DNA from: Chthoniobacteraceae bacterium
Lineage (GTDB): Bacteria > Verrucomicrobiota > Verrucomicrobiia > Chthoniobacterales > Chthoniobacteraceae
Assembly (NCBI GenBank): GCA_044348365.1
Contig: JBIKSY010000001.1
Coordinates: 9,225-73,224, forward strand
Direction of reading: 5' to 3'
DNA length: 64,000 nucleotides
Position numbers and translations under genes: made by a program. Positions 1 through 64,000 of the stretch are shown piece by piece (the first letter of the stretch is position 1; the number at the start of each line of letters is the position of its first letter). Under the pieces are notes generated by a model, which made no database searches, was not told the DNA's origin, and saw only the letters and a program-made list of their open reading frames with translations.

Positions 1-1
1 G

Positions 2-553
2 CAGGCGTTTTTGGTGGTTCTCGTCGCTTTGACGGTGCGGTTGTCTTTTTTTGGGAAGCGCGCGGAGGCGAGTTGGGCCGCCGCCGCCACCAGTCCTCGG
101 AAGTGGATGTGGGTGAGCGTTGTTGCGGTCTACTGCCAGCTCATCCTGGGAGCCTCGATGCGGCACCTCGGTGCGGGACTGGCCATTCCTACGTTTCCCG
201 CGGCGGATCCCTCCGGAAGCCTGCTGCCGGGCACCCACAATTTGTACACCGACCTGAATTTTGGACACACAAGGGTTGGTGCTGCCTGCGTGGTTGTGAT
301 TGTTTTGTGCGCCGTCTTTAAGGCTGCGCGGGCGATGCCCCGGGGCCACGGCGCGGTGTTTTGGGCGCGGATTGGGGGGCTGGTGGTTTGCTTACAGGCA
401 GTGCTTGGCGTGCTGGTGATCCTGCACCAGAAACCCAAAACCCTTGCGACTTTTCACGTGGTGCTTGGGGCAGCCTTGCTGTCAGCACTGACTGCGGTGT
501 TGGTTCACGTTTCCAGGGCCGAGGTCCCGTCGCATGAGGAGGGGTGGTCATGA
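2..553 (+). CDS. ctaA: heme A synthase (COX15/CtaA family), C-terminal part; 5' end lies outside the window
   Basis: Frame is open to the window edge. Polytopic hydrophobic protein with His-containing helices (ILGASMRHLGAGLAIP, FHVVLGAALL). Stop TGA 551-553 overlaps the ctaB ATG at 550. Sits in a heme a / oxidase assembly context. Confidence 0.7.
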   Translation, partial: QAFLVVLVALTVRLSFFGKRAEASWAAAATSPRKWMWVSVVAVYCQLILGASMRHLGAGLAIPTFPAADPSGSLLPGTHNLYTDLNFGHTRVGAACVVVIVLCAVFKAARAMPRGHGAVFWARIGGLVVCLQAVLGVLVILHQKPKTLATFHVVLGAALLSALTAVLVHVSRAEVPSHEEGWS

Positions 554-1470
554 AGCGCACGGATTCAGCGGCGGGGCCTGTGGTTGCCTTGGAGGCGGAC
601 GTGTCTGCTGGGACGACCGTGCTGGGCGACTTTGCAGTCCTCACCAAGGCCCGGTTGAGCCTGATGGTGGTTTTTACAACCGCGATCGGCTACGTCGTTG
701 GAGCAGCTGGGAGGCCGATTGGCTGGGGCTTGTTGTTCGCCGTACTCGGGACCTCGCTAGCGGCGGCCTCGGCTGGCGCGCTCAACCAGTGGATGGAGGC
801 GGACGTGGACCGGCTCATGGAACGGACCCGCAACCGGCCGCTGCCCGCTGGGAGGATGCGGCCGGTGCAGGCGCTGTGGGTTGGAATTGCCCTGGGGGTT
901 TTGGGTGTGGGTGAGCTCCTTTTGACACTGCCGCGGATGGCGGCCTGGCTCGCGCTTGCAACGATCGGGGTGTATCTGGTGTTGTACACTCCGCTGAAGC
1001 GGAAGAGTGCTTGGTGCACCTATGTCGGGGCGGTGTCCGGCGCCATCCCACCGGTGATTGGGTGGAGCGCAGCGGAGCCCACGGAGGCTTGGGGAGGCTG
1101 GGTGCTGTTTGGAATCTTGTTTCTCTGGCAGATCCCTCATTTTTTGGCGATTGCCTGGATGTACCGGGACGAGTACCGCGGCGCCGGCTTTGTGATGATC
1201 AAGTCCGACGACGAGGACGGCTTTGTAACCGCACTTCAGGCCTTTTGTTTTGCCCTGGCCCTTGCGGCAGTGACGTTGATCCCGGCTTGGATTGGGCAGG
1301 CCTCCGCCTTGTACCGCGGCGGGGCGGTTTTGCTGAACCTGCTTTTTTGCGGGTCCGCCCTGGTGTTTTTGCTCGAACGTTCGCGGGTGAGCGCCCGCAG
1401 GCTGTTTTTCATGTCCATCACCTTCCTGCCCGTCCTTCTCGGATTGCTGGCCTTTTCCCGGAGACCATGA
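550..1470 (+). CDS. ctaB: protoheme IX farnesyltransferase (heme O synthase, UbiA family)
   Basis: UbiA-type motif NQWMEADVDRLMERTRNRPLPAGRM, multiple TM helices, and the conserved WQIPHFLAIAWMYRDEY segment. ATGA overlap with ctaA; the stop overlaps the SCO1 start. Confidence 0.9.
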   Translation: MKRTDSAAGPVVALEADVSAGTTVLGDFAVLTKARLSLMVVFTTAIGYVVGAAGRPIGWGLLFAVLGTSLAAASAGALNQWMEADVDRLMERTRNRPLPAGRMRPVQALWVGIALGVLGVGELLLTLPRMAAWLALATIGVYLVLYTPLKRKSAWCTYVGAVSGAIPPVIGWSAAEPTEAWGGWVLFGILFLWQIPHFLAIAWMYRDEYRGAGFVMIKSDDEDGFVTALQAFCFALALAAVTLIPAWIGQASALYRGGAVLLNLLFCGSALVFLLERSRVSARRLFFMSITFLPVLLGLLAFSRRP

Positions 1471-2093
1471 AGCTGCCGCCCCTTTTACTCCTGACGGGGG
1501 TCCTTTGCCTCTGCGCCTGCAGGCCCCAGCCCCGGGGGGAGGCCGTGGCTGTCGGGCACGGCTCCGTCCAAGCAGAACGGCTGGCGCGCCTCTGGAAACG
1601 TCCCGATTTTGACTTCCTGGACCAGGACGCCCAGCCTTTCCGATCCTCGCAAATGGACGGCCGGGTGTGGGTGGTGGATTTTTTCTACACCACCTGTCCG
1701 GGCCCCTGTCCCGCCCTCAGCAGCCGACTGAGCGAGTTGCACCGGCGGTTCGCCGCCAACCCCGGCGTGGGATTTCTGTCCATCTCCTCCAATCCCGAGA
1801 AGGACCGGCCCGAGGTGCTGAAGCTCTACGCCGACAAGTTTGGCGCGGACGCGCGGTGGCGCTTTTTGACAGGGGACAAAGCTCAGATTTTTTCCGTCGC
1901 AAACGAGGGCTTCAAGATGGGGCTGACCGAAGGGTCGGCGGACGGGGAACCGGTCACCCACAGCACGCGCCTGCTTTTGGTCGACGCAGAGGGTTGGGTG
2001 CGCGGAATTTACGAAGGAGCAGGGGAGGAGTCCGAGGAGGCTTCGAGCCGTCTGGTTGCCGACATTGAAACCTTAAGCAAAGGAGCGAAATGA
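1467..2093 (+). CDS. SCO1/SenC copper chaperone (thioredoxin fold), probable lipoprotein
   Basis: ATG 1467 overlaps the ctaB stop (ATGA). Lipobox-like N-terminus LLLTGVLCLCAC. CPGPC motif in FFYTTCPGPCP and a downstream conserved His (VTHSTRLLLVD). The 1011-1466 part of the listed ORF is an out-of-frame overlap with ctaB and was not called. Confidence 0.85.
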   Translation: MKLPPLLLLTGVLCLCACRPQPRGEAVAVGHGSVQAERLARLWKRPDFDFLDQDAQPFRSSQMDGRVWVVDFFYTTCPGPCPALSSRLSELHRRFAANPGVGFLSISSNPEKDRPEVLKLYADKFGADARWRFLTGDKAQIFSVANEGFKMGLTEGSADGEPVTHSTRLLLVDAEGWVRGIYEGAGEESEEASSRLVADIETLSKGAK

Positions 2094-2524
2094 ACGTTCA
2101 GGAACTGCCGCTGCTCAACGCCTCACTCAACACCCTGGCCACCCTCCTGATTGTCGCGGGCCTCATTGCCATCAAGGCGGAACGCAAAAGTCTTCACCGC
2201 ATCCTGATGGGGGGCGCCATCGTGGTGTCCGCAGCGTTTCTGACGTCGTACCTGATCTACCATTTTAACGTGGTGGCCGTCACTAGGTTCACCCACACCG
2301 GTTGGCCGAAGACGCTGTACTATTTCATCCTGATCACGCACGTGCCGTTGGCGGCCTTGGTGCCCCCGCTTCTTGCGCTCACGATCGTGCCCGCAATCAA
2401 GGGGCGTTACGAGGCGCACAAGCGTTGGGCGCGGATCACCGCCCCCGTGTGGTTGTATGTTTCCGTGACGGGTGTCCTGGTATATTTGATGTTGTACGTT
2501 TGGTATCCGCCCGTTGTGGGCTGA
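2090..2524 (+). CDS. DUF420 family membrane protein (oxidase-assembly associated)
   Basis: About 144 aa with four predicted TM helices. Resembles DUF420 (LNASLNTLATLLIVAGLIAIK..., HKRWARITAPVWLYVSVTGVLVY). ATGA overlap with the SCO1 stop. Confidence 0.75.
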   Translation: MNVQELPLLNASLNTLATLLIVAGLIAIKAERKSLHRILMGGAIVVSAAFLTSYLIYHFNVVAVTRFTHTGWPKTLYYFILITHVPLAALVPPLLALTIVPAIKGRYEAHKRWARITAPVWLYVSVTGVLVYLMLYVWYPPVVG

Positions 2525-2552
2525 GCCGCGTCCCGCCTTTTTTCAAAACCTC

Positions 2553-3725
2553 ATGGAAGCCACACACCCAAACCTCGAACCGTCCCGGGAGAAAGGGAAA
2601 CTGCCCCGCGTGCTGGTGGGTATGAGCGGAGGGGTGGATTCGTCCGTGGCGGTGTGGCTTTTGAAGGAACAGGGCTACGAAGTCGTCGGCGTGACGATGA
2701 AGGTCTGGCCCCAGGACTGCATGTCGCGGGCCGAGGACAAGTGCTGCGGGCCGCAGGCGATTGCAGACGCGCGTGGCGTGGCACACGCCCTGGGTGTCGC
2801 GCACTACGTGGTGGACGAGGCGGACGCCTTTGAACGGCAGGTCATTGACTATTTCACGGCGGAATACCGGGCGGGGCGCACCCCGAACCCCTGTGTCATG
2901 TGCAACGAGAAGGTGAAGTTTGGAAACCTCTGGGCCAAGGCAAAGGCGGTGGGGGCCGAGTACATCGCCACGGGCCACTATGCAATGGTGGACCACCTTC
3001 CGGAACGCTCCGTGCTGCGCAAAGGCAAGGATCCCCGCAAAGACCAGAGCTACTTTCTCTTCAGTCTCAGGCAGGAGCAGTTGAGCCGTTCGCTGTTTCC
3101 CTTGGGCGGGATGGAAAAGCCGGAGATCCGTGCGATCGCCCGCAAACTGGGCCTGAAGACGGCCGACAAGGTGGACAGTCAGGAGATCTGTTTTGTGCCC
3201 GGAAACGATTACAAGGCGTTTCTCAAGTCGCACCTGGGCACCACCGAGTTTCAGCCGGGCGGGATCTTTGACAAACACGGCAACCGGCTCGCCGAGCACG
3301 AGGGGATCGAGATGTACACCATCGGGCAGCGCAAGGGCCTTCCCGGAGGTTCCCCCAAGCCTGTGTACGTGATTGATATAGATCCTGAAACACGCAGCGT
3401 GGTCGTGGGGGACGCCGAGGATCTTGTTCTTGGAGAGTTTGAGATCGACCATTGCCACTGGAACCTGGCCTCGGCCGAAGCCGGTGAGCCGTTTCCCTGC
3501 ATCGTTAAAATCCGGTATGCGCATCCAGGCGCAGAGGCTTGGGTTTTTCCCGGGGCCGACGGGCGGGCTCTGGTCAGACTTAAGGAACCGCAAAGAGCTG
3601 TGACCCCAGGACAGGCCGCTGTCTGCTATCAGGCGGATGCTGTGGTGGGTGGCGGCTGGATTGCCCGCGGAATCACAGGGCAGGCAAAACTGAGTGTAGC
3701 GGCGGGTGTTACCGTGGCGGGTTAA
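2553..3725 (+). CDS. mnmA: tRNA-specific 2-thiouridylase MnmA
   Basis: PP-loop VLVGMSGGVDSSVA, NPCVMCN motif, KDQSYFL motif. ATG at 2553 chosen over the upstream alternative start. Confidence 0.9.
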   Translation: MEATHPNLEPSREKGKLPRVLVGMSGGVDSSVAVWLLKEQGYEVVGVTMKVWPQDCMSRAEDKCCGPQAIADARGVAHALGVAHYVVDEADAFERQVIDYFTAEYRAGRTPNPCVMCNEKVKFGNLWAKAKAVGAEYIATGHYAMVDHLPERSVLRKGKDPRKDQSYFLFSLRQEQLSRSLFPLGGMEKPEIRAIARKLGLKTADKVDSQEICFVPGNDYKAFLKSHLGTTEFQPGGIFDKHGNRLAEHEGIEMYTIGQRKGLPGGSPKPVYVIDIDPETRSVVVGDAEDLVLGEFEIDHCHWNLASAEAGEPFPCIVKIRYAHPGAEAWVFPGADGRALVRLKEPQRAVTPGQAAVCYQADAVVGGGWIARGITGQAKLSVAAGVTVAG

Positions 3726-3805
3726 GAAGGCGGAACCAGCAGTCTGCACTTCCCCTAGCGATCAGAGTGAAATTGCATTGAGTGGTTCTGGAAACCCATA
3801 CAGGT

Positions 3806-4537
3806 ATGACCGCCTCTTTGTCCGTCCAGCGCTTGGCGCGGAAATTCCCCGCCTTGTCCGGCGTCTCCCTTGCGGTTTTGGCCCTTGCTTTGGTGCCGGG
3901 CACGCGACTTGCTGCGCAGGATAGCCGTCCGCAGGTGGAGCGCTCCCGCGGGCCGCGACCGGTAATGGTCAAAGTTCCTTACGTCGGGCTCCGCAGCGAG
4001 GAGGCTCCGGAGGCGTTGAGCCATCATTTACCCATTCCGCGTGGGTTTGGACTGCTCGTCACCGAGGTTGTGAAGGAGTCGCCGGCAGCCGACGCCGGAA
4101 TACAGCGCTACGACGTACTTTTGCGTTGTGGCGACCAGCGGTTGGCAAACTCCGGCCAGCTGAACGCCTTGGTCCGGGCTCGGAAGCCCGGAGAAACGAT
4201 GCGCCTGACCGTGTTTCGCGCCGGCAAGGAGTGGGACGTCAACCTCATCCTCTGGGAGACCGAGGAGCCAGAGGGAACGGTGGGGGAGCCCCCGGGGGCA
4301 GCGCGAGGCAGGAGCGGGCGGCAACTCCGGCAACCCACAGAAAGGGTCCGCCGTCCGGAGGGGCCGGAAATGGATTTGAGCGCAGGGGCTGCGTTTTCAA
4401 GGGAGTTGCTTGAAAAGACCGAACGCATGGGGGACGAGGCGCTGCGGAAATTCCGGGAGATCGAGCCTTTTCAATTTCTACAACCCCCGTCGCAGCCGGG
4501 CGTGCAGGCGGCTCCTGAACGAGCAGTCCCCAAATAA
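3806..4537 (+). CDS. secreted PDZ domain protein
   Basis: Signal-like N-terminus (LSGVSLAVLALALVPGTRLAAQ). PDZ-like core GFGLLVTEVVKESPAADAGIQRYDVLLRCGDQRL...GETMRLTVFRAGKE. Charged, low-complexity C-terminus. Confidence 0.6.
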   Translation: MTASLSVQRLARKFPALSGVSLAVLALALVPGTRLAAQDSRPQVERSRGPRPVMVKVPYVGLRSEEAPEALSHHLPIPRGFGLLVTEVVKESPAADAGIQRYDVLLRCGDQRLANSGQLNALVRARKPGETMRLTVFRAGKEWDVNLILWETEEPEGTVGEPPGAARGRSGRQLRQPTERVRRPEGPEMDLSAGAAFSRELLEKTERMGDEALRKFREIEPFQFLQPPSQPGVQAAPERAVPK

Positions 4538-4642
4538 GTCCCCGGCAAAGAGAAGGCTCATGCGGTAAAAGCACAGCCGGCCGGCCGAGGCCGCCCAAGT
4601 CCTGCGGTCAGACGCCGTATCGATCCGAGGGGCACTTGCAGC

Positions 4643-5980
4643 TTACCTGCTCGCAGGAGTGTGGACGATGAAGCTGTCGATCCCGAGATTTCCCGGGTCG
4701 CCCTCTATTCGGAGCACGTGTTGGGTATTTGCACAGCCCTGCAGCAGAACGGTTTGGGCGTCGAGTGGCATGGTGTGGTAAAGCGGCGTGGCCGTCTGGT
4801 AGGTGCTCCACCTGACTTGGAAGCCCTCTGGCAGCGACTTCTTCCGGTAACTCAGCGGCCATGCCACGTGCCAGTCGGAGGACTCCACCACCACCCGGCC
4901 CGAGGGGGACACGAACCGCTGGTCGCTCCAGCCTTCACCGTCCGCGCCTGTCACGGAGCCTTCCAACTTGAAGTGGAGCTTTTTACCGTCCGGGGCGGAG
5001 TCGGGGAGCAGGCTCAGGGTCCATTTTTGTACGCCGGGTGGCTGCTCAAAACGCACCTGTCTGATGGCGGGCATCCAGATGAACGGACCCGGGCTGGGCA
5101 GCGTGGCCGCCCACATTTCCAAATTGGCTGCAAGCGGTTGGCCGTCGAGTGAGAGCGGACTCTCGGCGTTCGGAGCACCTTTGCCATCGGAAACCGCCAC
5201 GACCCGGTTTCCCACAAAGGGCAGCTCGAACGCGCCGTCGGCGTTCCGTCGGAGCGAGGCCGGTGCGATTTTTTCGATCCGGCCGCTGGAGGGCGCGCCG
5301 TTGCCGAGGCCGGGCTGGCGCACCAACTCTTCGCGGACAAACCGTGCCATGAGCGCGCAGCCCGCGTCGTTCAGGTGGATGTGGTCTCTCAGCAGGTCTT
5401 TTGCCGGCAATTGCTGTGCCGCGAGGTGTGCCCGCCATTTCGCCCGCAGGTCAATGAGCATGCAGTCGTACTTTTTGGCCACCTCGATAATCTGCGCGGA
5501 ATGGGAGTCGTCGCTGTCGTCGATCTTGTCCTGGTTCGCCTGTTTCACGTGGATGTGGTCCGTGGTCAAGACGATCTCGGCGGTAGTGCGCTGCCGGGTG
5601 TTTCGGATGATTTCCTCGTATTGTTCGATTGGACCGTACACGTGGAAGATCAGGAGGTCGGGGTACCACGGATACAGGTCGTGCTCTGCGGTGCGCACCA
5701 GGGCTGGGGAGGTAAATCCGCCGATGGCCGGGTTGTGAAACTCAAAAACGACGGAGGGAAAGCGCTGCCGTAGGTCCTTCTCGACGGTTTTGGTCCACGA
5801 CTGGGCGGTGATGGATTGGCCGTAAAAAAGCACCCGCAGCCTGCCTGGGCACTCCGGTGTGGAGTCGTTAAGCTGCCGCATGGCGCGCTGGATGAAAGCG
5901 GCGCTTGGGTTCTCCAAGGCTCGGGCGTTAACCAGGGGAAGCAGCCATAGAAGCAGGGTATAGAGGAGCAGTTTCGGCAT
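4643..5980 (-). CDS. secreted SGNH/GDSL-type hydrolase with C-terminal beta-rich domain
   Basis: Start at MPKLLLYTLLLWLLPLVNA (signal peptide). Block I-like FYGQSIT, GG block (NPAIGGF), and late DHIHLN (block V DxxH). The upstream 101 codons of the listed ORF have no signal peptide and were not called. Confidence 0.65.
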   Translation of the reverse strand: MPKLLLYTLLLWLLPLVNARALENPSAAFIQRAMRQLNDSTPECPGRLRVLFYGQSITAQSWTKTVEKDLRQRFPSVVFEFHNPAIGGFTSPALVRTAEHDLYPWYPDLLIFHVYGPIEQYEEIIRNTRQRTTAEIVLTTDHIHVKQANQDKIDDSDDSHSAQIIEVAKKYDCMLIDLRAKWRAHLAAQQLPAKDLLRDHIHLNDAGCALMARFVREELVRQPGLGNGAPSSGRIEKIAPASLRRNADGAFELPFVGNRVVAVSDGKGAPNAESPLSLDGQPLAANLEMWAATLPSPGPFIWMPAIRQVRFEQPPGVQKWTLSLLPDSAPDGKKLHFKLEGSVTGADGEGWSDQRFVSPSGRVVVESSDWHVAWPLSYRKKSLPEGFQVRWSTYQTATPLYHTMPLDAQTVLLQGCANTQHVLRIEGDPGNLGIDSFIVHTPASR

Positions 5981-6218
5981 GGTGAGGGGGTTCAGGGAGT
6001 TTTCGGGAGCTTCCAGAGGCTTGACGGCGGGTCGGTGGAAGTGGCTAGAGGAACACACCAGGGACAGGGAGGCAACTCGCTCGGAATCAGTTTTGCGTCG
6101 AGCAATTCGGAGTCGATGGTCTTGGGCACCGCAGTGCCGCACTTGGCCCGGGGCCAGCCGGGTGTCCTCTCCGAGCGAAATCCTGCGCAGCGCGGGCCCT
6201 GTTTCGACGCTCCAAAAC

Positions 6219-7451
6219 TCAGGGCTTCCCGGGCCTGCGCATTTCCAGGTTGGCTTCAGCGAACGCTTTGCCCATGAGCGCAAAGGTCTTTGCGCAGCCC
6301 AGATAGTGGTAGCCGGCGTTTGACGCGCCGCGTTTCCAGAGGGCGAGCTCCGCGGGCGAAATCAGCTTGGACTCAAACGCTCTCAAATGATCGGCCTTCT
6401 GGGCGTCGCTCATGCCGCCGTCCGCATTGGCGTGGTCCTTGTGCTTTGAATCCAAGTAGAATCGCATCTGCCGCACCTGGTCATATTTGTCCGCGATGGC
6501 GCCGAGTTCCTCGGCCCAAAACGGCGCGGTTTGCACGGCGACGACGTTGCCGGCAAACTCCGGCAACCGCGCCGGGGCCGTCATGGCTTCACGGAAGGCC
6601 AGCGAATCTGCCCCCGCCTTCGCGCCGCCGACGCCCATCACGCCAATGACGAAGGGCAGCCCCGGCGCGTCCAGGTCCCGCCGTACATCGCGGATGAAAT
6701 GCGCGAGCAGCTCCGAGTAGAGGGCGAAGCGGTCCCCCGTGTTGCGGGCCGGATAAACATGGGAGTCGACCGCGTCGTTCCAGCCCTGCAGCCAGACAAA
6801 GCCCCCCAGCTCGTATCCCTGTGCGGGATCGTACTCCGGGCAGACCCGTTTGATGTCGGACAGGACCTTTTTGACGTGGGAAACCAGCAGGCCGTAGTAG
6901 TGCCCCGTCTCCTTTTTCTTGTCCGCCTGCCACTGTGCGAAATCCTTGGGAATACCGTGCCCCTCCTGCCTGGGATACATTTCCTTCTGAAAGGAACTGA
7001 GCTGGTAGGGACCTGCGCTTGGCGGCCGGAAGTCCGTATGCAAACTCTTGCCGCCCCACGCGGCCTTGATGAGCAGGACGGGCTCCTCAAACGCGGCGTC
7101 CATGGTGAGGCCGAAGGTGAATTCGGGGCCAATCTTGCCCCCGTCCTGTTCGGGATTTCTGCGCGACCCGTAACCGGCGGTGAGTTTGCCAAAGCCCTCT
7201 CCGTTCTGGTCGCCGGTGCCCGTGAAAAAAGAAATCCACGCCCGCTCGCACACCCTTGGTTTTCCGTCCGGGCCGAGCATCTGCTTAAGCAGCGGCGCGG
7301 TGGCCGGATCGTCGCCAATGTAGTCAAAGGTCTCGGTTTTGGCGTGGCCCTCCATGTTGGACTGGCCCGCGAGGATGAACACTTGGAGGGGCTTTGCGTG
7401 GGAGGGAAGCGCAAGTGCGGCAACCGTTGCGAGGAGGAGTGCGAGCTTCAT
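6219..7451 (-). CDS. sialate O-acetylesterase-like carbohydrate esterase (SASA/DUF303 family)
   Basis: Signal peptide, then the hallmark FILAGQSNMEG motif, then WLQGWND downstream. Confidence 0.7.
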   Translation of the reverse strand: MKLALLLATVAALALPSHAKPLQVFILAGQSNMEGHAKTETFDYIGDDPATAPLLKQMLGPDGKPRVCERAWISFFTGTGDQNGEGFGKLTAGYGSRRNPEQDGGKIGPEFTFGLTMDAAFEEPVLLIKAAWGGKSLHTDFRPPSAGPYQLSSFQKEMYPRQEGHGIPKDFAQWQADKKKETGHYYGLLVSHVKKVLSDIKRVCPEYDPAQGYELGGFVWLQGWNDAVDSHVYPARNTGDRFALYSELLAHFIRDVRRDLDAPGLPFVIGVMGVGGAKAGADSLAFREAMTAPARLPEFAGNVVAVQTAPFWAEELGAIADKYDQVRQMRFYLDSKHKDHANADGGMSDAQKADHLRAFESKLISPAELALWKRGASNAGYHYLGCAKTFALMGKAFAEANLEMRRPGKP

Positions 7452-7474
7452 GGTCTTGTGAGTGGCGGCCGATC

Positions 7475-9916
7475 CTATCCCTGTTTGAGATGGACGAGCT
7501 CCGGAGTTTCGGTTGCGGCCTCGATCGCACTGACCGCGGCCCGGACGCTTTGGGCCTTCACAAGCATCAGGTGCTTGGGGAAGTCCTTTTCGTCCCGTTC
7601 AAAGTAATCGCCAAGCTGTCTGAGCTCCGGAAGCACCGCCTTCGCATGGGCGCCGTACGTCAGCAGAATCTTCATCAGTTCCGGAGTCCTGTTCTGGCTG
7701 CTCCACGGATTCTGGTCGCGCGCGTACTGCACGCAGGCGCTCATGCCCTCGGCAATCCGGTGTTTGGCCAGAAGCTGTAGCCCCTCGACGCGGATGCCGT
7801 CGGCGAACATCTCGCCGCTGGGGGCCGGCTCCAGGATGGCCTGATAGATCGCCGGCAGCAGCGGCCTGATCTCCTCCTCCGAGAGGTTCCTGTAGACCGA
7901 GCCGAGGCTGCCCCGGGCGCGCCCGTCTTGGTTTTTGAGGCCGGCCCTCACCGCCTTGTAGAGCGCCTCGCGATCCACCCCTTCCAGCGAGCGGGCAAGC
8001 AGACCATTCCGGGTTTCGAAGAGTGCAAAGGAAAGGTAGCGCTGTTCCATGCCGCGCGGATCTTTTTGCGGATCGACCCGCGCCAGTAGTTCTAGGATTT
8101 CAGGGACGCATTGCAGGGCAGGGGCTCCAATCGCCGCAAGCGCCTCAGCCGCCTTGATGCGCAGCCACAGATCATTTTCGGAGAGGAGCGTCCGAAGCGC
8201 ATCCACGGCCGGCGCACCCTTTCCGCGCAAGGCAATCAGGGCTTCGCAGGCCCCGTAGCGGGCGTTCAGGTCCGGTGCCTTGAGCATGTCGAGCAGTGCC
8301 GGAAGGACCTCGCCCTTGCGCCGGCCGAGGCCCGCCGCGGCCCGCTCGCGGACTGTAGGCGACCAGCTTCCGAGCCGCGCCAGCAGCATGTCATCTCCGA
8401 GAGCGTCGTAGGCGCTGTGCCGGTCCTTGTTGCTCCAGCCGCGTCCGTCGAGGATGAGCGCCTGCGCGGCAGCGGCCGTGAGTTGGGGTGCGCCGCCCGG
8501 GCGTTTGCCGGTGAGGCGGATTTTTTTCAGGGGCATTGCATGGGCGAGCAGGTAGGCACCGGTGCAGTCCCACCCCGCATAGCTGTCGTTGTTGGGCTCG
8601 GGCGGGCCCTGGTGGGCGAAGCCGCCGTCCCACCGGCGCGCCAGATCAAAATACCAGCCCCCAAACTCCTGCATCCAGGCCCCCGTGGCTTGTGGGCCGG
8701 ACTGGGCGACGCCGGGGACCGCCCAGAGCAGGTTGAAGAAGTTGCCGGTGTGGCCGGTGTCGCGTTCGGCGCCGTGGGAGGCGGTGCTCATGCGGGAGAA
8801 AAATTCCGCGCCCTTGGCTTCGCCCAGCAGGCTGAAAAGGACGGCGGCCATCCCACACTTGCCGTTGTCGTCGTGGGTCTGCGTCCAGGGATGGTGGTCG
8901 CCGTAGGGGACCGCCCCCTTGCCAATGTAAAAGCGCAGCAGCGCGGCGCTGCGTTCGATCGCAAGGTCCAGTGCGGGGTCCTTCACCCCGGCTTCCCGGG
9001 CCAGCACCAGCCCAATGGTCAGCGGGATGCCGGGGGAGTTCATCATCCCATAGCCGAAAAGCCGACCGTCCGGCCTTGCAAACTTGTGGCCCCACGACCC
9101 GACGGCGCTCTGGCCCCTGGCAGTCTCAAGCGCGAGCCGCTGCAAACCCGGAAGGACGCTGGAGTCCCCGGTAGCCAGGACATACTCGGAAAGCAGCGTC
9201 ATCACATAGCCATACAGCCAGGACTGCATGTCCCCGGTGGAAAAGTCCGAAGCCCATTGCGCCTCCTTTTTCACCAGGGACAGATGGGCGGGGTCGCCTC
9301 CGGCAAGCAGAGCCAGTGCGTTGAGCGAGCGGGTGATGGGGCGCTGTTTGTTTGCGTAGTCCGGAGTGGCCATCTGTGCGGCGAGCAGCCGGCAGCCCTG
9401 CTCGAAGATGCGCTCCGACTTGGGACAGGCGTAAGGCGCGGTGGCACCGTAGCTGCCGAGCACGGCCAGGCGCACCACCACCTGTTCCTCCGCTCCGGCC
9501 CGCCAGCGCGTTAGCGCGAGGTTTCCGCCTCCTGTGTCCGACTCGGCGGCGGAGAGTGCCTTTCCCAACTCGGTGCGCGGGTCATACCCAAACGGCCTGC
9601 CGCCCACGCCCAGAAGGACATCGCCGACGGCAAGGACGCCATCGGCGGGAGAGCCGCGGTCAACCTGAGTGATCGCGATCTGGCGGGCGTCGCTGGTGAC
9701 CATCTTGTCGCAGTACATCCAGCCGCGAGCCCCGGTGGCTCCAAGATTCCAGTCGTGTTTGGCGCCGAGGGGGAGGGTTCCGCCCTTGGTGAAGTCGGGC
9801 GCCACCGCCGGTTGCCGGTCGGCCGGGGCTGCTGCCGCAGCAGACGTCGAAGCCGCGGTCAGGGCGGCCAGAGCGATGAACAGGAGCGGGAGTGGGGGCT
9901 GCTTGGAGTGCGACAT
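7475..9916 (-). CDS. large secreted protein: PDZ-like N-domain + DUF6288-like alpha/alpha region + C-terminal HEAT repeats
   Basis: Start at MSHSKQPPLPLLFIALAALTAAS (signal). PDZ-like VDRGSPADGVLAVGDVLLGVGG. HEAT/PBS-like repeats (VRERAAAGLG..., LNARYGACEALIAL, LWLRIKAAEALAAIG). Confidence 0.6.
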   Translation of the reverse strand: MSHSKQPPLPLLFIALAALTAASTSAAAAAPADRQPAVAPDFTKGGTLPLGAKHDWNLGATGARGWMYCDKMVTSDARQIAITQVDRGSPADGVLAVGDVLLGVGGRPFGYDPRTELGKALSAAESDTGGGNLALTRWRAGAEEQVVVRLAVLGSYGATAPYACPKSERIFEQGCRLLAAQMATPDYANKQRPITRSLNALALLAGGDPAHLSLVKKEAQWASDFSTGDMQSWLYGYVMTLLSEYVLATGDSSVLPGLQRLALETARGQSAVGSWGHKFARPDGRLFGYGMMNSPGIPLTIGLVLAREAGVKDPALDLAIERSAALLRFYIGKGAVPYGDHHPWTQTHDDNGKCGMAAVLFSLLGEAKGAEFFSRMSTASHGAERDTGHTGNFFNLLWAVPGVAQSGPQATGAWMQEFGGWYFDLARRWDGGFAHQGPPEPNNDSYAGWDCTGAYLLAHAMPLKKIRLTGKRPGGAPQLTAAAAQALILDGRGWSNKDRHSAYDALGDDMLLARLGSWSPTVRERAAAGLGRRKGEVLPALLDMLKAPDLNARYGACEALIALRGKGAPAVDALRTLLSENDLWLRIKAAEALAAIGAPALQCVPEILELLARVDPQKDPRGMEQRYLSFALFETRNGLLARSLEGVDREALYKAVRAGLKNQDGRARGSLGSVYRNLSEEEIRPLLPAIYQAILEPAPSGEMFADGIRVEGLQLLAKHRIAEGMSACVQYARDQNPWSSQNRTPELMKILLTYGAHAKAVLPELRQLGDYFERDEKDFPKHLMLVKAQSVRAAVSAIEAATETPELVHLKQG

Positions 9917-10057
9917 TGGGGGGAAGCAGGGGTTGGGGAGACAGTGGGCAAGATCGGCCCACGTCACACGTCGAACAGCAATGCCGTGTCCTCTATCCTT
10001 CCGGTGAAGAAACGGCAGATGGCTTTCGGCGCGGTTTTGGCCGCGCTTTCCGGCCGC

Positions 10058-10519
10058 TTAAAGCTTGATCCAGAGCAGGTCTGCGAAAACCTGACGGTAC
10101 ATGTCGCGCTTCATAGGCGGGAGCCATTCCAGACTGAAGGTGTCCGGCATGATCCAGCGGTAGTCCTGAAACTCGGGGTTGGGCATGTCCAGCTGGATGG
10201 CGTCCTCTGGACCGTGAAAATGCACCAGAAAGAAGTGCTGGTCCTTGCCCGAGTAGCCTTTGACCACCGCGCCGTCGAAAGTGTAGCGGTAGGGCCCCGC
10301 CTGTGTCCGGACTTCGGTCTGCTCCGGGGTGACGCCGATCTCCTCGTACAACTCCCGGGCCAGGGCGCCTTCCAAGGATTCGCCTGGATCGACCCCGCCC
10401 TGCGGAAACTGCCAGGACCCTTTGCGCCCGAGGCGTTCGCATATGAGAATCCTGCCGTGGGTGTCTCGGAGTACTGCGGCGACGTTGAGTCTGAAACGCT
10501 CTGGGGCTGGGATGGGCAT
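10058..10519 (-). CDS. rppH: NUDIX hydrolase, RppH-like RNA pyrophosphohydrolase
   Basis: Nudix box GGVDPGESLEGALARELYEEIGV and a WQFPQGG motif typical of the RppH group. Confidence 0.75.
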   Translation of the reverse strand: MPIPAPERFRLNVAAVLRDTHGRILICERLGRKGSWQFPQGGVDPGESLEGALARELYEEIGVTPEQTEVRTQAGPYRYTFDGAVVKGYSGKDQHFFLVHFHGPEDAIQLDMPNPEFQDYRWIMPDTFSLEWLPPMKRDMYRQVFADLLWIKL

Positions 10520-10542
10520 GAAGGGGGCGGCTGTGGCGGTGG

Positions 10543-13068
10543 CTAAGATTCAGGCGGGGCGGTAGCCGCGGCGCGGCCCTTGGCTCTGGCGCCCTTGGTG
10601 GCTCCCCCCTTTGCATCCTTCTTAGCAGGCCGGGGCTCAAACTCGAAGCCAACTTTCTCGCCCTCGAGCTTCAGGAATGCCGAAAAGGGGCGTCCCTTTT
10701 TGGAAATGAAGCGCTTGAGCAAATCGGTTTTTCCGGTGGTGCAAAGCTTCACGACCTGTTCAGGCGGGATGGGCTGCTGCAAAATCGTCTTCCCCATGCG
10801 GAAGGTACACGCCTTGGAGGGCACCTGCTCGCAGAAGTAGGCCGCCTCCGTCGCCACCACCTGCCCCTTTTTGCAAACCGGACACTCCGCCAGCCGCTGC
10901 GCGGTCGACAACTCCTCCGCCGAGGGCCCCGAGTCGGTGCTCTCAAAATCAAACCGCTGCTTCCATTCCGAGGCCTCGTCCAGATGCACATGGGCGGTGA
11001 AGGCGCGCCCGAGTTTCGAGCGGAACCCTTCCAAGGGCCCGACCTTTCCGTTGCGCAACAGCGTCTCGATCTCCTCGCGCTCGAGTTCGCGGCCCGCCAT
11101 GGACTTCCAAATCGTGAACTTACAGCCCTCACACTCAAACAGGCGGAAGCTCTCCTTGAAGCCTTCGTGGCCGCACTTCGGACAGGCCACCATCAGCGGC
11201 ACAAACAGGCCGGAAACCTCCTTGCCCATCCCGCCTCGCACCTTTTCCACCAGCTCGCGCGTCAGGTTGCCGATCTGCAGCATGAAGTCCGCGCGCGACA
11301 ACTGGCCGCGCTCCATTTGGCGGAGCCGGAATTCCCAGTCGCCGGTGAGCTCCGGTTTGGTAAGGGATTCCGCGTGCAGGTCGCGCAGCAGCGTGATGAG
11401 TGAAATGCCCTTGGCTGTGGCAAGCAAGTCCCGGCCCTGCCGCAGGATGTAGCCCTCGGTGAGGAGCCCTTCAATGATCTGCGCGCGGGTGGCCGGGGTC
11501 CCGAGGCCGCGCTCGCTCATCGCCTCGCGCAGTTCCTCGTCATCGACAAGCTTGCCGGCGCCTTCCATCGAGGAAAGCAGGGTGGCTTCCGTGAAGCGGG
11601 CGGGCGGCTTGGTTTCGGACTCCTTGCATTCGACGTGCGTGGTCTTGGCGCCCTCTCCGGGCCGCACTGCCACCACCGACTTTTCGGTTTCCTCCTCGCT
11701 TTCCGCCTGCTTGCCGTACACCGCCATCCAGCCCGGATCGACGATCACCTTGCCGTCGGTCTTGAAGGCCTCGCCTTCGACCCGCGTGATGCGCGTGGTC
11801 ACCTCGAACTGGGCCGCCGGAAAAAACACCGCCACAAAGCGTTTTGAAACCAGGTCGAAGATCCGCTGTTCAGGGTCCGTAAGCGTCTTGGGGGCGGTGC
11901 CCGTGGGGACGATGGCAAAGTGATCGCTCACCTTTGCATTGTTAAAAATGCGCTTGTTCGGGCGGACCCAACCGCTGGAAAGGGCGGTGCGCGCGTGGCC
12001 GGCCAGCGTCGGATTGGGAATCGTTTCAAGCACCTCGCGCGCCGTGTTGAGATGGTCCTCCGGCAGGAAGCGGGAGTCGGTACGCGGATAGGTGAGGGCC
12101 TTGTGCTTTTCGTAAAGCGACTGCGCGATCTGGAGGGTCATGCGCGCCGGAAAACCGAAGCGCTGGTTGGCCTCCCTTTGCAGGGTGGTCAGGTCGTAGA
12201 GAAGCGGCGGTGCCTGGCTCGTGGGCTTCTTCTCCTCCTCGATCACCCCGGGCTTGCCCAGACACTTGGCCACGATGGCCTCCGCCTTGGCCTTCTCCCA
12301 GATGCGCTCCGGCTTGTGGTCCTCCTCGGCGCCCTTTTTGGAGAAGGCCTCGTTGAGCCAGCGTCCCCGGTAGGAACCCGCGCTCACGTCGAAATCACCG
12401 AACACTTCAAAGTAGGTCTTGGGCTTGAAGGCCCGGATCCGCTCCTCGCGCTCGACCAGAATCGCCAGCGTCGGGGTCTGGACGCGGCCCGCCGGGGTCT
12501 TGTGGAAGCCGCCGTCGGCGGAGTTGAAGGCCGTCAGGGCGCGGGTGGCGTTGATGCCGACGATCCAGTCCGCCTCGGCGCGGCTGGTGGCGGCGTCGGC
12601 GAGGGGAAGCATTTCCTCGTCGGACCGGAGCCGGTCGAAGGCGGAACGGATGGCCTCGGTGGTCATCGACTGGAGCCAGAGCCTCTTGATAGGCTTCTTG
12701 ACGCCCGAAGCGCGCATGACGTTTCGGAAAATGAGCTCCCCCTCGCGGCCGGCGTCGCACGCATTGACCACGGCGGTAACCTCCTTCTTTTTGAGCAGCC
12801 TTTTGAGGGTTGCCAGCCGGTTGGCGTTCCGTTCGATCGGCACGAGGTCAAATTGCGGGGGGATCGAAGGTAGGTTTTCGATCTTCCACTTGCCGCGGGC
12901 CGGCTCGGAGCCTTCCGGAGGGGCGATTTCAAGGAGGTGGCCCACCGCGGAGGAGATCAGCATCGAGTCGCTCTCGAAGTAGTCGTCCTTGCGCTCAAAC
13001 TTGCCCAAGGCGCGGGCCAGATCCTGCGCGACACTTGGTTTCTCGGCGATAACGAGCGTTTTGGACAT
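10543..13068 (-). CDS. topB: DNA topoisomerase III (type IA) with C-terminal zinc-ribbon repeats
   Basis: TOPRIM N-terminus LVIAEKPSVAQDLARAL. Active-site Tyr context ALTYPRTDSRFL. Cys-rich C-terminal modules (CPKCGHEG...CEGC; CPVCKKGQ...). Confidence 0.85.
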   Translation of the reverse strand: MSKTLVIAEKPSVAQDLARALGKFERKDDYFESDSMLISSAVGHLLEIAPPEGSEPARGKWKIENLPSIPPQFDLVPIERNANRLATLKRLLKKKEVTAVVNACDAGREGELIFRNVMRASGVKKPIKRLWLQSMTTEAIRSAFDRLRSDEEMLPLADAATSRAEADWIVGINATRALTAFNSADGGFHKTPAGRVQTPTLAILVEREERIRAFKPKTYFEVFGDFDVSAGSYRGRWLNEAFSKKGAEEDHKPERIWEKAKAEAIVAKCLGKPGVIEEEKKPTSQAPPLLYDLTTLQREANQRFGFPARMTLQIAQSLYEKHKALTYPRTDSRFLPEDHLNTAREVLETIPNPTLAGHARTALSSGWVRPNKRIFNNAKVSDHFAIVPTGTAPKTLTDPEQRIFDLVSKRFVAVFFPAAQFEVTTRITRVEGEAFKTDGKVIVDPGWMAVYGKQAESEEETEKSVVAVRPGEGAKTTHVECKESETKPPARFTEATLLSSMEGAGKLVDDEELREAMSERGLGTPATRAQIIEGLLTEGYILRQGRDLLATAKGISLITLLRDLHAESLTKPELTGDWEFRLRQMERGQLSRADFMLQIGNLTRELVEKVRGGMGKEVSGLFVPLMVACPKCGHEGFKESFRLFECEGCKFTIWKSMAGRELEREEIETLLRNGKVGPLEGFRSKLGRAFTAHVHLDEASEWKQRFDFESTDSGPSAEELSTAQRLAECPVCKKGQVVATEAAYFCEQVPSKACTFRMGKTILQQPIPPEQVVKLCTTGKTDLLKRFISKKGRPFSAFLKLEGEKVGFEFEPRPAKKDAKGGATKGARAKGRAAATAPPES

Positions 13069-13148
13069 AAAGGGAAAAGGATTCGGAGGGGAACAACCGG
13101 CGGGCAGAGGTCGCCACGAATGGCTGGGTTAGGCAACCTCAAGTTTTA

Positions 13149-15017
13149 TCAATTCGTTGCGGGAGGCTTACGCGCAGTCTGTATTTTGGCCCGGATCGCC
13201 TCCAACGAAGGGTCCAGTTCCAGCGCGGCCTCCCAGGCGTTGAGCGCCTCGTCCACGCGTTCCAGCTTGAGCATCACCTCCCCAAGGTGGTCGTACACCT
13301 CGGCCGCCTCCTCGCGCCGGATCCGTTCCAGCGCACGCCGCAGTTCGCGGGCCGCCCCCGCCAAATCGCCCTTGCGGTAGTACCACCAGCCGAGGCTGTC
13401 CAGATACGCCGGATAGTTCGGTCGCAGCCCCAGCGCCTTGCGGATCAACGTGCCGGCCTCCTCCAGATTCAGGTTCCGGTCCACCCACATGAAACCCAGA
13501 TAGTTGAGCGCTTCGGCGGCGTTTTCAGGATCCAGACTAATGCTCTTTTTGAGCAGTGTGGCCGCCTGTTCCACCAGTCCGGCCCGTTCCGCCGCCGCCC
13601 CGTAGGTCAGATAAAAGGAGGCGTCCAAGGCGTCGGATTTGTTTTTGATAAACTCCTGTTCCGCACTGGCGAAGGCCTCGAGGGCCTCGGCGTGGCGCTT
13701 GGCCTCCCCGAGGGCCACCGCCAGCAGCATCGTGAGGCCGGGAGCGTCCGGAAGCTGGGCCTTGGCTTTGCGCGCGGTTTCCGCCGCATCGTCCGGGCGC
13801 TTGAGCCGGAGCTGGAGCTGGATGAGCCGCACGTGGTCGCCCAGTTTCGAGGCGTCCAGATCCAGCGCCCAGCGGAAGTGCGCCAGGGCGGACACGAGCT
13901 GCCCCTGGGAGAGGTAGAGTTCCCCGAGAAACTCCCGGGCCTCGGCCGACTGGGTGTGTTCCTTGACGACCTCCTCCAGCAGTTCAATGGCGGCGTCGGT
14001 CTGCTCGTTGAGTACCAACGCGCGGGACCATTTGTATCCAATCTGGAGCGAGGTGCCCTTGTTGCCTTCGCGATACAGGGTGTGGGCCCGTTCAAAAAAG
14101 CGGCAGGCCTCGGCGTACTGCTGGGTCAGCGAAAAGTGATCGGCCGCGCGCTCGACACAGCTGAAGTCAGTGGGAAGGAGCTCGAGGGCCTTCTTAAAAA
14201 GGCTGTTGAGCCGGTCGAGCTGGGTTTTTCCGGGCGGTCCGCCCCGCAACATGAGCGCGCTCCGGAACAGGTCGCCGGCACCCAGCCAGAAGGTGGCGTC
14301 CTTTTGGGGGAGCGTCAGGGTTTTACGCAGCGTGTCGTCGATCCGTTGGGTCAGCCGTCCCGCGGCGCAGACATCCACCAGGGTGGCGATGGTGCTCAAT
14401 TCCTCAGGGGCGATGCGGTAGGCGCGCTCGGCATAGGGCAGGGCGTTGTCGGGTTGGCGCAACTGTCCGAGATAGACGCGGGCCAGTTCCACCGCAGGCC
14501 CGGGCTCCCGAGGGGCCGCCTGATGGCTGCTTTTGAGTAGGCGGATCGCCTCCTCCACCTTCTTCTGACGCAGTAGTTCAGCGGCCAGTCGGCTGGCCAG
14601 GCGCGCGTTGGCCGGGTCCAGTTCCAGTGCCCGTAGATAGAGGGGCAGGGCGGTGTCCAGATCCTCGGATTCCTCGAGGAGGGTGGCTAGGGCGAAGCGC
14701 GCGAAGGCCTCGCCCCTGGGATCCTCCTCAGAACTGAGTAACAGGTCGGGAGATGTCTCCGTCAAGGCGGAGGGGTAGGGATCTGCGACGATTCCCGACG
14801 GATTTCCCTCTCCGGGAAGCGGAGTCGGGGGAGGCGAAACCTTCTTGTCCGTCTTTGTCGTGGCTTGCTGGCCCGCTGTAGAAGCTTTGGCTTTGGGCGG
14901 CACAACGGGTTCCGGGGAAGGAACTGCTGCGCATTGTCCCAAACCAATGAGCCACAGCACGCCCGCGAAGGCGGGCTGCAAGAGGGAGTGGACTGTTGCC
15001 AAAGTGGAACGGTCCAT
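13149..15017 (-). CDS. TPR repeat protein, secreted/periplasmic
   Basis: Signal-like N-terminus. Repeated about 34-aa A/L/Y-rich TPR units throughout (e.g. ALPLYLRALELDPANA, AEALNYLGFMWVDRN, ALNAWEAALELDPS). Confidence 0.75.
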   Translation of the reverse strand: MDRSTLATVHSLLQPAFAGVLWLIGLGQCAAVPSPEPVVPPKAKASTAGQQATTKTDKKVSPPPTPLPGEGNPSGIVADPYPSALTETSPDLLLSSEEDPRGEAFARFALATLLEESEDLDTALPLYLRALELDPANARLASRLAAELLRQKKVEEAIRLLKSSHQAAPREPGPAVELARVYLGQLRQPDNALPYAERAYRIAPEELSTIATLVDVCAAGRLTQRIDDTLRKTLTLPQKDATFWLGAGDLFRSALMLRGGPPGKTQLDRLNSLFKKALELLPTDFSCVERAADHFSLTQQYAEACRFFERAHTLYREGNKGTSLQIGYKWSRALVLNEQTDAAIELLEEVVKEHTQSAEAREFLGELYLSQGQLVSALAHFRWALDLDASKLGDHVRLIQLQLRLKRPDDAAETARKAKAQLPDAPGLTMLLAVALGEAKRHAEALEAFASAEQEFIKNKSDALDASFYLTYGAAAERAGLVEQAATLLKKSISLDPENAAEALNYLGFMWVDRNLNLEEAGTLIRKALGLRPNYPAYLDSLGWWYYRKGDLAGAARELRRALERIRREEAAEVYDHLGEVMLKLERVDEALNAWEAALELDPSLEAIRAKIQTARKPPATN

Positions 15018-15057
15018 ACGCCTGAGTGTGAAGCCTGGTCGCTACCGGGCTTTTTGA

Positions 15058-15162
15058 CTAGCTCTTGTAACGCAAGCGCTTCTTGTGGCGGTTTTCTTTC
15101 ATCCGCTTCCGGCGCTTGTGCTTTGCGATTTTCGTTTTACGTCTCTTTTTAAGGGAACCCAT
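15058..15162 (-). CDS. 34-aa highly basic peptide, bS22-like (AURKAIP1/COX24-type) small ribosomal protein candidate
   Basis: Not in the ORF track because it is too short. The minus strand reads ATG...TAG = [34 protein letters not shown]. The MGS-KKRRK...KHK-RK pattern matches the small basic bS22 family as I remember it. Confidence 0.5.
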
Positions 15163-15281
15163 GGGAAGAAATTGGCTGGAGAACTGAGGGGTGGAGAAGC
15201 CAACAGGAAAAGCTGACTAACGCAACCCTATTTTAGTTATGTTTTGTTTTTTGTCTGCCAAACACAGGCTGGCAGAGCCGT

Positions 15282-16163
15282 CTAGTACACCAGTTTGTTG
15301 AGGGGATATTCAATGATCCCCTCCGCCCCCAGCGCCTTGAGCGCGGGGATGATCTCGCGAACCACCTTTTCGGGAATGACCGTTTCCACTGCAATCCAGC
15401 CCTTCTGGGCCAGGTGCGCCACGGTCGGGTTGCGGAGCGCGGGCAGTTCCGCGAGCAGGGCCTCCAGGCGCTCCTCGGGCAGGTTCATCTTCAACCCCAC
15501 GTTGTCACGCGCGGCAAACGCCCCCTCCAGCAACAGCACCAGTCGCTGCAACTTCCCCTTCTTCCACGGATCCTGAAAGGCATTCTTGTTGGCAATAAAC
15601 TGGGGGGAGGACTCGAGGATGGTCTCCAAAATCCGGAGCTTGTTGGCGCGCAACGAAGACCCGGTTTCGGTCACGTCGACGATGGCGTCCACCAGGTCGG
15701 GTACTTTTACCTCGGTGGCGCCCCAGGAGAACTCGATGGTGGCCTCCACCCCGTGGCTTGCCAGAAAACGGCGGGTCAGCTCCACCGCCTCGGTGGCGAT
15801 CACCTTGCCCTTCAAATCCTGTACGGAACGGATGTGCGAATCCTCCGGCACGGCGATGACCCAGCGGGTGGGCTGGGCGCTGGTTTTGGAGAAGGTCATT
15901 TCCGAGAGCACCTCCACATCCGAACCGTTGTTGTACACCCAGTCGCGGCCGGTCAGTCCGCAGTCCAGAAAGCCGTGCTCCACGTACCGGCTGATTTCCT
16001 GGGCGCGTAGCAGGCGGATGACCAGTTCCGGGTCGTCGACGCTGGGTTTATAGGACCGGCTGGCACCGGAGATCGTAAACCCGGCCTTGGCGAAAAGCGC
16101 AAAGGTGGGTTCCTGTAGGGAGCCGGTGGGAAGGCCGATTCGAAGGACTTGGGGTTCACTCAT
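15282..16163 (-). CDS. hisG: ATP phosphoribosyltransferase, long form
   Basis: LRIGLPTGSL N-terminus, RLLRAQEISRYVEHGFLDCGLTGRDW, and a C-terminal regulatory domain. 293 aa. Confidence 0.9.
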   Translation of the reverse strand: MSEPQVLRIGLPTGSLQEPTFALFAKAGFTISGASRSYKPSVDDPELVIRLLRAQEISRYVEHGFLDCGLTGRDWVYNNGSDVEVLSEMTFSKTSAQPTRWVIAVPEDSHIRSVQDLKGKVIATEAVELTRRFLASHGVEATIEFSWGATEVKVPDLVDAIVDVTETGSSLRANKLRILETILESSPQFIANKNAFQDPWKKGKLQRLVLLLEGAFAARDNVGLKMNLPEERLEALLAELPALRNPTVAHLAQKGWIAVETVIPEKVVREIIPALKALGAEGIIEYPLNKLVY

Positions 16164-16227
16164 AAGAAAGAGGGGCGAAGGTTCTAGGCCGGAGGGCCGC
16201 CGGGGCGAGGAAATTTCTCGCTTCTTT

Positions 16228-18117
16228 TTAGGCGCGCCGCCCGAATTTGCGCTCCAACTCGCCGTAGCCCAGCTGGATCATGGTGGGGCGCCCGTGCGGA
16301 CAGCAGTAGGGCAGCTCGCACGCCAGCAGGTCTTCAACCAGCTTGGTCAGTTCCGGTTCGCGCAGCGTGTCGTTGGCTTTCACTGCGTGGCGGCACACGG
16401 TTTTGGCGATCAAATCGTGCCCCAGCCTGAGACGTGCCCCCTGCAGGGTGGTCTCCCGCAGCTCATCGATGATGTCGTGCAGGAGTTGCGCGGGGTCCTC
16501 CGTCTTGATGAAGACAGGCAGCGAGTCGATCTTGAAGGTGCCAGACCCAAATCCCTCCAGAGCGATCCCAGCCCGCTCCAGAAGCTCCATGTTGCGCTCC
16601 ACCCAGTCGGCATCTTTGGGGCCCAGCTGGAGGGTCAGCGGCAGCAACAACCGCTGTGAAGGCACGCCCTGCTGTTCCATCCGGCGCTGCATTTCCTCAA
16701 ACAAAATCCGCTCGTGCGCCGCGTGCTGGTCGACCAGCACCAGACCGGACGCATTTTCCATCAGCACGTAGAGCTTCCCCAGCACCCCGAGAAAGCGGAA
16801 GGTCTCCGGCACCGGGCCGGCCGCGGGAGCCGACTCTACAAGCGCCTCTCGGGGCGTGGCAGGGGCCTCCAAGGCGCCGGATGCTGATACGTCTTCCCGA
16901 GTGCCTGCCCCCCCTACAGCGGGCTGCCGCGGTGGTTCAGCAAGGTTTTCCGCAGGCGGGGGTGTCGGCTTCGGAATCGCCAGCATCGGCCGGGCTGCTT
17001 CAGGCAGGGGCAGCGGGGTTTGCGCGTGTTGTTTTTCAAGGGATCCGTCGCGCCCCGGGGCACCCGGCAGGGGCGAGGCGGGCGGTCCCGGCCGAAAGTC
17101 GGCGCTCCACCGGGTCCGGTCTCCTTCCAAAGCCGCCCGCACCGCCAAAATCACCGCGTGCCTGATCTCGGATGGACTCCGGAAACGCACCTCCCGTTTG
17201 GCGGGGTGGACGTTGACGTCCACAGCCGCCGGGTCCATCTCGACGAAGAGGAAGGTCACCGGATGCTGCCCCTTCATCAGCGCCGTGTGGTACCCTTCCC
17301 GCAGGCCCTGTGAAATTGTAATGTTTTCCACGGCCCGCCCGTTGAGGAAGCAGATCTGCTGCTGTCTTGTCGAACGGCTCACTCCCACGCGCCCAATGTA
17401 GCCGGTGATCCGGATGCCCTCGCAACCGGCGGTGGCCGCCTCGGGGATTTCCAGCAGTTCCCCCGCAAGGGCCGGACCGGAAAGATCGCGGATACGCTCG
17501 AGCAGCGAGGCGGCCGGGGCGAGTTGGAAGGCGAGCCGGTCGTCCTGCAGGTGCACGAAACTAATGGACGGATGGCCCAGCGCCAGGAGTTGGAGTTGGT
17601 GTTCGACGTGGCTCGCCTCCGTCGCCTCCGTGCGCAGAAATTTGCGTCGCGCCGGCAGGTTGTAGAAAAGCGAGCGCACCTCGATCTGCGTGCCGGGGGC
17701 GTCTCCGCCGTCCCGGACGGTTTCCAGCTTCCCCCCCGCGACGAGCACCTCGGTCCCGGCGAGCGCACCGTGCTCGCGGGTGGAAAGCCTGAAGCGCGAC
17801 ACCGAGGCAATACTGGGCAGGGCTTCGCCCCGGAAGCCGAGGGTGTGGATCGCCGCCAGATCCTCGCCCGAACGGATTTTGCTCGTGGCATGTCTTTCCA
17901 AACAGAGCAGCGCGTCGTCCCGGTCCATGCCAACGCCGTTGTCGGTTACCCGGATCAGCGAAATGCCGCCCCGCCGGGTGAGGACCTCGATGCGGGTGGA
18001 GCGGGCGTCGATGGAGTTTTCCACCAACTCCTTGACGACGGCGGCGGGGCGCTCGACCACCTCGCCCGCGGCAACCTGGCTGGCCACCTCCTCTGACAGT
18101 AACCGGATACGGGACAT
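16228..18117 (-). CDS. mutL: DNA mismatch repair protein MutL
   Basis: Start at MSRIRLLSEEVASQVAAGEVVERPAAVVKELVENSIDA (GHKL ATPase motif I). DNGVGM motif. C-terminal dimerization domain with an ...CPHGRP motif. Confidence 0.9.
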   Translation of the reverse strand: MSRIRLLSEEVASQVAAGEVVERPAAVVKELVENSIDARSTRIEVLTRRGGISLIRVTDNGVGMDRDDALLCLERHATSKIRSGEDLAAIHTLGFRGEALPSIASVSRFRLSTREHGALAGTEVLVAGGKLETVRDGGDAPGTQIEVRSLFYNLPARRKFLRTEATEASHVEHQLQLLALGHPSISFVHLQDDRLAFQLAPAASLLERIRDLSGPALAGELLEIPEAATAGCEGIRITGYIGRVGVSRSTRQQQICFLNGRAVENITISQGLREGYHTALMKGQHPVTFLFVEMDPAAVDVNVHPAKREVRFRSPSEIRHAVILAVRAALEGDRTRWSADFRPGPPASPLPGAPGRDGSLEKQHAQTPLPLPEAARPMLAIPKPTPPPAENLAEPPRQPAVGGAGTREDVSASGALEAPATPREALVESAPAAGPVPETFRFLGVLGKLYVLMENASGLVLVDQHAAHERILFEEMQRRMEQQGVPSQRLLLPLTLQLGPKDADWVERNMELLERAGIALEGFGSGTFKIDSLPVFIKTEDPAQLLHDIIDELRETTLQGARLRLGHDLIAKTVCRHAVKANDTLREPELTKLVEDLLACELPYCCPHGRPTMIQLGYGELERKFGRRA

Positions 18118-18207
18118 GCCATCACATTCCCCGCAAACCCCGCCCGGCACAAAGCGCAAATACGCCAAAGTGTCTGCGTGGGGGCGACGCCCCGGGGGCG
18201 GGTGCCC

Positions 18208-18606
18208 CTAAAAAGCCGTTTGAAACAGCGTCTGCCAAGCCCACCAAGCCGCCGCAAACAACCCCATGACCAGCAGGAAGAACACCCACTTCCCCTCTTT
18301 CCTGTCCCTCCGCCGTGCCCGCGGGGCCACCACCGCGTCCGCCTCCAAATAACGGGAGTCGGGCAAACGGACGTTTCCACGCGCTCCCGGGTTGACCGCG
18401 TTGGAAAGATAAGCCTCCCGCTGTTCCTTCTGCCTCTCCGCAGCGATTTGGGGTGCGGTCTCTATGAACCGCTTGGTGCGCTCCGTGTCGGCTTTGAGTT
18501 TCGATTCCTGCTCCGAAATCTCACGCCGCCGCTTTTCGAACGGCGTTTCCTGCCGGGCTCCCTTGGCCTTTGACTGGCTTGCAGGCTTGCTGGAACGGAA
18601 AATCAT
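18208..18606 (-). CDS. hypothetical tail-anchored membrane protein
   Basis: Charged, lysine/arginine-rich N-terminal part and a single C-terminal TM (WVFFLLVMGLFAAAWWAW). No recognised domain. Confidence 0.4.
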   Translation of the reverse strand: MIFRSSKPASQSKAKGARQETPFEKRRREISEQESKLKADTERTKRFIETAPQIAAERQKEQREAYLSNAVNPGARGNVRLPDSRYLEADAVVAPRARRRDRKEGKWVFFLLVMGLFAAAWWAWQTLFQTAF

Positions 18607-18711
18607 AGCTCTGTAAAACGGGCGGTGTCGTTTGAAGTCTGGTCGGAATCAGGGGCGCAGCGGGAGGAGACGAAAACCCGGGCGTGGAAAATTCGGAGTT
18701 CGGTCGGCCGC

Positions 18712-19332
18712 TCAGCGTGCCGTGCCCGAAATGAGGGCGATAAAAATCAGCACCCCGACCAAAGCCAGAGGCAGCGTGAAGGCCAAACCGGCCTTCAGCC
18801 AGTACACAAAGTCCTTCTCGCCCGCCTCGGATCCATACTGCGCAGGGTAGCCGGCTTCGATCCCTGAATCCGAGTGGTCTGTGTCCTGGGCGCCGATTCG
18901 GGGGATCGTCTTGTTGTAAACGTTCTTCGCATCATCAAGCGCACTCATGGCGCGGGTCAGCTCGTCCCTCACGTCGCTCCCCTCCAGCGCCCGCAGGTCC
19001 AGGCTCTTGAAGTAATCCAGATGGAGGCTAAAATTCTCTCTCGCGCTCCGCAGCATTTCCTCGCGGCGCTGGGTGTCGGATTCCTCCCGCTCGATGTACA
19101 CCAAGGCGCGGGTGAACTTCTCTATCATTTCAGTCCGGCCCATCTGAAGCTGTTCCTGCTTAAGGCTCAGCTCCTCAAGTTCACGCTTCTGCCGTTCAAT
19201 GGAGTCCTGCTGACGCTTCAACGACAGGAGCTGTTCCTGCGCTTTCTGTACCTGGGAATCCAGGTGCTCGGGAGACACGTCGTCTTCCGATAAATCAAAG
19301 GAGTCTTGCGAAGAGCGAGGGCGGTCTACCAT
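18712..19332 (-). CDS. hypothetical coiled-coil protein with C-terminal TM anchor
   Basis: Heptad-rich segment (QVQKAQEQLLSLKRQQDSIERQKRELEELSLKQEQLQ) and a C-terminal TM (LAFTLPLALVGVLIFIALI). Confidence 0.5.
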   Translation of the reverse strand: MVDRPRSSQDSFDLSEDDVSPEHLDSQVQKAQEQLLSLKRQQDSIERQKRELEELSLKQEQLQMGRTEMIEKFTRALVYIEREESDTQRREEMLRSARENFSLHLDYFKSLDLRALEGSDVRDELTRAMSALDDAKNVYNKTIPRIGAQDTDHSDSGIEAGYPAQYGSEAGEKDFVYWLKAGLAFTLPLALVGVLIFIALISGTAR

Positions 19333-19490
19333 GGGTGGAGTGGGTTGAAATCTAATCGCACACGTCCGACGGGTGCGCGAGATTTTTCACTAGAAAGAAT
19401 GCTCCTTTCCCCGGGGTGTCGCTCCCCCAAACCCCGGCACTCCTTTTTTGCCAAACGCCGCCCGAGGCCCCCGCCGGGTCGTACCGCTTG

Positions 19491-20771
19491 CTAACCGCCC
19501 GAGGGCCCGTGGGGCAGCTCCAGAAACACAATGCAAGATGGGTTGCCCACCGCCGTGTAGTGTCCGGTGAAGGACAGCTTCCCCGAGCCCTGCTGCACGC
19601 GGAAGGCCGCGATGTTGTCACCCCGCTGGTTGCAGGAATAGAGAAACCGGCCGGTAGGGTCGAAATTGAAGCTGCGTGGATAGTTTCCGCGCGTCCATTC
19701 CTCTCCGACAAACCGTAGGAGCCCGTTTTTTCCCACCGCAAAAACCGAGATGCTGTCGTGCAGCCGGTTGCCGGCGTACACAAACCGCCCGTCCGTGGAC
19801 ACCATGATTTCAGAGCAGAAATTGCTGCCGGCAAAGCCCGGTGGCAGGCTCGAGATGGTTTGGCGGTGGGCAAGATGGCCCTGCGCCGGGTCATACTCAA
19901 ACAGCACGATGTTGGAGCCCTCCTCCTGCAGGGAGTACAGCCAGCTTCCCTTCGGATGGAAGTAGAAGTGGCGCGGGCCATCCCCCGGCGGGAGGGCGAC
20001 AGAAGGGGGCGTGTTCGGGGTCAGCACTCCGGCACGGTCGTCAAACTTGGAAACGAAAATCCGGTCCAGCCCCAGATCCGAGTGGAGCACAAACTTTCCC
20101 GCCGGATCCGACAGGATCATGTGGGCGTGGGTCCGGTCGTGGCCACTAAAAGCGAAGCTGCCCGAGGGCGCGTGGGTGGCCGTCCTCGGCCCGAGGGCGC
20201 CTTCGTCGGTTTTGACGTCGGACGGCTCTCCGAGGCTGCCGTCGGGAAGGACCGGCAGCACGGCCACCGAGCCGCCAAAATAATTGGCCACAAACACAAA
20301 CCGTCCCGAGGGATGCAGGCTCAGGTAGGTCGGACCCGCCCCGCCGGAGCGGACGGTGTTGAGGAGTTTGGGCTGGCCGTCTTCCGGATTGACGGCAAAG
20401 GAGCTGAGGGTGCCCTCGGCCCCGGTCCCCGTCTTGTCGGTTTCGTTTGCCGAATACAGGCGGGTGCCGGCGGCGTTGAAGGCCAGACAGCTTGGGCTGG
20501 TGCCCATCTCGACCACGCCGCGCGGGGTGAGCGCGCCTGTGGCCCGGTCCACTTCAAAAAGATGGATGCCGCGGCCGTTTCCAGGGGGCAGATCCACCTG
20601 GGTAGGCAGCACGTCTTGCAGCGGCGAACTGAAGGTGCCGACGTAGGCCATCATGGGTCCCTGTGGGGCCTTGTCTCTGGCCAGCAGCGCGGGGCTGGTC
20701 GCTGCGATTTGAACCGCGGCACCCGCGGCCGTTTTGAGGAAGGCCCGTCGGGAAAAGGGGGGAGGGGTCAT
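19491..20771 (-). CDS. lactonase-type 7-bladed beta-propeller protein with TAT signal
   Basis: Twin-arginine leader MTPPPFSRRAFLKTAAGAAV. Repeated blade motifs (GxxPxxxxxxPxGRFLY/VAN: GRFVFVANYFGGSV, GRFVYAGNRLHDSI, GRFLYSCNQRGDNI). Confidence 0.75.
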   Translation of the reverse strand: MTPPPFSRRAFLKTAAGAAVQIAATSPALLARDKAPQGPMMAYVGTFSSPLQDVLPTQVDLPPGNGRGIHLFEVDRATGALTPRGVVEMGTSPSCLAFNAAGTRLYSANETDKTGTGAEGTLSSFAVNPEDGQPKLLNTVRSGGAGPTYLSLHPSGRFVFVANYFGGSVAVLPVLPDGSLGEPSDVKTDEGALGPRTATHAPSGSFAFSGHDRTHAHMILSDPAGKFVLHSDLGLDRIFVSKFDDRAGVLTPNTPPSVALPPGDGPRHFYFHPKGSWLYSLQEEGSNIVLFEYDPAQGHLAHRQTISSLPPGFAGSNFCSEIMVSTDGRFVYAGNRLHDSISVFAVGKNGLLRFVGEEWTRGNYPRSFNFDPTGRFLYSCNQRGDNIAAFRVQQGSGKLSFTGHYTAVGNPSCIVFLELPHGPSGG

Positions 20772-20816
20772 GGGCGGATGCTGCCCGCGCCCACTCTGGG
20801 AGGCGACATTTTTGTG

Positions 20817-21674
20817 TCACGTTCGGGGACCGCCCCGGCGGTAGTCGCGCGGGGCGCACCCGTGGCGTTTCTGAAACTGGCGGTTGAAGCTTGAAAGGGT
20901 GCCGAAGCCGCTCTCCATGGCAATCCGGGTGATGCCATCGGTGGTCTCCCGCAACAGCGAGGCCGCGTGGTCGACGCGCAGCTCCGTTAGGAAATCCCAG
21001 AGCCCCCTGCCGCTGATCCGTTTGAAAAACCGGCTGAACGCCGCAGGACTCATCGCCGCCGCCGCCGCCACCTCCCCAAGCGAAAGTCCGGGGTCGCGGA
21101 ACTGGGCCATCAAATGGGCGTAGGCGCGGCCCATCCGGGAGGTGCCCTCCTCGCTGTCGTCCACAATATAGCCCTCCCCCGCCAGCCTCCGGGCCCGGCT
21201 GCCGGCCAACTCGCCCAGAATCTGCAGCAGGCAGAATACTGCGGAGTGCCCTGTCAAACCGGGCAGGCTCTGGAGCGCCTCCGCCGCACGGCGTGCGTGT
21301 GCGCCCTCGAAAACCAAACCCCGCCGGGCCCTCCCAAAGAAACTCCGGAGGGTCCGCATTTCGGGCAGCTCCAGCAGGGTCCCGCCGGGAAAAGACGCGG
21401 GAAACTGCACCACGACGGCCCTCGCCGCCCCCGCGGACGCACCACCCTGGCTGTGCCAAAAATGAGGCAGACCGGGTCCCAGCAGCACAAAATCGCCCGC
21501 CTGGAACGGCTCGATACTGTCGGCCACAAACCGCTTTCCCTCACCCTCGAGAATCAGGGTCAGTTCCCATTCGGGGTGAAAATGCCACTCCGCATCAAAG
21601 GCCGGCTGCCCGATGCTCAGCACGTGCAGGGCGCGTCCTGCACCGGGTTCGATCCGCTCGTATTTTGGCTTCAT
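20817..21674 (-). CDS. AraC family transcriptional regulator with N-terminal cupin sensor domain
   Basis: Start at MKPKYERIEP. Cupin-like WHFHPEWELTLILEGEG. C-terminal HTH_AraC (SPAAFSRFFKRISG..., GFGTLSSFNRQFQKRHGCAPRDYRR). Confidence 0.8.
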   Translation of the reverse strand: MKPKYERIEPGAGRALHVLSIGQPAFDAEWHFHPEWELTLILEGEGKRFVADSIEPFQAGDFVLLGPGLPHFWHSQGGASAGAARAVVVQFPASFPGGTLLELPEMRTLRSFFGRARRGLVFEGAHARRAAEALQSLPGLTGHSAVFCLLQILGELAGSRARRLAGEGYIVDDSEEGTSRMGRAYAHLMAQFRDPGLSLGEVAAAAAMSPAAFSRFFKRISGRGLWDFLTELRVDHAASLLRETTDGITRIAMESGFGTLSSFNRQFQKRHGCAPRDYRRGGPRT

Positions 21675-21787
21675 GTGCGCTTGGATTGCTCTGCAAAAGG
21701 CTTTTCCGCGTTTCCGGAGCAATAATTGCACAATATCAGAAAAGCAGAAGGCAGAAGCCGGCCCCCATTTCCGGGCATCCTGCATCC

Positions 21788-23227
21788 ATGTCCAGCTCCC
21801 CGAACTCCGCATCCTACCAGTCCTTTCGGAACCTTCCGCCCCTGGCCGGGCTAGCCACCTTTGAGGCGGCGCAGGCGCCGGGCCTCTCCGTGGAGGCCTG
21901 CGTCAACCGGCTCAAACGGTTCCACTGGAGCTTCCGCCGGCTGCACCAGATCTTCGTGCACAGGCTCGTGAGCGAACCGGTCTACGAGCTTAAGATGGCC
22001 TTCAGCCTGCACGCGCACTACTGCGCGGAACACGCCGCCGCGCTGCGTGCGCGGGTGGCCGAAATGCGGGAGCCTCCCCTCGGGCTCGACCACATGCCGG
22101 ACGCGGCGCTCGACTTGTTTTTTGACGAGGTGCTTTCTTCCTCCGACACGGCCGCCCTTTTGGCAGGCATCTACAGGCACGCCCTCCCCGCACTGCTCGG
22201 GGCGCTCGAAAACTACGCGGCCGCCACCAATCCCCTGGTGGACCATCCGTCCCTGCGGGTCTGCCGGTTTGCGCTCCTTGAGGTTCGCGAAATGGAGGCG
22301 TACGGCCGCCAGGCGCTTGAGTGTTTCGGCACGGAGGCGGCGGCGATTCCCGGGGCTTGGTCGGCGAACCTGTCCCTGCTGCTTGCCCAGGCGGGAGGTC
22401 TGGACGGGAGCGAGCCCCGCGCGGCGGGCGAGCCCCGGCGGGCGGGTACGGAACGTCCCTATGCCTTCAACCCGGTTCCCGCGAGGGATGAGCGGTTTTC
22501 GGATCCGTACAACATGGGGGTGCACGCAGAGGCGTTTTTGTACGACAACACGCTCCCCGCGGCGCCGAAGACGCTCATGATGTTCTACAAGCGGCTCCGC
22601 GAAATCGACGTGCCCGAGGTCATCGCCTCAATCCTTGCGGAGACGTCAGGAAAACCGTGGGCGTATTCGGTCGACATGACGCGCCAGCTTTGGGACGAGG
22701 CCCGGCACGCGATGATGGGGGAGGTGGGTTTCCTGAAGGCGGGCGTGGACTGGCGCCAGCACGTGCCGATCAACTTCACCTGGTCGCTCGCGCTCAACAC
22801 CCAGCTCACGGCCATCGAACGGCACGCGGTCCTGTACTTCATCGAGCAGGGGCTCATGCCCAAGACTGGCAAGCGGTTTGAGTGGGAGGTCGGCCTTGCC
22901 TCGGGCGATCCGTTTGCCGCGCTTGCGCAAGACTTCGACTGGGCCGACGAAGTTCTCCATGCGCGCATCGGTCGCGACTGGTATGTGCGCGAGATGGGAG
23001 ATTCCAAGACCGCGACCGCTTACGGGGACGAATGCTGGCTGCGGGTGCTCATTGACTGGGAGAAGTACCGGAGCGAGGGCCTTACCGCGCACAGAAACTG
23101 GTGGCCCGGCCTCTACGCCGCCTGGTGCAAGGCCCACGCGGCGGAGCCCGACCCGGGCGTCCTTGCCTTCGCGACAAACTACTCCCAAAAACGGGCGGAT
23201 TTGCGCGAACTCACAGCGTCGGCTTAG
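21788..23227 (+). CDS. ferritin-like (DUF455-like) putative di-iron protein, two-lobed
   Basis: ATG at 21788, divergent from the AraC gene. ExxH-type motifs (WDEARHAMMGE, DWADEVLHARIG). The upstream part of the listed 644-aa ORF is antisense to the AraC gene and was not called. Confidence 0.55.
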   Translation: MSSSPNSASYQSFRNLPPLAGLATFEAAQAPGLSVEACVNRLKRFHWSFRRLHQIFVHRLVSEPVYELKMAFSLHAHYCAEHAAALRARVAEMREPPLGLDHMPDAALDLFFDEVLSSSDTAALLAGIYRHALPALLGALENYAAATNPLVDHPSLRVCRFALLEVREMEAYGRQALECFGTEAAAIPGAWSANLSLLLAQAGGLDGSEPRAAGEPRRAGTERPYAFNPVPARDERFSDPYNMGVHAEAFLYDNTLPAAPKTLMMFYKRLREIDVPEVIASILAETSGKPWAYSVDMTRQLWDEARHAMMGEVGFLKAGVDWRQHVPINFTWSLALNTQLTAIERHAVLYFIEQGLMPKTGKRFEWEVGLASGDPFAALAQDFDWADEVLHARIGRDWYVREMGDSKTATAYGDECWLRVLIDWEKYRSEGLTAHRNWWPGLYAAWCKAHAAEPDPGVLAFATNYSQKRADLRELTASA

Positions 23228-23277
23228 CCTGAAATCCATGCGCCCAACCCCCACCCAACCCCCACCCAACCCCGTCC

Positions 23278-24000
23278 ATGACTGAATCAAAACCCTGTGC
23301 AGTGGTCACCGGCGCCGCGCGCGGAATCGGCAGAGCCCTGGCCGCGCGCCTCCTCAAGGAAGGCTACCGCGTCGTCTTAAGCGACGTGGACGAGGCCGCC
23401 CTGCTGGAAACCACCAGCGCGCTAGGCTCCCCGGATGCCGTCGCGTGCCGAGCCGATGTTAGTTCCGCGGCAGACTGCGCGCGTCTTGCCGGGTGCGCCG
23501 GCACGCCGGGCGGCATCGCGCTGTGGATCAACAATGCGGGGCTCGCCCGCCACCGGGCGATCGTCGACTACACCGAGGCGGAAATCGACCTCATGCTTTC
23601 GGTCAACCTCAAGGGGACGATCCTTGGCAGTCAGGCCGCCCTGCGGGCGATGGCCCCACTGCGGGCCGGCCACATCATCAACATCATTTCCACCGCGTCG
23701 CTGCGGGGCATTCCGTCGGAGACCGTGTATTGCGCCGCAAAGTGGGGTGTGCGCGGCTTCACCCAAGGGCTCCGCGAAGAGGCTGCCGCCGTGGGGGTGC
23801 GGGTCACCGCGCTCCTGCCCGGCGGAGTGGACACCGGGTTTTGGAAGGACGCCGTTTCGCGGAATATGCCGACGGAGGATTTTCTCACCGCCGAACAGGT
23901 GGCCGACGCGGTGGTGGCGCTGGCGCGGATGGATGCGTCCGTTGTCCCGCAGGAACTGGTGCTGCGCGCACTCAAAGACCGGGACTTCGCCCATGTCTAA
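23278..24000 (+). CDS. short-chain dehydrogenase/reductase (SDR)
   Basis: Cofactor motif VVTGAARGIGRALA, NNAG, and catalytic YCAAKWGV (YxxxK). Confidence 0.85.
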   Translation: MTESKPCAVVTGAARGIGRALAARLLKEGYRVVLSDVDEAALLETTSALGSPDAVACRADVSSAADCARLAGCAGTPGGIALWINNAGLARHRAIVDYTEAEIDLMLSVNLKGTILGSQAALRAMAPLRAGHIINIISTASLRGIPSETVYCAAKWGVRGFTQGLREEAAAVGVRVTALLPGGVDTGFWKDAVSRNMPTEDFLTAEQVADAVVALARMDASVVPQELVLRALKDRDFAHV

Positions 24001-24829
24001 GTCCAAGGACGCCCCCAGCGTGGAACATCCGTTCCGGACCGTCGAAATTTCGGACCCCGCCCTGGAGACCGACGGGCTCCGTTGGGTGACGGTGAAGAGC
24101 CGTGCCCTCGGCCAGCGCTGCGACGCCTGCGTGTTTGAGTGCCCGGGCGCGGCGGATGCCGGCCCGGTACCGGTGGTTATTCTGCTGCACGGCGTCTACG
24201 GAAGCCATTGGGCGTGGGCGCTCAAGGGAGGGGCCCACCGGACCGCCGCGAGGCTGGTCTTCGAGGGGGCGATCCGGCCCATGGTGTTGGTGATGCCCAG
24301 CGACGGCCTGTGGGGGGACGGCAGCGGCTATCTCCCGCACCGAACCCAGGATTTTGAGCGTTGGATTGTCGAGGAGGTGCCTTTGGTTGCCCGGTTGGCG
24401 TCGTCCGCCTGCTCGGCGGAGTCGCCTGTCTTTATCGCGGGGCTTTCCATGGGGGGCTTCGGGGCGTTGAGGCTTGCCGCCAAATACCCGCGGAGGTTTG
24501 CCGCTGCCTCCGCCCATTCTGCGGCCACCCATTTTGACCAGCTGCAGCCCTTTGTGGAGGAACATCCGGCGACGTTCACAGTGCTCGAGGAGGACCGTTC
24601 GGTGCTCGACCAAATGTTGCGCTCGAGGGACGTCCTGCCGCCCTTCCGCTTCGACTGCGGGCGGGAGGACATCCTGCTGGAAGGCAACCGCGAGCTGCAC
24701 AAGGCGCTGGTTGCGGCCGGCGTGCAGCACACTTACGAGGAGTTTTCCGGAGGGCACCAGTGGCCTTACTGGACAGAACACCTCGAGGATACGCTCCGGT
24801 TTTTCGAAGCCTCTCTGCCGCCCCGGTAG
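23993..24829 (+). CDS. alpha/beta hydrolase, putative esterase family (esterase D-like)
   Basis: ATG 23993 overlaps the SDR stop by 8 nt. LLHGVYGSHWAW, nucleophile elbow GLSMGGFGAL, C-terminal GGHQWPYW. Confidence 0.75.
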   Translation: MSKSKDAPSVEHPFRTVEISDPALETDGLRWVTVKSRALGQRCDACVFECPGAADAGPVPVVILLHGVYGSHWAWALKGGAHRTAARLVFEGAIRPMVLVMPSDGLWGDGSGYLPHRTQDFERWIVEEVPLVARLASSACSAESPVFIAGLSMGGFGALRLAAKYPRRFAAASAHSAATHFDQLQPFVEEHPATFTVLEEDRSVLDQMLRSRDVLPPFRFDCGREDILLEGNRELHKALVAAGVQHTYEEFSGGHQWPYWTEHLEDTLRFFEASLPPR

Positions 24830-24831
24830 GC

Positions 24832-24938
24832 CCGGGCGCTTCCTCCGCGGCTTCTCCGCGTGGGTTTGGGAAATACTAAGGCGGGGCTGAAAGCCCTTTG
24901 AGCAGGGGACACTCGCCCGCGGGCACGCCTTCGCCCCT
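24832..24938. repeat. 107-bp direct repeat, left copy (dead duplicate of the DUF2293 gene 3' end)
   Basis: Aligns base for base with 36479-36585; I count 7 mismatches. The minus strand reads RGEGVPAGECPLLKGLSAPP*, versus ...RGEGVPAGECPLLKGLSSAP* in the intact gene. Confidence 0.9.
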
Positions 24939-24940
24939 CG

Positions 24941-24965
24941 CCCTACTTCGCGGACTCGCGTCTAA
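24941..24965. repeat. 25-nt repeat CCCTACTTCGCGGACTCGCGTCTAA (left terminal copy)
   Basis: Identical 25-mer at 36285-36309 in direct orientation. The first 16 nt recur as a reverse complement at 36457-36472. Confidence 0.9.
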
Positions 24966-24977
24966 AAACGGCTATTT

Positions 24978-25552
24978 TCAGGACTTGGTTTTATCGGAGA
25001 TTTTCCCGTTGGTGCAGTAGCAGCACTGCCTGCCGTAGGCATAGTGGCTGCCTTTGAACGAGGTGGGGCTTGCCGAGCGTCCTTCGATGCTCAGCTCCTT
25101 GACTCCCGGTGCTTTTGCGAAGGATGTGGCAACGTGTCCCACACTGTTTGGATTCTTGGCCACCTCGGATGCAATCTGTCCGTTGCCCGCCAATTTCTGG
25201 GCAGTTGGTTGGGCGTGCCCTTTTGATCGTGTCTTGGCCGGTCACTGAGTACCGCGGCAAACCGAGCCGCCGTGACCTCCACACGCATCGTCCGCTCATA
25301 ATTCAACTGAAGATGCTTCGCGAAGAACTCAAACGTTTTTCGTGCGGGTGCATTTGTCAGAACCGAGGATTGCGTCGGCTGCAAAATAACCGCGGCGATT
25401 CGAGCCACGGACCACCCGCATCAAACATCCCGCCACCTCCCGCCATCGTGCACCGACGTCCTTGGACCAAAGACGCCGTCCAGCCGCCCGAACTCGAGCC
25501 TCAGCCGCTCCGTCGCAAGTTTGACTCTCTTAGTACGTGCCACCAAAGCCAT
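24978..25552 (-). pseudogene. decayed PstS-family (phosphate-binding-like) substrate-binding protein fragment, frameshifted
   Basis: Three minus-strand frames carry consecutive pieces resembling the PstS family: ...NAPARKTFEFFAKHL..., then MAGNGQIASEVAKNPNSVGHVATSFAKAPGVKELSIEG...SHYAYGRQCCYCTNGK. The PstS pattern as I remember it is SGT..F, ...IGYV..., VK.L.I.G, YPLSR.LY.YTNG. No single intact frame exists. Confidence 0.4.
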
Positions 25553-25710
25553 CTTCGATGTCTCACCAGCGCGCAGCGTGGCCCCTCGGCAGTCGCCGCA
25601 GTTTGTTTACCAAATTTGAAACTAGCACATTCAAAAATTCCGACCTAATTAGGGGGGTTTCCTAGATCGCCCCCATTCGAAATCCTGCGGCGCTTCAGGG
25701 AGGGTGAGCT

Positions 25711-28700
25711 TTGTCTGATCGCAACTTTGATTTTAATTTTATGAATATTAAGTGTCTAGGGAACGTTTGTTTGCGTTTTTTACCGGTGTTTGTTTCGGTC
25801 ATTACCGTTTTTGTCGCCGGCTTGGAGACCCTCTGCGCTGAGGATTTGAAACTCGGAACCACCCAAATCACCCGGTCCTCTGGCGTGATTTTGAATCCCA
25901 TGCCCGCGGCGGGAAATGTGCAGCCTACCGTCTCGATGGGCGGCGGCCACACTCTGGCGGTGGATCAGGTTGGGACCCTCTGGGCCTGGGGCAAAAACGA
26001 CAAGGGCCAGATCGGGGACGGCAGCACCGAGAACCGGAATGCTCCCGTGAGGATTGAGCGGGACGGTGTGCGTTGGGTGGGAGTGGCCGCCGGGTTGGAT
26101 TTTTCGCTTGCGATCGACAGCGATGGGAAGCTGTGGTCTTGGGGCTCCAACGCGGCCGGTCAACTCGGCGACGGCACCAATTCTGATTCGCTGATTCCCA
26201 AGCAAGTTGGTTCGGCAACCGACTGGAGAGCGGTCTCAGCGGGAGACTTCCACGCCTTGGCTTTGAAAAGTAGCGGCGACCTGTATTCATGGGGCAGTAA
26301 TCAGTCTGGGCAGCTCGGGCGCTCCCTTACCGCCGTGTCGGGGGTGGTGCCTTCGATGAGCATGACTCCAGGGCAAGTGACTGGAACTTGGAAAGCCGTC
26401 TCCGCGGGCGGTTCTCATTCGCTCGCCATCAGTTCAAACAATGCGGCTCAGTCTTGGGGCGCGAACTACAAAGGGCAGCTTGGCCGCAACACCGTCTCCG
26501 AGACCGATGGTACGCCTCTGGATGCGTTCGGTGGTGTTTCCGTTGACAGCGTGGCCGCCGGTGGCGATTTCAGCGTGCTGGTCAAAAGCGGTGGCGGAGT
26601 TGATGTGTACGGCGACAACCAGTACGGCCAATTGGGCGACGTCGCCCTTCCCTCGGGCGCTTATAACAACACCGGGGCGGCTTCTGTGCCGCTTCCTCTT
26701 GCCTCGACTGTCAGCCTCGTCGTGGCCGGAAGGCAGCACGCCCTCGCGCTCCTTCAGGATGGCAGTGTGAAGGCGTGGGGCCGGGACGATTCCGGCCAGG
26801 CGCCCGCTTCGGTGGATCTCGGGGGCGGTACCCCGGCTGGGGTTCACGCGGGGGGTAAAAACTCACTGGTTGTGTTTTCTGACGGCTCCATTTCTACCTT
26901 CGGCCGGAACATCGAGGGCCAGCACGGAGACGGCGCCATTCAGATCCAGTCGATTCCCGTTAACAAGTTTCCCTTGAGGTCTTACGCCCAGGTGGAGGTG
27001 GGCGAGCGGCACACCCTCGCGATTGACCACGACGGCAAGCTCTGGGCGTGGGGCGGCAACTCCGCGGGCCAGCTCGGTGACGGGACCATCGCGGATTCTT
27101 CAGTCCCCGTCACCCCCAACGGTCTCGGTGTAGGCAACTGGACGAAGATCGCGGCGGGTGCCAATAACAGCGCGGCGATTAATGCGACAGGCGAATTGTA
27201 CATCTGGGGGTCCAACTATGACGGCCAGTTTGGAAACGGTTCCACAACCCCGGGACTCTCGCCCGTGAAGGTGGCGGGGACGTGGAGCGAAGTGGCAATC
27301 GGAGAGGGGCATGTCTTAGCGATCAACTCCGCGGGAAAGCTTTTCGCGTGGGGCAACAACATGAACTCGCAGCTGGGCTGGGCGAAAGTTGGGAACCAGA
27401 CAAACCAGTTGAGTCCAAAGCAGGTCGGCAGTGCCGCTGATTGGGCCAAGGTGACGGCAGGTCAGAACCACTCCCTCGGCCTCCGTGGCACGTCCCTCTA
27501 CGGATGGGGACAAAACGTGCTCGGGCAGTTGGGCAACGGCAGCAACACCGACGCCACCGCCCCCGTGAAGATCGGGACACTGTCTTGGGACACGATTCGG
27601 GCGGGCGGTTCTACGTCTGCGGGGATCTCGGGCGGAAAACTCTACGTGTGGGGCAACAACGACAAGGGCCAGTTGGGTAATGGGGGAACCCAGCCCTCAA
27701 ATGCACCAAAGCAGTTCGGCGACAAGGGGACCCTGCCGTTAGATCCATCGCAAGAGATTTTAAAGAATCTTAGATTTATGGCGGTTGGGGTCAGTCCGAC
27801 AGCCATCGCTGCGGTCACTACCGACGGGAAAATCTGGGTCTCCGGCTCGAACGATGGCGGCAGAATCGGCTACGGTTCGGTGTCGGGCACAAAGGTCCCG
27901 GTAAAGCTGAGCATTCCAGTCGGCCCTAGCACCGTCTCCTCTGTCTCCTCTGTCTCGTTGGGAGGGGCATCGGGAGCAGCCATAACTTCGGTGAAGGCGC
28001 TCTACGTATGGGGCTTCAACAAGTATGGCCAGTTGGGGGAATCGGAGCAGGACTTGGGTGCCCACAGAGCAATTATTCCGCAGGCTCCCTCCGTCAACGT
28101 GCTGGCGACAGCGAAAAACGGAAGCTTGAACACTTCCTCCGCGGGACCGGACCTCGCCTTTGGAGAGGGGGATGCAGTCGTGTTCACTGCGACCCCTTCG
28201 GGAACCGGCCCGTTCACTTGCCAGTGGCGCAAGGACGGCGTGGACATCAACGGAGCGACGGGGCCGACCCACGAGATTGCCTCTGCAGGCCCCCTGAGCG
28301 CGGGGGTCTATGATGTGGTGGTGTCCAGTGCGTATGGTTCGAACGTGGAGTCCGCGAACACCATCACGGCGGTTCTCTGGCTCGCACCGCAGATCACGGA
28401 GCAACCGGTGGCCGTGAATGCCCTCAGCGGAACCAATGCCGCACTCAATGTCACTGCAACAGGAACCGCCTTGTCTTACGCTTGGAAGTCAGTCTCCGGC
28501 GGAGCGGTGATCGCTACCGGCGCTTCTTTTTCTGCGCCTGCGCGAGACGACGATTACAATGTGACCGTCTCTAGCTCCAAGAACGGGACGGCCGTCGACG
28601 TCATCAGTAACACCGTAGCCGTGAGGTTCTACGACCAAGTCGTACTGCAGGCGCCCGACACCAACAGGGTTGGCTCAGGCTCCCAGACTATCGTCAAGTC

Positions 28701-30492
28701 TCTTGCCTCCGGCAGCAGCCTGTCCTTATCGGTCGGTGTCACAAGCGACGTGACTGGGATTCAGTATCAGTGGCGGAAGGACCTGCAGGACATTCCGGGA
28801 GCAACAGTCGGGACTTTGAATGTGACGGCCACGGCGGCCACGGCGGGATTGTACGACGTGGTCGTGTCGAATCCGGCTTCCAGCGTCACCAGCAGTGGGA
28901 TTGCAGTTCGTGTGTTCACGCCTCCCGTGTTCACGCGTCAACCGGCCTCTCAGACCGTGGCCGACGGCAGGGCGGTCATCTTGTCAGTATCGGCTCAGGG
29001 TTACAGCATACCCACGCTTCAGTGGTACGGTCCGGATGGCCTTATCGCTGGAGCAACAGCCTCCACCCTGACGGTGACGGGCTTTAATGCAGGGAAGGCG
29101 GGCTCATACTATGCGGTGGCGACAAACGAAAGCGGCTCGACAACAAGCGAGAAAGCGACTCTTTCCCTGCCCGGGGTTGTGGCGGGGAAGCCGACCATTC
29201 TGATCCATCCGCAGAGTCAGGCCGTAGTTGCGGGAAGCACCGTGACCCTCACTGTGAAAGCAATCGATGCGACCCAGTACCAATGGAGAAAAAACGGGGT
29301 GCCGATTCCCGGGGCGACCGGTACGGATTTGGTGGTTGGCAACGTGACTGCAGTGGATGTCGCCTCCTACTCGGTTTTGGTGAGCAACTCTGTGACCTCG
29401 GTGTTGAGTACCGCGGCCACGATCTCGCTACGCTCCGTTGTGGACGGGGACGCCCGCAGGAACCTCTTCAACGCGGTGTTTGGCTCCAATGGAGGGCTGT
29501 TCTCCGCGCGCCTCAGTGGAACCGCCCTGCCTCCGGGAACGCCGCAGGGGTACATCCGGCTGAATTTTACGCGGGCCGGAACCGTCTCCGGCGCTTATAC
29601 TTCCGGGAACAAGGTTATCCGCTTCGCATCCCGTTTTGTGCTTAGCGGTGCGAACCAGGTGGCGGAAGTCCCCCAGGTGGGTGGATCTTCAACCACCCTC
29701 CGGTTTACCATCACCGCAGATCCTTCAAATCCTGTAGCCAGTGTCCGGTTGGTTCCCTCTGACAACCCGCAGTCGGCTACGACCAGCGAAGTGGTTCTCG
29801 CCCGTCTGGGGGTGAAGAACCTGACGCTTTCAGGGATTTACACCGGGACATTTCAGGATCCTTCCACCGGCATGTTCCACGGATACTCCTCCACCAAGGT
29901 GAACCTCAATTCGGGTATCGTGGCTGTCTCGGGGATGGTGCCGCTCACCGGTGAGCGTTTTACAGCCACCTCTTCCATGTACGCTGACCCCCGGGGTGTC
30001 AGTCCGGCCTCGATGACCGACCTCGTGGTGCGGTTGAGCGAAACACGGCGCTTGTTCTCAACCTGGAAGCTCGAAACGGCCTCGTTGGGAGGAGACGCTG
30101 TGGTTGTCACCGGAACGTCAAATGGCGTGCCCTACGACGTGACAGGCGCGAAGTACTCGCCCGCGGCACTCGGTTCACTGTTGGCGCCCTTTGTCTCCAC
30201 GAGGGATCAGGCGGTAGTGACCTACAATGGAACGGAAGTGTCGCGTTTCACAGCTCAGGCGAGTCGGCTCATTCCGGAGGTTTCGGCTTTCGCGGCGGCG
30301 GGAGGACGGTTCTCCACGCGGTTCCTCGCCGGCACCGGGGTGGTTTCCGGCTTGGTGACACTCAAGCCCGGAGATGCGCCGGTGCCTTTCACCGGGGTAA
30401 TCCTGCAGGGCGGTTACCGCACCAATGGAGGAATCCTAGGGGTTGGCGTCACGCCCGCTGGCGACACCCTCCGGTTCGAACCGGCAAACTAA
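25711..30492 (+). CDS. giant secreted protein: 14 RCC1 repeats (two 7-bladed propellers) + 5 Ig-like domains + about 380-aa uncharacterised C-terminal region
   Basis: Fourteen G(Q)(L/I/F)G(D/N)G-type blade signatures (GQIGDGS, GQLGDGT, GQFGNGS, ...). Five Q(W/Y)RK-type Ig modules (e.g. CQWRKDGVDINGATGP...GVYDVVVSS). Signal peptide MNIKCLGNVCLRFLPVFVSVITVFVAG. The start is either TTG 25711, preceded by GGAGGG, or ATG 25741. Confidence 0.85.
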   Translation: MSDRNFDFNFMNIKCLGNVCLRFLPVFVSVITVFVAGLETLCAEDLKLGTTQITRSSGVILNPMPAAGNVQPTVSMGGGHTLAVDQVGTLWAWGKNDKGQIGDGSTENRNAPVRIERDGVRWVGVAAGLDFSLAIDSDGKLWSWGSNAAGQLGDGTNSDSLIPKQVGSATDWRAVSAGDFHALALKSSGDLYSWGSNQSGQLGRSLTAVSGVVPSMSMTPGQVTGTWKAVSAGGSHSLAISSNNAAQSWGANYKGQLGRNTVSETDGTPLDAFGGVSVDSVAAGGDFSVLVKSGGGVDVYGDNQYGQLGDVALPSGAYNNTGAASVPLPLASTVSLVVAGRQHALALLQDGSVKAWGRDDSGQAPASVDLGGGTPAGVHAGGKNSLVVFSDGSISTFGRNIEGQHGDGAIQIQSIPVNKFPLRSYAQVEVGERHTLAIDHDGKLWAWGGNSAGQLGDGTIADSSVPVTPNGLGVGNWTKIAAGANNSAAINATGELYIWGSNYDGQFGNGSTTPGLSPVKVAGTWSEVAIGEGHVLAINSAGKLFAWGNNMNSQLGWAKVGNQTNQLSPKQVGSAADWAKVTAGQNHSLGLRGTSLYGWGQNVLGQLGNGSNTDATAPVKIGTLSWDTIRAGGSTSAGISGGKLYVWGNNDKGQLGNGGTQPSNAPKQFGDKGTLPLDPSQEILKNLRFMAVGVSPTAIAAVTTDGKIWVSGSNDGGRIGYGSVSGTKVPVKLSIPVGPSTVSSVSSVSLGGASGAAITSVKALYVWGFNKYGQLGESEQDLGAHRAIIPQAPSVNVLATAKNGSLNTSSAGPDLAFGEGDAVVFTATPSGTGPFTCQWRKDGVDINGATGPTHEIASAGPLSAGVYDVVVSSAYGSNVESANTITAVLWLAPQITEQPVAVNALSGTNAALNVTATGTALSYAWKSVSGGAVIATGASFSAPARDDDYNVTVSSSKNGTAVDVISNTVAVRFYDQVVLQAPDTNRVGSGSQTIVKSLASGSSLSLSVGVTSDVTGIQYQWRKDLQDIPGATVGTLNVTATAATAGLYDVVVSNPASSVTSSGIAVRVFTPPVFTRQPASQTVADGRAVILSVSAQGYSIPTLQWYGPDGLIAGATASTLTVTGFNAGKAGSYYAVATNESGSTTSEKATLSLPGVVAGKPTILIHPQSQAVVAGSTVTLTVKAIDATQYQWRKNGVPIPGATGTDLVVGNVTAVDVASYSVLVSNSVTSVLSTAATISLRSVVDGDARRNLFNAVFGSNGGLFSARLSGTALPPGTPQGYIRLNFTRAGTVSGAYTSGNKVIRFASRFVLSGANQVAEVPQVGGSSTTLRFTITADPSNPVASVRLVPSDNPQSATTSEVVLARLGVKNLTLSGIYTGTFQDPSTGMFHGYSSTKVNLNSGIVAVSGMVPLTGERFTATSSMYADPRGVSPASMTDLVVRLSETRRLFSTWKLETASLGGDAVVVTGTSNGVPYDVTGAKYSPAALGSLLAPFVSTRDQAVVTYNGTEVSRFTAQASRLIPEVSAFAAAGGRFSTRFLAGTGVVSGLVTLKPGDAPVPFTGVILQGGYRTNGGILGVGVTPAGDTLRFEPAN

Positions 30493-30526
30493 CCAAACCA
30501 CGGAAAACCATTTTTTAACTCAGACA

Positions 30527-33500
30527 ATGTTTCATTCCAATCCTCTCGCTCAGCGGCTCGTGGGCCTCTTGATGCTAAGTACCTACCTCGGCGTGTCGAC
30601 GATTCTGCCAGCCCGTGTTTACGGGGCTGCGCCAAGCGTGGTCACCGCGGATACCACCCTTGATTTCTATGGAGGCACCAGGGACGGTGGGGGTGCCAAT
30701 GGGTCTGGGGGCTATTTCCTGTCCGCGGGGGCCCTCACGTTGAGCAACGGGGTCCTCAGGAACTTCGTGACCAAGGGCGGAACCGGAAGCGGCGGGGGAG
30801 CCGGATTTGGCGGGGCCCTTTTTGTGGGGGATGGCGCCACGGCCGAGGTTAAAAACATTTCCTTCATCGCAAACGGCGCCGTCGGTGGAAAAGCCGATGT
30901 CACAGCGACTCAAGGGGGGATGTTGAACAGCCGGAACAAGTTCAGTGGCAACCCGTTTGGCGGTGTGGCGGGCTCCGGTTTCAACGGGCGCAACTTCAAT
31001 GACTACGGGGTGTTTGACAGCGGTGACGGAGGGGCAGGGGACAACGGCTTGGGAGGCGCCTTCAGGCAGCAGAGGATTGGAGGCGCGGGCGGCAGCGGGG
31101 GGAACGGCTCCAATGGATGGGGCACGGATCCCTTCGCGATCACGGCTCTGATCCAGGCTGGCCTTGGCATGAGTTCGGTTGTTCTCGATATCGTGAGCAA
31201 CGTGGCGGAGATCACCTCGGAATTCGCCAACCCCCTCACTTGGAATCTGGTGGTGGACAATGCCATTACGGTGGCCAAGCTTGCGATTGACACGGTCAAC
31301 GCTGGGATGGACCTAGCCCAAGCGACGCAGGCGTTGATCACCTACCACATGAAGCTAGATGACGGTTATGTGGGTTTGGGAGGCGATGGTGGCGCCGGAG
31401 GTGAGGGAGGATCAGGCGATTTTGGCTTGGGTGGCGGTGTCGGTGGGGCCGGTGGAGCCGGTGGGAACGCCGCAGGTGGGGCGCGCGGCGGTTACGGGGG
31501 ATCCGGGGGAACCGGCGGTGCAGGCGGGTTTGGCGCAGGCGGGGGACGTGGTGGCGATGGGGGGGCCAAGGGCAACGATGGTTCCGTTCCCGCCTCCAGA
31601 GAAAAGGCCGCCGACGGGGATGGAGGTGCCGGCGGTGCGGGTGGGTTCGGCGGTGGTCTGGGCTCCACGGGTTCCAACGGTGGCGCCGGAGCGGGCGGGG
31701 CCGGGTTTGGCGGATCGATCTTTGTACAGTCGAACGGCAAGCTCACCATCTCGGGAAACACCACGTTCGACGCGGGTTTTGTCCGCGGCGGTTCGGGCGT
31801 TGCGGCTGGAGCGGTGGACGGCGCACTAGCGGGCCCTACGGGTCAGGCTGTTGGCACGGATATTTTCGTGATGAAGGGGGCAGAGCTGCTGTTCAAGCCG
31901 GGTGCCGGCAACATTATCACGCTCAACGGCTCGATCGCGGACGACAGCGCGGCCTCGATCAGTCTCGACGGCGGGATCGACGCACAGTCGGTCTACCAGG
32001 TTGGCAATGGAGCCGATGTACACTTCGAGGATGGGCTGACGATTTTAAACGGCGCAAACACCTACACCGGAAGCACCAAGATCGGGGCGGGTGCGGTCCT
32101 TCAGGCTCAGGATGGCGTCGGGATCCACAACCACAGCCAAATCGTGTTTGAGGGCGGGGTGTTGCAGTCCAGTGGCAGTTTCGTGCGAGGGGTGGGCTCC
32201 GACAGCACTCAGGTTTCCTGGACCGGGAGCGGCGGCTTTTCCGCTGCGAACGGCGACCTCACCGTGAGTTTGTTTGGAACCGCGAATCCAAAACTCACCT
32301 GGGGGATGGGCGACTTTGTGCCGACCACATCCAGCCTCGTGTTTGGCTCTGCAACCTCGACCGGTTCGGTCACTTTTACCAATGACATTGACCTTGGTGC
32401 TTCGGGCGAAAGGAACATTTCAGTCGTCGCGGGTGTCGACTCACAGTCGGTGGCGATTTTGTCCGGTGCCCTCTCTGGAGGCGCAATGTTAACTCTCAAT
32501 GGCGCAACGGACGAACAACCCGGCGTGCTGGTGTTGACCAATCCGGCAAACAACTACACCGGTGGAACGCGGATCAACTCCGGTGTGCTGCGTTTGGAAA
32601 ATGCCGGCGCCCTGCCCACGACCGGCGTCGTAACCGTCAACGGCGAACTCGACCTCTCCGATGCGGGGACGGGTGTTGCGGGTTCGGGAAACCGCACCAT
32701 CGGCGGACTCGCGGGAGCCGCCAGCGGGGTGGTTTCGATGGGAGGCGTGGTGCTGACGGTCGATCAGTCCGAAGACACCACGTTTTCTGGGGCGTTGGTT
32801 GACGGCGGATTTGCCGGAGGCGAGGGAGCCCAGTTGGTCAAGAAGGGAAATGGTTCGCTCACCTTGAACGGCTCAAACGTTTACACGGGAGGGACCACCG
32901 TGACGGGGGGGAGTTTGATTCTCGGGCCTCTCGGTGTACTTGCCTCGCAGTCCGTGACTGTTGGCGTTGGCGCCTCGATCACGCTTGAGGCCGGCGGATT
33001 GATTCCCCAGGAGACCGCGCTGATTCTCGACGGTGGTGCCAACCTCAAGGATCCCTTCGTGGCCATAGAGTCCTTGAACGGCGGAGGAACACTCACCCTC
33101 ACCAACACGGAGTTTACCGTCCGGGAAGGGACCTTCAGTGGCCCGATCAGTCAGTCCGGAAGCAGCTACATCAGCAAGGAGGGGGACAACGCGCTCAACC
33201 TTGCCGGCAATGTGACCGTGTCGGGTGTTTTGGTGAATGCCGGCAGTGTGGAATTCAGTGGGTTGTCCGTGGATGTGCCGCAGGTGGTTGTCGCCGAGGG
33301 TGCCAACGTGCGGACGATGTCTGTCACTGTGCTGCAAAGTGCGGACTTCCGGAAATCGGGCGCTGGACAGATGCTCATGATGGGTTCCTCCAACGCGGCT
33401 GTTTTCACGGTGGCAGAGGGCACCATGGTCCTGGAGGGAGGCAACGCCCGCTTTCGCGACGGTGCGACGGTGAACGTCGGCCCGAACGGACTGGTTGCGG

Positions 33501-36049
33501 CGGCGTCCGCCGGTCCCGGGGCGGCGGCCTCTCCCGCGCCTCCCGCTCCCGCTGTGCTGAGGCTTGTTACCACCGGTTCCAGCAACGCAGGGTTGCAGAA
33601 GATCGGCGTATTGAATGTGACCGGGGCCCACGTCCTCGGGCAGGGTGGGGATGTGCTCGCCGCGGGGACTTACAATTTCGGTGGGACGGGGACGACCAAG
33701 AACCTGCTCACCGCGAGTTTGGGCACCGCGCGCGAAGGAGACATCAATGTCACGGCGAATACGGACTTTGGGATTTATAAACAGACGTCCCAATCCTCGG
33801 TGTCCGCAAACAAGCTGACGGTGTCCGGCGAGCAGACGGCTCTGGGTGTTTACATGCCGCTGAACCTCAACACAATCGAACTGAAGGATTCGGTAATTCT
33901 GAATCTCTTCGAGGGTTCCGCCGTAAATTCCGACGTGAATGTGTCTGTGGACTCTGCGGCAACCCTTTCTCTCAACGGCATCATTCCGGTGGCTGGAATG
34001 GATGCGGTACAGATCGGCTCATTGAGTGGGACTGGAACGGTGTTCCAGGGATCCACGCTGTTGCGGGTTTCAAGCGGAACATTCTCTGGTCGTCTGCTTG
34101 TAGACCCGAACAACCGCCAGACCGTTGCTCCCGCGGAGGTGACCGGAACCGTGGGTATTAGTGGTACGGTTGAAACCAATGTGAGAGTCGCCGATGGAGG
34201 CACCCTCACTTTAGGTGGCGGTCCTGGCACCAACGAATCCCTCAAAGGTTCTCTGACCGTGGGCACCCTCGGCAGTGTGACAATTATGCCCGGCTATGTC
34301 GTTGCATCGGGAGCGGGCTCGGTGACAAACGCAGGGAGCCTCTCCAACGCTGGTACGGTGGCCAGCAGCATGGTGAACTCCGGCACCTTCCAGAACAACG
34401 GGGTGGTCCAAGGGGCCTTCACCAGCACGGGCGTCGTGACCGGTTCCGGAACCTACATGTCTGGCATGCAGATCACCGGTGGCGTGCTCAAGCCGGGGAA
34501 TTCGCCGGGGGAAATCATCTCGGGAAGCCGGCTGTCGGTGACGAACGCGACGGCGCTCATTGAGATTGGCAGCCTCAGCGCAAACAGCATCACCGCCAAC
34601 GGTACGACTTGGGCGAACGGTTTCGGCAGGATCGTTCAAACCACTGGTGCCCCGATTGTGTTGGGGCCCGGAGTGGTTCTGGAACTCAGTGGTTACGTTC
34701 AGCAACCTGGATCTACGCTCGCCTTCAACGGTTCGGCTCGCGGCACGACACTCAAGATTTTTGACACTGCCGACGGACAAATCATCGGGACGTTTGCCTC
34801 GTTACGAAACGGTGCTTCCGCGGTCAATCTTCCTGACCCGGCGCGGCAAGACTTGACGAGCGGTTACGTGTTGAACCTTTGGACAGGTGAGCTGGTTGGC
34901 ACGGGCCTGCCATGGGGGGTAGCTGGAACCCCAGCTGGGGCAGTCAACTGGTCCTTGGGTAATGATCTTCTCGATTCATCGATCGGAGGTTGGAATAGTT
35001 TGAATGCCAACCAGCGTGCAATGCTTACGCAGCTCAACGTCGGTGAACGCCAGTTCCAAGGGGGCACCCTCGTAAAGTTGATGCTTGCAGCTCCAGACGC
35101 TGAGGCAGCCAAGCTGGTGCTCGATAAAGCCTCGCCCGAGGCGTTTGTCGGTCTCTCCGATTTCGGCCTCCGCGTGGGTCGCTCGCACCTCGAGCAGGCC
35201 CGCACGATGGACACGGTGGCGCAGCAAGGAAAACTGGGAGTCTTCACCGGTTGGAACAACTACAACTTCGGCTCAAACAGTTCTCAAAACCGGGCGGATT
35301 ACAAAATCAACCACAACTCCGGTATCCTCGGGGTCCGCTATGCGTTCGGCGGCGGGCTGGCTGGGAGCGTGTTTGCCACGCAGGGAAGCGGTTCCACGCG
35401 GTCGGAATTTCTCAATGTCTCGACCGAGGGGCAAACTTTTGGGTTTGGGGCAAATTATGACGGGGGTAGTGAATTGCCCTTCGGTGTCCACGTCGGCCTG
35501 ATCGGTGGCGTATTTGATTCCAACGGCACCCGGCAAACCAATTCGGGCCTCGCGCGTTTTAGCGGGGCCAATTCCTCCACCTTTCAGGGGGCGTTTGGCG
35601 GTGCTTACCGCATTGTCTCAAGGGCGTCCTCGGTTTTGACCGCGGATCTTGGGGTGACGCTTGCAACCTCCGATGTGGATGGAATTTCCGAAACCGGACC
35701 CTCGGGTGAGAATCTGCGGGTGGGATCCCAGTCCAACAGCAGCGCCATTGTGGAACTAGGTTTGGGTGGCGCACACCGCGTGAACTCAAAGCTTGGTGTC
35801 AACGGTCGGATCGGAGTCGAACACAACCTGCAAAGTGCCCGGCGCGATGTTACCGCCAACGTGGTTGGGGAGCCCACCGCGTTTGGGGTTTCGACCGCAG
35901 GGTTGGGGGAGACTCACTACGTTTTCTCTGTGGGCAACCGTTATGACCTGACCGAGCGTTTCAACGTGGGTGCCGACTTCAAGGGGACTTTCGGGAAGGA
36001 TGTCCGGGTTGGTACGGCCCTGTTCCTAAATGCTTCGTACGGTTTCTAG
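30527..36049 (+). CDS. 1840-aa autotransporter adhesin: Pmp-like GGA(I/L/V)/FxxN motifs, glycine-rich region, PATR beta-strand repeats, C-terminal beta-barrel
   Basis: Signal peptide (LVGLLMLSTYLGVSTILPARVYG). GGALFVGDG...ISFIANGA and GGSIFVQSNGKLTISGNTTFDAG motifs. PATR-like units (LVKKGNGSLTLNGSNVYTGGTTVTGGSLIL; NNYTGGTRINSGVLRL). Barrel domain ending ...LFLNASYGF. Confidence 0.85.
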   Translation: MFHSNPLAQRLVGLLMLSTYLGVSTILPARVYGAAPSVVTADTTLDFYGGTRDGGGANGSGGYFLSAGALTLSNGVLRNFVTKGGTGSGGGAGFGGALFVGDGATAEVKNISFIANGAVGGKADVTATQGGMLNSRNKFSGNPFGGVAGSGFNGRNFNDYGVFDSGDGGAGDNGLGGAFRQQRIGGAGGSGGNGSNGWGTDPFAITALIQAGLGMSSVVLDIVSNVAEITSEFANPLTWNLVVDNAITVAKLAIDTVNAGMDLAQATQALITYHMKLDDGYVGLGGDGGAGGEGGSGDFGLGGGVGGAGGAGGNAAGGARGGYGGSGGTGGAGGFGAGGGRGGDGGAKGNDGSVPASREKAADGDGGAGGAGGFGGGLGSTGSNGGAGAGGAGFGGSIFVQSNGKLTISGNTTFDAGFVRGGSGVAAGAVDGALAGPTGQAVGTDIFVMKGAELLFKPGAGNIITLNGSIADDSAASISLDGGIDAQSVYQVGNGADVHFEDGLTILNGANTYTGSTKIGAGAVLQAQDGVGIHNHSQIVFEGGVLQSSGSFVRGVGSDSTQVSWTGSGGFSAANGDLTVSLFGTANPKLTWGMGDFVPTTSSLVFGSATSTGSVTFTNDIDLGASGERNISVVAGVDSQSVAILSGALSGGAMLTLNGATDEQPGVLVLTNPANNYTGGTRINSGVLRLENAGALPTTGVVTVNGELDLSDAGTGVAGSGNRTIGGLAGAASGVVSMGGVVLTVDQSEDTTFSGALVDGGFAGGEGAQLVKKGNGSLTLNGSNVYTGGTTVTGGSLILGPLGVLASQSVTVGVGASITLEAGGLIPQETALILDGGANLKDPFVAIESLNGGGTLTLTNTEFTVREGTFSGPISQSGSSYISKEGDNALNLAGNVTVSGVLVNAGSVEFSGLSVDVPQVVVAEGANVRTMSVTVLQSADFRKSGAGQMLMMGSSNAAVFTVAEGTMVLEGGNARFRDGATVNVGPNGLVAAASAGPGAAASPAPPAPAVLRLVTTGSSNAGLQKIGVLNVTGAHVLGQGGDVLAAGTYNFGGTGTTKNLLTASLGTAREGDINVTANTDFGIYKQTSQSSVSANKLTVSGEQTALGVYMPLNLNTIELKDSVILNLFEGSAVNSDVNVSVDSAATLSLNGIIPVAGMDAVQIGSLSGTGTVFQGSTLLRVSSGTFSGRLLVDPNNRQTVAPAEVTGTVGISGTVETNVRVADGGTLTLGGGPGTNESLKGSLTVGTLGSVTIMPGYVVASGAGSVTNAGSLSNAGTVASSMVNSGTFQNNGVVQGAFTSTGVVTGSGTYMSGMQITGGVLKPGNSPGEIISGSRLSVTNATALIEIGSLSANSITANGTTWANGFGRIVQTTGAPIVLGPGVVLELSGYVQQPGSTLAFNGSARGTTLKIFDTADGQIIGTFASLRNGASAVNLPDPARQDLTSGYVLNLWTGELVGTGLPWGVAGTPAGAVNWSLGNDLLDSSIGGWNSLNANQRAMLTQLNVGERQFQGGTLVKLMLAAPDAEAAKLVLDKASPEAFVGLSDFGLRVGRSHLEQARTMDTVAQQGKLGVFTGWNNYNFGSNSSQNRADYKINHNSGILGVRYAFGGGLAGSVFATQGSGSTRSEFLNVSTEGQTFGFGANYDGGSELPFGVHVGLIGGVFDSNGTRQTNSGLARFSGANSSTFQGAFGGAYRIVSRASSVLTADLGVTLATSDVDGISETGPSGENLRVGSQSNSSAIVELGLGGAHRVNSKLGVNGRIGVEHNLQSARRDVTANVVGEPTAFGVSTAGLGETHYVFSVGNRYDLTERFNVGADFKGTFGKDVRVGTALFLNASYGF

Positions 36050-36284
36050 GTCGGAGTGTTGCCGGTGGCTTGCCGGAGCACGAGCGTTGGTTGATGTGAA
36101 CCCAGTATTTTGATGGGGCCTCAAACAACTTCCAGCGCTAGGTCCATCAGCGGCAAACGGGGCTTTAAGATTGCCGCAACGGGGAGTCGGGCGTGACCGG
36201 TAGACGATTGCCGGACACACAGGAGGCAATATTTAACGCCCCGCAGCGGCTACGTGGTTTCAGTGTGGTCGCTCGCCGCTCTAT

Positions 36285-36472
36285 CCCTACTTCGCGGACT
36301 CGCGTCTAAGTCTGGACCAACTGAATCTGACGCTTCCTGAACAGGCACCGCCGAAGATCTACAGGCCCGACCCGAATTTGAACTGAGAAAACGTGTAGTG
36401 CCGACCTTTTAAAGACAAAGACTGAAAATGAGAGGTTTAGCTTTTTTGACCTCTTCAGTCCGCGAAGTAGGG
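36285..36472. repeat. 188-bp MITE-like unit bounded by perfect 16-nt inverted repeats (CCCTACTTCGCGGACT / AGTCCGCGAAGTAGGG)
   Basis: Read directly: 36285-36300 and 36457-36472 are reverse complements. The interior looks AT-richer by eye and has no ORF. Confidence 0.7.
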
Positions 36473-36478
36473 CTAGGA

Positions 36479-36585
36479 CCGGGCGCTTCCTCCGCGGTTT
36501 CTCCGGTTGGGTTTGGGAAATACTAAGGCGCGGAGGAAAGCCCTTTGAGCAGGGGACATTCGCCCGCGGGCACGCCTTCGCCCCT
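36479..36585. repeat. 107-bp direct repeat, right copy (overlaps the functional 3' end of the DUF2293 gene)
   Basis: See the left copy at 24832-24938. Covers the last 21 codons, the stop, and 44 nt downstream of the CDS at 36523-37206. Confidence 0.9.
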
Positions 36586-37206
36586 ACGGTAGCGTCCGAG
36601 CAGCTTGCGCGAACGCTCCGCGAGCATGCGCCGCACCTCGCGCCGCGCCCCCTTGACGCGGGGAATCTCCATGTGGTCGTACGCGGTCGTCGCGTGGCGC
36701 ATCCACGCGATGCTCGCCGCCTCGGCCCGCCGCTCGATGGGGATCCGCTCCGTGCGCGCCACCGTGCCGCTTCCCACGGGCACCGCGTGTCGGGCGATTG
36801 CTTCCGCCAACTGCACGGCCAGTGCCAGATGCTCCGGGGCGAACGCAAGAAAGGCCAGCACCGCGGCGGTGAAATCCTCGGCGTACTGCATCTGTTTGAC
36901 CTCTCGTTTGCGGCGGCCCGCCTCCAGTTTGCGGGTGTAGGCGGGATCTTCCCTCTCCACACGGAGCTCCTCCCGGATGACCTCGATCCTCGCAGCCGGC
37001 GCCCAGACGCCGCGCGAAAACATCTTGTTGCCCCGCTTCTCCTGCACCGTCCAACTCGGCCCCGCCTTTTTGACGCGGCCGGTCAGGCCGGGATCGCCGG
37101 GCGGCAGCAGCACCCAGCCTTGGGGCACGGGCAGTACCTCACCTGAGGGGAGGCGGATGGTTTCAGGGCGCGGACCGGGGACGGCAATACGGGTTTGATC
37201 GGGCAC
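36523..37206 (-). CDS. DUF2293 domain protein
   Basis: Conserved core AIARHAVPVGSGTVARTERIPIERRAEAASIAWMRHATTAYDHMEIPRVKGARREVRRML matches DUF2293 as I remember it. Confidence 0.7.
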   Translation of the reverse strand: MPDQTRIAVPGPRPETIRLPSGEVLPVPQGWVLLPPGDPGLTGRVKKAGPSWTVQEKRGNKMFSRGVWAPAARIEVIREELRVEREDPAYTRKLEAGRRKREVKQMQYAEDFTAAVLAFLAFAPEHLALAVQLAEAIARHAVPVGSGTVARTERIPIERRAEAASIAWMRHATTAYDHMEIPRVKGARREVRRMLAERSRKLLGRYRRGEGVPAGECPLLKGLSSAP

Positions 37207-37270
37207 AGCTCGGAGGTACCCAGCCGGAGGGCTGCTGGCAAGCGCGGGCGCCGGACGGTTTGGGCGCGGC

Positions 37271-38980
37271 CTATTCCGACGCGCGCAGGTGCTTGATCTG
37301 CAGCTGCAACGAAACGTTCCCCTGATAGGCGTTCCGCGTCAGCTCGAAGACAACGTCCCACGGCGCAGGCGGAAGGGGTGCGGGCGCATTGAACCAGATC
37401 GCCTTCACGGTGGACTGGCCCTGGCGCAGCTGCACCTGGACGTGCTTTTCCTTGAGGAGCCTGGGCTGGCCCGCCGGTTGTACCCCACGGGCCACCAGCA
37501 GGGGGATCGGGTTCTCCATTCCAAAGGGGCCCAGCTTTTCGTACACGTCCAGCAGCTGTAGCTGGAGCGCCGCCAGTTCTACCTCCAGCTCCGGCGCAAT
37601 CACCTTGCTACGCGGGCCCCGACCCTGTCCGGAAGCGGCTGCGATCCGCTCAAACGCCTCCCGAAACAGCTCGAACGCCTCCAGCCGAAGTGAAAGTCCC
37701 GCGGCCATCTCGTGGCCGCCGCACTTGAGGAGGTGGGCTTCGCAGGCGCGCAGCGCTTCCACCAGACGGAACCCCGCCACCGAACGGCCGCTGCCCTTGC
37801 CCATCCCGTTTTCATCAAACCCGATCACGATGGCGGGCCTGTGGTATTTTTGGACCAACTTGGAGGCCACGATCCCGATCACGCCCGGATGCCACCCCGG
37901 GCCGCCCACCACGATCGAACAGGACTCCGCCCCGTGGGCCGACGCCAAAAGCTGGGCCTCAGCCAGTTGAAAGACCTCCTCGACCACCAGCTTGCGTTGG
38001 TTGTTTTGTTTTTCCAGTGACTGCAGCCGCTCGAAAACCTCGGCGCTCGCCGTCGAAGTCAGCAGCGTGAAGGACTCGTAGGCGGCGCCCAGCCGGCCTG
38101 CGGCGTTGAGGCGTGGCGCCAGCTTGAAGCCGATGTCGGTGGTGCTCGCGGGATGCGTGACTCCGGAGATGTCGAGCAGCGCCTTGAGTCCTGCCCAGCG
38201 GGTGTGCTGGAGCTGGGACAGGCCCTTGTGCACAAGCACGCGGTTGTCCCCGACCAGTGGCACAAGGTCAGCCACCGTGCCCAGGGCCACCAGATCAAGC
38301 GTGTCGCGCAAGTCAATGGCCTCGGTGCGGCGCTTTTTCAAAAGGCCGTGCGCCACCTTGAAGCAGAGTCCCACGGTGCACAGGTACTCGAACGCCCCGT
38401 GGACCTTGGGGTTCACCATCGCCACGCACGCGGGCAGCGCCGCCGCCGGCTCGTGGTGGTCGATGATGAGCACGTCGATTCCCCGCGCGTTGAGCGTGCG
38501 CACCTCCTCCAGCGAGGAAGTGCCGCAGTCCAGCGCCACCAGCAGCCTCGGCTGGTACCGGCTCAGACAGCACTCCAGTCCCTCGGGGGTCAGTCCGTAG
38601 CCTTCCTCGGTCCGGTGGGGGATGTGGCAGTGGACATCGGCGCCCAGCGCCGTGAGCACCTGGTAAAGCAGCACCGAGGAGGTGACGCCGTCCACGTCGT
38701 AGTCGCCAAACAGGAGGACCTGCTCGCGGCGGTCGATGGCGAGGAGCAGCCTGTCCACGGTGGCCTCCATGCCCCCCAGTGCGAAGGGATCCCCGAGGGT
38801 GCCCAGGCGCGGCTCGAGAAACTTCCGCGCGTCCTCGACTGCGGCATAGCCCCGGAGGCAAAGGATTTCCGCCACCAGAAAGGGAAGCCCCAGCTCCGCT
38901 GCAAGACGCTGGACCTGGCTGTGGTCCGGTGCCTGGGGCAGAAGCCACGGTTCCGGCAAGGGGGCGGGGGTGGCCGTCAC
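37271..38980 (-). CDS. recJ: single-stranded-DNA-specific exonuclease RecJ
   Basis: DHH motifs (LLFGDYDVDGVTS, DCGTSS, IIDHH). DHHA1 motif (GGHEMAAGLSL). GTG start at 38980 overlaps the upstream stop (GTGA) and gives 569 aa. The longer listed ORF runs into the desulfurase gene. Confidence 0.85.
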   Translation of the reverse strand: MTATPAPLPEPWLLPQAPDHSQVQRLAAELGLPFLVAEILCLRGYAAVEDARKFLEPRLGTLGDPFALGGMEATVDRLLLAIDRREQVLLFGDYDVDGVTSSVLLYQVLTALGADVHCHIPHRTEEGYGLTPEGLECCLSRYQPRLLVALDCGTSSLEEVRTLNARGIDVLIIDHHEPAAALPACVAMVNPKVHGAFEYLCTVGLCFKVAHGLLKKRRTEAIDLRDTLDLVALGTVADLVPLVGDNRVLVHKGLSQLQHTRWAGLKALLDISGVTHPASTTDIGFKLAPRLNAAGRLGAAYESFTLLTSTASAEVFERLQSLEKQNNQRKLVVEEVFQLAEAQLLASAHGAESCSIVVGGPGWHPGVIGIVASKLVQKYHRPAIVIGFDENGMGKGSGRSVAGFRLVEALRACEAHLLKCGGHEMAAGLSLRLEAFELFREAFERIAAASGQGRGPRSKVIAPELEVELAALQLQLLDVYEKLGPFGMENPIPLLVARGVQPAGQPRLLKEKHVQVQLRQGQSTVKAIWFNAPAPLPPAPWDVVFELTRNAYQGNVSLQLQIKHLRASE

Positions 38981-40128
38981 AGCGCGCGGATCTTGGCGAC
39001 CGCCTTGAGGAGCGCGGCGACTGCGCGGTCGGTTTCGGCCAGCGAGTTGAACTTGGAAAAGGAGAACCTGAGACTGGAACGCGCGTGCGTATCCGAGTGG
39101 CCCATCGCCTTGAGGACGTGGGAAGGGTGTACCGAGCCCGAGGTGCAGGCGGAACCCGCCGAACAGCAAACGCCCTGCTCGTCGAGGAGAAGCAGCAGCG
39201 CCTCGGAATCGATGTTTGCGAAGGCAAGGTTGGTGGTGTTCGGCAGACGATGCACCGGATCGCCGTTGATGGAGGCGCCCGTCACCTCGGCGAGCACGCG
39301 GCCCTCAAAGTGGTCCCTGAGGACCCGCACATGTTCAGCGTCGGCCTGGAGCGTGGTGGCTGCCAGCTCGCAGGCCTTCCCGAAGCCGACGATGGATGCC
39401 ACGTTTTGCGTCCCGCCGCGCTTGCCGTTTTCCTGGCTGCCGCCCACGAGGAAGGGTGAAAAGCGCGTCTTGCGGTTGATGTAGAGCGCACCAACGCCCT
39501 TGGGGCAGTGCAGCTTGTGGCCTGAGAGCGATAGAAACTGGATGTCGGCCTGCTTCATTTGCAGCGGCAGCTTCCCCGCCACCTGCACGGCGTCGCTGTG
39601 AAAGTAGACACCCTTCTCGCGCGCGATGCGCTGCAGTGCGTCGATCGGGAAAAGCGTGCCGGTTTCGTTGTTGGCCCACATCGCGGTGAGCAGGGCGGTG
39701 TCCGGGCGGACGGCCTTCCGGGCCTCCTCGAGGTCGAGCTGCCCCTTGGAATCGACACCGAGCCACGTGATTTCAACGCCCCGCTTGGCGAGGGTCTCGC
39801 ACATCTTGAGCGTGGCGGAGTGCTCGACGCGCGTGGTGACGATGTGCTGGCGGTCGGGATCGGCGGAAAGGACCGAAAGGATGGCGGCGTTGGTGGCCTC
39901 GGTGCCGCAGCTGGTAAAAACAATCTCCTGTGGCTCGCACCCGAGAAGGCCCGCGACCTGGGCGCGGGCGGTTTCCAGAGCGGCGTCAACCTGCTTGCCA
40001 AAGCGGTACGCACTGGAAGGGTTGCCGTAGAGCTCGGTGAGGTAGGGAAGCATGGCCTCCAGGACGGCCGGATCCACACGCGTCGTGGCGTTGTTGTCTA
40101 GATAGATCAGTGAAAGCGGTGCGGTCAT
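38977..40128 (-). CDS. cysteine desulfurase, NifS/IscS-like (class V aminotransferase)
   Basis: YLDNNATT N-terminus, PLP-lysine context SLSGHKLHCPKGVGALY, and active-site Cys loop SAGSACTSG. Confidence 0.85.
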   Translation of the reverse strand: MTAPLSLIYLDNNATTRVDPAVLEAMLPYLTELYGNPSSAYRFGKQVDAALETARAQVAGLLGCEPQEIVFTSCGTEATNAAILSVLSADPDRQHIVTTRVEHSATLKMCETLAKRGVEITWLGVDSKGQLDLEEARKAVRPDTALLTAMWANNETGTLFPIDALQRIAREKGVYFHSDAVQVAGKLPLQMKQADIQFLSLSGHKLHCPKGVGALYINRKTRFSPFLVGGSQENGKRGGTQNVASIVGFGKACELAATTLQADAEHVRVLRDHFEGRVLAEVTGASINGDPVHRLPNTTNLAFANIDSEALLLLLDEQGVCCSAGSACTSGSVHPSHVLKAMGHSDTHARSSLRFSFSKFNSLAETDRAVAALLKAVAKIRAL

Positions 40129-40210
40129 GGAGCCTTAGTGTGCGCTGAATCGGCAACCTTACCGGCAGTCGGGTCCGTGTCCAAGCCGGACTGGAGACGG
40201 GCTAGCGAAT

Positions 40211-41263
40211 TCAATCCTCCCGCCGCGCCTTCTGTTCGATGACACCGTGCCACCCCAGTCCGGGGTAGGTCTCGTACCCCGGAGTTTCTGCAAACCCAAC
40301 AGCGGAACCGTCCAAACCCGCGTAGAAATCTGTCTTAGGCGAACCCGGACCCTTTCGGATCCTAAACTTATCCTGCAAAATGCCCTTGCCGTCAGAACTG
40401 GCGATGATCCGCCCCTCGCGGTCTACGAGCATGCAGCGGGTGAGCTTTTTTTCTTCATCTGTGAGCCGCACCGCGTTCACAACCGCGGCGGCTTGCGTGC
40501 CCCAGTCAAAAAAGATGCCGAGCGCCCCGATGACTTTGCCGTTGGCGCGGCCCCCTTCGCGCACCGCGGTCGAATAAGTCGCCACCTGTTTTCCGCCGAG
40601 ACGGGAAGCCACTTCGATATCCTGCGCAGAATAGTCATCCCCCGAAGCCGTGGCCAAAGCGTCCCGGAACCAGGCCGCCTCGGACACGCTGCTCCCGATG
40701 ACTCCGGGGTAAAGCCCAGGGCGGCCGTTGGCGACAACGTTGCCGTTCAGGTCTGCGATCCACAGGTCCAGGTACACGGTGTAGCTGTTGAGAATGACCC
40801 CGAGACGCTCGGACGCGAACTGCCGCTTTGACTCGTCTGCCAGCGCCAGCGCCTCGACCACCGCCTGATCGGTGGCCCACCACCGCACATCACAGGAACG
40901 CTCGTAGAGGTTCCGGTCGATAATGTCGATCATGTTCAACGCCAGATCCTTCAAGCGCTGCCCCCTAGCCTCGTTGAGCTGGGTCATCATGATCTCGCCC
41001 ACCTTGTTCAGATCAGTGATGGACGAGGCCAAATCCTTGCTCATCTCGTGGGAGATGTCTGAAATCCGGTGCGAAACAGACTTCACCTCCTTTGCCACGA
41101 CCGCAAATCCAACCCCCGCGGAGCCGGCCCTGGAGGCTTCGATCAGCGCGTTCAAGGCGAGGATCCGAATCTCGTGGGTGATCGAGTTAATGGATATCAG
41201 CTTGCGGCTGGCAATAGCGCCCACGTTTTGGGACAGCTCCATTAGTTTCTCGTGTTCAGACAT
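40211..41263 (-). CDS. soluble chemoreceptor-like protein: N-terminal MCP hairpin-tip segment + C-terminal Cache/PDC-like sensor
   Basis: Residues about 20-100 align with the signalling tip of the MCP at 43920-45764 (ILALNALIEASRAGSAGVGFAVVAKEVK vs [28 protein letters not shown]). The remainder resembles a Cache-type domain (DVRWWATDQAVV..., YLDLWIADLNGNVVAN). No TM helix. Confidence 0.7.
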   Translation of the reverse strand: MSEHEKLMELSQNVGAIASRKLISINSITHEIRILALNALIEASRAGSAGVGFAVVAKEVKSVSHRISDISHEMSKDLASSITDLNKVGEIMMTQLNEARGQRLKDLALNMIDIIDRNLYERSCDVRWWATDQAVVEALALADESKRQFASERLGVILNSYTVYLDLWIADLNGNVVANGRPGLYPGVIGSSVSEAAWFRDALATASGDDYSAQDIEVASRLGGKQVATYSTAVREGGRANGKVIGALGIFFDWGTQAAAVVNAVRLTDEEKKLTRCMLVDREGRIIASSDGKGILQDKFRIRKGPGSPKTDFYAGLDGSAVGFAETPGYETYPGLGWHGVIEQKARRED

Positions 41264-41589
41264 AGGACAGGTGCGTGCCTTAGGGACAAAAATTGATTCG
41301 GTTGCGGAGCTTCGGACACGGCATCCATAGGGGCGCTTAAACGTGGCGAAACCGCCGCGAAGGCGCCGTGGATGCCGACCCCCGGCTACAGGGAGTCATG
41401 AATTTCCTGTGTTTACAATATCTTTGCTAGGTCGGTCCGTCGTAATTTAAATTCCCTCCCATCCGGCGTGTCGCCAAGGATGGCAGGGCCCTCGATTCCG
41501 GGGTTGGCGCGCAAAAACGCTGGCTTTGTCGCCTTTTAGTCGCAAATTCATCGGAAGTTACCTTCCGAGCGCTTTTTTCAGAAAAAATC

Positions 41590-42285
41590 ATGTCCACCGC
41601 CGATAACTTACACGCAAAATATAAACTCGCGGCCCCGCCGGAAAACGTCCTGCGTCTGGCGAAACTCGTCCAAGGCGCCTTCGCCAGCAACGCCCAGGAG
41701 ATCGCCACCATCATCAAGGCGGATCCCGCGCTAGCCGCCCGGGTGATCACAGTGGCCACCCGGGGGCGTGATATCGCTATGGACATTGACTCGGCGGTGG
41801 CCCGCATCGGGGTGCATCAGATTACGCTGGTGGTGTTGACCGAGTTGCTCCTGCACGCCGTTAGCAAAACCTTCGCGACCATGTTACAGCTTACCCTCGA
41901 GGCCCGTGAGATTATCGGTGCTCCCGGGGATCAGGTGGTCGGGTGCATCCAGTTCAAAGGCAAGGCCAACGGCCGTGTTTTCCTGCGGATCCCGTCGAAG
42001 GCCGCCGAATGGATCGTACCCCGGTTTTTAGGGAAAGATCTGCCGATGGACCCGGCCGAACTGCTGCCTGACGTTGTGGGTGAGATTCTGAACATCGTCG
42101 GCGGAAACTTCAAATCCAACCTGGTGGACGCTGGTCTGAGCTGCGCGCTCAGCGTACCCCAGGTCGAGACTAGGCCCGGCTTCACCGCTGAGGTCGGCGA
42201 CGAAGAATTCCACCTCGCCCTGCCCTTGGCGACGGAAGGCACGGGACTTTTCCTCGATCTGATCATCTCCCCGATCGCCGGCTAA
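41590..42285 (+). CDS. fusion protein: partial HDOD-like N-domain + CheX-like C-domain
   Basis: N-terminal part: LAKLVQGAFASNAQEIATIIKADPALAARVITVA...AVARIGVHQI (HDOD pattern). C-terminal part: VVGEILNIVGGNFKSNL... (CheX signature helix). Confidence 0.6.
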   Translation: MSTADNLHAKYKLAAPPENVLRLAKLVQGAFASNAQEIATIIKADPALAARVITVATRGRDIAMDIDSAVARIGVHQITLVVLTELLLHAVSKTFATMLQLTLEAREIIGAPGDQVVGCIQFKGKANGRVFLRIPSKAAEWIVPRFLGKDLPMDPAELLPDVVGEILNIVGGNFKSNLVDAGLSCALSVPQVETRPGFTAEVGDEEFHLALPLATEGTGLFLDLIISPIAG

Positions 42286-42302
42286 CTGTACAAATCACAT
42301 TT

Positions 42303-42731
42303 ATGAGCAAAAAGATTCTGACCGTGGATGACAGCAAGATGGTGCGGATGATTGTCACCAGCACCTTTCAAGCGTTTGATTGCGTTGTGGTGGGCGCGGC
42401 GGATGGCGCCGAGGGGGTGGAGGTCGCCTTGAAGGAAAAGCCGGACATCATCTTTTTGGATATCACGATGCCCGTGCTCAACGGGATCGAGACGCTCGCA
42501 AAAATCCGGGCGACCCCGGAAATTGCAGCAATCCCTGTGGTGATGCTCACGGCGGAGTCCGATGGCCAGCGCCTCGGCATGGCGGACCAGCTCAAGGTGA
42601 GCGGCTACATCGCAAAGCCCTTCAAGGGTGAGCAGTTGATCGAACTCACTAAGGGGATTATTCCGCTGGTGTTAAAAGCCGCCCCGCCCAAGGCGCCGGC
42701 ACCCAAGGCTCCCGTGCTTAGGCGACCGTAG
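42303..42731 (+). CDS. single-domain response regulator (CheY-like)
   Basis: ILTVDDS acidic pocket, phospho-acceptor context IIFLDITMPVLNG, and conserved T (MLTAE) and K (IAKPF). Confidence 0.85.
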   Translation: MSKKILTVDDSKMVRMIVTSTFQAFDCVVVGAADGAEGVEVALKEKPDIIFLDITMPVLNGIETLAKIRATPEIAAIPVVMLTAESDGQRLGMADQLKVSGYIAKPFKGEQLIELTKGIIPLVLKAAPPKAPAPKAPVLRRP

Positions 42732-42902
42732 GCGCGCCCCCTTCTCATCAGGCTTCCTGACGGGGAGCCTGTAAATGTTTTACGCAGAAGCAAATTCACA
42801 GATATTACGGACGGGAGGGGTGCAGCAGTCGCAGCGGTGCGACCTGTTGCGGCTGCGGGCCCCTTTACGTTCCCTAAGGAACCAGCAAGAACCTTTTCCC
42901 TT

Positions 42903-43436
42903 ATGAGTTACCCCTCGGAATTAAATTTAGCTTCTGTAAGCGAATGGCTCACGCAGGCCGTTCAAGACGTTTGTGAAACCATGTTTGGCCAGGCTGGATT
43001 TCCGGCCGAACTGCCGGCCGAGAGCGCCCCGACCGGAAGTGTGTTGGTCGCCTGCATTGGAATCCGGGGAAGCTGCCAGCTGGAGGTTGCGATGTATTTC
43101 CCCCAGTCTCTGGCGGGACGCCTCGCCAGCATTTCCCTAGAGACGCCAGCAGGGGAACTTGACGAGAAGATGGTGAATGATGTTGCCGGTGAGTTCAGCA
43201 ATATGGTCGTGGGTGCGGTCAAATCCCGGGTTTCCGATCTAGAAGTACCCTGTTCCATGACGGTTCCCCGCGTCGTGCGTTCCACGCTGGACGCACAGGA
43301 ATCCGCTCAGAAGGTGCAGGCGGCATTGGCCGTCATCCGGGGAAGCGCCGGCCCCCGGAAAGAGGCCTCGCCCGGCCCCAGCCGGCTGGCGTTTCACGTA
43401 GGTGAGGGCCTCCTGTTGGTCGACGTCTACCTGTAA
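42903..43436 (+). CDS. CheX-family chemotaxis phosphatase-like protein
   Basis: Start at MSYPSELN. AVQDVCETMFG N-terminal helix and DVAGEFSNMVVGAVKSRV signature. Confidence 0.65.
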   Translation: MSYPSELNLASVSEWLTQAVQDVCETMFGQAGFPAELPAESAPTGSVLVACIGIRGSCQLEVAMYFPQSLAGRLASISLETPAGELDEKMVNDVAGEFSNMVVGAVKSRVSDLEVPCSMTVPRVVRSTLDAQESAQKVQAALAVIRGSAGPRKEASPGPSRLAFHVGEGLLLVDVYL

Positions 43437-43867
43437 AGTCCGCGGCGCTCCGGGGCGTAAAATGCAGCAGAGAGCGAGATCTTTAACCGGTTGACCAGAT
43501 CTTGGAGTGCGGTCGCCATCCATATATCGAGATAAACTCGGCGCCAGTTGGCGGGTTGCTTTGGGCGCTCCGGACGGTTCTTTGCGCAGTTGGAAATGTG
43601 CTTCGCGAGCTCCTTGCTGCCTGGAGCCGCCCCGCTCGCATTCCGGCCGATCTCTTTGGAGTTGTCGGTCTGTTTTTCCAAAGCGACCGCAATAGCCGTG
43701 TAGAGGTTGCTGATTTGTGTGATGACCGCGCTGCTCTCAGTCGGCGCCAGGACCGCCTTGTCCGTGGCTTCCTGAAATTCCTTGTTGGCTGCAAAGCCCC
43801 GTTTCAGGCGCGTTCCGGACGAGGTGGAACCGCTTCCGCCGGGCGTTTTGCCTTGCGACCAAGCCAA
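43427..43867 (-). CDS. MCP signalling-domain fragment (ascending-helix half only); may be a gene relic
   Basis: [46 protein letters not shown] aligns with [46 protein letters not shown] of the neighbouring MCP. A stop lies immediately upstream of the start. No sensor or TM region. Confidence 0.4.
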
Positions 43868-43919
43868 ACATCAAACATCGTCGCTCGTCGCCCTAGATAA
43901 CAAATCAGCAAGCGCAAAC

Positions 43920-45764
43920 ATGATAAACAGGCTTACTTTACGAGGAAAATTCAATCTGCTGATCCTCCTTTTCTCAGCGGGGGCGTTGTTGTTTGGTTTC
44001 GCCGCCCTCCGGACGATTGCAAACGTGAAGGTGAACGGGCCGCACTACGAGGTCATCATCAAGGGGAAGGATCTGCAGGCGGACATCCTCCCGCCGCCCG
44101 CCTACATTCTCGAGTCTTACGCGGTGGCGCTGCAATGTCTCAACGCCGTCACGCCCGAGGCAGTGGCGACGCTTCTGGAAAAGGGGGACTCCCTGCGCAA
44201 GGAATTTACAGACCGCTACACCTACTGGGAAACCCGGCTTCCGGATCCAGCCATGCGCAAGCTGCTCCTCGAGGATGCACGCACTCCGGCGCTCGAGTTT
44301 TTCAAAGTGCGGGATTCACAGTTTAGCGCCGCTCTCAAGGCCGGAGACCGCGAGAAGGCCGGCAAGATTTTCAGCGCCACCCTCCAACCGCTCTACGACA
44401 AACATCTCGCGGCGATCCTCAAACTCGTGGAGAGCGCTAACAAGTTCACCGCCGACGAGGAAGCCAGCGTGGCAAAACTCATCGGCCAAGCCACCGGACT
44501 GCTTCTCCTTTCCATCGGAGCGGTCGTGCTTGTCGTCTTCCTGCTGTCGCGCGCCGTGTCCTCGAGCATCATCGGCACGGTGAAGGGCACTGCGCAGGTC
44601 CTTGATGCTGTCGCCCAAGGAGATTTCAGGCAAAAGCTTGTCCAGAACACGGACGACGAGATGGGACAGATGGCCCGCTCCGTTAACCAGATGGTGGAAT
44701 CCATCCGCTCTGTTTTGTTGGAGGAGGTGGTGGATTGGAAAGTGGTGGCTGAGAACCAGCAAAAGGCGCTTCTCGAGAAAGAAGCGGCCGTTCTTTTGCA
44801 GCAGAAGGCACAGAAGTTGGTGGCGACCGTCACGGCCGCCGCTTCCGGGGATCTGACGCAGTCGGTTGAGGTGGGGGGCTCCGACGCGATCGGCCAGGTC
44901 GGGGAGGGACTGCAAAAGCTTCTGGAGTCTTTCCGGAGCAGCATTCAATCCTTTGCGAGTGCAAGTACCCAGCTTTCTTCCTCCTCGGGGCAAATGTCTC
45001 TGGTGAGTGCTGACATGAGCGCCATTGCGGAGGAAACAGCTGCGCAGTCGACGACCGTGGGGGCCGCCGCCGAGGAGGTCTCCAGAAACCTCCAGACCGT
45101 TGCCGCAGGCGCCGAGGAAATGTCGGCAAGTATCAATGAAATCGCGGGAAATGCGGTGGAGGCGGCGAGGGTTGCCAGCGATGCGGTCAAGATTGCAAGC
45201 TCAACCAACCAGACCATTCTGAAACTGGGAGATTCCAGCGCGGAAATCGGGGAGGTGATCAAGCTGATCACTTCCATCGCCCAGCAAACAAATCTCCTCG
45301 CCCTGAACGCCACGATCGAAGCTGCCCGGGCGGGCGAGTCGGGCAAGGGTTTTGCGGTGGTCGCCAACGAGGTCAAGGAACTCGCCAAGGCCACGACCGA
45401 AGCCGCCGAGGACATCAGCCGGAAGGTGGAGGCAATTCAAACGGATGCTCGGGGCGCGGTGGAAGCAATCGGGCAGATCACCGGAGTGATCGCGCACGTG
45501 AATGAAATCGCCAACCTGATCGCCAACTCTGTGGAGGAGCAGACGGCCACCACCAACGAAATCAGCCACAACGTCACGGAGGCGGCTGCCGGTGGTTCCG
45601 AGATCGCCAGAAACATTGCCGGGGTGGCGACTGCGGCGGAAGCCACCGCCAAGGGGGCGACCGACAGTCAGACAGCAGCGTTGGAGCTTTCCGGCATGGC
45701 TGACGAATTAAAGCATCTCGTGGGCCGCTTCCGTTTCGAGGCCCAGACCGACCGCCTTTCCTAA
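43920..45764 (+). CDS. methyl-accepting chemotaxis protein (TM - periplasmic helical sensor - TM - HAMP - MA domain)
   Basis: ATG 43920 ([27 protein letters not shown]). Second [18 protein letters not shown], then HAMP. Canonical tip [35 protein letters not shown]. Confidence 0.85.
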
Positions 45765-45868
45765 CCCGCCTCGGAGGCCGGGGGTGTGCGCTCGGATTCG
45801 CTCCGGCAAACTGCACCAGCTGGTGAAGGTCGCCGCGTCGGCCTTCGTCCACTTCGGCCCGCCGTGCT

Positions 45869-47692
45869 TCATTTGCCGGCTGCCTGTTTCGCGATTTCAG
45901 CCGCAAAAACGGGCTTTCCGCCCAGCCATGTTTTGAGGACGCGCGTGTCCGCGAGGCGCTCAAGGGAACAATTGAGCACGTCCCGGTCTAGCAGCACTAG
46001 GTCGGCAAACTTGCCGGGCTCCAGCGAGCCGGCTTCTTTCTCAAGCAGCAAGATTCGGGCATTGTTGATTGTAAACATCCGTATCGCCTCCTCCCGGGAC
46101 AGTCCGCCCTCGGGATGGAGCGGACCTTCCAGCGAGCGGCATTGTCGGGATACTGCGATCCACATGCCCAGCCAGGGGTTGTAGGGATTGATGGAACGCA
46201 GGCTGCCGATTTTCTGCATATGGTCGCTGCCGCCGCCCACGGGTACCCCGGCGTCAAAAAGGGCACGGAGCGGTTGGAACCTCGAGAGGCGCTCCAAGCC
46301 GAACTGCTTGAGCAGCGTGGCGCCGTCGAGGTGGAACCAGATCGGCTGCAGGTCGATGACGGCCCCGAGGCGCGCCGCCTTTGCGACACTGTCCGGACTC
46401 ATGAAGTTGCAGTGCGTGATGCACGGCCGGGTCTCGCGCAACGGCAGTTCGCGGCCGACCTCCTCATAGGCCCCCAGCAGGGTGGCCACCGCCGCGTCTC
46501 CAACGCTGTGCGCCGTAAACTGCATGCCCTTGGAGGCCACCGCGCGCACCATGCGCACCAGCGTTTCGGTGGGTATTTGTTGGACGCCGCGGTACTCCGG
46601 GTCGCTGATGCCATACATTTTGCTGACGCCCCAAGGCTGTTCCATGAAGGCGCTGCCAGTCAGCATGCCGCCGTCGAGCCACACCTTGGTGCCGATGATC
46701 TGGAGCATCGGGTCGGGCTTGCGCAGCGGGTGGGCGGCGATCTCCTCGATGGCCAACTCGGTCGTGCGCCACTGGGCGCCGGTGGAAAACGTGTGCGACA
46801 GGCGCAGCCTGACGCTTAGCGAACCGTTGTCCCTGAGTTTAGAGTAGATCGCTATGTTTCCCTTGGTCGCGCCCCGGTCGGCGATGGTCGTAAACCCAAC
46901 GCTGTTGTAGTCGGCAAACAGCTTGCGCACCAGTTCCAGCGTCTCGGCCGCGTCCGGACTTTTGCGCGGAGCCGGCGCGTTGATCTTGGGGGAAAAGGTG
47001 CGTACCAGCCCCGTCGGGGCGCCGTGCTCATCCCGCTCAACCCTGCCGGGACTGCCCTTTGGTAGGGTAAACTTCGAGTCGATGCCGGCCAGTTGCAGCG
47101 CCAGGGAATTCAACATGGTGTCCGGCCCCGTTCGGAAAGCGACGGGATGCCGTGGCGCGACGCGGTCGAGTTCCTCCTTGGTCGGGTAGCGCTGCTCCCG
47201 CAGGCGCGTGATGAAAACCTGGCTGACTCCGATGAGCGACCCCTCGGGCACGACCCGGGTTCTATCTGTAATGTACTGGAGCAGGGACGCAATGTCGCCG
47301 ATGTCCGGAATGGGATGGTCAAACTCAGTTGTGGCCGCCCCCACCGGATGGCTGTGCGAGTCCATGAGCCCGGGCAGGACCATCGCCCCCTTGAGATCGA
47401 CCAGCTCGGTGGCACCATCCTTGAGCGAGAGCACGTCCTGATTGCTTCCCACGGCCGTCACCCGGTCCCCAGTCACCGCGATGGCTTCCGCAATGGAAAA
47501 GCGCTCGTCCACCGTGACGACCCTCCCGTGGTGGAGGATCAACGAGGGCGCAGCCATGGCACTCGCGGCGGAAAGAAAAAGCGCGGCAAAGATCTGTGCT
47601 GCAAAACCGGGAACGGCGGCGCCAGCGAAGCGGACGCCGCTCCGTTCATGGGGAAGGATGGAGATGCACATTTTTCGGGGGGGTGGCGGCAT
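45869..47692 (-). CDS. amidohydrolase family metallo-hydrolase (Amidohydro_3-like), secreted
   Basis: Signal-like N-terminus. HxH metal motif GLMDSHSHP. Long TIM-barrel body with late GGGSDH. Start codon uncertain (47692 or 47671). Confidence 0.75.
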   Translation of the reverse strand: MPPPPRKMCISILPHERSGVRFAGAAVPGFAAQIFAALFLSAASAMAAPSLILHHGRVVTVDERFSIAEAIAVTGDRVTAVGSNQDVLSLKDGATELVDLKGAMVLPGLMDSHSHPVGAATTEFDHPIPDIGDIASLLQYITDRTRVVPEGSLIGVSQVFITRLREQRYPTKEELDRVAPRHPVAFRTGPDTMLNSLALQLAGIDSKFTLPKGSPGRVERDEHGAPTGLVRTFSPKINAPAPRKSPDAAETLELVRKLFADYNSVGFTTIADRGATKGNIAIYSKLRDNGSLSVRLRLSHTFSTGAQWRTTELAIEEIAAHPLRKPDPMLQIIGTKVWLDGGMLTGSAFMEQPWGVSKMYGISDPEYRGVQQIPTETLVRMVRAVASKGMQFTAHSVGDAAVATLLGAYEEVGRELPLRETRPCITHCNFMSPDSVAKAARLGAVIDLQPIWFHLDGATLLKQFGLERLSRFQPLRALFDAGVPVGGGSDHMQKIGSLRSINPYNPWLGMWIAVSRQCRSLEGPLHPEGGLSREEAIRMFTINNARILLLEKEAGSLEPGKFADLVLLDRDVLNCSLERLADTRVLKTWLGGKPVFAAEIAKQAAGK

Positions 47693-47773
47693 GTGAGCCG
47701 GAAGCCTCCCAACCTGTCGAGCCTATTGCGGCGCATCGGCTTTCGCACGGGCCGGGCGCCCGGACTCCGGGAT

Positions 47774-48076
47774 TCAGGCGCGGATGTTGAGCACCGCGCC
47801 TGCCATCTTGTCGGCGGTGCGCAGGGAGACCGCATTGGCCTTGAATGCGTACACGGAAAGCAACCGGTCGATGGCGTCGCCGACGGGGTCCGCGCCGGCT
47901 CCTGAGGAGAACGCCTTCGCCTGAACACCACCGGATTGCAGCTCGCTTTGGTTGACGACGAGCCGACGGGTGTCCTCCGTGAGCAGGTTTGCAGTGTTGT
48001 GTGCCGCAGCGTTTTGGCGAACCACCGCCGCCTTCATGCCCGAGGCCGCCAGATTGTAAACGGAGGAGATGGTCAC
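47774..48076 (-). CDS. 100-aa flagellar rod (FlgC/FlgB)-like mini protein
   Basis: N-terminal rod motif LAASGMKAAVVRQNAAAHNTANLLT. C-terminal rod motif DAIDRLLSVYAFKANAVSLRTADKMAGAVLNI. The central region present in canonical FlgC is absent. Confidence 0.5.
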   Translation of the reverse strand: MTISSVYNLAASGMKAAVVRQNAAAHNTANLLTEDTRRLVVNQSELQSGGVQAKAFSSGAGADPVGDAIDRLLSVYAFKANAVSLRTADKMAGAVLNIRA

Positions 48077-48144
48077 TGTCTTGGGGGCCGGTGTAGTCGG
48101 TGGGATCCGGAGATCCCCAGAGGCAAGGTGTCCCTAGGTTGAGA

Positions 48145-48219
48145 TGGTGCGCGGTGCAGGGTTTGAACCTGCGACTTCTTGCGTGTGAAGCAAGCGCTCT
48201 ACCGCTGAGCTAACCGCGC
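48145..48219 (-). tRNA. tRNA-Val (anticodon CAC), CCA encoded
   Basis: Folded by hand. Acceptor GCGCGGT/ACCGCGC, D stem GCTC/GAGC, anticodon stem CTTGC/GCAAG with loop TTCACAC, 5-nt variable loop, T stem GCAGG/CCTGC with loop TTCAAAC, discriminator A, then CCA. 75 nt. Confidence 0.9.
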
Positions 48220-48314
48220 AACTGAGGGCTCAATTTAGTCAGCGAAGGACCGTTTACCAGTAAAAACTCGGCTGTCGCAACCTGCAGGCACCCCCTGCCA
48301 CCTCCGAGGCTGGC

Positions 48315-48611
48315 TTGGAGGATTTGCTGCACGCTGTTCTGGCAAGGGGCCGTGCGGGTGCCCACACCGTTTTCATGGCGGTGCCGACGATCTACGTGAA
48401 GCGCATCCAGGCCATCCAACCGTTGGAGGGCGCCCAGCGCGCACGCCTCATCGCGGGGTTCCACAAAATGCGGCTGATGGTCTCCGGCAGTGCCGCGCGG
48501 CCTGCGAGTGTGCACCACCAGTTCAGGAGGCACTTGCCCGGGGCGTTCAGGTCGCGTGAAACACTTGTGGCTGCGGTGAACCAAAGGCGGACAGCGGACC
48601 TCATTGATTGA
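48315..48611 (+). pseudogene. internal fragment of an AMP-dependent synthetase/ligase (acyl-CoA synthetase-like)
   Basis: TVFMAVPTIYVKRIQ...MRLMVSGSAARPASV resembles the central region of the adenylate-forming family (T.F.GVPT.Y..L....RL..SGSA.L). There is no N-terminal AMP-binding motif or C-terminal domain. The frame decays after about residue 70. Confidence 0.4.
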
Positions 48612-48768
48612 GGCCGCCGGCGCCCTTACTTCCCTTCTGCATGCGACAGCGGTCGCTGCAAAACTTTACCTGTTCCCAAACGCGCTCCCATTTTTTCCGC
48701 CATGTGAAGGGGCGGCCACAGATGGCGCAAAGCTTTGAGGGCAGGTGCTGTTTCTTGACGCCTTTCAT
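48601..48768 (-). CDS. DUF2256 small zinc-ribbon protein
   Basis: Start at [42 protein letters not shown]. The CxxC...CxxRC pattern and length (55 aa) are typical of DUF2256. Confidence 0.7.
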
Positions 48769-48811
48769 CAGTTTAGAGACGGAGCCTTCGGCGCAGGCGA
48801 GCCAGGTGCGC

Positions 48812-49600
48812 TCATCGCACGAAGTCCTTCGGTACGCGCTCCAGCGGAAAAATGGTGACGTCCACCCCACGCGACATGAGCACGTGGTCGGGCGGCCGCC
48901 CTGTGGGGGCGAAGCCGTTCAGCGGCAGCAGATTCTCATCCCACACTGCAAGGTCCGCGTGACAGAGATTGTAAGGAGCGTGGAAAACGGCGCCGCGCCG
49001 GAGGCCATCTGGCGCGCTGGAATAAAGACGGTAACGTTCCACCAGAAAGAACTCCAAAGAGCCGGGCCCGGGCTCCGGCACACTCGCACCGGGTGCGTAA
49101 TCAAACACGCAACGCGTGCCGCTAGCCCGGGCGCCTGTACGCACCGATTCGTAGCGGATGCGCCCACCCGCGGAGCGGCTCAATTGCGTCACCGCATGCT
49201 CGTAGGGGAGGTGGAAAAAGCGCCGCGCGATTTTCACCGCGAGCCACTGATCCGCATCGAGCGAATAGAACCACACCCCCGGAACTCCATTCCGATCATG
49301 GACATAGGTTCGCAGATTCATCTCCATGAAATTCGAGAGCCCCGGCACCGCGGGTAAAAAGCGCGGACGGATGTTGCGCATCAAAAACGGCACGACACCG
49401 AGATACGCCTTGCCCCCGAAAGTATCGACAAACAACCCGTCTGGCAGAGTGGCTTGTATCGCCTCAACGGAATATTCCCAGTGGAGGAAAAGCAGTTCTT
49501 GCCATTGCTGATACATCACGGGCCCCCCCGTTGGGCGCAGCCGCGCAGCGAGACGTTGCGTTTCGCTTGGAACGGCCGCGGGTCTGTCAGCGGCGTTCAT
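48812..49600 (-). CDS. DUF2071 (YqjF-like) protein
   Basis: [11 protein letters not shown]..., GVVPFLM..., and [11 protein letters not shown] are typical DUF2071 blocks. Start taken at MNAADRP (49600). Confidence 0.7.
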
Positions 49601-49833
49601 CCTCGGAGGTCTGGAAGGAAACGAACGAGTACAAAGATCATGTGGTATACAGTGGGCAAAGTATGTTGCGCTTTCTTTTCTGTGCGCTGCAACGGCTCTG
49701 GAACCTAGTTTGTAGTGCACTCAGAGACAAGACCCCCGGCAATGAAACAAGTCCGGCCTCCGGCCCCGCCGCAAGGGCATCCCCTTGGATTTTACTGGAA
49801 GCCGGCCATCGACGCCTGTTTGCATTTCACATT

Positions 49834-52800
49834 GTGAATCCCCGTCCCTTCCAGTCTTCCGCCGCCGACCGGACAATCGCAGCCTGCACACTCTCCGTGT
49901 TGGCGGCGTTGGGGTTCCTTCCGTCCGCGGCGGCCTTGGAAAATGCGCCGCCACCTGCCGAAGGATGGTCCTCCGTCCAGCCAGCTCTCCGGAACAGCTG
50001 TTACGAATGCCATGGCAATGGGAAGTCCAAGGGCGGGGTGGATCTGCAGCGGTTGGAGAAAGACCCCGCCTTCGCCACCGAGTTCGAGCTCTGGAGCAAG
50101 GTGGAGGCGACCTTGCGTTCGGGTGAAATGCCGCCAGACGACGCCAAAAAGCCTCTCGCAGACGAGCACCGCAAGCGACTGAGCGCCTCGCTGGCGTCCA
50201 ATCTCCGCGCAGTCATCCTCGCCAACGCATGCGATCCGGGCCCGGTCACGCTTCGGCGGCTGAGCAATTCCGAATACGACTGCACCGTGCGGGACCTCAC
50301 CGGCGTGGACTTCCAACTCAGCAGGGAGTTCACTCCGGACGCTGGCGGCGGCGAGGGCTTTTCCAATTTGGGTGACGTGCTTTTTCTCAACCCACAGCAC
50401 CTTAACACCTACTTCAGTGCCGCGCGCAAACTTGCCGACCACGCCGAAATCACCCCGGGTTCCGGCATCCGTTTCAGCGCCCTGCGCGTCGGCCCGCGCG
50501 GTCCCTCCCAACTGAAGTCGGGCACCGAGGCCACGCTCTACCGGTGGTATCAGGAGAAGTCGACCCCCTACCTCCCCAAAGACGACGAAGACCTGCGCGA
50601 AGCCGATTACATGCTGGCCTGCTGGCAGTGGAAACACCGCGCAATGACCGGGGCCGCATCTCTGCAGCAACTCGCAACGCAGCAAGGCCTGAAGCCGGCC
50701 TTTTTAGAAAACTGGTGGGCTGTCCTTGAATCGGCCGAACCCAAATCCCGCTTTTTGGATCTCACCCGCCTGCCCTGGCGCGCCCTGGCCGCGCCGGATC
50801 CCGCAAACCCCAAGGCCGTTCCAGAGGGCGTCAAAACGGCCATTTCGGAAATTCAGACCCAGCGGCGCGCCTGGCTGCTCCCACGAAACTGGCCCGTCCA
50901 ACGCGCCCAGCAGGACGCCGACGGCCTGCGCCCCTATCCCTTGGAAACGGCGCTGGCAGGACAAGATGCGGTGCATCTCGTCCTCGGCGACACCGGCGAC
51001 GGCAACAAGGGCGACTGGGTGTTTTTCGAGGGGCTCGAAATCCAGCGAGGGGGCAAGTTTGGCAGCTACCTGGAGTGGCTCGAAGGCCGCCAAAAGGAGG
51101 ACGAGGCGCTGTTGGCTCAGGACGAGGCGGTGCTGGCCGCAAAAGGCGTGTCGCGGGCGGAGCTGCAGAAGCGGGTGGGGGAAGCCGGTGCCCTTCTTTC
51201 CGGACTGGGCAAGCACCCCCGCCAGCTGCCGATTGATTCAAGAGCGCTCCTCGTGCAGGCGCCCCTTGTCCTGACGCTGCCCATGCCCAAGGAGGCGCAG
51301 CGCTTCCGCGCCAAGGGCCGACTGGACCTCGCCCATCCAGATGCCGAGTTTGCCACGGCGCAGTGGCTTGCGACGACGGCGCCGCCGCCCGACCCCGCCC
51401 GCATCATTCCGGGCGTGCTGACCGTGTGGAAGCGGCAGACGCAGGCCCAGCGCTCCACCATGGACGACTTCAACAAGATGAAGAGCGTCTTTCCCGACTC
51501 ACTCGAACGCCGGCTCGAGGAGGTCGCCAAAAACTTCCACCGCGGCGGCACGGGCCCCGGAGTCTATTTCCTCAACGACACGCAGCTGCGCCCGCTTCTG
51601 CCTCCGGCGGAAACCGAGAGGATGACCCGGCTCCTCGAGGACTGGCGGTTTGTTCGGGTGCCCAACCCACAGCCGAAACTTTTGACGGAATGGGACAGCG
51701 CACTTCTGGCCCACCTTGATGTTTTCGCCGCACGGGCGTGGCGCCGTCCTCTTTCTGAGGCGGAGCGGCTCAACCTCAAGCAGGTCTACCAGGCCGGGAT
51801 AACAGCGGAACTCGACCGCGAATCCGCGGCGCGCGAGGTGTTGGTCCGCGTGCTGGTCGCTCCGGATTTTCTCTTCAAACTCGAACAAAACCAGGGGCCG
51901 CCGGTGCACCCGGTCACCGCTTGGGAACTGGCTTCCCGGCTGAGTTTCATGCTCTGGTCCTCCGTCCCGGACGAGACACTGGCCCGGGAGGCGGCCTCGG
52001 GCGAACTGCTCAAACCTGGAGGTCTCAAGGCCGCCGCGAGCCGCATGCTGCGGGACGAACGCGCCGGAGCGCTTGCCCGGGAGTTCGCCGCCCAATGGCT
52101 GGAGTTCCACCACTTTGACGCCCACTCCAAGGTCGACACCGGCAGGTTTCCGGAGTTTACGCCCGCACTTCGCGCCGACTTCCACAACGAGGCGGTCGCC
52201 TTTTTCTCGCACATCGTGCGCAACGACCGGCCGGTCCGCGAAATCCTTTCGGCCGGGTACACCTTCCTCAACGGTCGGCTCTCCAAGCATTACGGCATCG
52301 CGGGTGTGGAAGGGGACGCCTTCGTGCAAACAGACGTTTCCCAACACGGCCGCGGAGGGATTCTGGGCATGGGCGCGCTGCTTACCAAAACCTCTTATCC
52401 CCACCGCACCAGTCCGGTGCTGCGCGGCAACTGGCTGCTCCAGGCCGTCTTGGGCACGCGCATCCCGCCGCCGCCAAACGACGTGCCCAAGCTCGACGAA
52501 AGCGTGGCCTCCGCAAAATCGCTCCGCGAACGGCTCGAACGGCACCGCGCCGACAAGGCCTGTGCCTCTTGCCACGACAAGATGGATCCGCTCGGCTTCG
52601 CGCTGGAGGCCTTCGACCCGATCGGCAGGTTCCGCACCCAGGACGAGGCGGGGATCGCCGTCGACACATCCGCCAAGACCCGCGACGGGCAGACCTTCGA
52701 AGGGGTCGGCGGCCTTCGCTCTTACCTGGCCACCCGTGACGCGGAGTTTCTTGCAGTCTTCTGTCGCAAGCTTTTGGGCTACTCGCTCGGACGCGTCATC

Positions 52801-52926
52801 CTACCCACCGACCAGCCGCTGCTTGATGCCATGAAGCTCAGGCTCCAGAAAGAAGACGGCACGTTTTCCACCGCCTTGCTCTCCATTGTCGAGAGCAGAC
52901 AGTTCACCCAGAGGCGCAACGATTAA
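49834..52926 (+). CDS. PSCyt1 cytochrome-c-like + DUF1587/DUF1592/DUF1595/DUF1588/DUF1585 multidomain protein
   Basis: CxxCH site in RNSCYECHGNGKSKGGVDL. A second CASCH near the C-terminus (HRADKACASCHDKMDPLGFALE, the DUF1588/1585 hallmark). SNSEYDCTVRDLTG (DUF1587). Start uncertain: GTG 49834 before the signal-like TIAACTLSVLAALGFLPSAAA, or upstream ATG 49663. Confidence 0.8.
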   Translation: MNPRPFQSSAADRTIAACTLSVLAALGFLPSAAALENAPPPAEGWSSVQPALRNSCYECHGNGKSKGGVDLQRLEKDPAFATEFELWSKVEATLRSGEMPPDDAKKPLADEHRKRLSASLASNLRAVILANACDPGPVTLRRLSNSEYDCTVRDLTGVDFQLSREFTPDAGGGEGFSNLGDVLFLNPQHLNTYFSAARKLADHAEITPGSGIRFSALRVGPRGPSQLKSGTEATLYRWYQEKSTPYLPKDDEDLREADYMLACWQWKHRAMTGAASLQQLATQQGLKPAFLENWWAVLESAEPKSRFLDLTRLPWRALAAPDPANPKAVPEGVKTAISEIQTQRRAWLLPRNWPVQRAQQDADGLRPYPLETALAGQDAVHLVLGDTGDGNKGDWVFFEGLEIQRGGKFGSYLEWLEGRQKEDEALLAQDEAVLAAKGVSRAELQKRVGEAGALLSGLGKHPRQLPIDSRALLVQAPLVLTLPMPKEAQRFRAKGRLDLAHPDAEFATAQWLATTAPPPDPARIIPGVLTVWKRQTQAQRSTMDDFNKMKSVFPDSLERRLEEVAKNFHRGGTGPGVYFLNDTQLRPLLPPAETERMTRLLEDWRFVRVPNPQPKLLTEWDSALLAHLDVFAARAWRRPLSEAERLNLKQVYQAGITAELDRESAAREVLVRVLVAPDFLFKLEQNQGPPVHPVTAWELASRLSFMLWSSVPDETLAREAASGELLKPGGLKAAASRMLRDERAGALAREFAAQWLEFHHFDAHSKVDTGRFPEFTPALRADFHNEAVAFFSHIVRNDRPVREILSAGYTFLNGRLSKHYGIAGVEGDAFVQTDVSQHGRGGILGMGALLTKTSYPHRTSPVLRGNWLLQAVLGTRIPPPPNDVPKLDESVASAKSLRERLERHRADKACASCHDKMDPLGFALEAFDPIGRFRTQDEAGIAVDTSAKTRDGQTFEGVGGLRSYLATRDAEFLAVFCRKLLGYSLGRVILPTDQPLLDAMKLRLQKEDGTFSTALLSIVESRQFTQRRND

Positions 52927-52937
52927 CCTCCAGCACC

Positions 52938-54311
52938 ATGCCCAACCCCTCACATTCTTCTCAGGCCGTCGGCTCACTTTCCCGCAGGCACTTTCTGCGC
53001 GGTGCTGGTGTGGCCCTCGGCCTTCCGTGGTTTGAATCCATGAACGCGTGGGGGCAGTCCCTCGCCGGCAACCAGGCGGCAAAGCCCTCAGCCGCCCCGC
53101 GCCGGATGGCGGCTCTTTTCATGGGCAACGGAGTCAACCCCCACCACTGGGGCGCGGAACCTGACGGCGCCGGCATGCGCCTCAAGGATTCACTGCGCCC
53201 GCTCGAGCCCTTCAAGGACCGGTTGCTTGTGTTTCAGGGGCTGTGGAATCCAACAACCGTGGAGGGGCCCGGGGGGCACTTCCCGAAGATGAACGTGTTG
53301 GCCGGAGTGAAGGTCAAGCAGACCACGACCGACGTCGAGGTCGGCGTCACAGTGGACCAGATGATCGCCCGGGAGGTCGGCAAACACACCCCCGTCCAGA
53401 GCCTCACCCTCGGCACTGAGGGACCGGGTTACTCCACCGACAGCGGCTACACCTCCCTTTACTCCGCCTATATTTCTTGGGCCTCGCCCACCGCCCCGGC
53501 CCCCAAGGAAATCTACCCCCAGCAGGCCTTTGACCAACTCTTTGACGATGGTAGCAAACGCCGCCGCGACAGGAGCATCCTCGACCTGGTCCGGGGCGAC
53601 GCGCAGGGTCTTTCCAAAAACCTCAGCCGCCGCGATAACCTCAAACTCCAGGAATACCTGACCTCGGTGCGCGAGCTCGAACAGCGCATCGAGCGGGCGG
53701 ACGCCTTCAGCAAGCAGGAGACCGGCGGCCTCGGCTGGCAGCCCTCGGTCAAGGCGCCCACCTTTCCGCGCCCCGCCTCCGGCATCCCGGCCAACCCGGG
53801 CGAACACATGGGCCTGATGCTCGACATCCTCACGTTGGCCTTCCAGATGGACCGCACCCGCGTCGCCACGCTGATGCTTAACAACGACCTGTCCGGGATG
53901 AACTTCGGATACCTCGGCGGGATTTCCGGCGGCCTGCACGAGCTCTCGCATCACGCCAACGATCCGGCTCGGCTGGCGATGTATCAAAAGGCCAACGAGT
54001 ACCATATGCAGCTTCTGGCCGGCATGCTGGAAAAAATGCGGCAGACCAACGAGGGGGAGCGCACCCTGCTCGACAACAGCATGCTCCTTTTCTGCTCCAG
54101 CCTCATGGACGGGAACGCACACGACTCCAAACAGCTTCCGGTCCTGCTCGCGGGCGGCGGCGGCGGCTCCCTGCGCGGCGGCCGCCTGCTCGACTACAGC
54201 AAGGACCCCAACCGCCGCCTGTGCCGGTTGCACCTCGCGCTGATGGAGCGGATGGGAATGCGTCTGGACCGGTTCGGCGACGCCGACTCCGCCCTCACCG
54301 AGCTTTCCTAG
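52938..54311 (+). CDS. DUF1501 (sulfatase/phosphatase-fold-like) protein with TAT signal
   Basis: Twin-arginine leader SRRHFLRGAGVALGLPW. Conserved C-terminal ...GNAHDSKQLPVLLAGGGGG. Usual partner of the DUF1592 gene immediately upstream. Confidence 0.85.
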   Translation: MPNPSHSSQAVGSLSRRHFLRGAGVALGLPWFESMNAWGQSLAGNQAAKPSAAPRRMAALFMGNGVNPHHWGAEPDGAGMRLKDSLRPLEPFKDRLLVFQGLWNPTTVEGPGGHFPKMNVLAGVKVKQTTTDVEVGVTVDQMIAREVGKHTPVQSLTLGTEGPGYSTDSGYTSLYSAYISWASPTAPAPKEIYPQQAFDQLFDDGSKRRRDRSILDLVRGDAQGLSKNLSRRDNLKLQEYLTSVRELEQRIERADAFSKQETGGLGWQPSVKAPTFPRPASGIPANPGEHMGLMLDILTLAFQMDRTRVATLMLNNDLSGMNFGYLGGISGGLHELSHHANDPARLAMYQKANEYHMQLLAGMLEKMRQTNEGERTLLDNSMLLFCSSLMDGNAHDSKQLPVLLAGGGGGSLRGGRLLDYSKDPNRRLCRLHLALMERMGMRLDRFGDADSALTELS

Positions 54312-54368
54312 ATCCGGAGGGAGTCAAGAAGGGGTTCGGAAGGGGCCTATTGCTGCGCCCGGGGTCCG

Positions 54369-54887
54369 CTACTGTGGCGGTTTCTGCGCGCCTTCGCGCG
54401 CGGCCCCGGCGGCCTCGGCCTCGGCTTGAACGCGTTTGACGAGCTTGTTGTATTGGAGCGTCAGCGCGTTGAGTTTCTGGGTGAGGCCGTCGCGCTCGGC
54501 GGCCAGCTTTTCGATCGCTTGGTTGGCCTGTGTCACGGCGGCGTTTGATTTGAGCAGGGCTTCCTGCTGGTCCTTGAGGGCGGTGTTCTGTTTCAACACT
54601 CCCTCGCGCAGGGTTTGTGCTGCGGCCAGCGCTTCGTCGTACTGTACCTTGGCAACAGAGGCCGTCTTGATCTCGCTGAGCGTTTCGGTAAGGCGCAGAA
54701 TCTCGGCGTCCCCCGCTTTTGCGCGGGCGGAGTTTTCTTCGAGGGCCTTCCGCAGGTCCGTGTTTTCGGCCAGTTGCCGGCGGGTCAAATCGCGGAGCTG
54801 TTCCTCGCGGTTCCACTGCCAGGCGCATAGGCCGCAGAGACCCAGAAGCAGGAGCAGGAGAATCCCAAGCGGTACCGGACGGCTCAC
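54369..54887 (-). CDS. membrane-anchored coiled-coil protein, last gene of the TonB operon
   Basis: N-terminal TM (LGILLLLLLGLCGLCAW) followed by about 140 aa of heptad-rich sequence. GTG start overlaps the exbD stop (GTGA). Confidence 0.5.
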   Translation of the reverse strand: MSRPVPLGILLLLLLGLCGLCAWQWNREEQLRDLTRRQLAENTDLRKALEENSARAKAGDAEILRLTETLSEIKTASVAKVQYDEALAAAQTLREGVLKQNTALKDQQEALLKSNAAVTQANQAIEKLAAERDGLTQKLNALTLQYNKLVKRVQAEAEAAGAAREGAQKPPQ

Positions 54888-55300
54888 CGGACCTCCACGG
54901 GTTTGACGTTGAATCCGACCTTGGTGACTCCGCAGCGGCGCACGTAATCCAGCACGGCGACCATGGCGCCGTGGGGCGTGGCGGCGTCGCCGCTCAGGTA
55001 CACCGGCAGGTCCCGGTTTTGGGCGAGTTTGTCGCGGAGAAGTTGCTCGAGCTGCTCGAGGGTGACGGGCTGCTTTTCAAAAAACACGTGGCCCGCGGCG
55101 TCCACGGCGAGGCTGATGGAATCTGGCTTGAGGGAGGTCTGCGCGGAGGAGGCCGCCGGTAGGTTCACACCGACGGTGCGCTGCTTGGTCATCGTGAGGC
55201 TGACCATCATGAAGCTGGCCAGCAGGAAGAACATGATGTCGATCAACGGCACGACTTCCAGACGCGCCTTTTTGTGCGGGAGCGGGGAGACGAGCTTCAT
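54884..55300 (-). CDS. exbD: biopolymer transport protein ExbD/TolR
   Basis: 138 aa. EVVPLIDIMFFLLASFMM TM motif and periplasmic domain. ATG overlaps the exbB stop. Confidence 0.85.
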   Translation of the reverse strand: MKLVSPLPHKKARLEVVPLIDIMFFLLASFMMVSLTMTKQRTVGVNLPAASSAQTSLKPDSISLAVDAAGHVFFEKQPVTLEQLEQLLRDKLAQNRDLPVYLSGDAATPHGAMVAVLDYVRRCGVTKVGFNVKPVEVR

Positions 55301-55926
55301 TTTTTCTGGGCGGTGAAGACCTCCACGTTGTTTGCAGCCGTCTCGATGTCGTGCTGGAGGGAGGCCACCAGCGAGTGAAACCAGTTGTAGGGGACGAGGG
55401 TCACGATCGCGATGCCCAGCCCGAAGGCGGTGGCGATGAGGGCCTCGCCGATACCGCCGGTGACCTTCTCCACGGCCAGTTCGGAGCTGCCGATGCTCGA
55501 GAAGCTGCCCATGATGCCGGTGACCGTGCCGAGCAGGCCCAGCAGGGGAGCGAGCGTGATGATGGTGTCCATCGCCGTCAGGAAGCGGCCCGCCCGCTTG
55601 ATCTCGACCCCCGCGGCCGCCTGCAACGCCCCCTGGAGGCTGGCGTGGCGGTGCGTGATCCCGGCGCTGATGACGCGCAGCACCGGATCTGCGGAGCCTC
55701 CACAAAGTTTAAGCGCCGCCGCAACGTCGCCCGCCTCCAGCGCCGTGAGGACCATGTCCAGCAAGGCTGCGTTCCGATTTCTGGAGAGCAGAAACCACCA
55801 CCAGACGCGTTCGACGATCACGGCAACCGAGAAAAGGGTGAGGAGCGCGATGGGCCACATGATGGGGCCACCCTTGAGGAAGAGCTCCACCAGGGCGTTG
55901 GATAGAAAAGGGGCGGGAAGGATCAT
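55297..55926 (-). CDS. exbB: MotA/TolQ/ExbB proton channel protein
   Basis: Start at MILPAPF. GGPIMWPIALLTLFSVAVIVER and C-terminal GEALIATAFGLGIAIVTLVPYNWF signature. Confidence 0.85.
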   Translation of the reverse strand: MILPAPFLSNALVELFLKGGPIMWPIALLTLFSVAVIVERVWWWFLLSRNRNAALLDMVLTALEAGDVAAALKLCGGSADPVLRVISAGITHRHASLQGALQAAAGVEIKRAGRFLTAMDTIITLAPLLGLLGTVTGIMGSFSSIGSSELAVEKVTGGIGEALIATAFGLGIAIVTLVPYNWFHSLVASLQHDIETAANNVEVFTAQKK

Positions 55927-56687
55927 TGGAGGACAAATTTGATGGGTACGATGAAAAGCCGGGACTCTCCGGAAGGCCACCGCCAGTTGCGACGCAAATG
56001 GTCGCGGGCGGCCGTGTCGAGCAGGGTGTGTCCGCTCGAGGTGCGGATCTCCACGGAGGAGGGCACGCCGCTGGATTCGACGGTGACGAGCAAAATGACG
56101 GTGCCGTCAATGCGGGCGGAGCGCGCGGCGGAAGGATACGAGGGCGAGGGAAACCGCCCACCGCCGGCGGCGGAAAAAGGAACGGGCTGGGTACCGCCCG
56201 GTGTGCCGCCTGTGCGGGCGGGTCGCGCGGTGGAAGGGGATGCGGAGGCTTTGGCAGTGGTTGCCGGTGGGGCGGGCGCCGGCGCGGGTTTGGCTTCGGC
56301 AGCGGGCGCGGGCTTCGGCGGTTGAGGTTCTGGCGGGGGCTGCACGGGCGGGGGGTCGGTGAGCGGTTCCGCCGCTTGAAGCTCGGCCATTTCCGGCGGT
56401 TGCAGGGGCGGGGTGACCACCGGCACCGGCGGAATGGAAACCTCCACCGGAGGCGGGGTTTGGGATTGCTCCAGGGCCGGCGACTCGGGCGAGGCTTCCT
56501 CGGGGGGCGCCAAAAACTCCTGCACCTGCACCAGCGGGGAGGAGGTTGGCTCCCCGAAGGAGAGCCGGAGGGGCGGGGAAACCGGAGTGAGAGAGCCGCC
56601 AATCCCAACGAGCAGAAACAATCCCGCCACGCCACTCACCCAGGCAGAGGCCAGGGCAAGGGGGGCTTGGGGTGGGTTGCGGATCAT
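55923..56687 (-). CDS. tonB: energy transducer TonB
   Basis: N-terminal TM, long Pro-rich spacer (PPPVQPPPEPQPPKPAPAAE...), and C-terminal TonB domain (YPSAARSARIDGTVILLVTV...GHTLLDTAARDHL). Start MIRNPPQ chosen to avoid overlap with the receptor gene. Confidence 0.8.
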   Translation of the reverse strand: MIRNPPQAPLALASAWVSGVAGLFLLVGIGGSLTPVSPPLRLSFGEPTSSPLVQVQEFLAPPEEASPESPALEQSQTPPPVEVSIPPVPVVTPPLQPPEMAELQAAEPLTDPPPVQPPPEPQPPKPAPAAEAKPAPAPAPPATTAKASASPSTARPARTGGTPGGTQPVPFSAAGGGRFPSPSYPSAARSARIDGTVILLVTVESSGVPSSVEIRTSSGHTLLDTAARDHLRRNWRWPSGESRLFIVPIKFVLQ

Positions 56688-56724
56688 GCGGGTTGGGCGG
56701 CGAAGGCCGCGAGGCGTGGGGACG

Positions 56725-58869
56725 TTAAAATTGGAACGACAGTCCTGCGTACACGTTGCGGCCGTAGCTTGGATCAACGCCCTGTGCGGTTACGCGGGAG
56801 AAGTATTGGCGATCGAACAGGTTGTTGATGCCGGCCATGACGGAGACCCGGGGGTGAACGGGGATTTCAGCGGTGAGATCCCAGGTGACAAAGGAGGGTA
56901 TTTCAAAGGCGGGATCACTGTTGTCCTGGGCGTTGTGCTTCCCCATGAGCGTCCCAAGCATCGAAACCTTCGCCTTCCGGAAACCGTAAATCAACCCGGT
57001 GCGCAGAAGGTAGGTCGGGGCATACATGGGGGTCCCACCGTTGCTGGGGCCGCCGTGTAGGCCAGCCTCAAGAAGGGTCAGGCTGCCGTACAGGTTGAGG
57101 TTCCCGCAGCTGGCGTTGAGGTCGCGGCCGGTCCTGGCGGCGAGCACGCCAATGAGGTCGACTTGAGCAGAGGCGTCCCAGCCGTAGTTGATGCTCCGGC
57201 CGACGCTGGTGAGCTGGCTGTTGGAGACGCCGAACCGGTTGTCCAGGTCGATGAGGAAGAGGCTGGTGTCGTAGGTCAGCCACGGGGTGGGCCTTCCACG
57301 CACTCCCAGCTCGTAGTTCCAGCCAATGTTGGGGCTGGCGTCAGTCGCTGCCATGCCGGGCGCGGCCACGATCGACTGGCTGAAGATCGTGGGGCGGTAG
57401 CTCTGCGAAACGTTCGCATAGATCTGCTGCTGGCGGGGCAGTTCGTAGGCCGCGCCCAACCCCACCAGAGGCTGGTAGTCGATTTTCGTCACCTCAGAAT
57501 GTTTGAGTGATCCAGTCGCACCTCCAGTCCACTTTTGCGAACTCACCGACTGGCGGATCCCTTCAAAGCGGAAACCGGGTGTGAGGCTGAAGTCGCCCCA
57601 GGAAAACTTGTTCTCTGCGAAGGCGGATCCGTAAAACACGCGGCGCATCGAGTCCTCGGAGTTGAAGAACCGCGAGCCCTCAAGAATGCCCTCCAAGGCG
57701 GTTGCAGACTGGCCTTCCCTGTCGCTGCGGGGTGAGCGGAGCCCGTACAGCTGGAAGCCCGCGCTAAGGGTGTTGCTGGCACCCAGGCCTTCCCAGTCGT
57801 GCCGGAGTCGGGGTTCAAACCCAACGCTCTGAAACCGTTGGTCCTGAATAACGTTGGTCAGCGCTGCGGCGCCCGTGGGAACGGTTCCAAAACCGCCCCC
57901 CTGCTGCCGCCAGCTTTGGCGGGTGAGATGCGCGAACCAGACCTTGAGGGAGAGGTCCGTGCCCGGCTGGATGTTGTGCTGCAGGTCGGCGGCAACCGCG
58001 TACCGGGACAGTGCAAAGTGGTCGTTAAAACGCGTGGTCTTGCGCGGGTTGGAACGGAAATCCGGGAGGCTGAGTCCCCCGGGTTCGCGGTGTTTTTCCT
58101 CATATACATCCAGCGAGAGCACCAGCCGGGTGCTTTTGCTGAAGGACTGCACCAGCTTGAAAAGCCCCCCATCGAGGCTGTAACGGCTGTTGGCCTCCCG
58201 GAACCCGTTGGATTCCCGGTGGTTGAAGTACCCGTAGTAACCCGTCGAACCGGACGTGCCCGAAAAGCTTGTGTAGTTGGAGTAGAAGTCGTCGGTCCCG
58301 AAAACATTCTGCGTCCGGAAGGTGAACGGCTTGTCGGTGACGGGCATGTGCGTGACGTAATTCAGCGCGCCCGCGGGCTGCGCCCCAAACATGAGCGCTG
58401 CTCCCCCGCGGATAAACTCTAGGCGGTCCACCACATCAAGGGGCGGCATGTAATAGGCCTCCGGATAGCCGAAAGGATCGCTGTGGATGGGAATGCCGTC
58501 CTTGAGCACCTGCAGGAACTGGGCTCGGTCGGGAGTGCCGATCCCCCGGAAGCCTAGGCTTACCAGGGGCGTCGTTTCCTCCGAGTAAAGGAGCCCCGGC
58601 GTCAGGGCCAGCGCCTGGCGGTAGTTGTTGGCCTGCACCTTGGGCAGCGCGTCCAGGTCGATGACGGTGGCCCGCTTGCCGGAGAAAATGCGGTTGTCTT
58701 CCACCGCCTCGGGAAAGGGGTTCTGGATGATGCTGTCATTTTCGGACTCCCCGTAGACGGTCAGGGTGTCCAGCACCCGGGGGGAGGACTGGGCGAAGAG
58801 CAGCCCCGGGAGGAGCACCGTGCAGAGGACGGTCCGGGCCAACGGGGAGGGACGAGACGGGATTTGCAT
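56725..58869 (-). CDS. TonB-dependent outer-membrane receptor
   Basis: Signal peptide (LCTVLLPGLLFAQS). TonB-box/plug region (LDTLTVYGE...). Alternating beta-strand body ending in the aromatic ...YAGLSFQF. Confidence 0.85.
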   Translation of the reverse strand: MQIPSRPSPLARTVLCTVLLPGLLFAQSSPRVLDTLTVYGESENDSIIQNPFPEAVEDNRIFSGKRATVIDLDALPKVQANNYRQALALTPGLLYSEETTPLVSLGFRGIGTPDRAQFLQVLKDGIPIHSDPFGYPEAYYMPPLDVVDRLEFIRGGAALMFGAQPAGALNYVTHMPVTDKPFTFRTQNVFGTDDFYSNYTSFSGTSGSTGYYGYFNHRESNGFREANSRYSLDGGLFKLVQSFSKSTRLVLSLDVYEEKHREPGGLSLPDFRSNPRKTTRFNDHFALSRYAVAADLQHNIQPGTDLSLKVWFAHLTRQSWRQQGGGFGTVPTGAAALTNVIQDQRFQSVGFEPRLRHDWEGLGASNTLSAGFQLYGLRSPRSDREGQSATALEGILEGSRFFNSEDSMRRVFYGSAFAENKFSWGDFSLTPGFRFEGIRQSVSSQKWTGGATGSLKHSEVTKIDYQPLVGLGAAYELPRQQQIYANVSQSYRPTIFSQSIVAAPGMAATDASPNIGWNYELGVRGRPTPWLTYDTSLFLIDLDNRFGVSNSQLTSVGRSINYGWDASAQVDLIGVLAARTGRDLNASCGNLNLYGSLTLLEAGLHGGPSNGGTPMYAPTYLLRTGLIYGFRKAKVSMLGTLMGKHNAQDNSDPAFEIPSFVTWDLTAEIPVHPRVSVMAGINNLFDRQYFSRVTAQGVDPSYGRNVYAGLSFQF

Positions 58870-59028
58870 GGCGAATCGAGCGGGGACAGGGGCTGCGGTT
58901 TTACTGAGACTGATTCTCAATAGCGGATCCCGACCCTGCCCTTCCGTTGCTACCCGTTCAAGCGTTTTGTTGCGACTCAGTCTCAAAAGGGCCGCCGTGC
59001 CGCGCCGCTCCCTTGAATAAGAGGCCGG

Positions 59029-59778
59029 CTAGAAGCTGAAGTTCAGGCCTACTAGCGAGTAATGGAACCGGCTGAACGTGTAAACGGTGTCGCTGTCGGC
59101 GCCCCCGTCCAGAACCCGGTAGCCGACCCGCACGGAAAGGCGGTCGGTGGCATGCCATTGCAGCGCCGCGGAGGCGTCGACGGCGTGGCCTTGGGGTGCG
59201 CCGAGCGCGTCCCCTTCGGAGAGGAGGCTGAAGGGCTTCGAAAAACGCCACACCAGACGGTAGTTCACCAGAGGCACAAAGCCGGTGCTCGAATCGTTCG
59301 CGGTCTTTCCGCCCTGACTCAGGCGTACTTCGGCGTCGCGGACCTTGGCCGTGATGCCCATGCCGAACACGAAGTCCTCGGTTTGGATGAAATTGTATCG
59401 GTAGGTCAGCCGGTAGGAGTCAAAGCGGAAGGCTCCGTTGGTGGCTGCGCCGGCGGCAAAGTCGGTGCCTGCAAAACGCACGGGGCGGTTGAACTGGCCG
59501 CGGAAATCCATCTCCAGCGGGGCGTAGAGCAGGGAAATGTCATGTCTGGCCCCTGGGTGCCAGGTGAGCCGGCCGCGGAAATACGCGTTTGGATCGCTGG
59601 CGCTCAGGTCCTTGGAGAGGGAGAAGAAAGTGCCCCCTGTGTTTGGAATGCGCACATCGGCTTTTGAGCTCCAAACGGCGCCCGACTCCAGGTCGAGGTC
59701 GAATTGCGCGGCGGAGACTGCAGGGCAGGCGGCGGCCAAAAGCAGCGAGGCTACAAGCAAGGAAGCGGTACGGCTCAT
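59029..59778 (-). CDS. small outer-membrane beta-barrel protein (hypothetical)
   Basis: Signal peptide MSRTASLLVASLLLAAACPAVSA. Alternating amphipathic strands. C-terminal ...YSLVGLNFSF (terminal Phe). Confidence 0.55.
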   Translation of the reverse strand: MSRTASLLVASLLLAAACPAVSAAQFDLDLESGAVWSSKADVRIPNTGGTFFSLSKDLSASDPNAYFRGRLTWHPGARHDISLLYAPLEMDFRGQFNRPVRFAGTDFAAGAATNGAFRFDSYRLTYRYNFIQTEDFVFGMGITAKVRDAEVRLSQGGKTANDSSTGFVPLVNYRLVWRFSKPFSLLSEGDALGAPQGHAVDASAALQWHATDRLSVRVGYRVLDGGADSDTVYTFSRFHYSLVGLNFSF

Positions 59779-59940
59779 GGGGCTGATGCTGTTGCAAACC
59801 CGGGTGAAGCGCAACCGTGGTGTCTGATTCGCTTGGACTCCGCGGCGCAAAGCCGCAGCCTCGCGGGACGGGCCACCCCGGTTTGGCGCAGCCGGGTCTG
59901 GATGATTGGATGGCCCGCCCTAAAGTCGCGTTCACTGCCC

Positions 59941-60588
59941 ATGCCTGCTTCCGACCGTGTCATCCTTCCCGAGATCCTGGATTCGCTGGATCCCGCGGAT
60001 CCGCGCGCCCTACGGAGCCGCAGGGATTTGCGCTGGATCGACCTGTATCTGGGCAACTCGCGCTGGATTGTCAGCCGGCTCAGAAACCAGGCGCCTGCCC
60101 CGGGCCATATCCTTGAGATCGGCGCCGGGGAGGGCGGGCTTTGCCGGAAAATCAACGCGGCGTTCTCCTCCGCTACCGTGACGGGCCTGGACCTGCTTGG
60201 GCGGCCAGCCAGCCTGCCGGGCGACATCGGCTGGGTGAGCGGGGACTTTTTTCACACCCTGCCAGGGGCTGGCGCGGACGCCTGCGTGGGCAGCCTCATT
60301 CTCCACCACTTTCCGGACCGTGCGCTGCGGGAACTCGGATCCAGTCTGCGCGCGTTTCGGACCCTCATCTTCTGCGAACCGCTCCGTGCGAGGCTGCCGC
60401 TGGTGTTTTCCACGCTTTCGTCCCCGTTTGTGGGGGAGGTCACGCGGCACGACATGCCGGCGAGCATCCGCGCGGGTTTCCGTCCGGGCGAACTGCCCGC
60501 GCTGCTCGGGCTGGATCCCAAAAATTGGAAGATCACCGAATCATGCCACTGGCGTGGGGCGCTCCGCTTGATAGCCTCGCGTCTTTGA
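59941..60588 (+). CDS. class I SAM-dependent methyltransferase
   Basis: ATG 59941. Motif I ILEIGAGEGGL, followed by an acidic post-I residue context (VTGLDLL). Confidence 0.7.
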   Translation: MPASDRVILPEILDSLDPADPRALRSRRDLRWIDLYLGNSRWIVSRLRNQAPAPGHILEIGAGEGGLCRKINAAFSSATVTGLDLLGRPASLPGDIGWVSGDFFHTLPGAGADACVGSLILHHFPDRALRELGSSLRAFRTLIFCEPLRARLPLVFSTLSSPFVGEVTRHDMPASIRAGFRPGELPALLGLDPKNWKITESCHWRGALRLIASRL

Positions 60589-61583
60589 AACACCCAATTT
60601 CGATTGCGGGCGGGGGACTGGCGGGGCTTTCGCTGGGCGTCGCGTTACAGTCCCGCGGGGTTTCTGTGACCCTTCACGAAGCCTCCACCTACCCGCGGCA
60701 CCGCGTCTGCGGCGAGTTCATCAGCGGAGTGGGGGAGCAAACGCTTGACGCTCTGGGCATCGCCGCTTGCCTCGAGGGGGCGACGCGCCTGCAAAGTGTC
60801 TGCTGGAGCGACCCGGCGGGCAAACTCGCGGAACTGCAGGCGCCCGGACGGGGGATCTCGCGCTGGAAGCTGGACGATCTTTTGCGGCGGCAGTTCCTTG
60901 CCCACGGGGGGACTCTCCACACCAACTCGCGCATTCCGGCGGCCTTGGGCGTCGTCTGGGCGGCGGGCCGCCCCCGGCAACCGTCGCCCTGGATCGGACT
61001 GAAGTGCCACGCCCGAAATCTGGCGCTGACCCATGATCTGGAAATGTTCACCTCGCCGGGCGGTTACGTGGGCCTTGCAAAAATAGAGGAGGGAAAGGTC
61101 AATATTTGCGGGCTTTTCAAGCAGCGCCGCTTCACCGGCGCCAAAGGGACCGGCCTTTTACTCGCCGTCCTCCGGGGGGCGTCGCTTCACGCGCTTGCCG
61201 ACCGTCTCGAAGGGGCAGACCTCGAGGAGTCCAGCTTCTGCGGGGTAGCCGGCTTTCAGACCGGTGCGCAGGAGGGGCCCGCCTTTCGGATTGGGGATGC
61301 TGCCGTCATGATTCCGCCTTTCACCGGCAACGGGATGAGCATGGCCTTCGAGTCTGCCGAGTGCGCGCTCCAACCCGCCCTAGACTACGCCTGCGGCCGC
61401 ACCTCCTGGAGGGAAGCTGGAGCCGCGGCCGCAGCCGCACAGGCGGACCGCTTTCGCCGGCGCATGACCACGGCAAACCTCCTGCACCGCTTTCTGATGA
61501 ACCCCGCCGGGCTGAAGCTCATCGGCGCGCTCGCGCGCAGCGGGTGTCTCCCCATCCAAGCCATCCTCCACCTGGTCCGCTGA
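60585..61583 (+). CDS. FAD-dependent oxidoreductase / flavin monooxygenase-like
   Basis: TTG 60585 (TTGA overlap with the methyltransferase stop) places the dinucleotide fold ISIAGGGLAGLSLGVAL at the N-terminus. GDAAVMIPPFTGNGMSMA FAD motif. Alternative ATG at 60543. Confidence 0.7.
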   Translation: MKHPISIAGGGLAGLSLGVALQSRGVSVTLHEASTYPRHRVCGEFISGVGEQTLDALGIAACLEGATRLQSVCWSDPAGKLAELQAPGRGISRWKLDDLLRRQFLAHGGTLHTNSRIPAALGVVWAAGRPRQPSPWIGLKCHARNLALTHDLEMFTSPGGYVGLAKIEEGKVNICGLFKQRRFTGAKGTGLLLAVLRGASLHALADRLEGADLEESSFCGVAGFQTGAQEGPAFRIGDAAVMIPPFTGNGMSMAFESAECALQPALDYACGRTSWREAGAAAAAAQADRFRRRMTTANLLHRFLMNPAGLKLIGALARSGCLPIQAILHLVR

Positions 61584-62611
61584 TGTACCTCCAATCTCTC
61601 GCCACGGCGTTTCCCCCGCACGCGTTCAAGCAGGTTGAGTGTTTTGAGGCACTCAACAGTTCCGGAACGCTGGAAGCCTTGCGGGGCCGTTCCAGAGAAT
61701 TGCTCGAAAAGGTGCTCACGGGAGATTCCGGCATCGATACGCGTCGTTTTTGTGACCCAGATTTGCGGAACACCTTCGGGCTGGACGCGTCCGGGTTGCA
61801 TGGCCATTTCGAAAGGCACGCTCCCAGACTCGCTTCCGAGGCGGTCTTAAAGGCCTGCCAACAGGACGGTCTGAAGCCCTCGCGCATCGACGCCCTCCTG
61901 GTGTGCACCTGCACCGGCTACCTCTGTCCGGGCCTGAGCAGCTATGTTTCCGAAATCCTCGGCCTCCGGCCGGATGCCTTTCTTCAGGATCTGCTCGGCC
62001 TCGGTTGTGGGGCCGCCCTGCCGCTTCTAGAAACCGCCCGTGGCATCCTGGCGGCAAACCCGCACGCCACCATCGCGACGGTGGCCGTGGAAATTTCCTC
62101 GGCCGCTTTTTTTCTAAACGACGAGCCCGGCGTGCTCATCAGCCTGTGCCTCTTTGGCGATGGCGCCGCCGCCGCCATCTGGCGGGGGCAAGACCGGGGC
62201 GGCCAGTTCCGCTTCCAAAACTTCCGCACCCTTCACAGGCCGGAGCACAGGGAGAAGATCCGCTTCGTCAATTCCGGCGGACGCCTCAAAAACCAGCTGC
62301 ACCGCGAGGTGCCCGCGCTCGCTGCCGAAACCGTGGCGGAACTCTTCACAAGGAGGTCCGCCGAGCCGGATCGTCTGCTCGCGCACACGGGTGGACGCGA
62401 TGTGGTGGAGGCGCTCGAGCAGGCTCTTCCAGGGCACGCGCTCGTTGAAACCCGCGGCGTTCTACGGAAATACGGCAACATCAGCAGCCCGAGCGTCCTT
62501 GCGGCACTCGAGGATTCGCTCCTCAGCTTCCCTGAAAGCGAAAGCCTTTGGCTGACCGCCTTTGGGGCGGGCTTTGCCGCCCACTGCGGCGAACTCAAAC
62601 GGGAGCGTTGA
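61583..62611 (+). CDS. type III polyketide synthase (chalcone synthase superfamily)
   Basis: ATG 61583 overlaps the upstream stop (TGATG). Cys context LLVCTCTGYLCPGLS, FGDGAAA, His context HTGGRDV, Asn context GNISSPSV, C-terminal FGAGF. Confidence 0.85.
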   Translation: MYLQSLATAFPPHAFKQVECFEALNSSGTLEALRGRSRELLEKVLTGDSGIDTRRFCDPDLRNTFGLDASGLHGHFERHAPRLASEAVLKACQQDGLKPSRIDALLVCTCTGYLCPGLSSYVSEILGLRPDAFLQDLLGLGCGAALPLLETARGILAANPHATIATVAVEISSAAFFLNDEPGVLISLCLFGDGAAAAIWRGQDRGGQFRFQNFRTLHRPEHREKIRFVNSGGRLKNQLHREVPALAAETVAELFTRRSAEPDRLLAHTGGRDVVEALEQALPGHALVETRGVLRKYGNISSPSVLAALEDSLLSFPESESLWLTAFGAGFAAHCGELKRER

Positions 62612-62650
62612 GGGCTCGCGGCCGCACGGGTTCTCCGAGGGGCGCGGCGG

Positions 62651-64000
62651 CTACTGGCGGCTGAGCGCGGAAGCCATCCGGCTCAAAAGGGAGGAGAGCG
62701 CCTGGGACGCGCCCCACTCCTTGACGGGGCGCTCGATCCGCTCGCTCCAGTTTGAATCGGTCACGGCCCCGGGCACGTTGAACCGCTGGCTGGTGCCGAA
62801 CAGGTCCGTCACCATGAAGATGGAGATCCAGGAGTTGCAGGCCAGCAGTCCGCGCAGCAGAGCCTCGTGCACCTGCTCGAACTCCATGATCCGCGGCACT
62901 TCAAAGCCCGCCCACGTCGCCAACCGGCGCACTTCCCACCACGCACCGTCTCTTGCGTGGGCGTCGGCGACCTGGCCCGATTCGCCCTGGGCGATGATCC
63001 GCATCCAGCGCTCCCAAAGCACCCGTAGCGGTTCGTGGTCGTGCGTGGCGTACGTCGCCACGGAAAGCCGCTGGTAGCGGTCCCCGGGCGTGAGCCGCGT
63101 ATCCCATTCCAGTTCCCACATCGGTACTTTGAAGCCCGCCATCTGCAGCGACTCCATGCTCGGGCGCACGTAGGGCGGCACCGTTCCGAGGTCCTCGCCG
63201 ATAAGCCGGTACGCGCCGGTTTCTTCCAGCAACGGCCGCAGAAGCTCCTCGCCGTGTTGCCGGTTGGCAAGGCGCTGCGGGTCGGTGTCGTCGGGGTTGG
63301 GATGGAACCGGGGCAGCTCCCCGCCCGTCCGCTCCTGCGCCACGCCCGCATCCAAGGGGGCGAACTCCGCGTTGCACTCGGGCCGCCACGGGAAGCCGTA
63401 GATCCGATAAAAGCCCAGCACGTGGTCGATGCGGAACAGGTGGAAGACCTCGCGCACCTTGCGCACCCGCTGGCGCCACCAGCGCAGATCCTGTTCCTTG
63501 AGCACATCCCAACGGTATAGGGGCACTCCCCAGTTCTGGCCCCAACGCATGGTAAAGAGGTCCCCTTGGAAGGCGTGCTCCGGCGGCGCGCCGCCGCTCC
63601 ACTGACTGTCGAAGATCTCCGGCTCGCAGAAGTAGTCGGCGCTGTGCAGGCTCACGCCAAAGGGGATGTCGCCCATGAGCGCAACCCCGAGGCTTTCCGC
63701 GTGTGCGCGCACCGCGGCCCACTGGCTCCAGGCGACCCACTGCACGTACATGACTTCGCGCTGCCTGAGCTCCCAGTCCTTGCGCACCTTGGCGGGCTGC
63801 TGCGCCAGCCACGCCTCCGCCGTCAGGCGGGTGCGGCACCGCTCGGGCCACGCGTCCCAGCGTTCGGTGCCGTGCTCGGCCATCAGCACCCGGAAGAGCG
63901 CAAACCCCGGCAGCCACCCCTCCTGTTCCGCCACCCACGCCTTGAAGGCCCGCGAGCGCGCCGTCTTGCGCTTCCACTCCAGCTCCAGGAACCGCTCGAA
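62651..64000 (-). CDS. malQ: 4-alpha-glucanotransferase (amylomaltase, GH77); N-terminus beyond the window end
   Basis: GDIPFGV, WGVPLYRWDVL, FRIDHVLGF, IGEDLGTVP and ATHDHEP blocks match GH77. The frame stays open to position 64000 (...FERFLELEWKRK...). Confidence 0.85.
   Translation of the reverse strand, partial: FERFLELEWKRKTARSRAFKAWVAEQEGWLPGFALFRVLMAEHGTERWDAWPERCRTRLTAEAWLAQQPAKVRKDWELRQREVMYVQWVAWSQWAAVRAHAESLGVALMGDIPFGVSLHSADYFCEPEIFDSQWSGGAPPEHAFQGDLFTMRWGQNWGVPLYRWDVLKEQDLRWWRQRVRKVREVFHLFRIDHVLGFYRIYGFPWRPECNAEFAPLDAGVAQERTGGELPRFHPNPDDTDPQRLANRQHGEELLRPLLEETGAYRLIGEDLGTVPPYVRPSMESLQMAGFKVPMWELEWDTRLTPGDRYQRLSVATYATHDHEPLRVLWERWMRIIAQGESGQVADAHARDGAWWEVRRLATWAGFEVPRIMEFEQVHEALLRGLLACNSWISIFMVTDLFGTSQRFNVPGAVTDSNWSERIERPVKEWGASQALSSLLSRMASALSRQ

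Follow-up and report, generated by a model that had tools for sequence, protein, structure and literature searches.

How did two giant surface-protein genes come to lie between two convergent genes of a Chthoniobacteraceae bacterium, in an island that has inverted ends and a long bracketing repeat and lacks a recombinase? The window, a 64-kb stretch of DNA (64,000 nt) analysed as a whole, contains an esterase gene (23993-24829, + strand; Pfam PF00756, E 1e-19) and a DUF2293 gene (36523-37206, - strand; Pfam PF10056, with homologues and C-terminal variants). Between them lies an 11.5-kb insert made up of two intact giant open reading frames and decayed non-coding DNA. The first frame (25711-30492, + strand) encodes a 1593-aa RCC1-repeat/Ig-domain protein with Pfam matches to WD40_RLD, RCC1, Ig_3 and I-set, and the second (30527-36049, + strand) a 1840-aa PATR autotransporter with a C-terminal beta-barrel (PATR PF12951; TIGR02601; PF03797, E 6e-20).

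To the left of these genes, a 3'-truncated fragment of a putative PstS-like (phosphate-binding) gene (24978-25193, - strand; from the open reading frame list and six-frame translation) abuts an insertion sequence (IS) remnant, and 25194-25710 is decayed and non-coding. An earlier, sequence-only reading of the locus had named the fragment; the JGI name of its 71-aa frame, ABC-type phosphate transport substrate-binding protein, agrees and is the sole support for the assignment, while three conceptual translations of the fragment gave no Pfam match. That reading had also reported no recombinase, and indeed the window holds no recombinase gene, nor is there an integrase in the window or in any allele of the locus. 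The insert is probably a decayed, now non-autonomous composite transposon, in which two direct copies of one IS1634-family IS enclose the cargo and whose insertion duplicated 112-113 bp of the target.

The insert, its bracketing repeat and the empty site

A 112-nt direct repeat with 8 mismatches (92.9% identity) brackets the insert at 24827-24938 and 36474-36585, and no other repeat longer than 100 nt occurs within the 64-kb window. The 107-bp repeat with 7 mismatches described earlier is the same repeat less its first 5 nt. Its left copy had been placed 2 nt after the esterase stop codon; it starts at the stop codon itself, the TAG at 24827-24829 with which the duplicated target opens. As annotated features without strand, the left target-duplication copy spans 24827-24939 (the 112-nt core 24827-24938 plus one mutated nucleotide) and the right copy 36474-36586, leaving a segment of 11,534 bp between them (24940-36473). 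The left copy holds a dead duplicate of the last 20 codons and the stop of DUF2293, and the right copy runs unbroken into the live gene, which stays intact because of the long duplication. Promoter and terminator scans at both junctions returned nothing informative.

Two closely related metagenome contigs, L110 and L111, carry the site without the insert. In both, the esterase and DUF2293 genes are convergent across a 46-nt spacer, with a single copy of the 112 nt. The clean empty site that the sequence-only reading had predicted for a real insertion does exist in these close relatives. Positions 1-1152 of L110 align with window positions 37625-36474 (97.9%) and positions 1041-3108 with 24938-22860 (93.4%); the 112 nt shared by these two alignment blocks match both repeat copies. 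L002 and L011 are likewise empty, with the esterase convergent on DUF2293 at the corresponding position in L110, L002 and L011. Because the 112 nt are single-copy at the empty site, in all four cases, the repeat is a true target duplication. A REP-like dispersed repeat as the source of the 112 nt was also considered and discarded, given this single-copy state and the absence of the sequence elsewhere in the window. The empty site reads CGG|TAGGACC...GCCCCTA|CGG, so that the duplicated block has TA at its start and at its end; the frequency of this dinucleotide in the window is 1.4%.

Composition also sets the insert apart, as the earlier proposal of an insertion had led one to expect. Its GC content is 60.2% against 63.7% in the remaining window, and its tetranucleotide distance 0.25-0.27 against 0.11-0.20 elsewhere in the window. 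This deviation is real, yet it is not decisive, because the amino-acid content of giant repeat proteins skews composition. A further concern is that the contig might be a chimeric metagenome assembly joined through IS repeats, given the multiple copies of the IS and the many assemblies that break at them. Such an artefact is scarcely credible: each junction was recovered, at 99.96-100% identity, from independent samples with different assemblers (the right one in L001; the left one in L206, L209, L210 and L211), and the repeat copies, with 8 differences between them, cannot be collapsed. The same esterase protein (278 aa) is encoded in L206-L209.

The insertion sequence at both ends

Just inside the duplication, the 16-mer CCCTACTTCGCGGACT occurs at 24941-24956 (+) and, in a perfect match, at 36457-36472 (-), as the sequence-only reading had noted; 0.03 matches per window are expected by chance. 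Counting the G at 24940 and the C at 36473 as well, the inverted arms are 17 nt long. Both of the end copies listed in that reading are present, but a third at 36285-36300 (+) had been overlooked. The sequences starting at 24941 and 36285 share their first 25 nt, CCCTACTTCGCGGACTCGCGTCTAA, and this identity, together with the third 16-mer, identifies the right end as a 188-bp unit bearing its own inverted ends.

Full-length relatives of these ends reveal what they belong to. The perfect 16-nt inverted repeats recur as the ends of elements at L027:5565-7593 (2029 bp) and L197:392-2425 (2034 bp); L174 also carries them (elements of 2029-2034 bp), and L159, L170 and L179 have one mismatch. The transposases score above the curated cutoff of 100 bits for the IS1634-family model NF033559, with 310.4 bits for the 609-aa protein of L027 and 303.8 bits for the 598-aa protein of L197, and RefSeq plasmid homologues, 24-37% identical, are annotated as IS1634-family transposases. 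Judged by these matches, the inverted ends of the insert are the termini of a multi-copy IS1634-family IS of about 2.03 kb.

Measured against the full-length element, both copies in the window are fragmentary. The left one (24940-24986, + strand) is a 47-nt remnant of the left, transposase-proximal end, IS nt 1-47, with blastn identities of 95.7% to L197 and 90% to L027. The right one (36285-36473, + strand) is the 188-bp, internally deleted, MITE-like copy; it joins IS nt 1-25 to nt 1872-2034, is 93.9% identical to L197 and ends in the right inverted repeat (36457-36472). Of the transposase, only the last ~24 codons remain in the window (tblastn, 36297-36368). The two copies stand in direct orientation around the cargo. 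The layout had been described as matching no standard IS or transposon, a view that no longer holds, as the ends are those of an IS1634-family IS and two decayed direct copies make a composite-transposon layout. Searching the insert by blastn with a close reference IS found no further decayed IS sequence, such as the right end of the left copy; a MAFFT resemblance to the IS right end near 25650-25710 proved spurious, since the same blastn search found nothing there.

The IS is widely dispersed. About 80 of its ends were found across Chthoniobacteraceae, Terrimicrobiaceae and other Verrucomicrobiota assemblies, and one MAG carries at least 15. In the genome-assembly matches, most ends are separated from the border of their contig by about 100-160 nt, and the ends have YTAR flanks. 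Dispersal of the 16-nt ends had been named as grounds for doubting the insertion; the ends are indeed dispersed, but they define this junction and are not unrelated to it. Other copies comprise five full-length elements and four short derivatives with only TA/YTAR flanks, a TA flank being common to eight of these nine two-ended copies, and a Rhizobium plasmid copy, 60% identical, has CTAG flanks only. Long duplications were seen neither among the ~80 end flanks compared all against all nor at the nine two-ended copies. Short derivatives of 175-215 bp, comparable to the right-hand unit, occur in L016, L101/L126 and L106/L121, and their deletion junctions vary.

Origin of the duplication and order of events

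Compared with the empty sites L110 and L111, the left repeat copy has three derived substitutions (24831, 24859 and 24884) and the right copy five (36498, 36507, 36534, 36535 and 36559). These fall at repeat positions 5, 33 and 58 on the left and 25, 34, 61, 62 and 86 on the right, and are thus interleaved. The two copies have drifted separately since insertion, with three and five changes. The same pattern bears on a different origin of the repeats, as attL and attR of a tyrosine or serine recombinase island at the 3' end of DUF2293 that has lost its integrase and whose IS ends are incidental. The sequence-only reading had pointed out this resemblance, and islands made by integrases typically have such a direct repeat over a preserved gene 3' end; besides, a long duplication is seen at no other copy of the IS. 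An island of this kind is nonetheless highly improbable, and the attL/attR reading was rejected on two grounds: the derived substitutions are interleaved in both copies, not partitioned around a crossover, and every allele, like the window, is without an integrase. In addition, IS termini lie 1-2 nt from both repeat boundaries, the repeat spans the whole intergenic spacer up to the other gene's stop codon, and PMC2266710 reports long target duplications for members of the IS1634 family.

The substitution pattern demands only that the copies were once identical. It would also fit a repeat that does not stem from the transposase: a pre-existing 112-nt tandem duplication hit at its junction, or a circle with one copy that recombined homologously. 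In the tandem case, the junction CCCCT|TAGG would supply TTAG, a target that fits the preferred YTAR pattern. This origin is very unlikely. It predicts TTAG on both sides, where CTCG and CTAG are observed; none of the relatives has the 112 nt in tandem where the insert is missing, the four empty sites being single-copy; and either version requires an extra, unobserved event. The junction nucleotides themselves deviate from the target, with C at 24939, where A is expected, and C at 36473. For this mismatch to be reconciled, the terminal G...C must be part of the element and a single substitution must have taken place.

A sister allele from the same population bears on how the recombinase was lost. 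The left junction of L207 is identical to that of the window, its three derived substitutions included. Past this junction, L207 continues with 777 nt of the IS, 99.1% identical to L197, up to the contig end, and the N-terminal part of the transposase frame is uninterrupted as far as it goes. L207 is a short-read metagenome contig that ends inside the IS and shows nothing of the cargo region. Because the IS runs inward from the same junction there, the absence of a recombinase in the window is best attributed to a recent deletion.

On the composite-transposon reading, which we hold to be probable, a DDE transposase would have worked on the outermost inverted repeat of each side and inserted the whole unit between esterase and DUF2293, two convergent genes. 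Instead of sharing one TA, the two element ends would have been joined to separate TA dinucleotides, 111 nt apart, and gap repair would then have doubled the 113 nt in between, leaving both flanking genes intact. Later, the two duplication copies drifted independently, and a microhomology-associated deletion would have taken out most of the left IS together with its transposase gene. In this sequence of events, the cargo presumably moved as one unit with the IS copies, and the transposase presumably made the long duplication.

A two-step history would separate these events. A single full-length IS would have inserted first and made the 113-bp duplication; the cargo and a second, deleted IS copy would have come later, either on a circle or segment bearing the IS that recombined homologously into the copy already there or through another IS-mediated rearrangement, so that the outer ends never transposed the giant genes. 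L207 is compatible with this course, as it has an IS at the left junction and stops before any downstream content. The ages of the two ends may also differ, the left IS seen in L207 being 99.1% identical to other copies and the right remnant 93.9%, although gene conversion among IS copies could explain the higher value. Against this history, it is the older-looking right remnant that sits next to the right duplication copy, which means that the junction already had an end of that age, and two steps need more events than a single composite transposition. We consider this history unlikely, while giving it some weight.

The distribution of the cargo enters the same comparison, since the composite is at no second locus in the contig scan, the protein search or the exact protein look-up. 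The C-terminal domain of the RCC1/Ig protein is rare, with five homologues in the protein search, and a scan of JGI metagenome contigs recovered no relatives of it. L109 has the same gene pair, with an RCC1/Ig C-terminal domain 67% identical and uninformative flanks. An exact look-up of the 1593-aa protein returned one contig, which begins within the left inverted repeat.

Relation to known elements and implications

The closest parallels are IS1634 of Mycoplasma mycoides and IS1549 of Mycobacterium smegmatis, which share with this IS the DDE transposase family (NF033559), a size of ~2 kb and short terminal inverted repeats starting with C. The long target duplication at this insertion, ~100 bp or more, would be a further likeness. 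According to the description in PMC2266710, duplications in the IS1634 family are usually 5-6 bp and AT-rich; in IS1634 and IS1549 they are long and variable, reported there as 8-514 bp with no known mechanism. The insert would be a further example of this rare outcome, already described for two members of the family. It differs in its verrucomicrobial host, in the usual flank of the clade, TA/YTAR and not a 5-6-bp AT-rich duplication, in showing the long duplication at one insertion and not at many copies, and in the inserted unit, an 11.5-kb composite with cargo instead of a bare IS.

As in composite transposons of the Tn9, Tn10 and Tn5 type, one IS occurs twice around unrelated genes with the outermost inverted repeats intact, a target duplication surrounds the whole unit, and relatives have the empty site. 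Unlike those elements, the unit is non-autonomous, both IS copies in the window being decayed; it carries two giant surface-protein genes in place of resistance genes, its duplication is 113 bp, and its mobility as a unit is inferred, the searches having found no second insertion site. The 188-bp right-hand unit also resembles MITEs and MITE-bounded units, as it keeps both inverted repeats without a transposase, and similar 175-215-bp derivatives with TA-type flanks occur in other genomes. In contrast to one amplified MITE family, their varying deletion junctions look like recurrent independent deletions. Integrase-type islands share the ~100-bp direct repeat with a preserved gene 3' end and the atypical cargo composition; they differ in that no integrase is present here, the repeat boundaries are transposon termini, and the repeat is single-copy at the empty site, with copies that diverged independently.

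With this reading, an apparent anomaly disappears: a recombinase-less island bounded by inverted ends and a 112-bp repeat becomes a known kind of element in a decayed state. As a natural case of the long target duplications reported for the IS1634 family, the locus is a clean one, with its empty site, its polarised substitutions and a sister allele whose IS continues past the same junction. Since the block is bounded by the TA that the element prefers, the idea that the two ends choose their targets independently becomes testable. More tentatively, the transposase of this IS1634-family clade may be able to join the two transposon ends to separate TA sites more than 100 bp apart; if so, the TA at either edge of the 113-bp duplication would hint, at the level of sequence, at the origin of the unexplained long duplications of the family. 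Long duplications may also spare overlapping gene ends, letting elements moved in trans ferry giant adhesin-type genes among freshwater Verrucomicrobiota. For uncultured lake Verrucomicrobiota, the locus represents the IS-bounded carriage of 11 kb of surface-protein genes.

Ends and contents of the insert

The insert, a segment of about 11.5 kb, separates an esterase gene (PF00756; 23993-24829, + strand) from a DUF2293 gene (36523-37206, - strand), with RecJ on the DUF2293 side. It carries two intact giant genes, encoding a 1593-aa RCC1/Ig protein (25711-30492, +) and a 1840-aa PATR protein (30527-36049, +) whose last 400 residues match the autotransporter beta-domain (PF03797, E 6e-20). Domain matches at the esterase, RCC1/Ig, PATR and DUF2293 genes bear out the gene calls of the sequence-only reading. 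That reading also described short inverted ends, and the 16-mer CCCTACTTCGCGGACT indeed lies just inside each flanking repeat in inverted orientation, at 24941-24956 (+) and 36457-36472 (-). A third perfect copy, which it overlooked, lies at 36285-36300 (+); chance predicts 0.03 matches per window. Because the copies at 24941 and 36285 also share their first 25 nt (repeat search, family D16), the insert closes on the right with a 188-bp unit (36285-36472) that has inverted ends of its own. Direct-repeat families D1 and D3 (25978-27707) were rejected as mobile-element repeats, being RCC1 blade repeats inside the 1593-aa gene.

A scan with the 16-mer plus two degenerate bases, one genome per species, returned 97 stretches, about half of them apparently chance hits within genes from unrelated phyla. 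The remainder come from assemblies of Chthoniobacteraceae, Terrimicrobiaceae and other Verrucomicrobiota. There the match almost always sits 100-160 nt from the end of a contig, with a conserved interior and the outer flank YTAR, which is the pattern of a multi-copy IS breaking short-read assemblies. The long-read contig L027 (5565-7593) holds a complete copy of 2029 bp that has the same perfect inverted repeats of 16 nt and a TTAG duplication; its 609-aa ORF scores 310 bits against the IS1634-family model NF033559 (cutoff 100) and also matches Pfam DDE_Tnp_1. A metagenome scan found further copies, including one on contig L197 (392-2425; 2034 bp; 598-aa transposase, NF033559 304 bits) that is nearer to the window's IS remnants than L027. 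RefSeq plasmid homologues, 24-37% identical, are annotated as IS1634-family transposases, and the closest plasmid copy, in Rhizobium sp. T136, is 60% identical and unannotated.

Measured against L197, the left remnant (24941-24986) corresponds to IS nt 1-47, the transposase-proximal end (95.7% identity). The right copy joins IS nt 1-25 (36285-36309, 100%) to nt 1872-2034 (36311-36472, 93.9%), the latter part taking in the final transposase codons (tblastn). No further IS sequence or transposase fragment was found anywhere in the window. The insert thus has a directly oriented copy of one and the same IS at either side, truncated on the left and internally deleted on the right, which is the layout of a composite transposon. 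The sequence-only reading was right that the insert holds no recombinase, and none lies elsewhere in the window, but its view that the arrangement matches no standard IS, transposon or ICE has to be revised: the ends are IS1634-family termini, and the layout falls within known categories. Internal-deletion derivatives of 175-215 bp also occur in L016, L101/L126 and L106/L121, and their deletion junctions differ, so decay of this IS by internal deletion is recurrent. In L101 (222-436; sequence same as L126), a 175-bp derivative is followed by CTAG and an extra inverted 36-nt left-end fragment, a 215-bp nested arrangement which suggests that the IS inserts repeatedly beside its own ends.

Besides the giant genes, the DNA between the remnants comprises a 3'-truncated fragment named phosphate-transport substrate-binding protein by JGI (no Pfam hit), about 500 nt of decayed sequence, and a non-coding stretch of about 235 nt (36050-36284) ahead of the right IS copy. 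A 174-aa ORF annotated in several assemblies (25124-25648, +) is probably spurious. It overlaps, on the other strand, the decayed phosphate-binding pseudogene, and its longer GTG-start version has no Pfam hit. Composition also sets the insert apart from its flanks, with a GC of 60.2% versus 63.7% in the rest of the window, GC3 of about 0.70 versus 0.75-0.83 in neighbouring genes, and the most deviant tetranucleotide usage among 5-kb windows (0.25-0.27 versus 0.11-0.20 elsewhere). This fits a foreign origin and is supportive only, as the amino-acid bias of the giant repeat proteins adds to the signal.

The duplicated target and the empty site

The direct repeat around the insert (24827-24938 and 36474-36585) spans 112 nt with 8 mismatches (92.9% identity, ungapped comparison) and begins with the esterase stop codon TAG. 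The sequence-only reading had recognised a genuine repeat but set it at 107 nt with 7 mismatches, 5 nt short at its start. Its predicted empty site is present in related populations, reached via homologues of the DUF2293 protein. In L110 and L111, where this protein is 98% identical to the window's, the junction is single-copy; L110 has convergent DUF2293 and esterase genes with a 46-nt spacer, and L111 stops within the esterase 3' end. L110 1-1152 matches window 37625-36474 (97.9% identity) and 1041-3108 matches 24938-22860 (93.4%), so that 112 nt (1041-1152) are single in the empty site and stand on both sides of the insert, the signature of target duplication. Since L002 and L011, which are more distant (88-94% identical), are likewise empty, the simplest reading is that the site was ancestrally empty.

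When the 8 differences are polarised with L110 and L111, the left copy is derived at 24831, 24859 and 24884 and the right copy at 36498, 36507, 36534, 36535 and 36559. These positions interleave along the repeat, which argues for independent drift after duplication and not for chimeric attL/attR around a single crossover; the integrase-island reading fails on specific evidence that includes this pattern. A pre-existing tandem duplication of 112 nt also fails on specific evidence.

The esterase side (22860-24938) has diverged further from L110 than the DUF2293/RecJ side (36474-37625), which suggests strain-to-strain recombination around the locus. Relatives whose DNA is about 87% identical to window 36523-38188 (L006, 1669-3420; L007; L008) carry an IS110-family element (422-aa DEDD transposase) immediately after the DUF2293 stop codon, within a REP-like palindrome (CCGCAGATGACGG ... 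ACCGTCACAGATC); the DUF2293 3' flank has thus been struck by unrelated mobile elements in different lineages. In L002 (10660-10830) and L011, the DUF2293 protein has 241 aa versus 227 aa, and its ORF runs into spacer repeats of the type CAGATTTAGCAGATTTCGCAGAC / ATCTGCTTGATCTGCGTCATCTGCGGATAAC, which resemble a small intergenic repeat dispersed in these genomes.

A sister allele extending into the left IS

Esterase-protein look-up gave four further contigs, L206-L209. L206 and L209 share the window's truncated left junction, and L208 ends within the inverted repeat. Over window 23311-24986, L207 is 99.9% identical; this covers the left repeat copy, all three of its derived substitutions and the identical junction. 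L207 then runs 777 nt into the IS (99.1% identical to L197), and up to the contig end the transposase ORF stays open in its N-terminal part. Because the truncated and full forms have only about 39 nt in common, a chimeric join in this short-read contig is unlikely if the final assembly k-mer exceeded about 39 nt, as assumed for the JGI pipeline. An assembly artefact fails on specific evidence. A short microhomology, GGnACTT, where the window diverges from the IS is consistent with deletion. Most simply, the left IS would once have been full-length and lost recently from the window's allele.

A long duplication with TA edges

Flanks of other IS copies are short: TTAG/TTAG in L027, CTAG/CTAG in the L101 derivative and CTAG on both sides of the Rhizobium plasmid copy, with TA common to both sides in eight of nine two-ended copies. 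An all-versus-all comparison of about 80 end flanks gave no second long overlap, which makes the 112-113-bp duplication exceptional for this IS clade. IS1634-family duplications are usually 5-6 bp; IS1549 and IS1634 have long, variable direct repeats of 8-514 bp, for which a mechanistic model is lacking (De Palmenaer et al. 2008, PMC2266710). A duplication of the present length is therefore precedented in the family.

The duplicated block as it stands in the empty site is ...CGG/TAGGACC...GCCCCTA/CGG..., with TA at both edges and 113 nt in all; in the left copy its final A is now C. If the element is defined as G(24940)CCCTAC...GTAGGGC(36473), each end is joined beside TA, the usual flank of the IS. 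Because TA accounts for only 1.4% of the window's dinucleotides, it is improbable that both edges fall on TA by chance (about 1 in 1,000 to 1 in 5,000). We infer that each transposon end struck a TA of its own, 111 nt from the other, where normally one TA serves both, and that gap repair then duplicated the interval between them. Had the element gone into the downstream TA with a short duplication, DUF2293 would have lost its last 21 codons; the long duplication leaves both flanking genes intact, which may be why the event survived.

Read towards the element, both target joints (window 36580-36587 and 24826-24832; empty site of L110/L111) fall on CCTAC (GCCCCTAC and GGTCCTAC, one on each strand), which matches the opening 5-6 nt of the inverted repeat (CCCTAC); target end and inverted repeat also share CTTCGC. 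The IS may prefer targets resembling its own end, or this may be coincidence.

Collectively, the feature is an IS1634-family composite transposon, now non-autonomous, with two surface-protein genes and a long target duplication, the cargo presumably having moved as a unit. In the main rival, which we consider improbable, the duplication was the work of one IS alone, and the cargo came later via recombination between IS copies. The cargo was not found at a second locus in the JGI metagenome contig scan, protein search or exact protein look-up; L109 carries the same gene pair (RCC1/Ig C-terminal domain 67% identical) with uninformative flanks. The main value of this locus is as a well-documented natural case of the unexplained long duplications of the IS1634 family, and its TA-to-TA edges suggest a testable mechanism for them.
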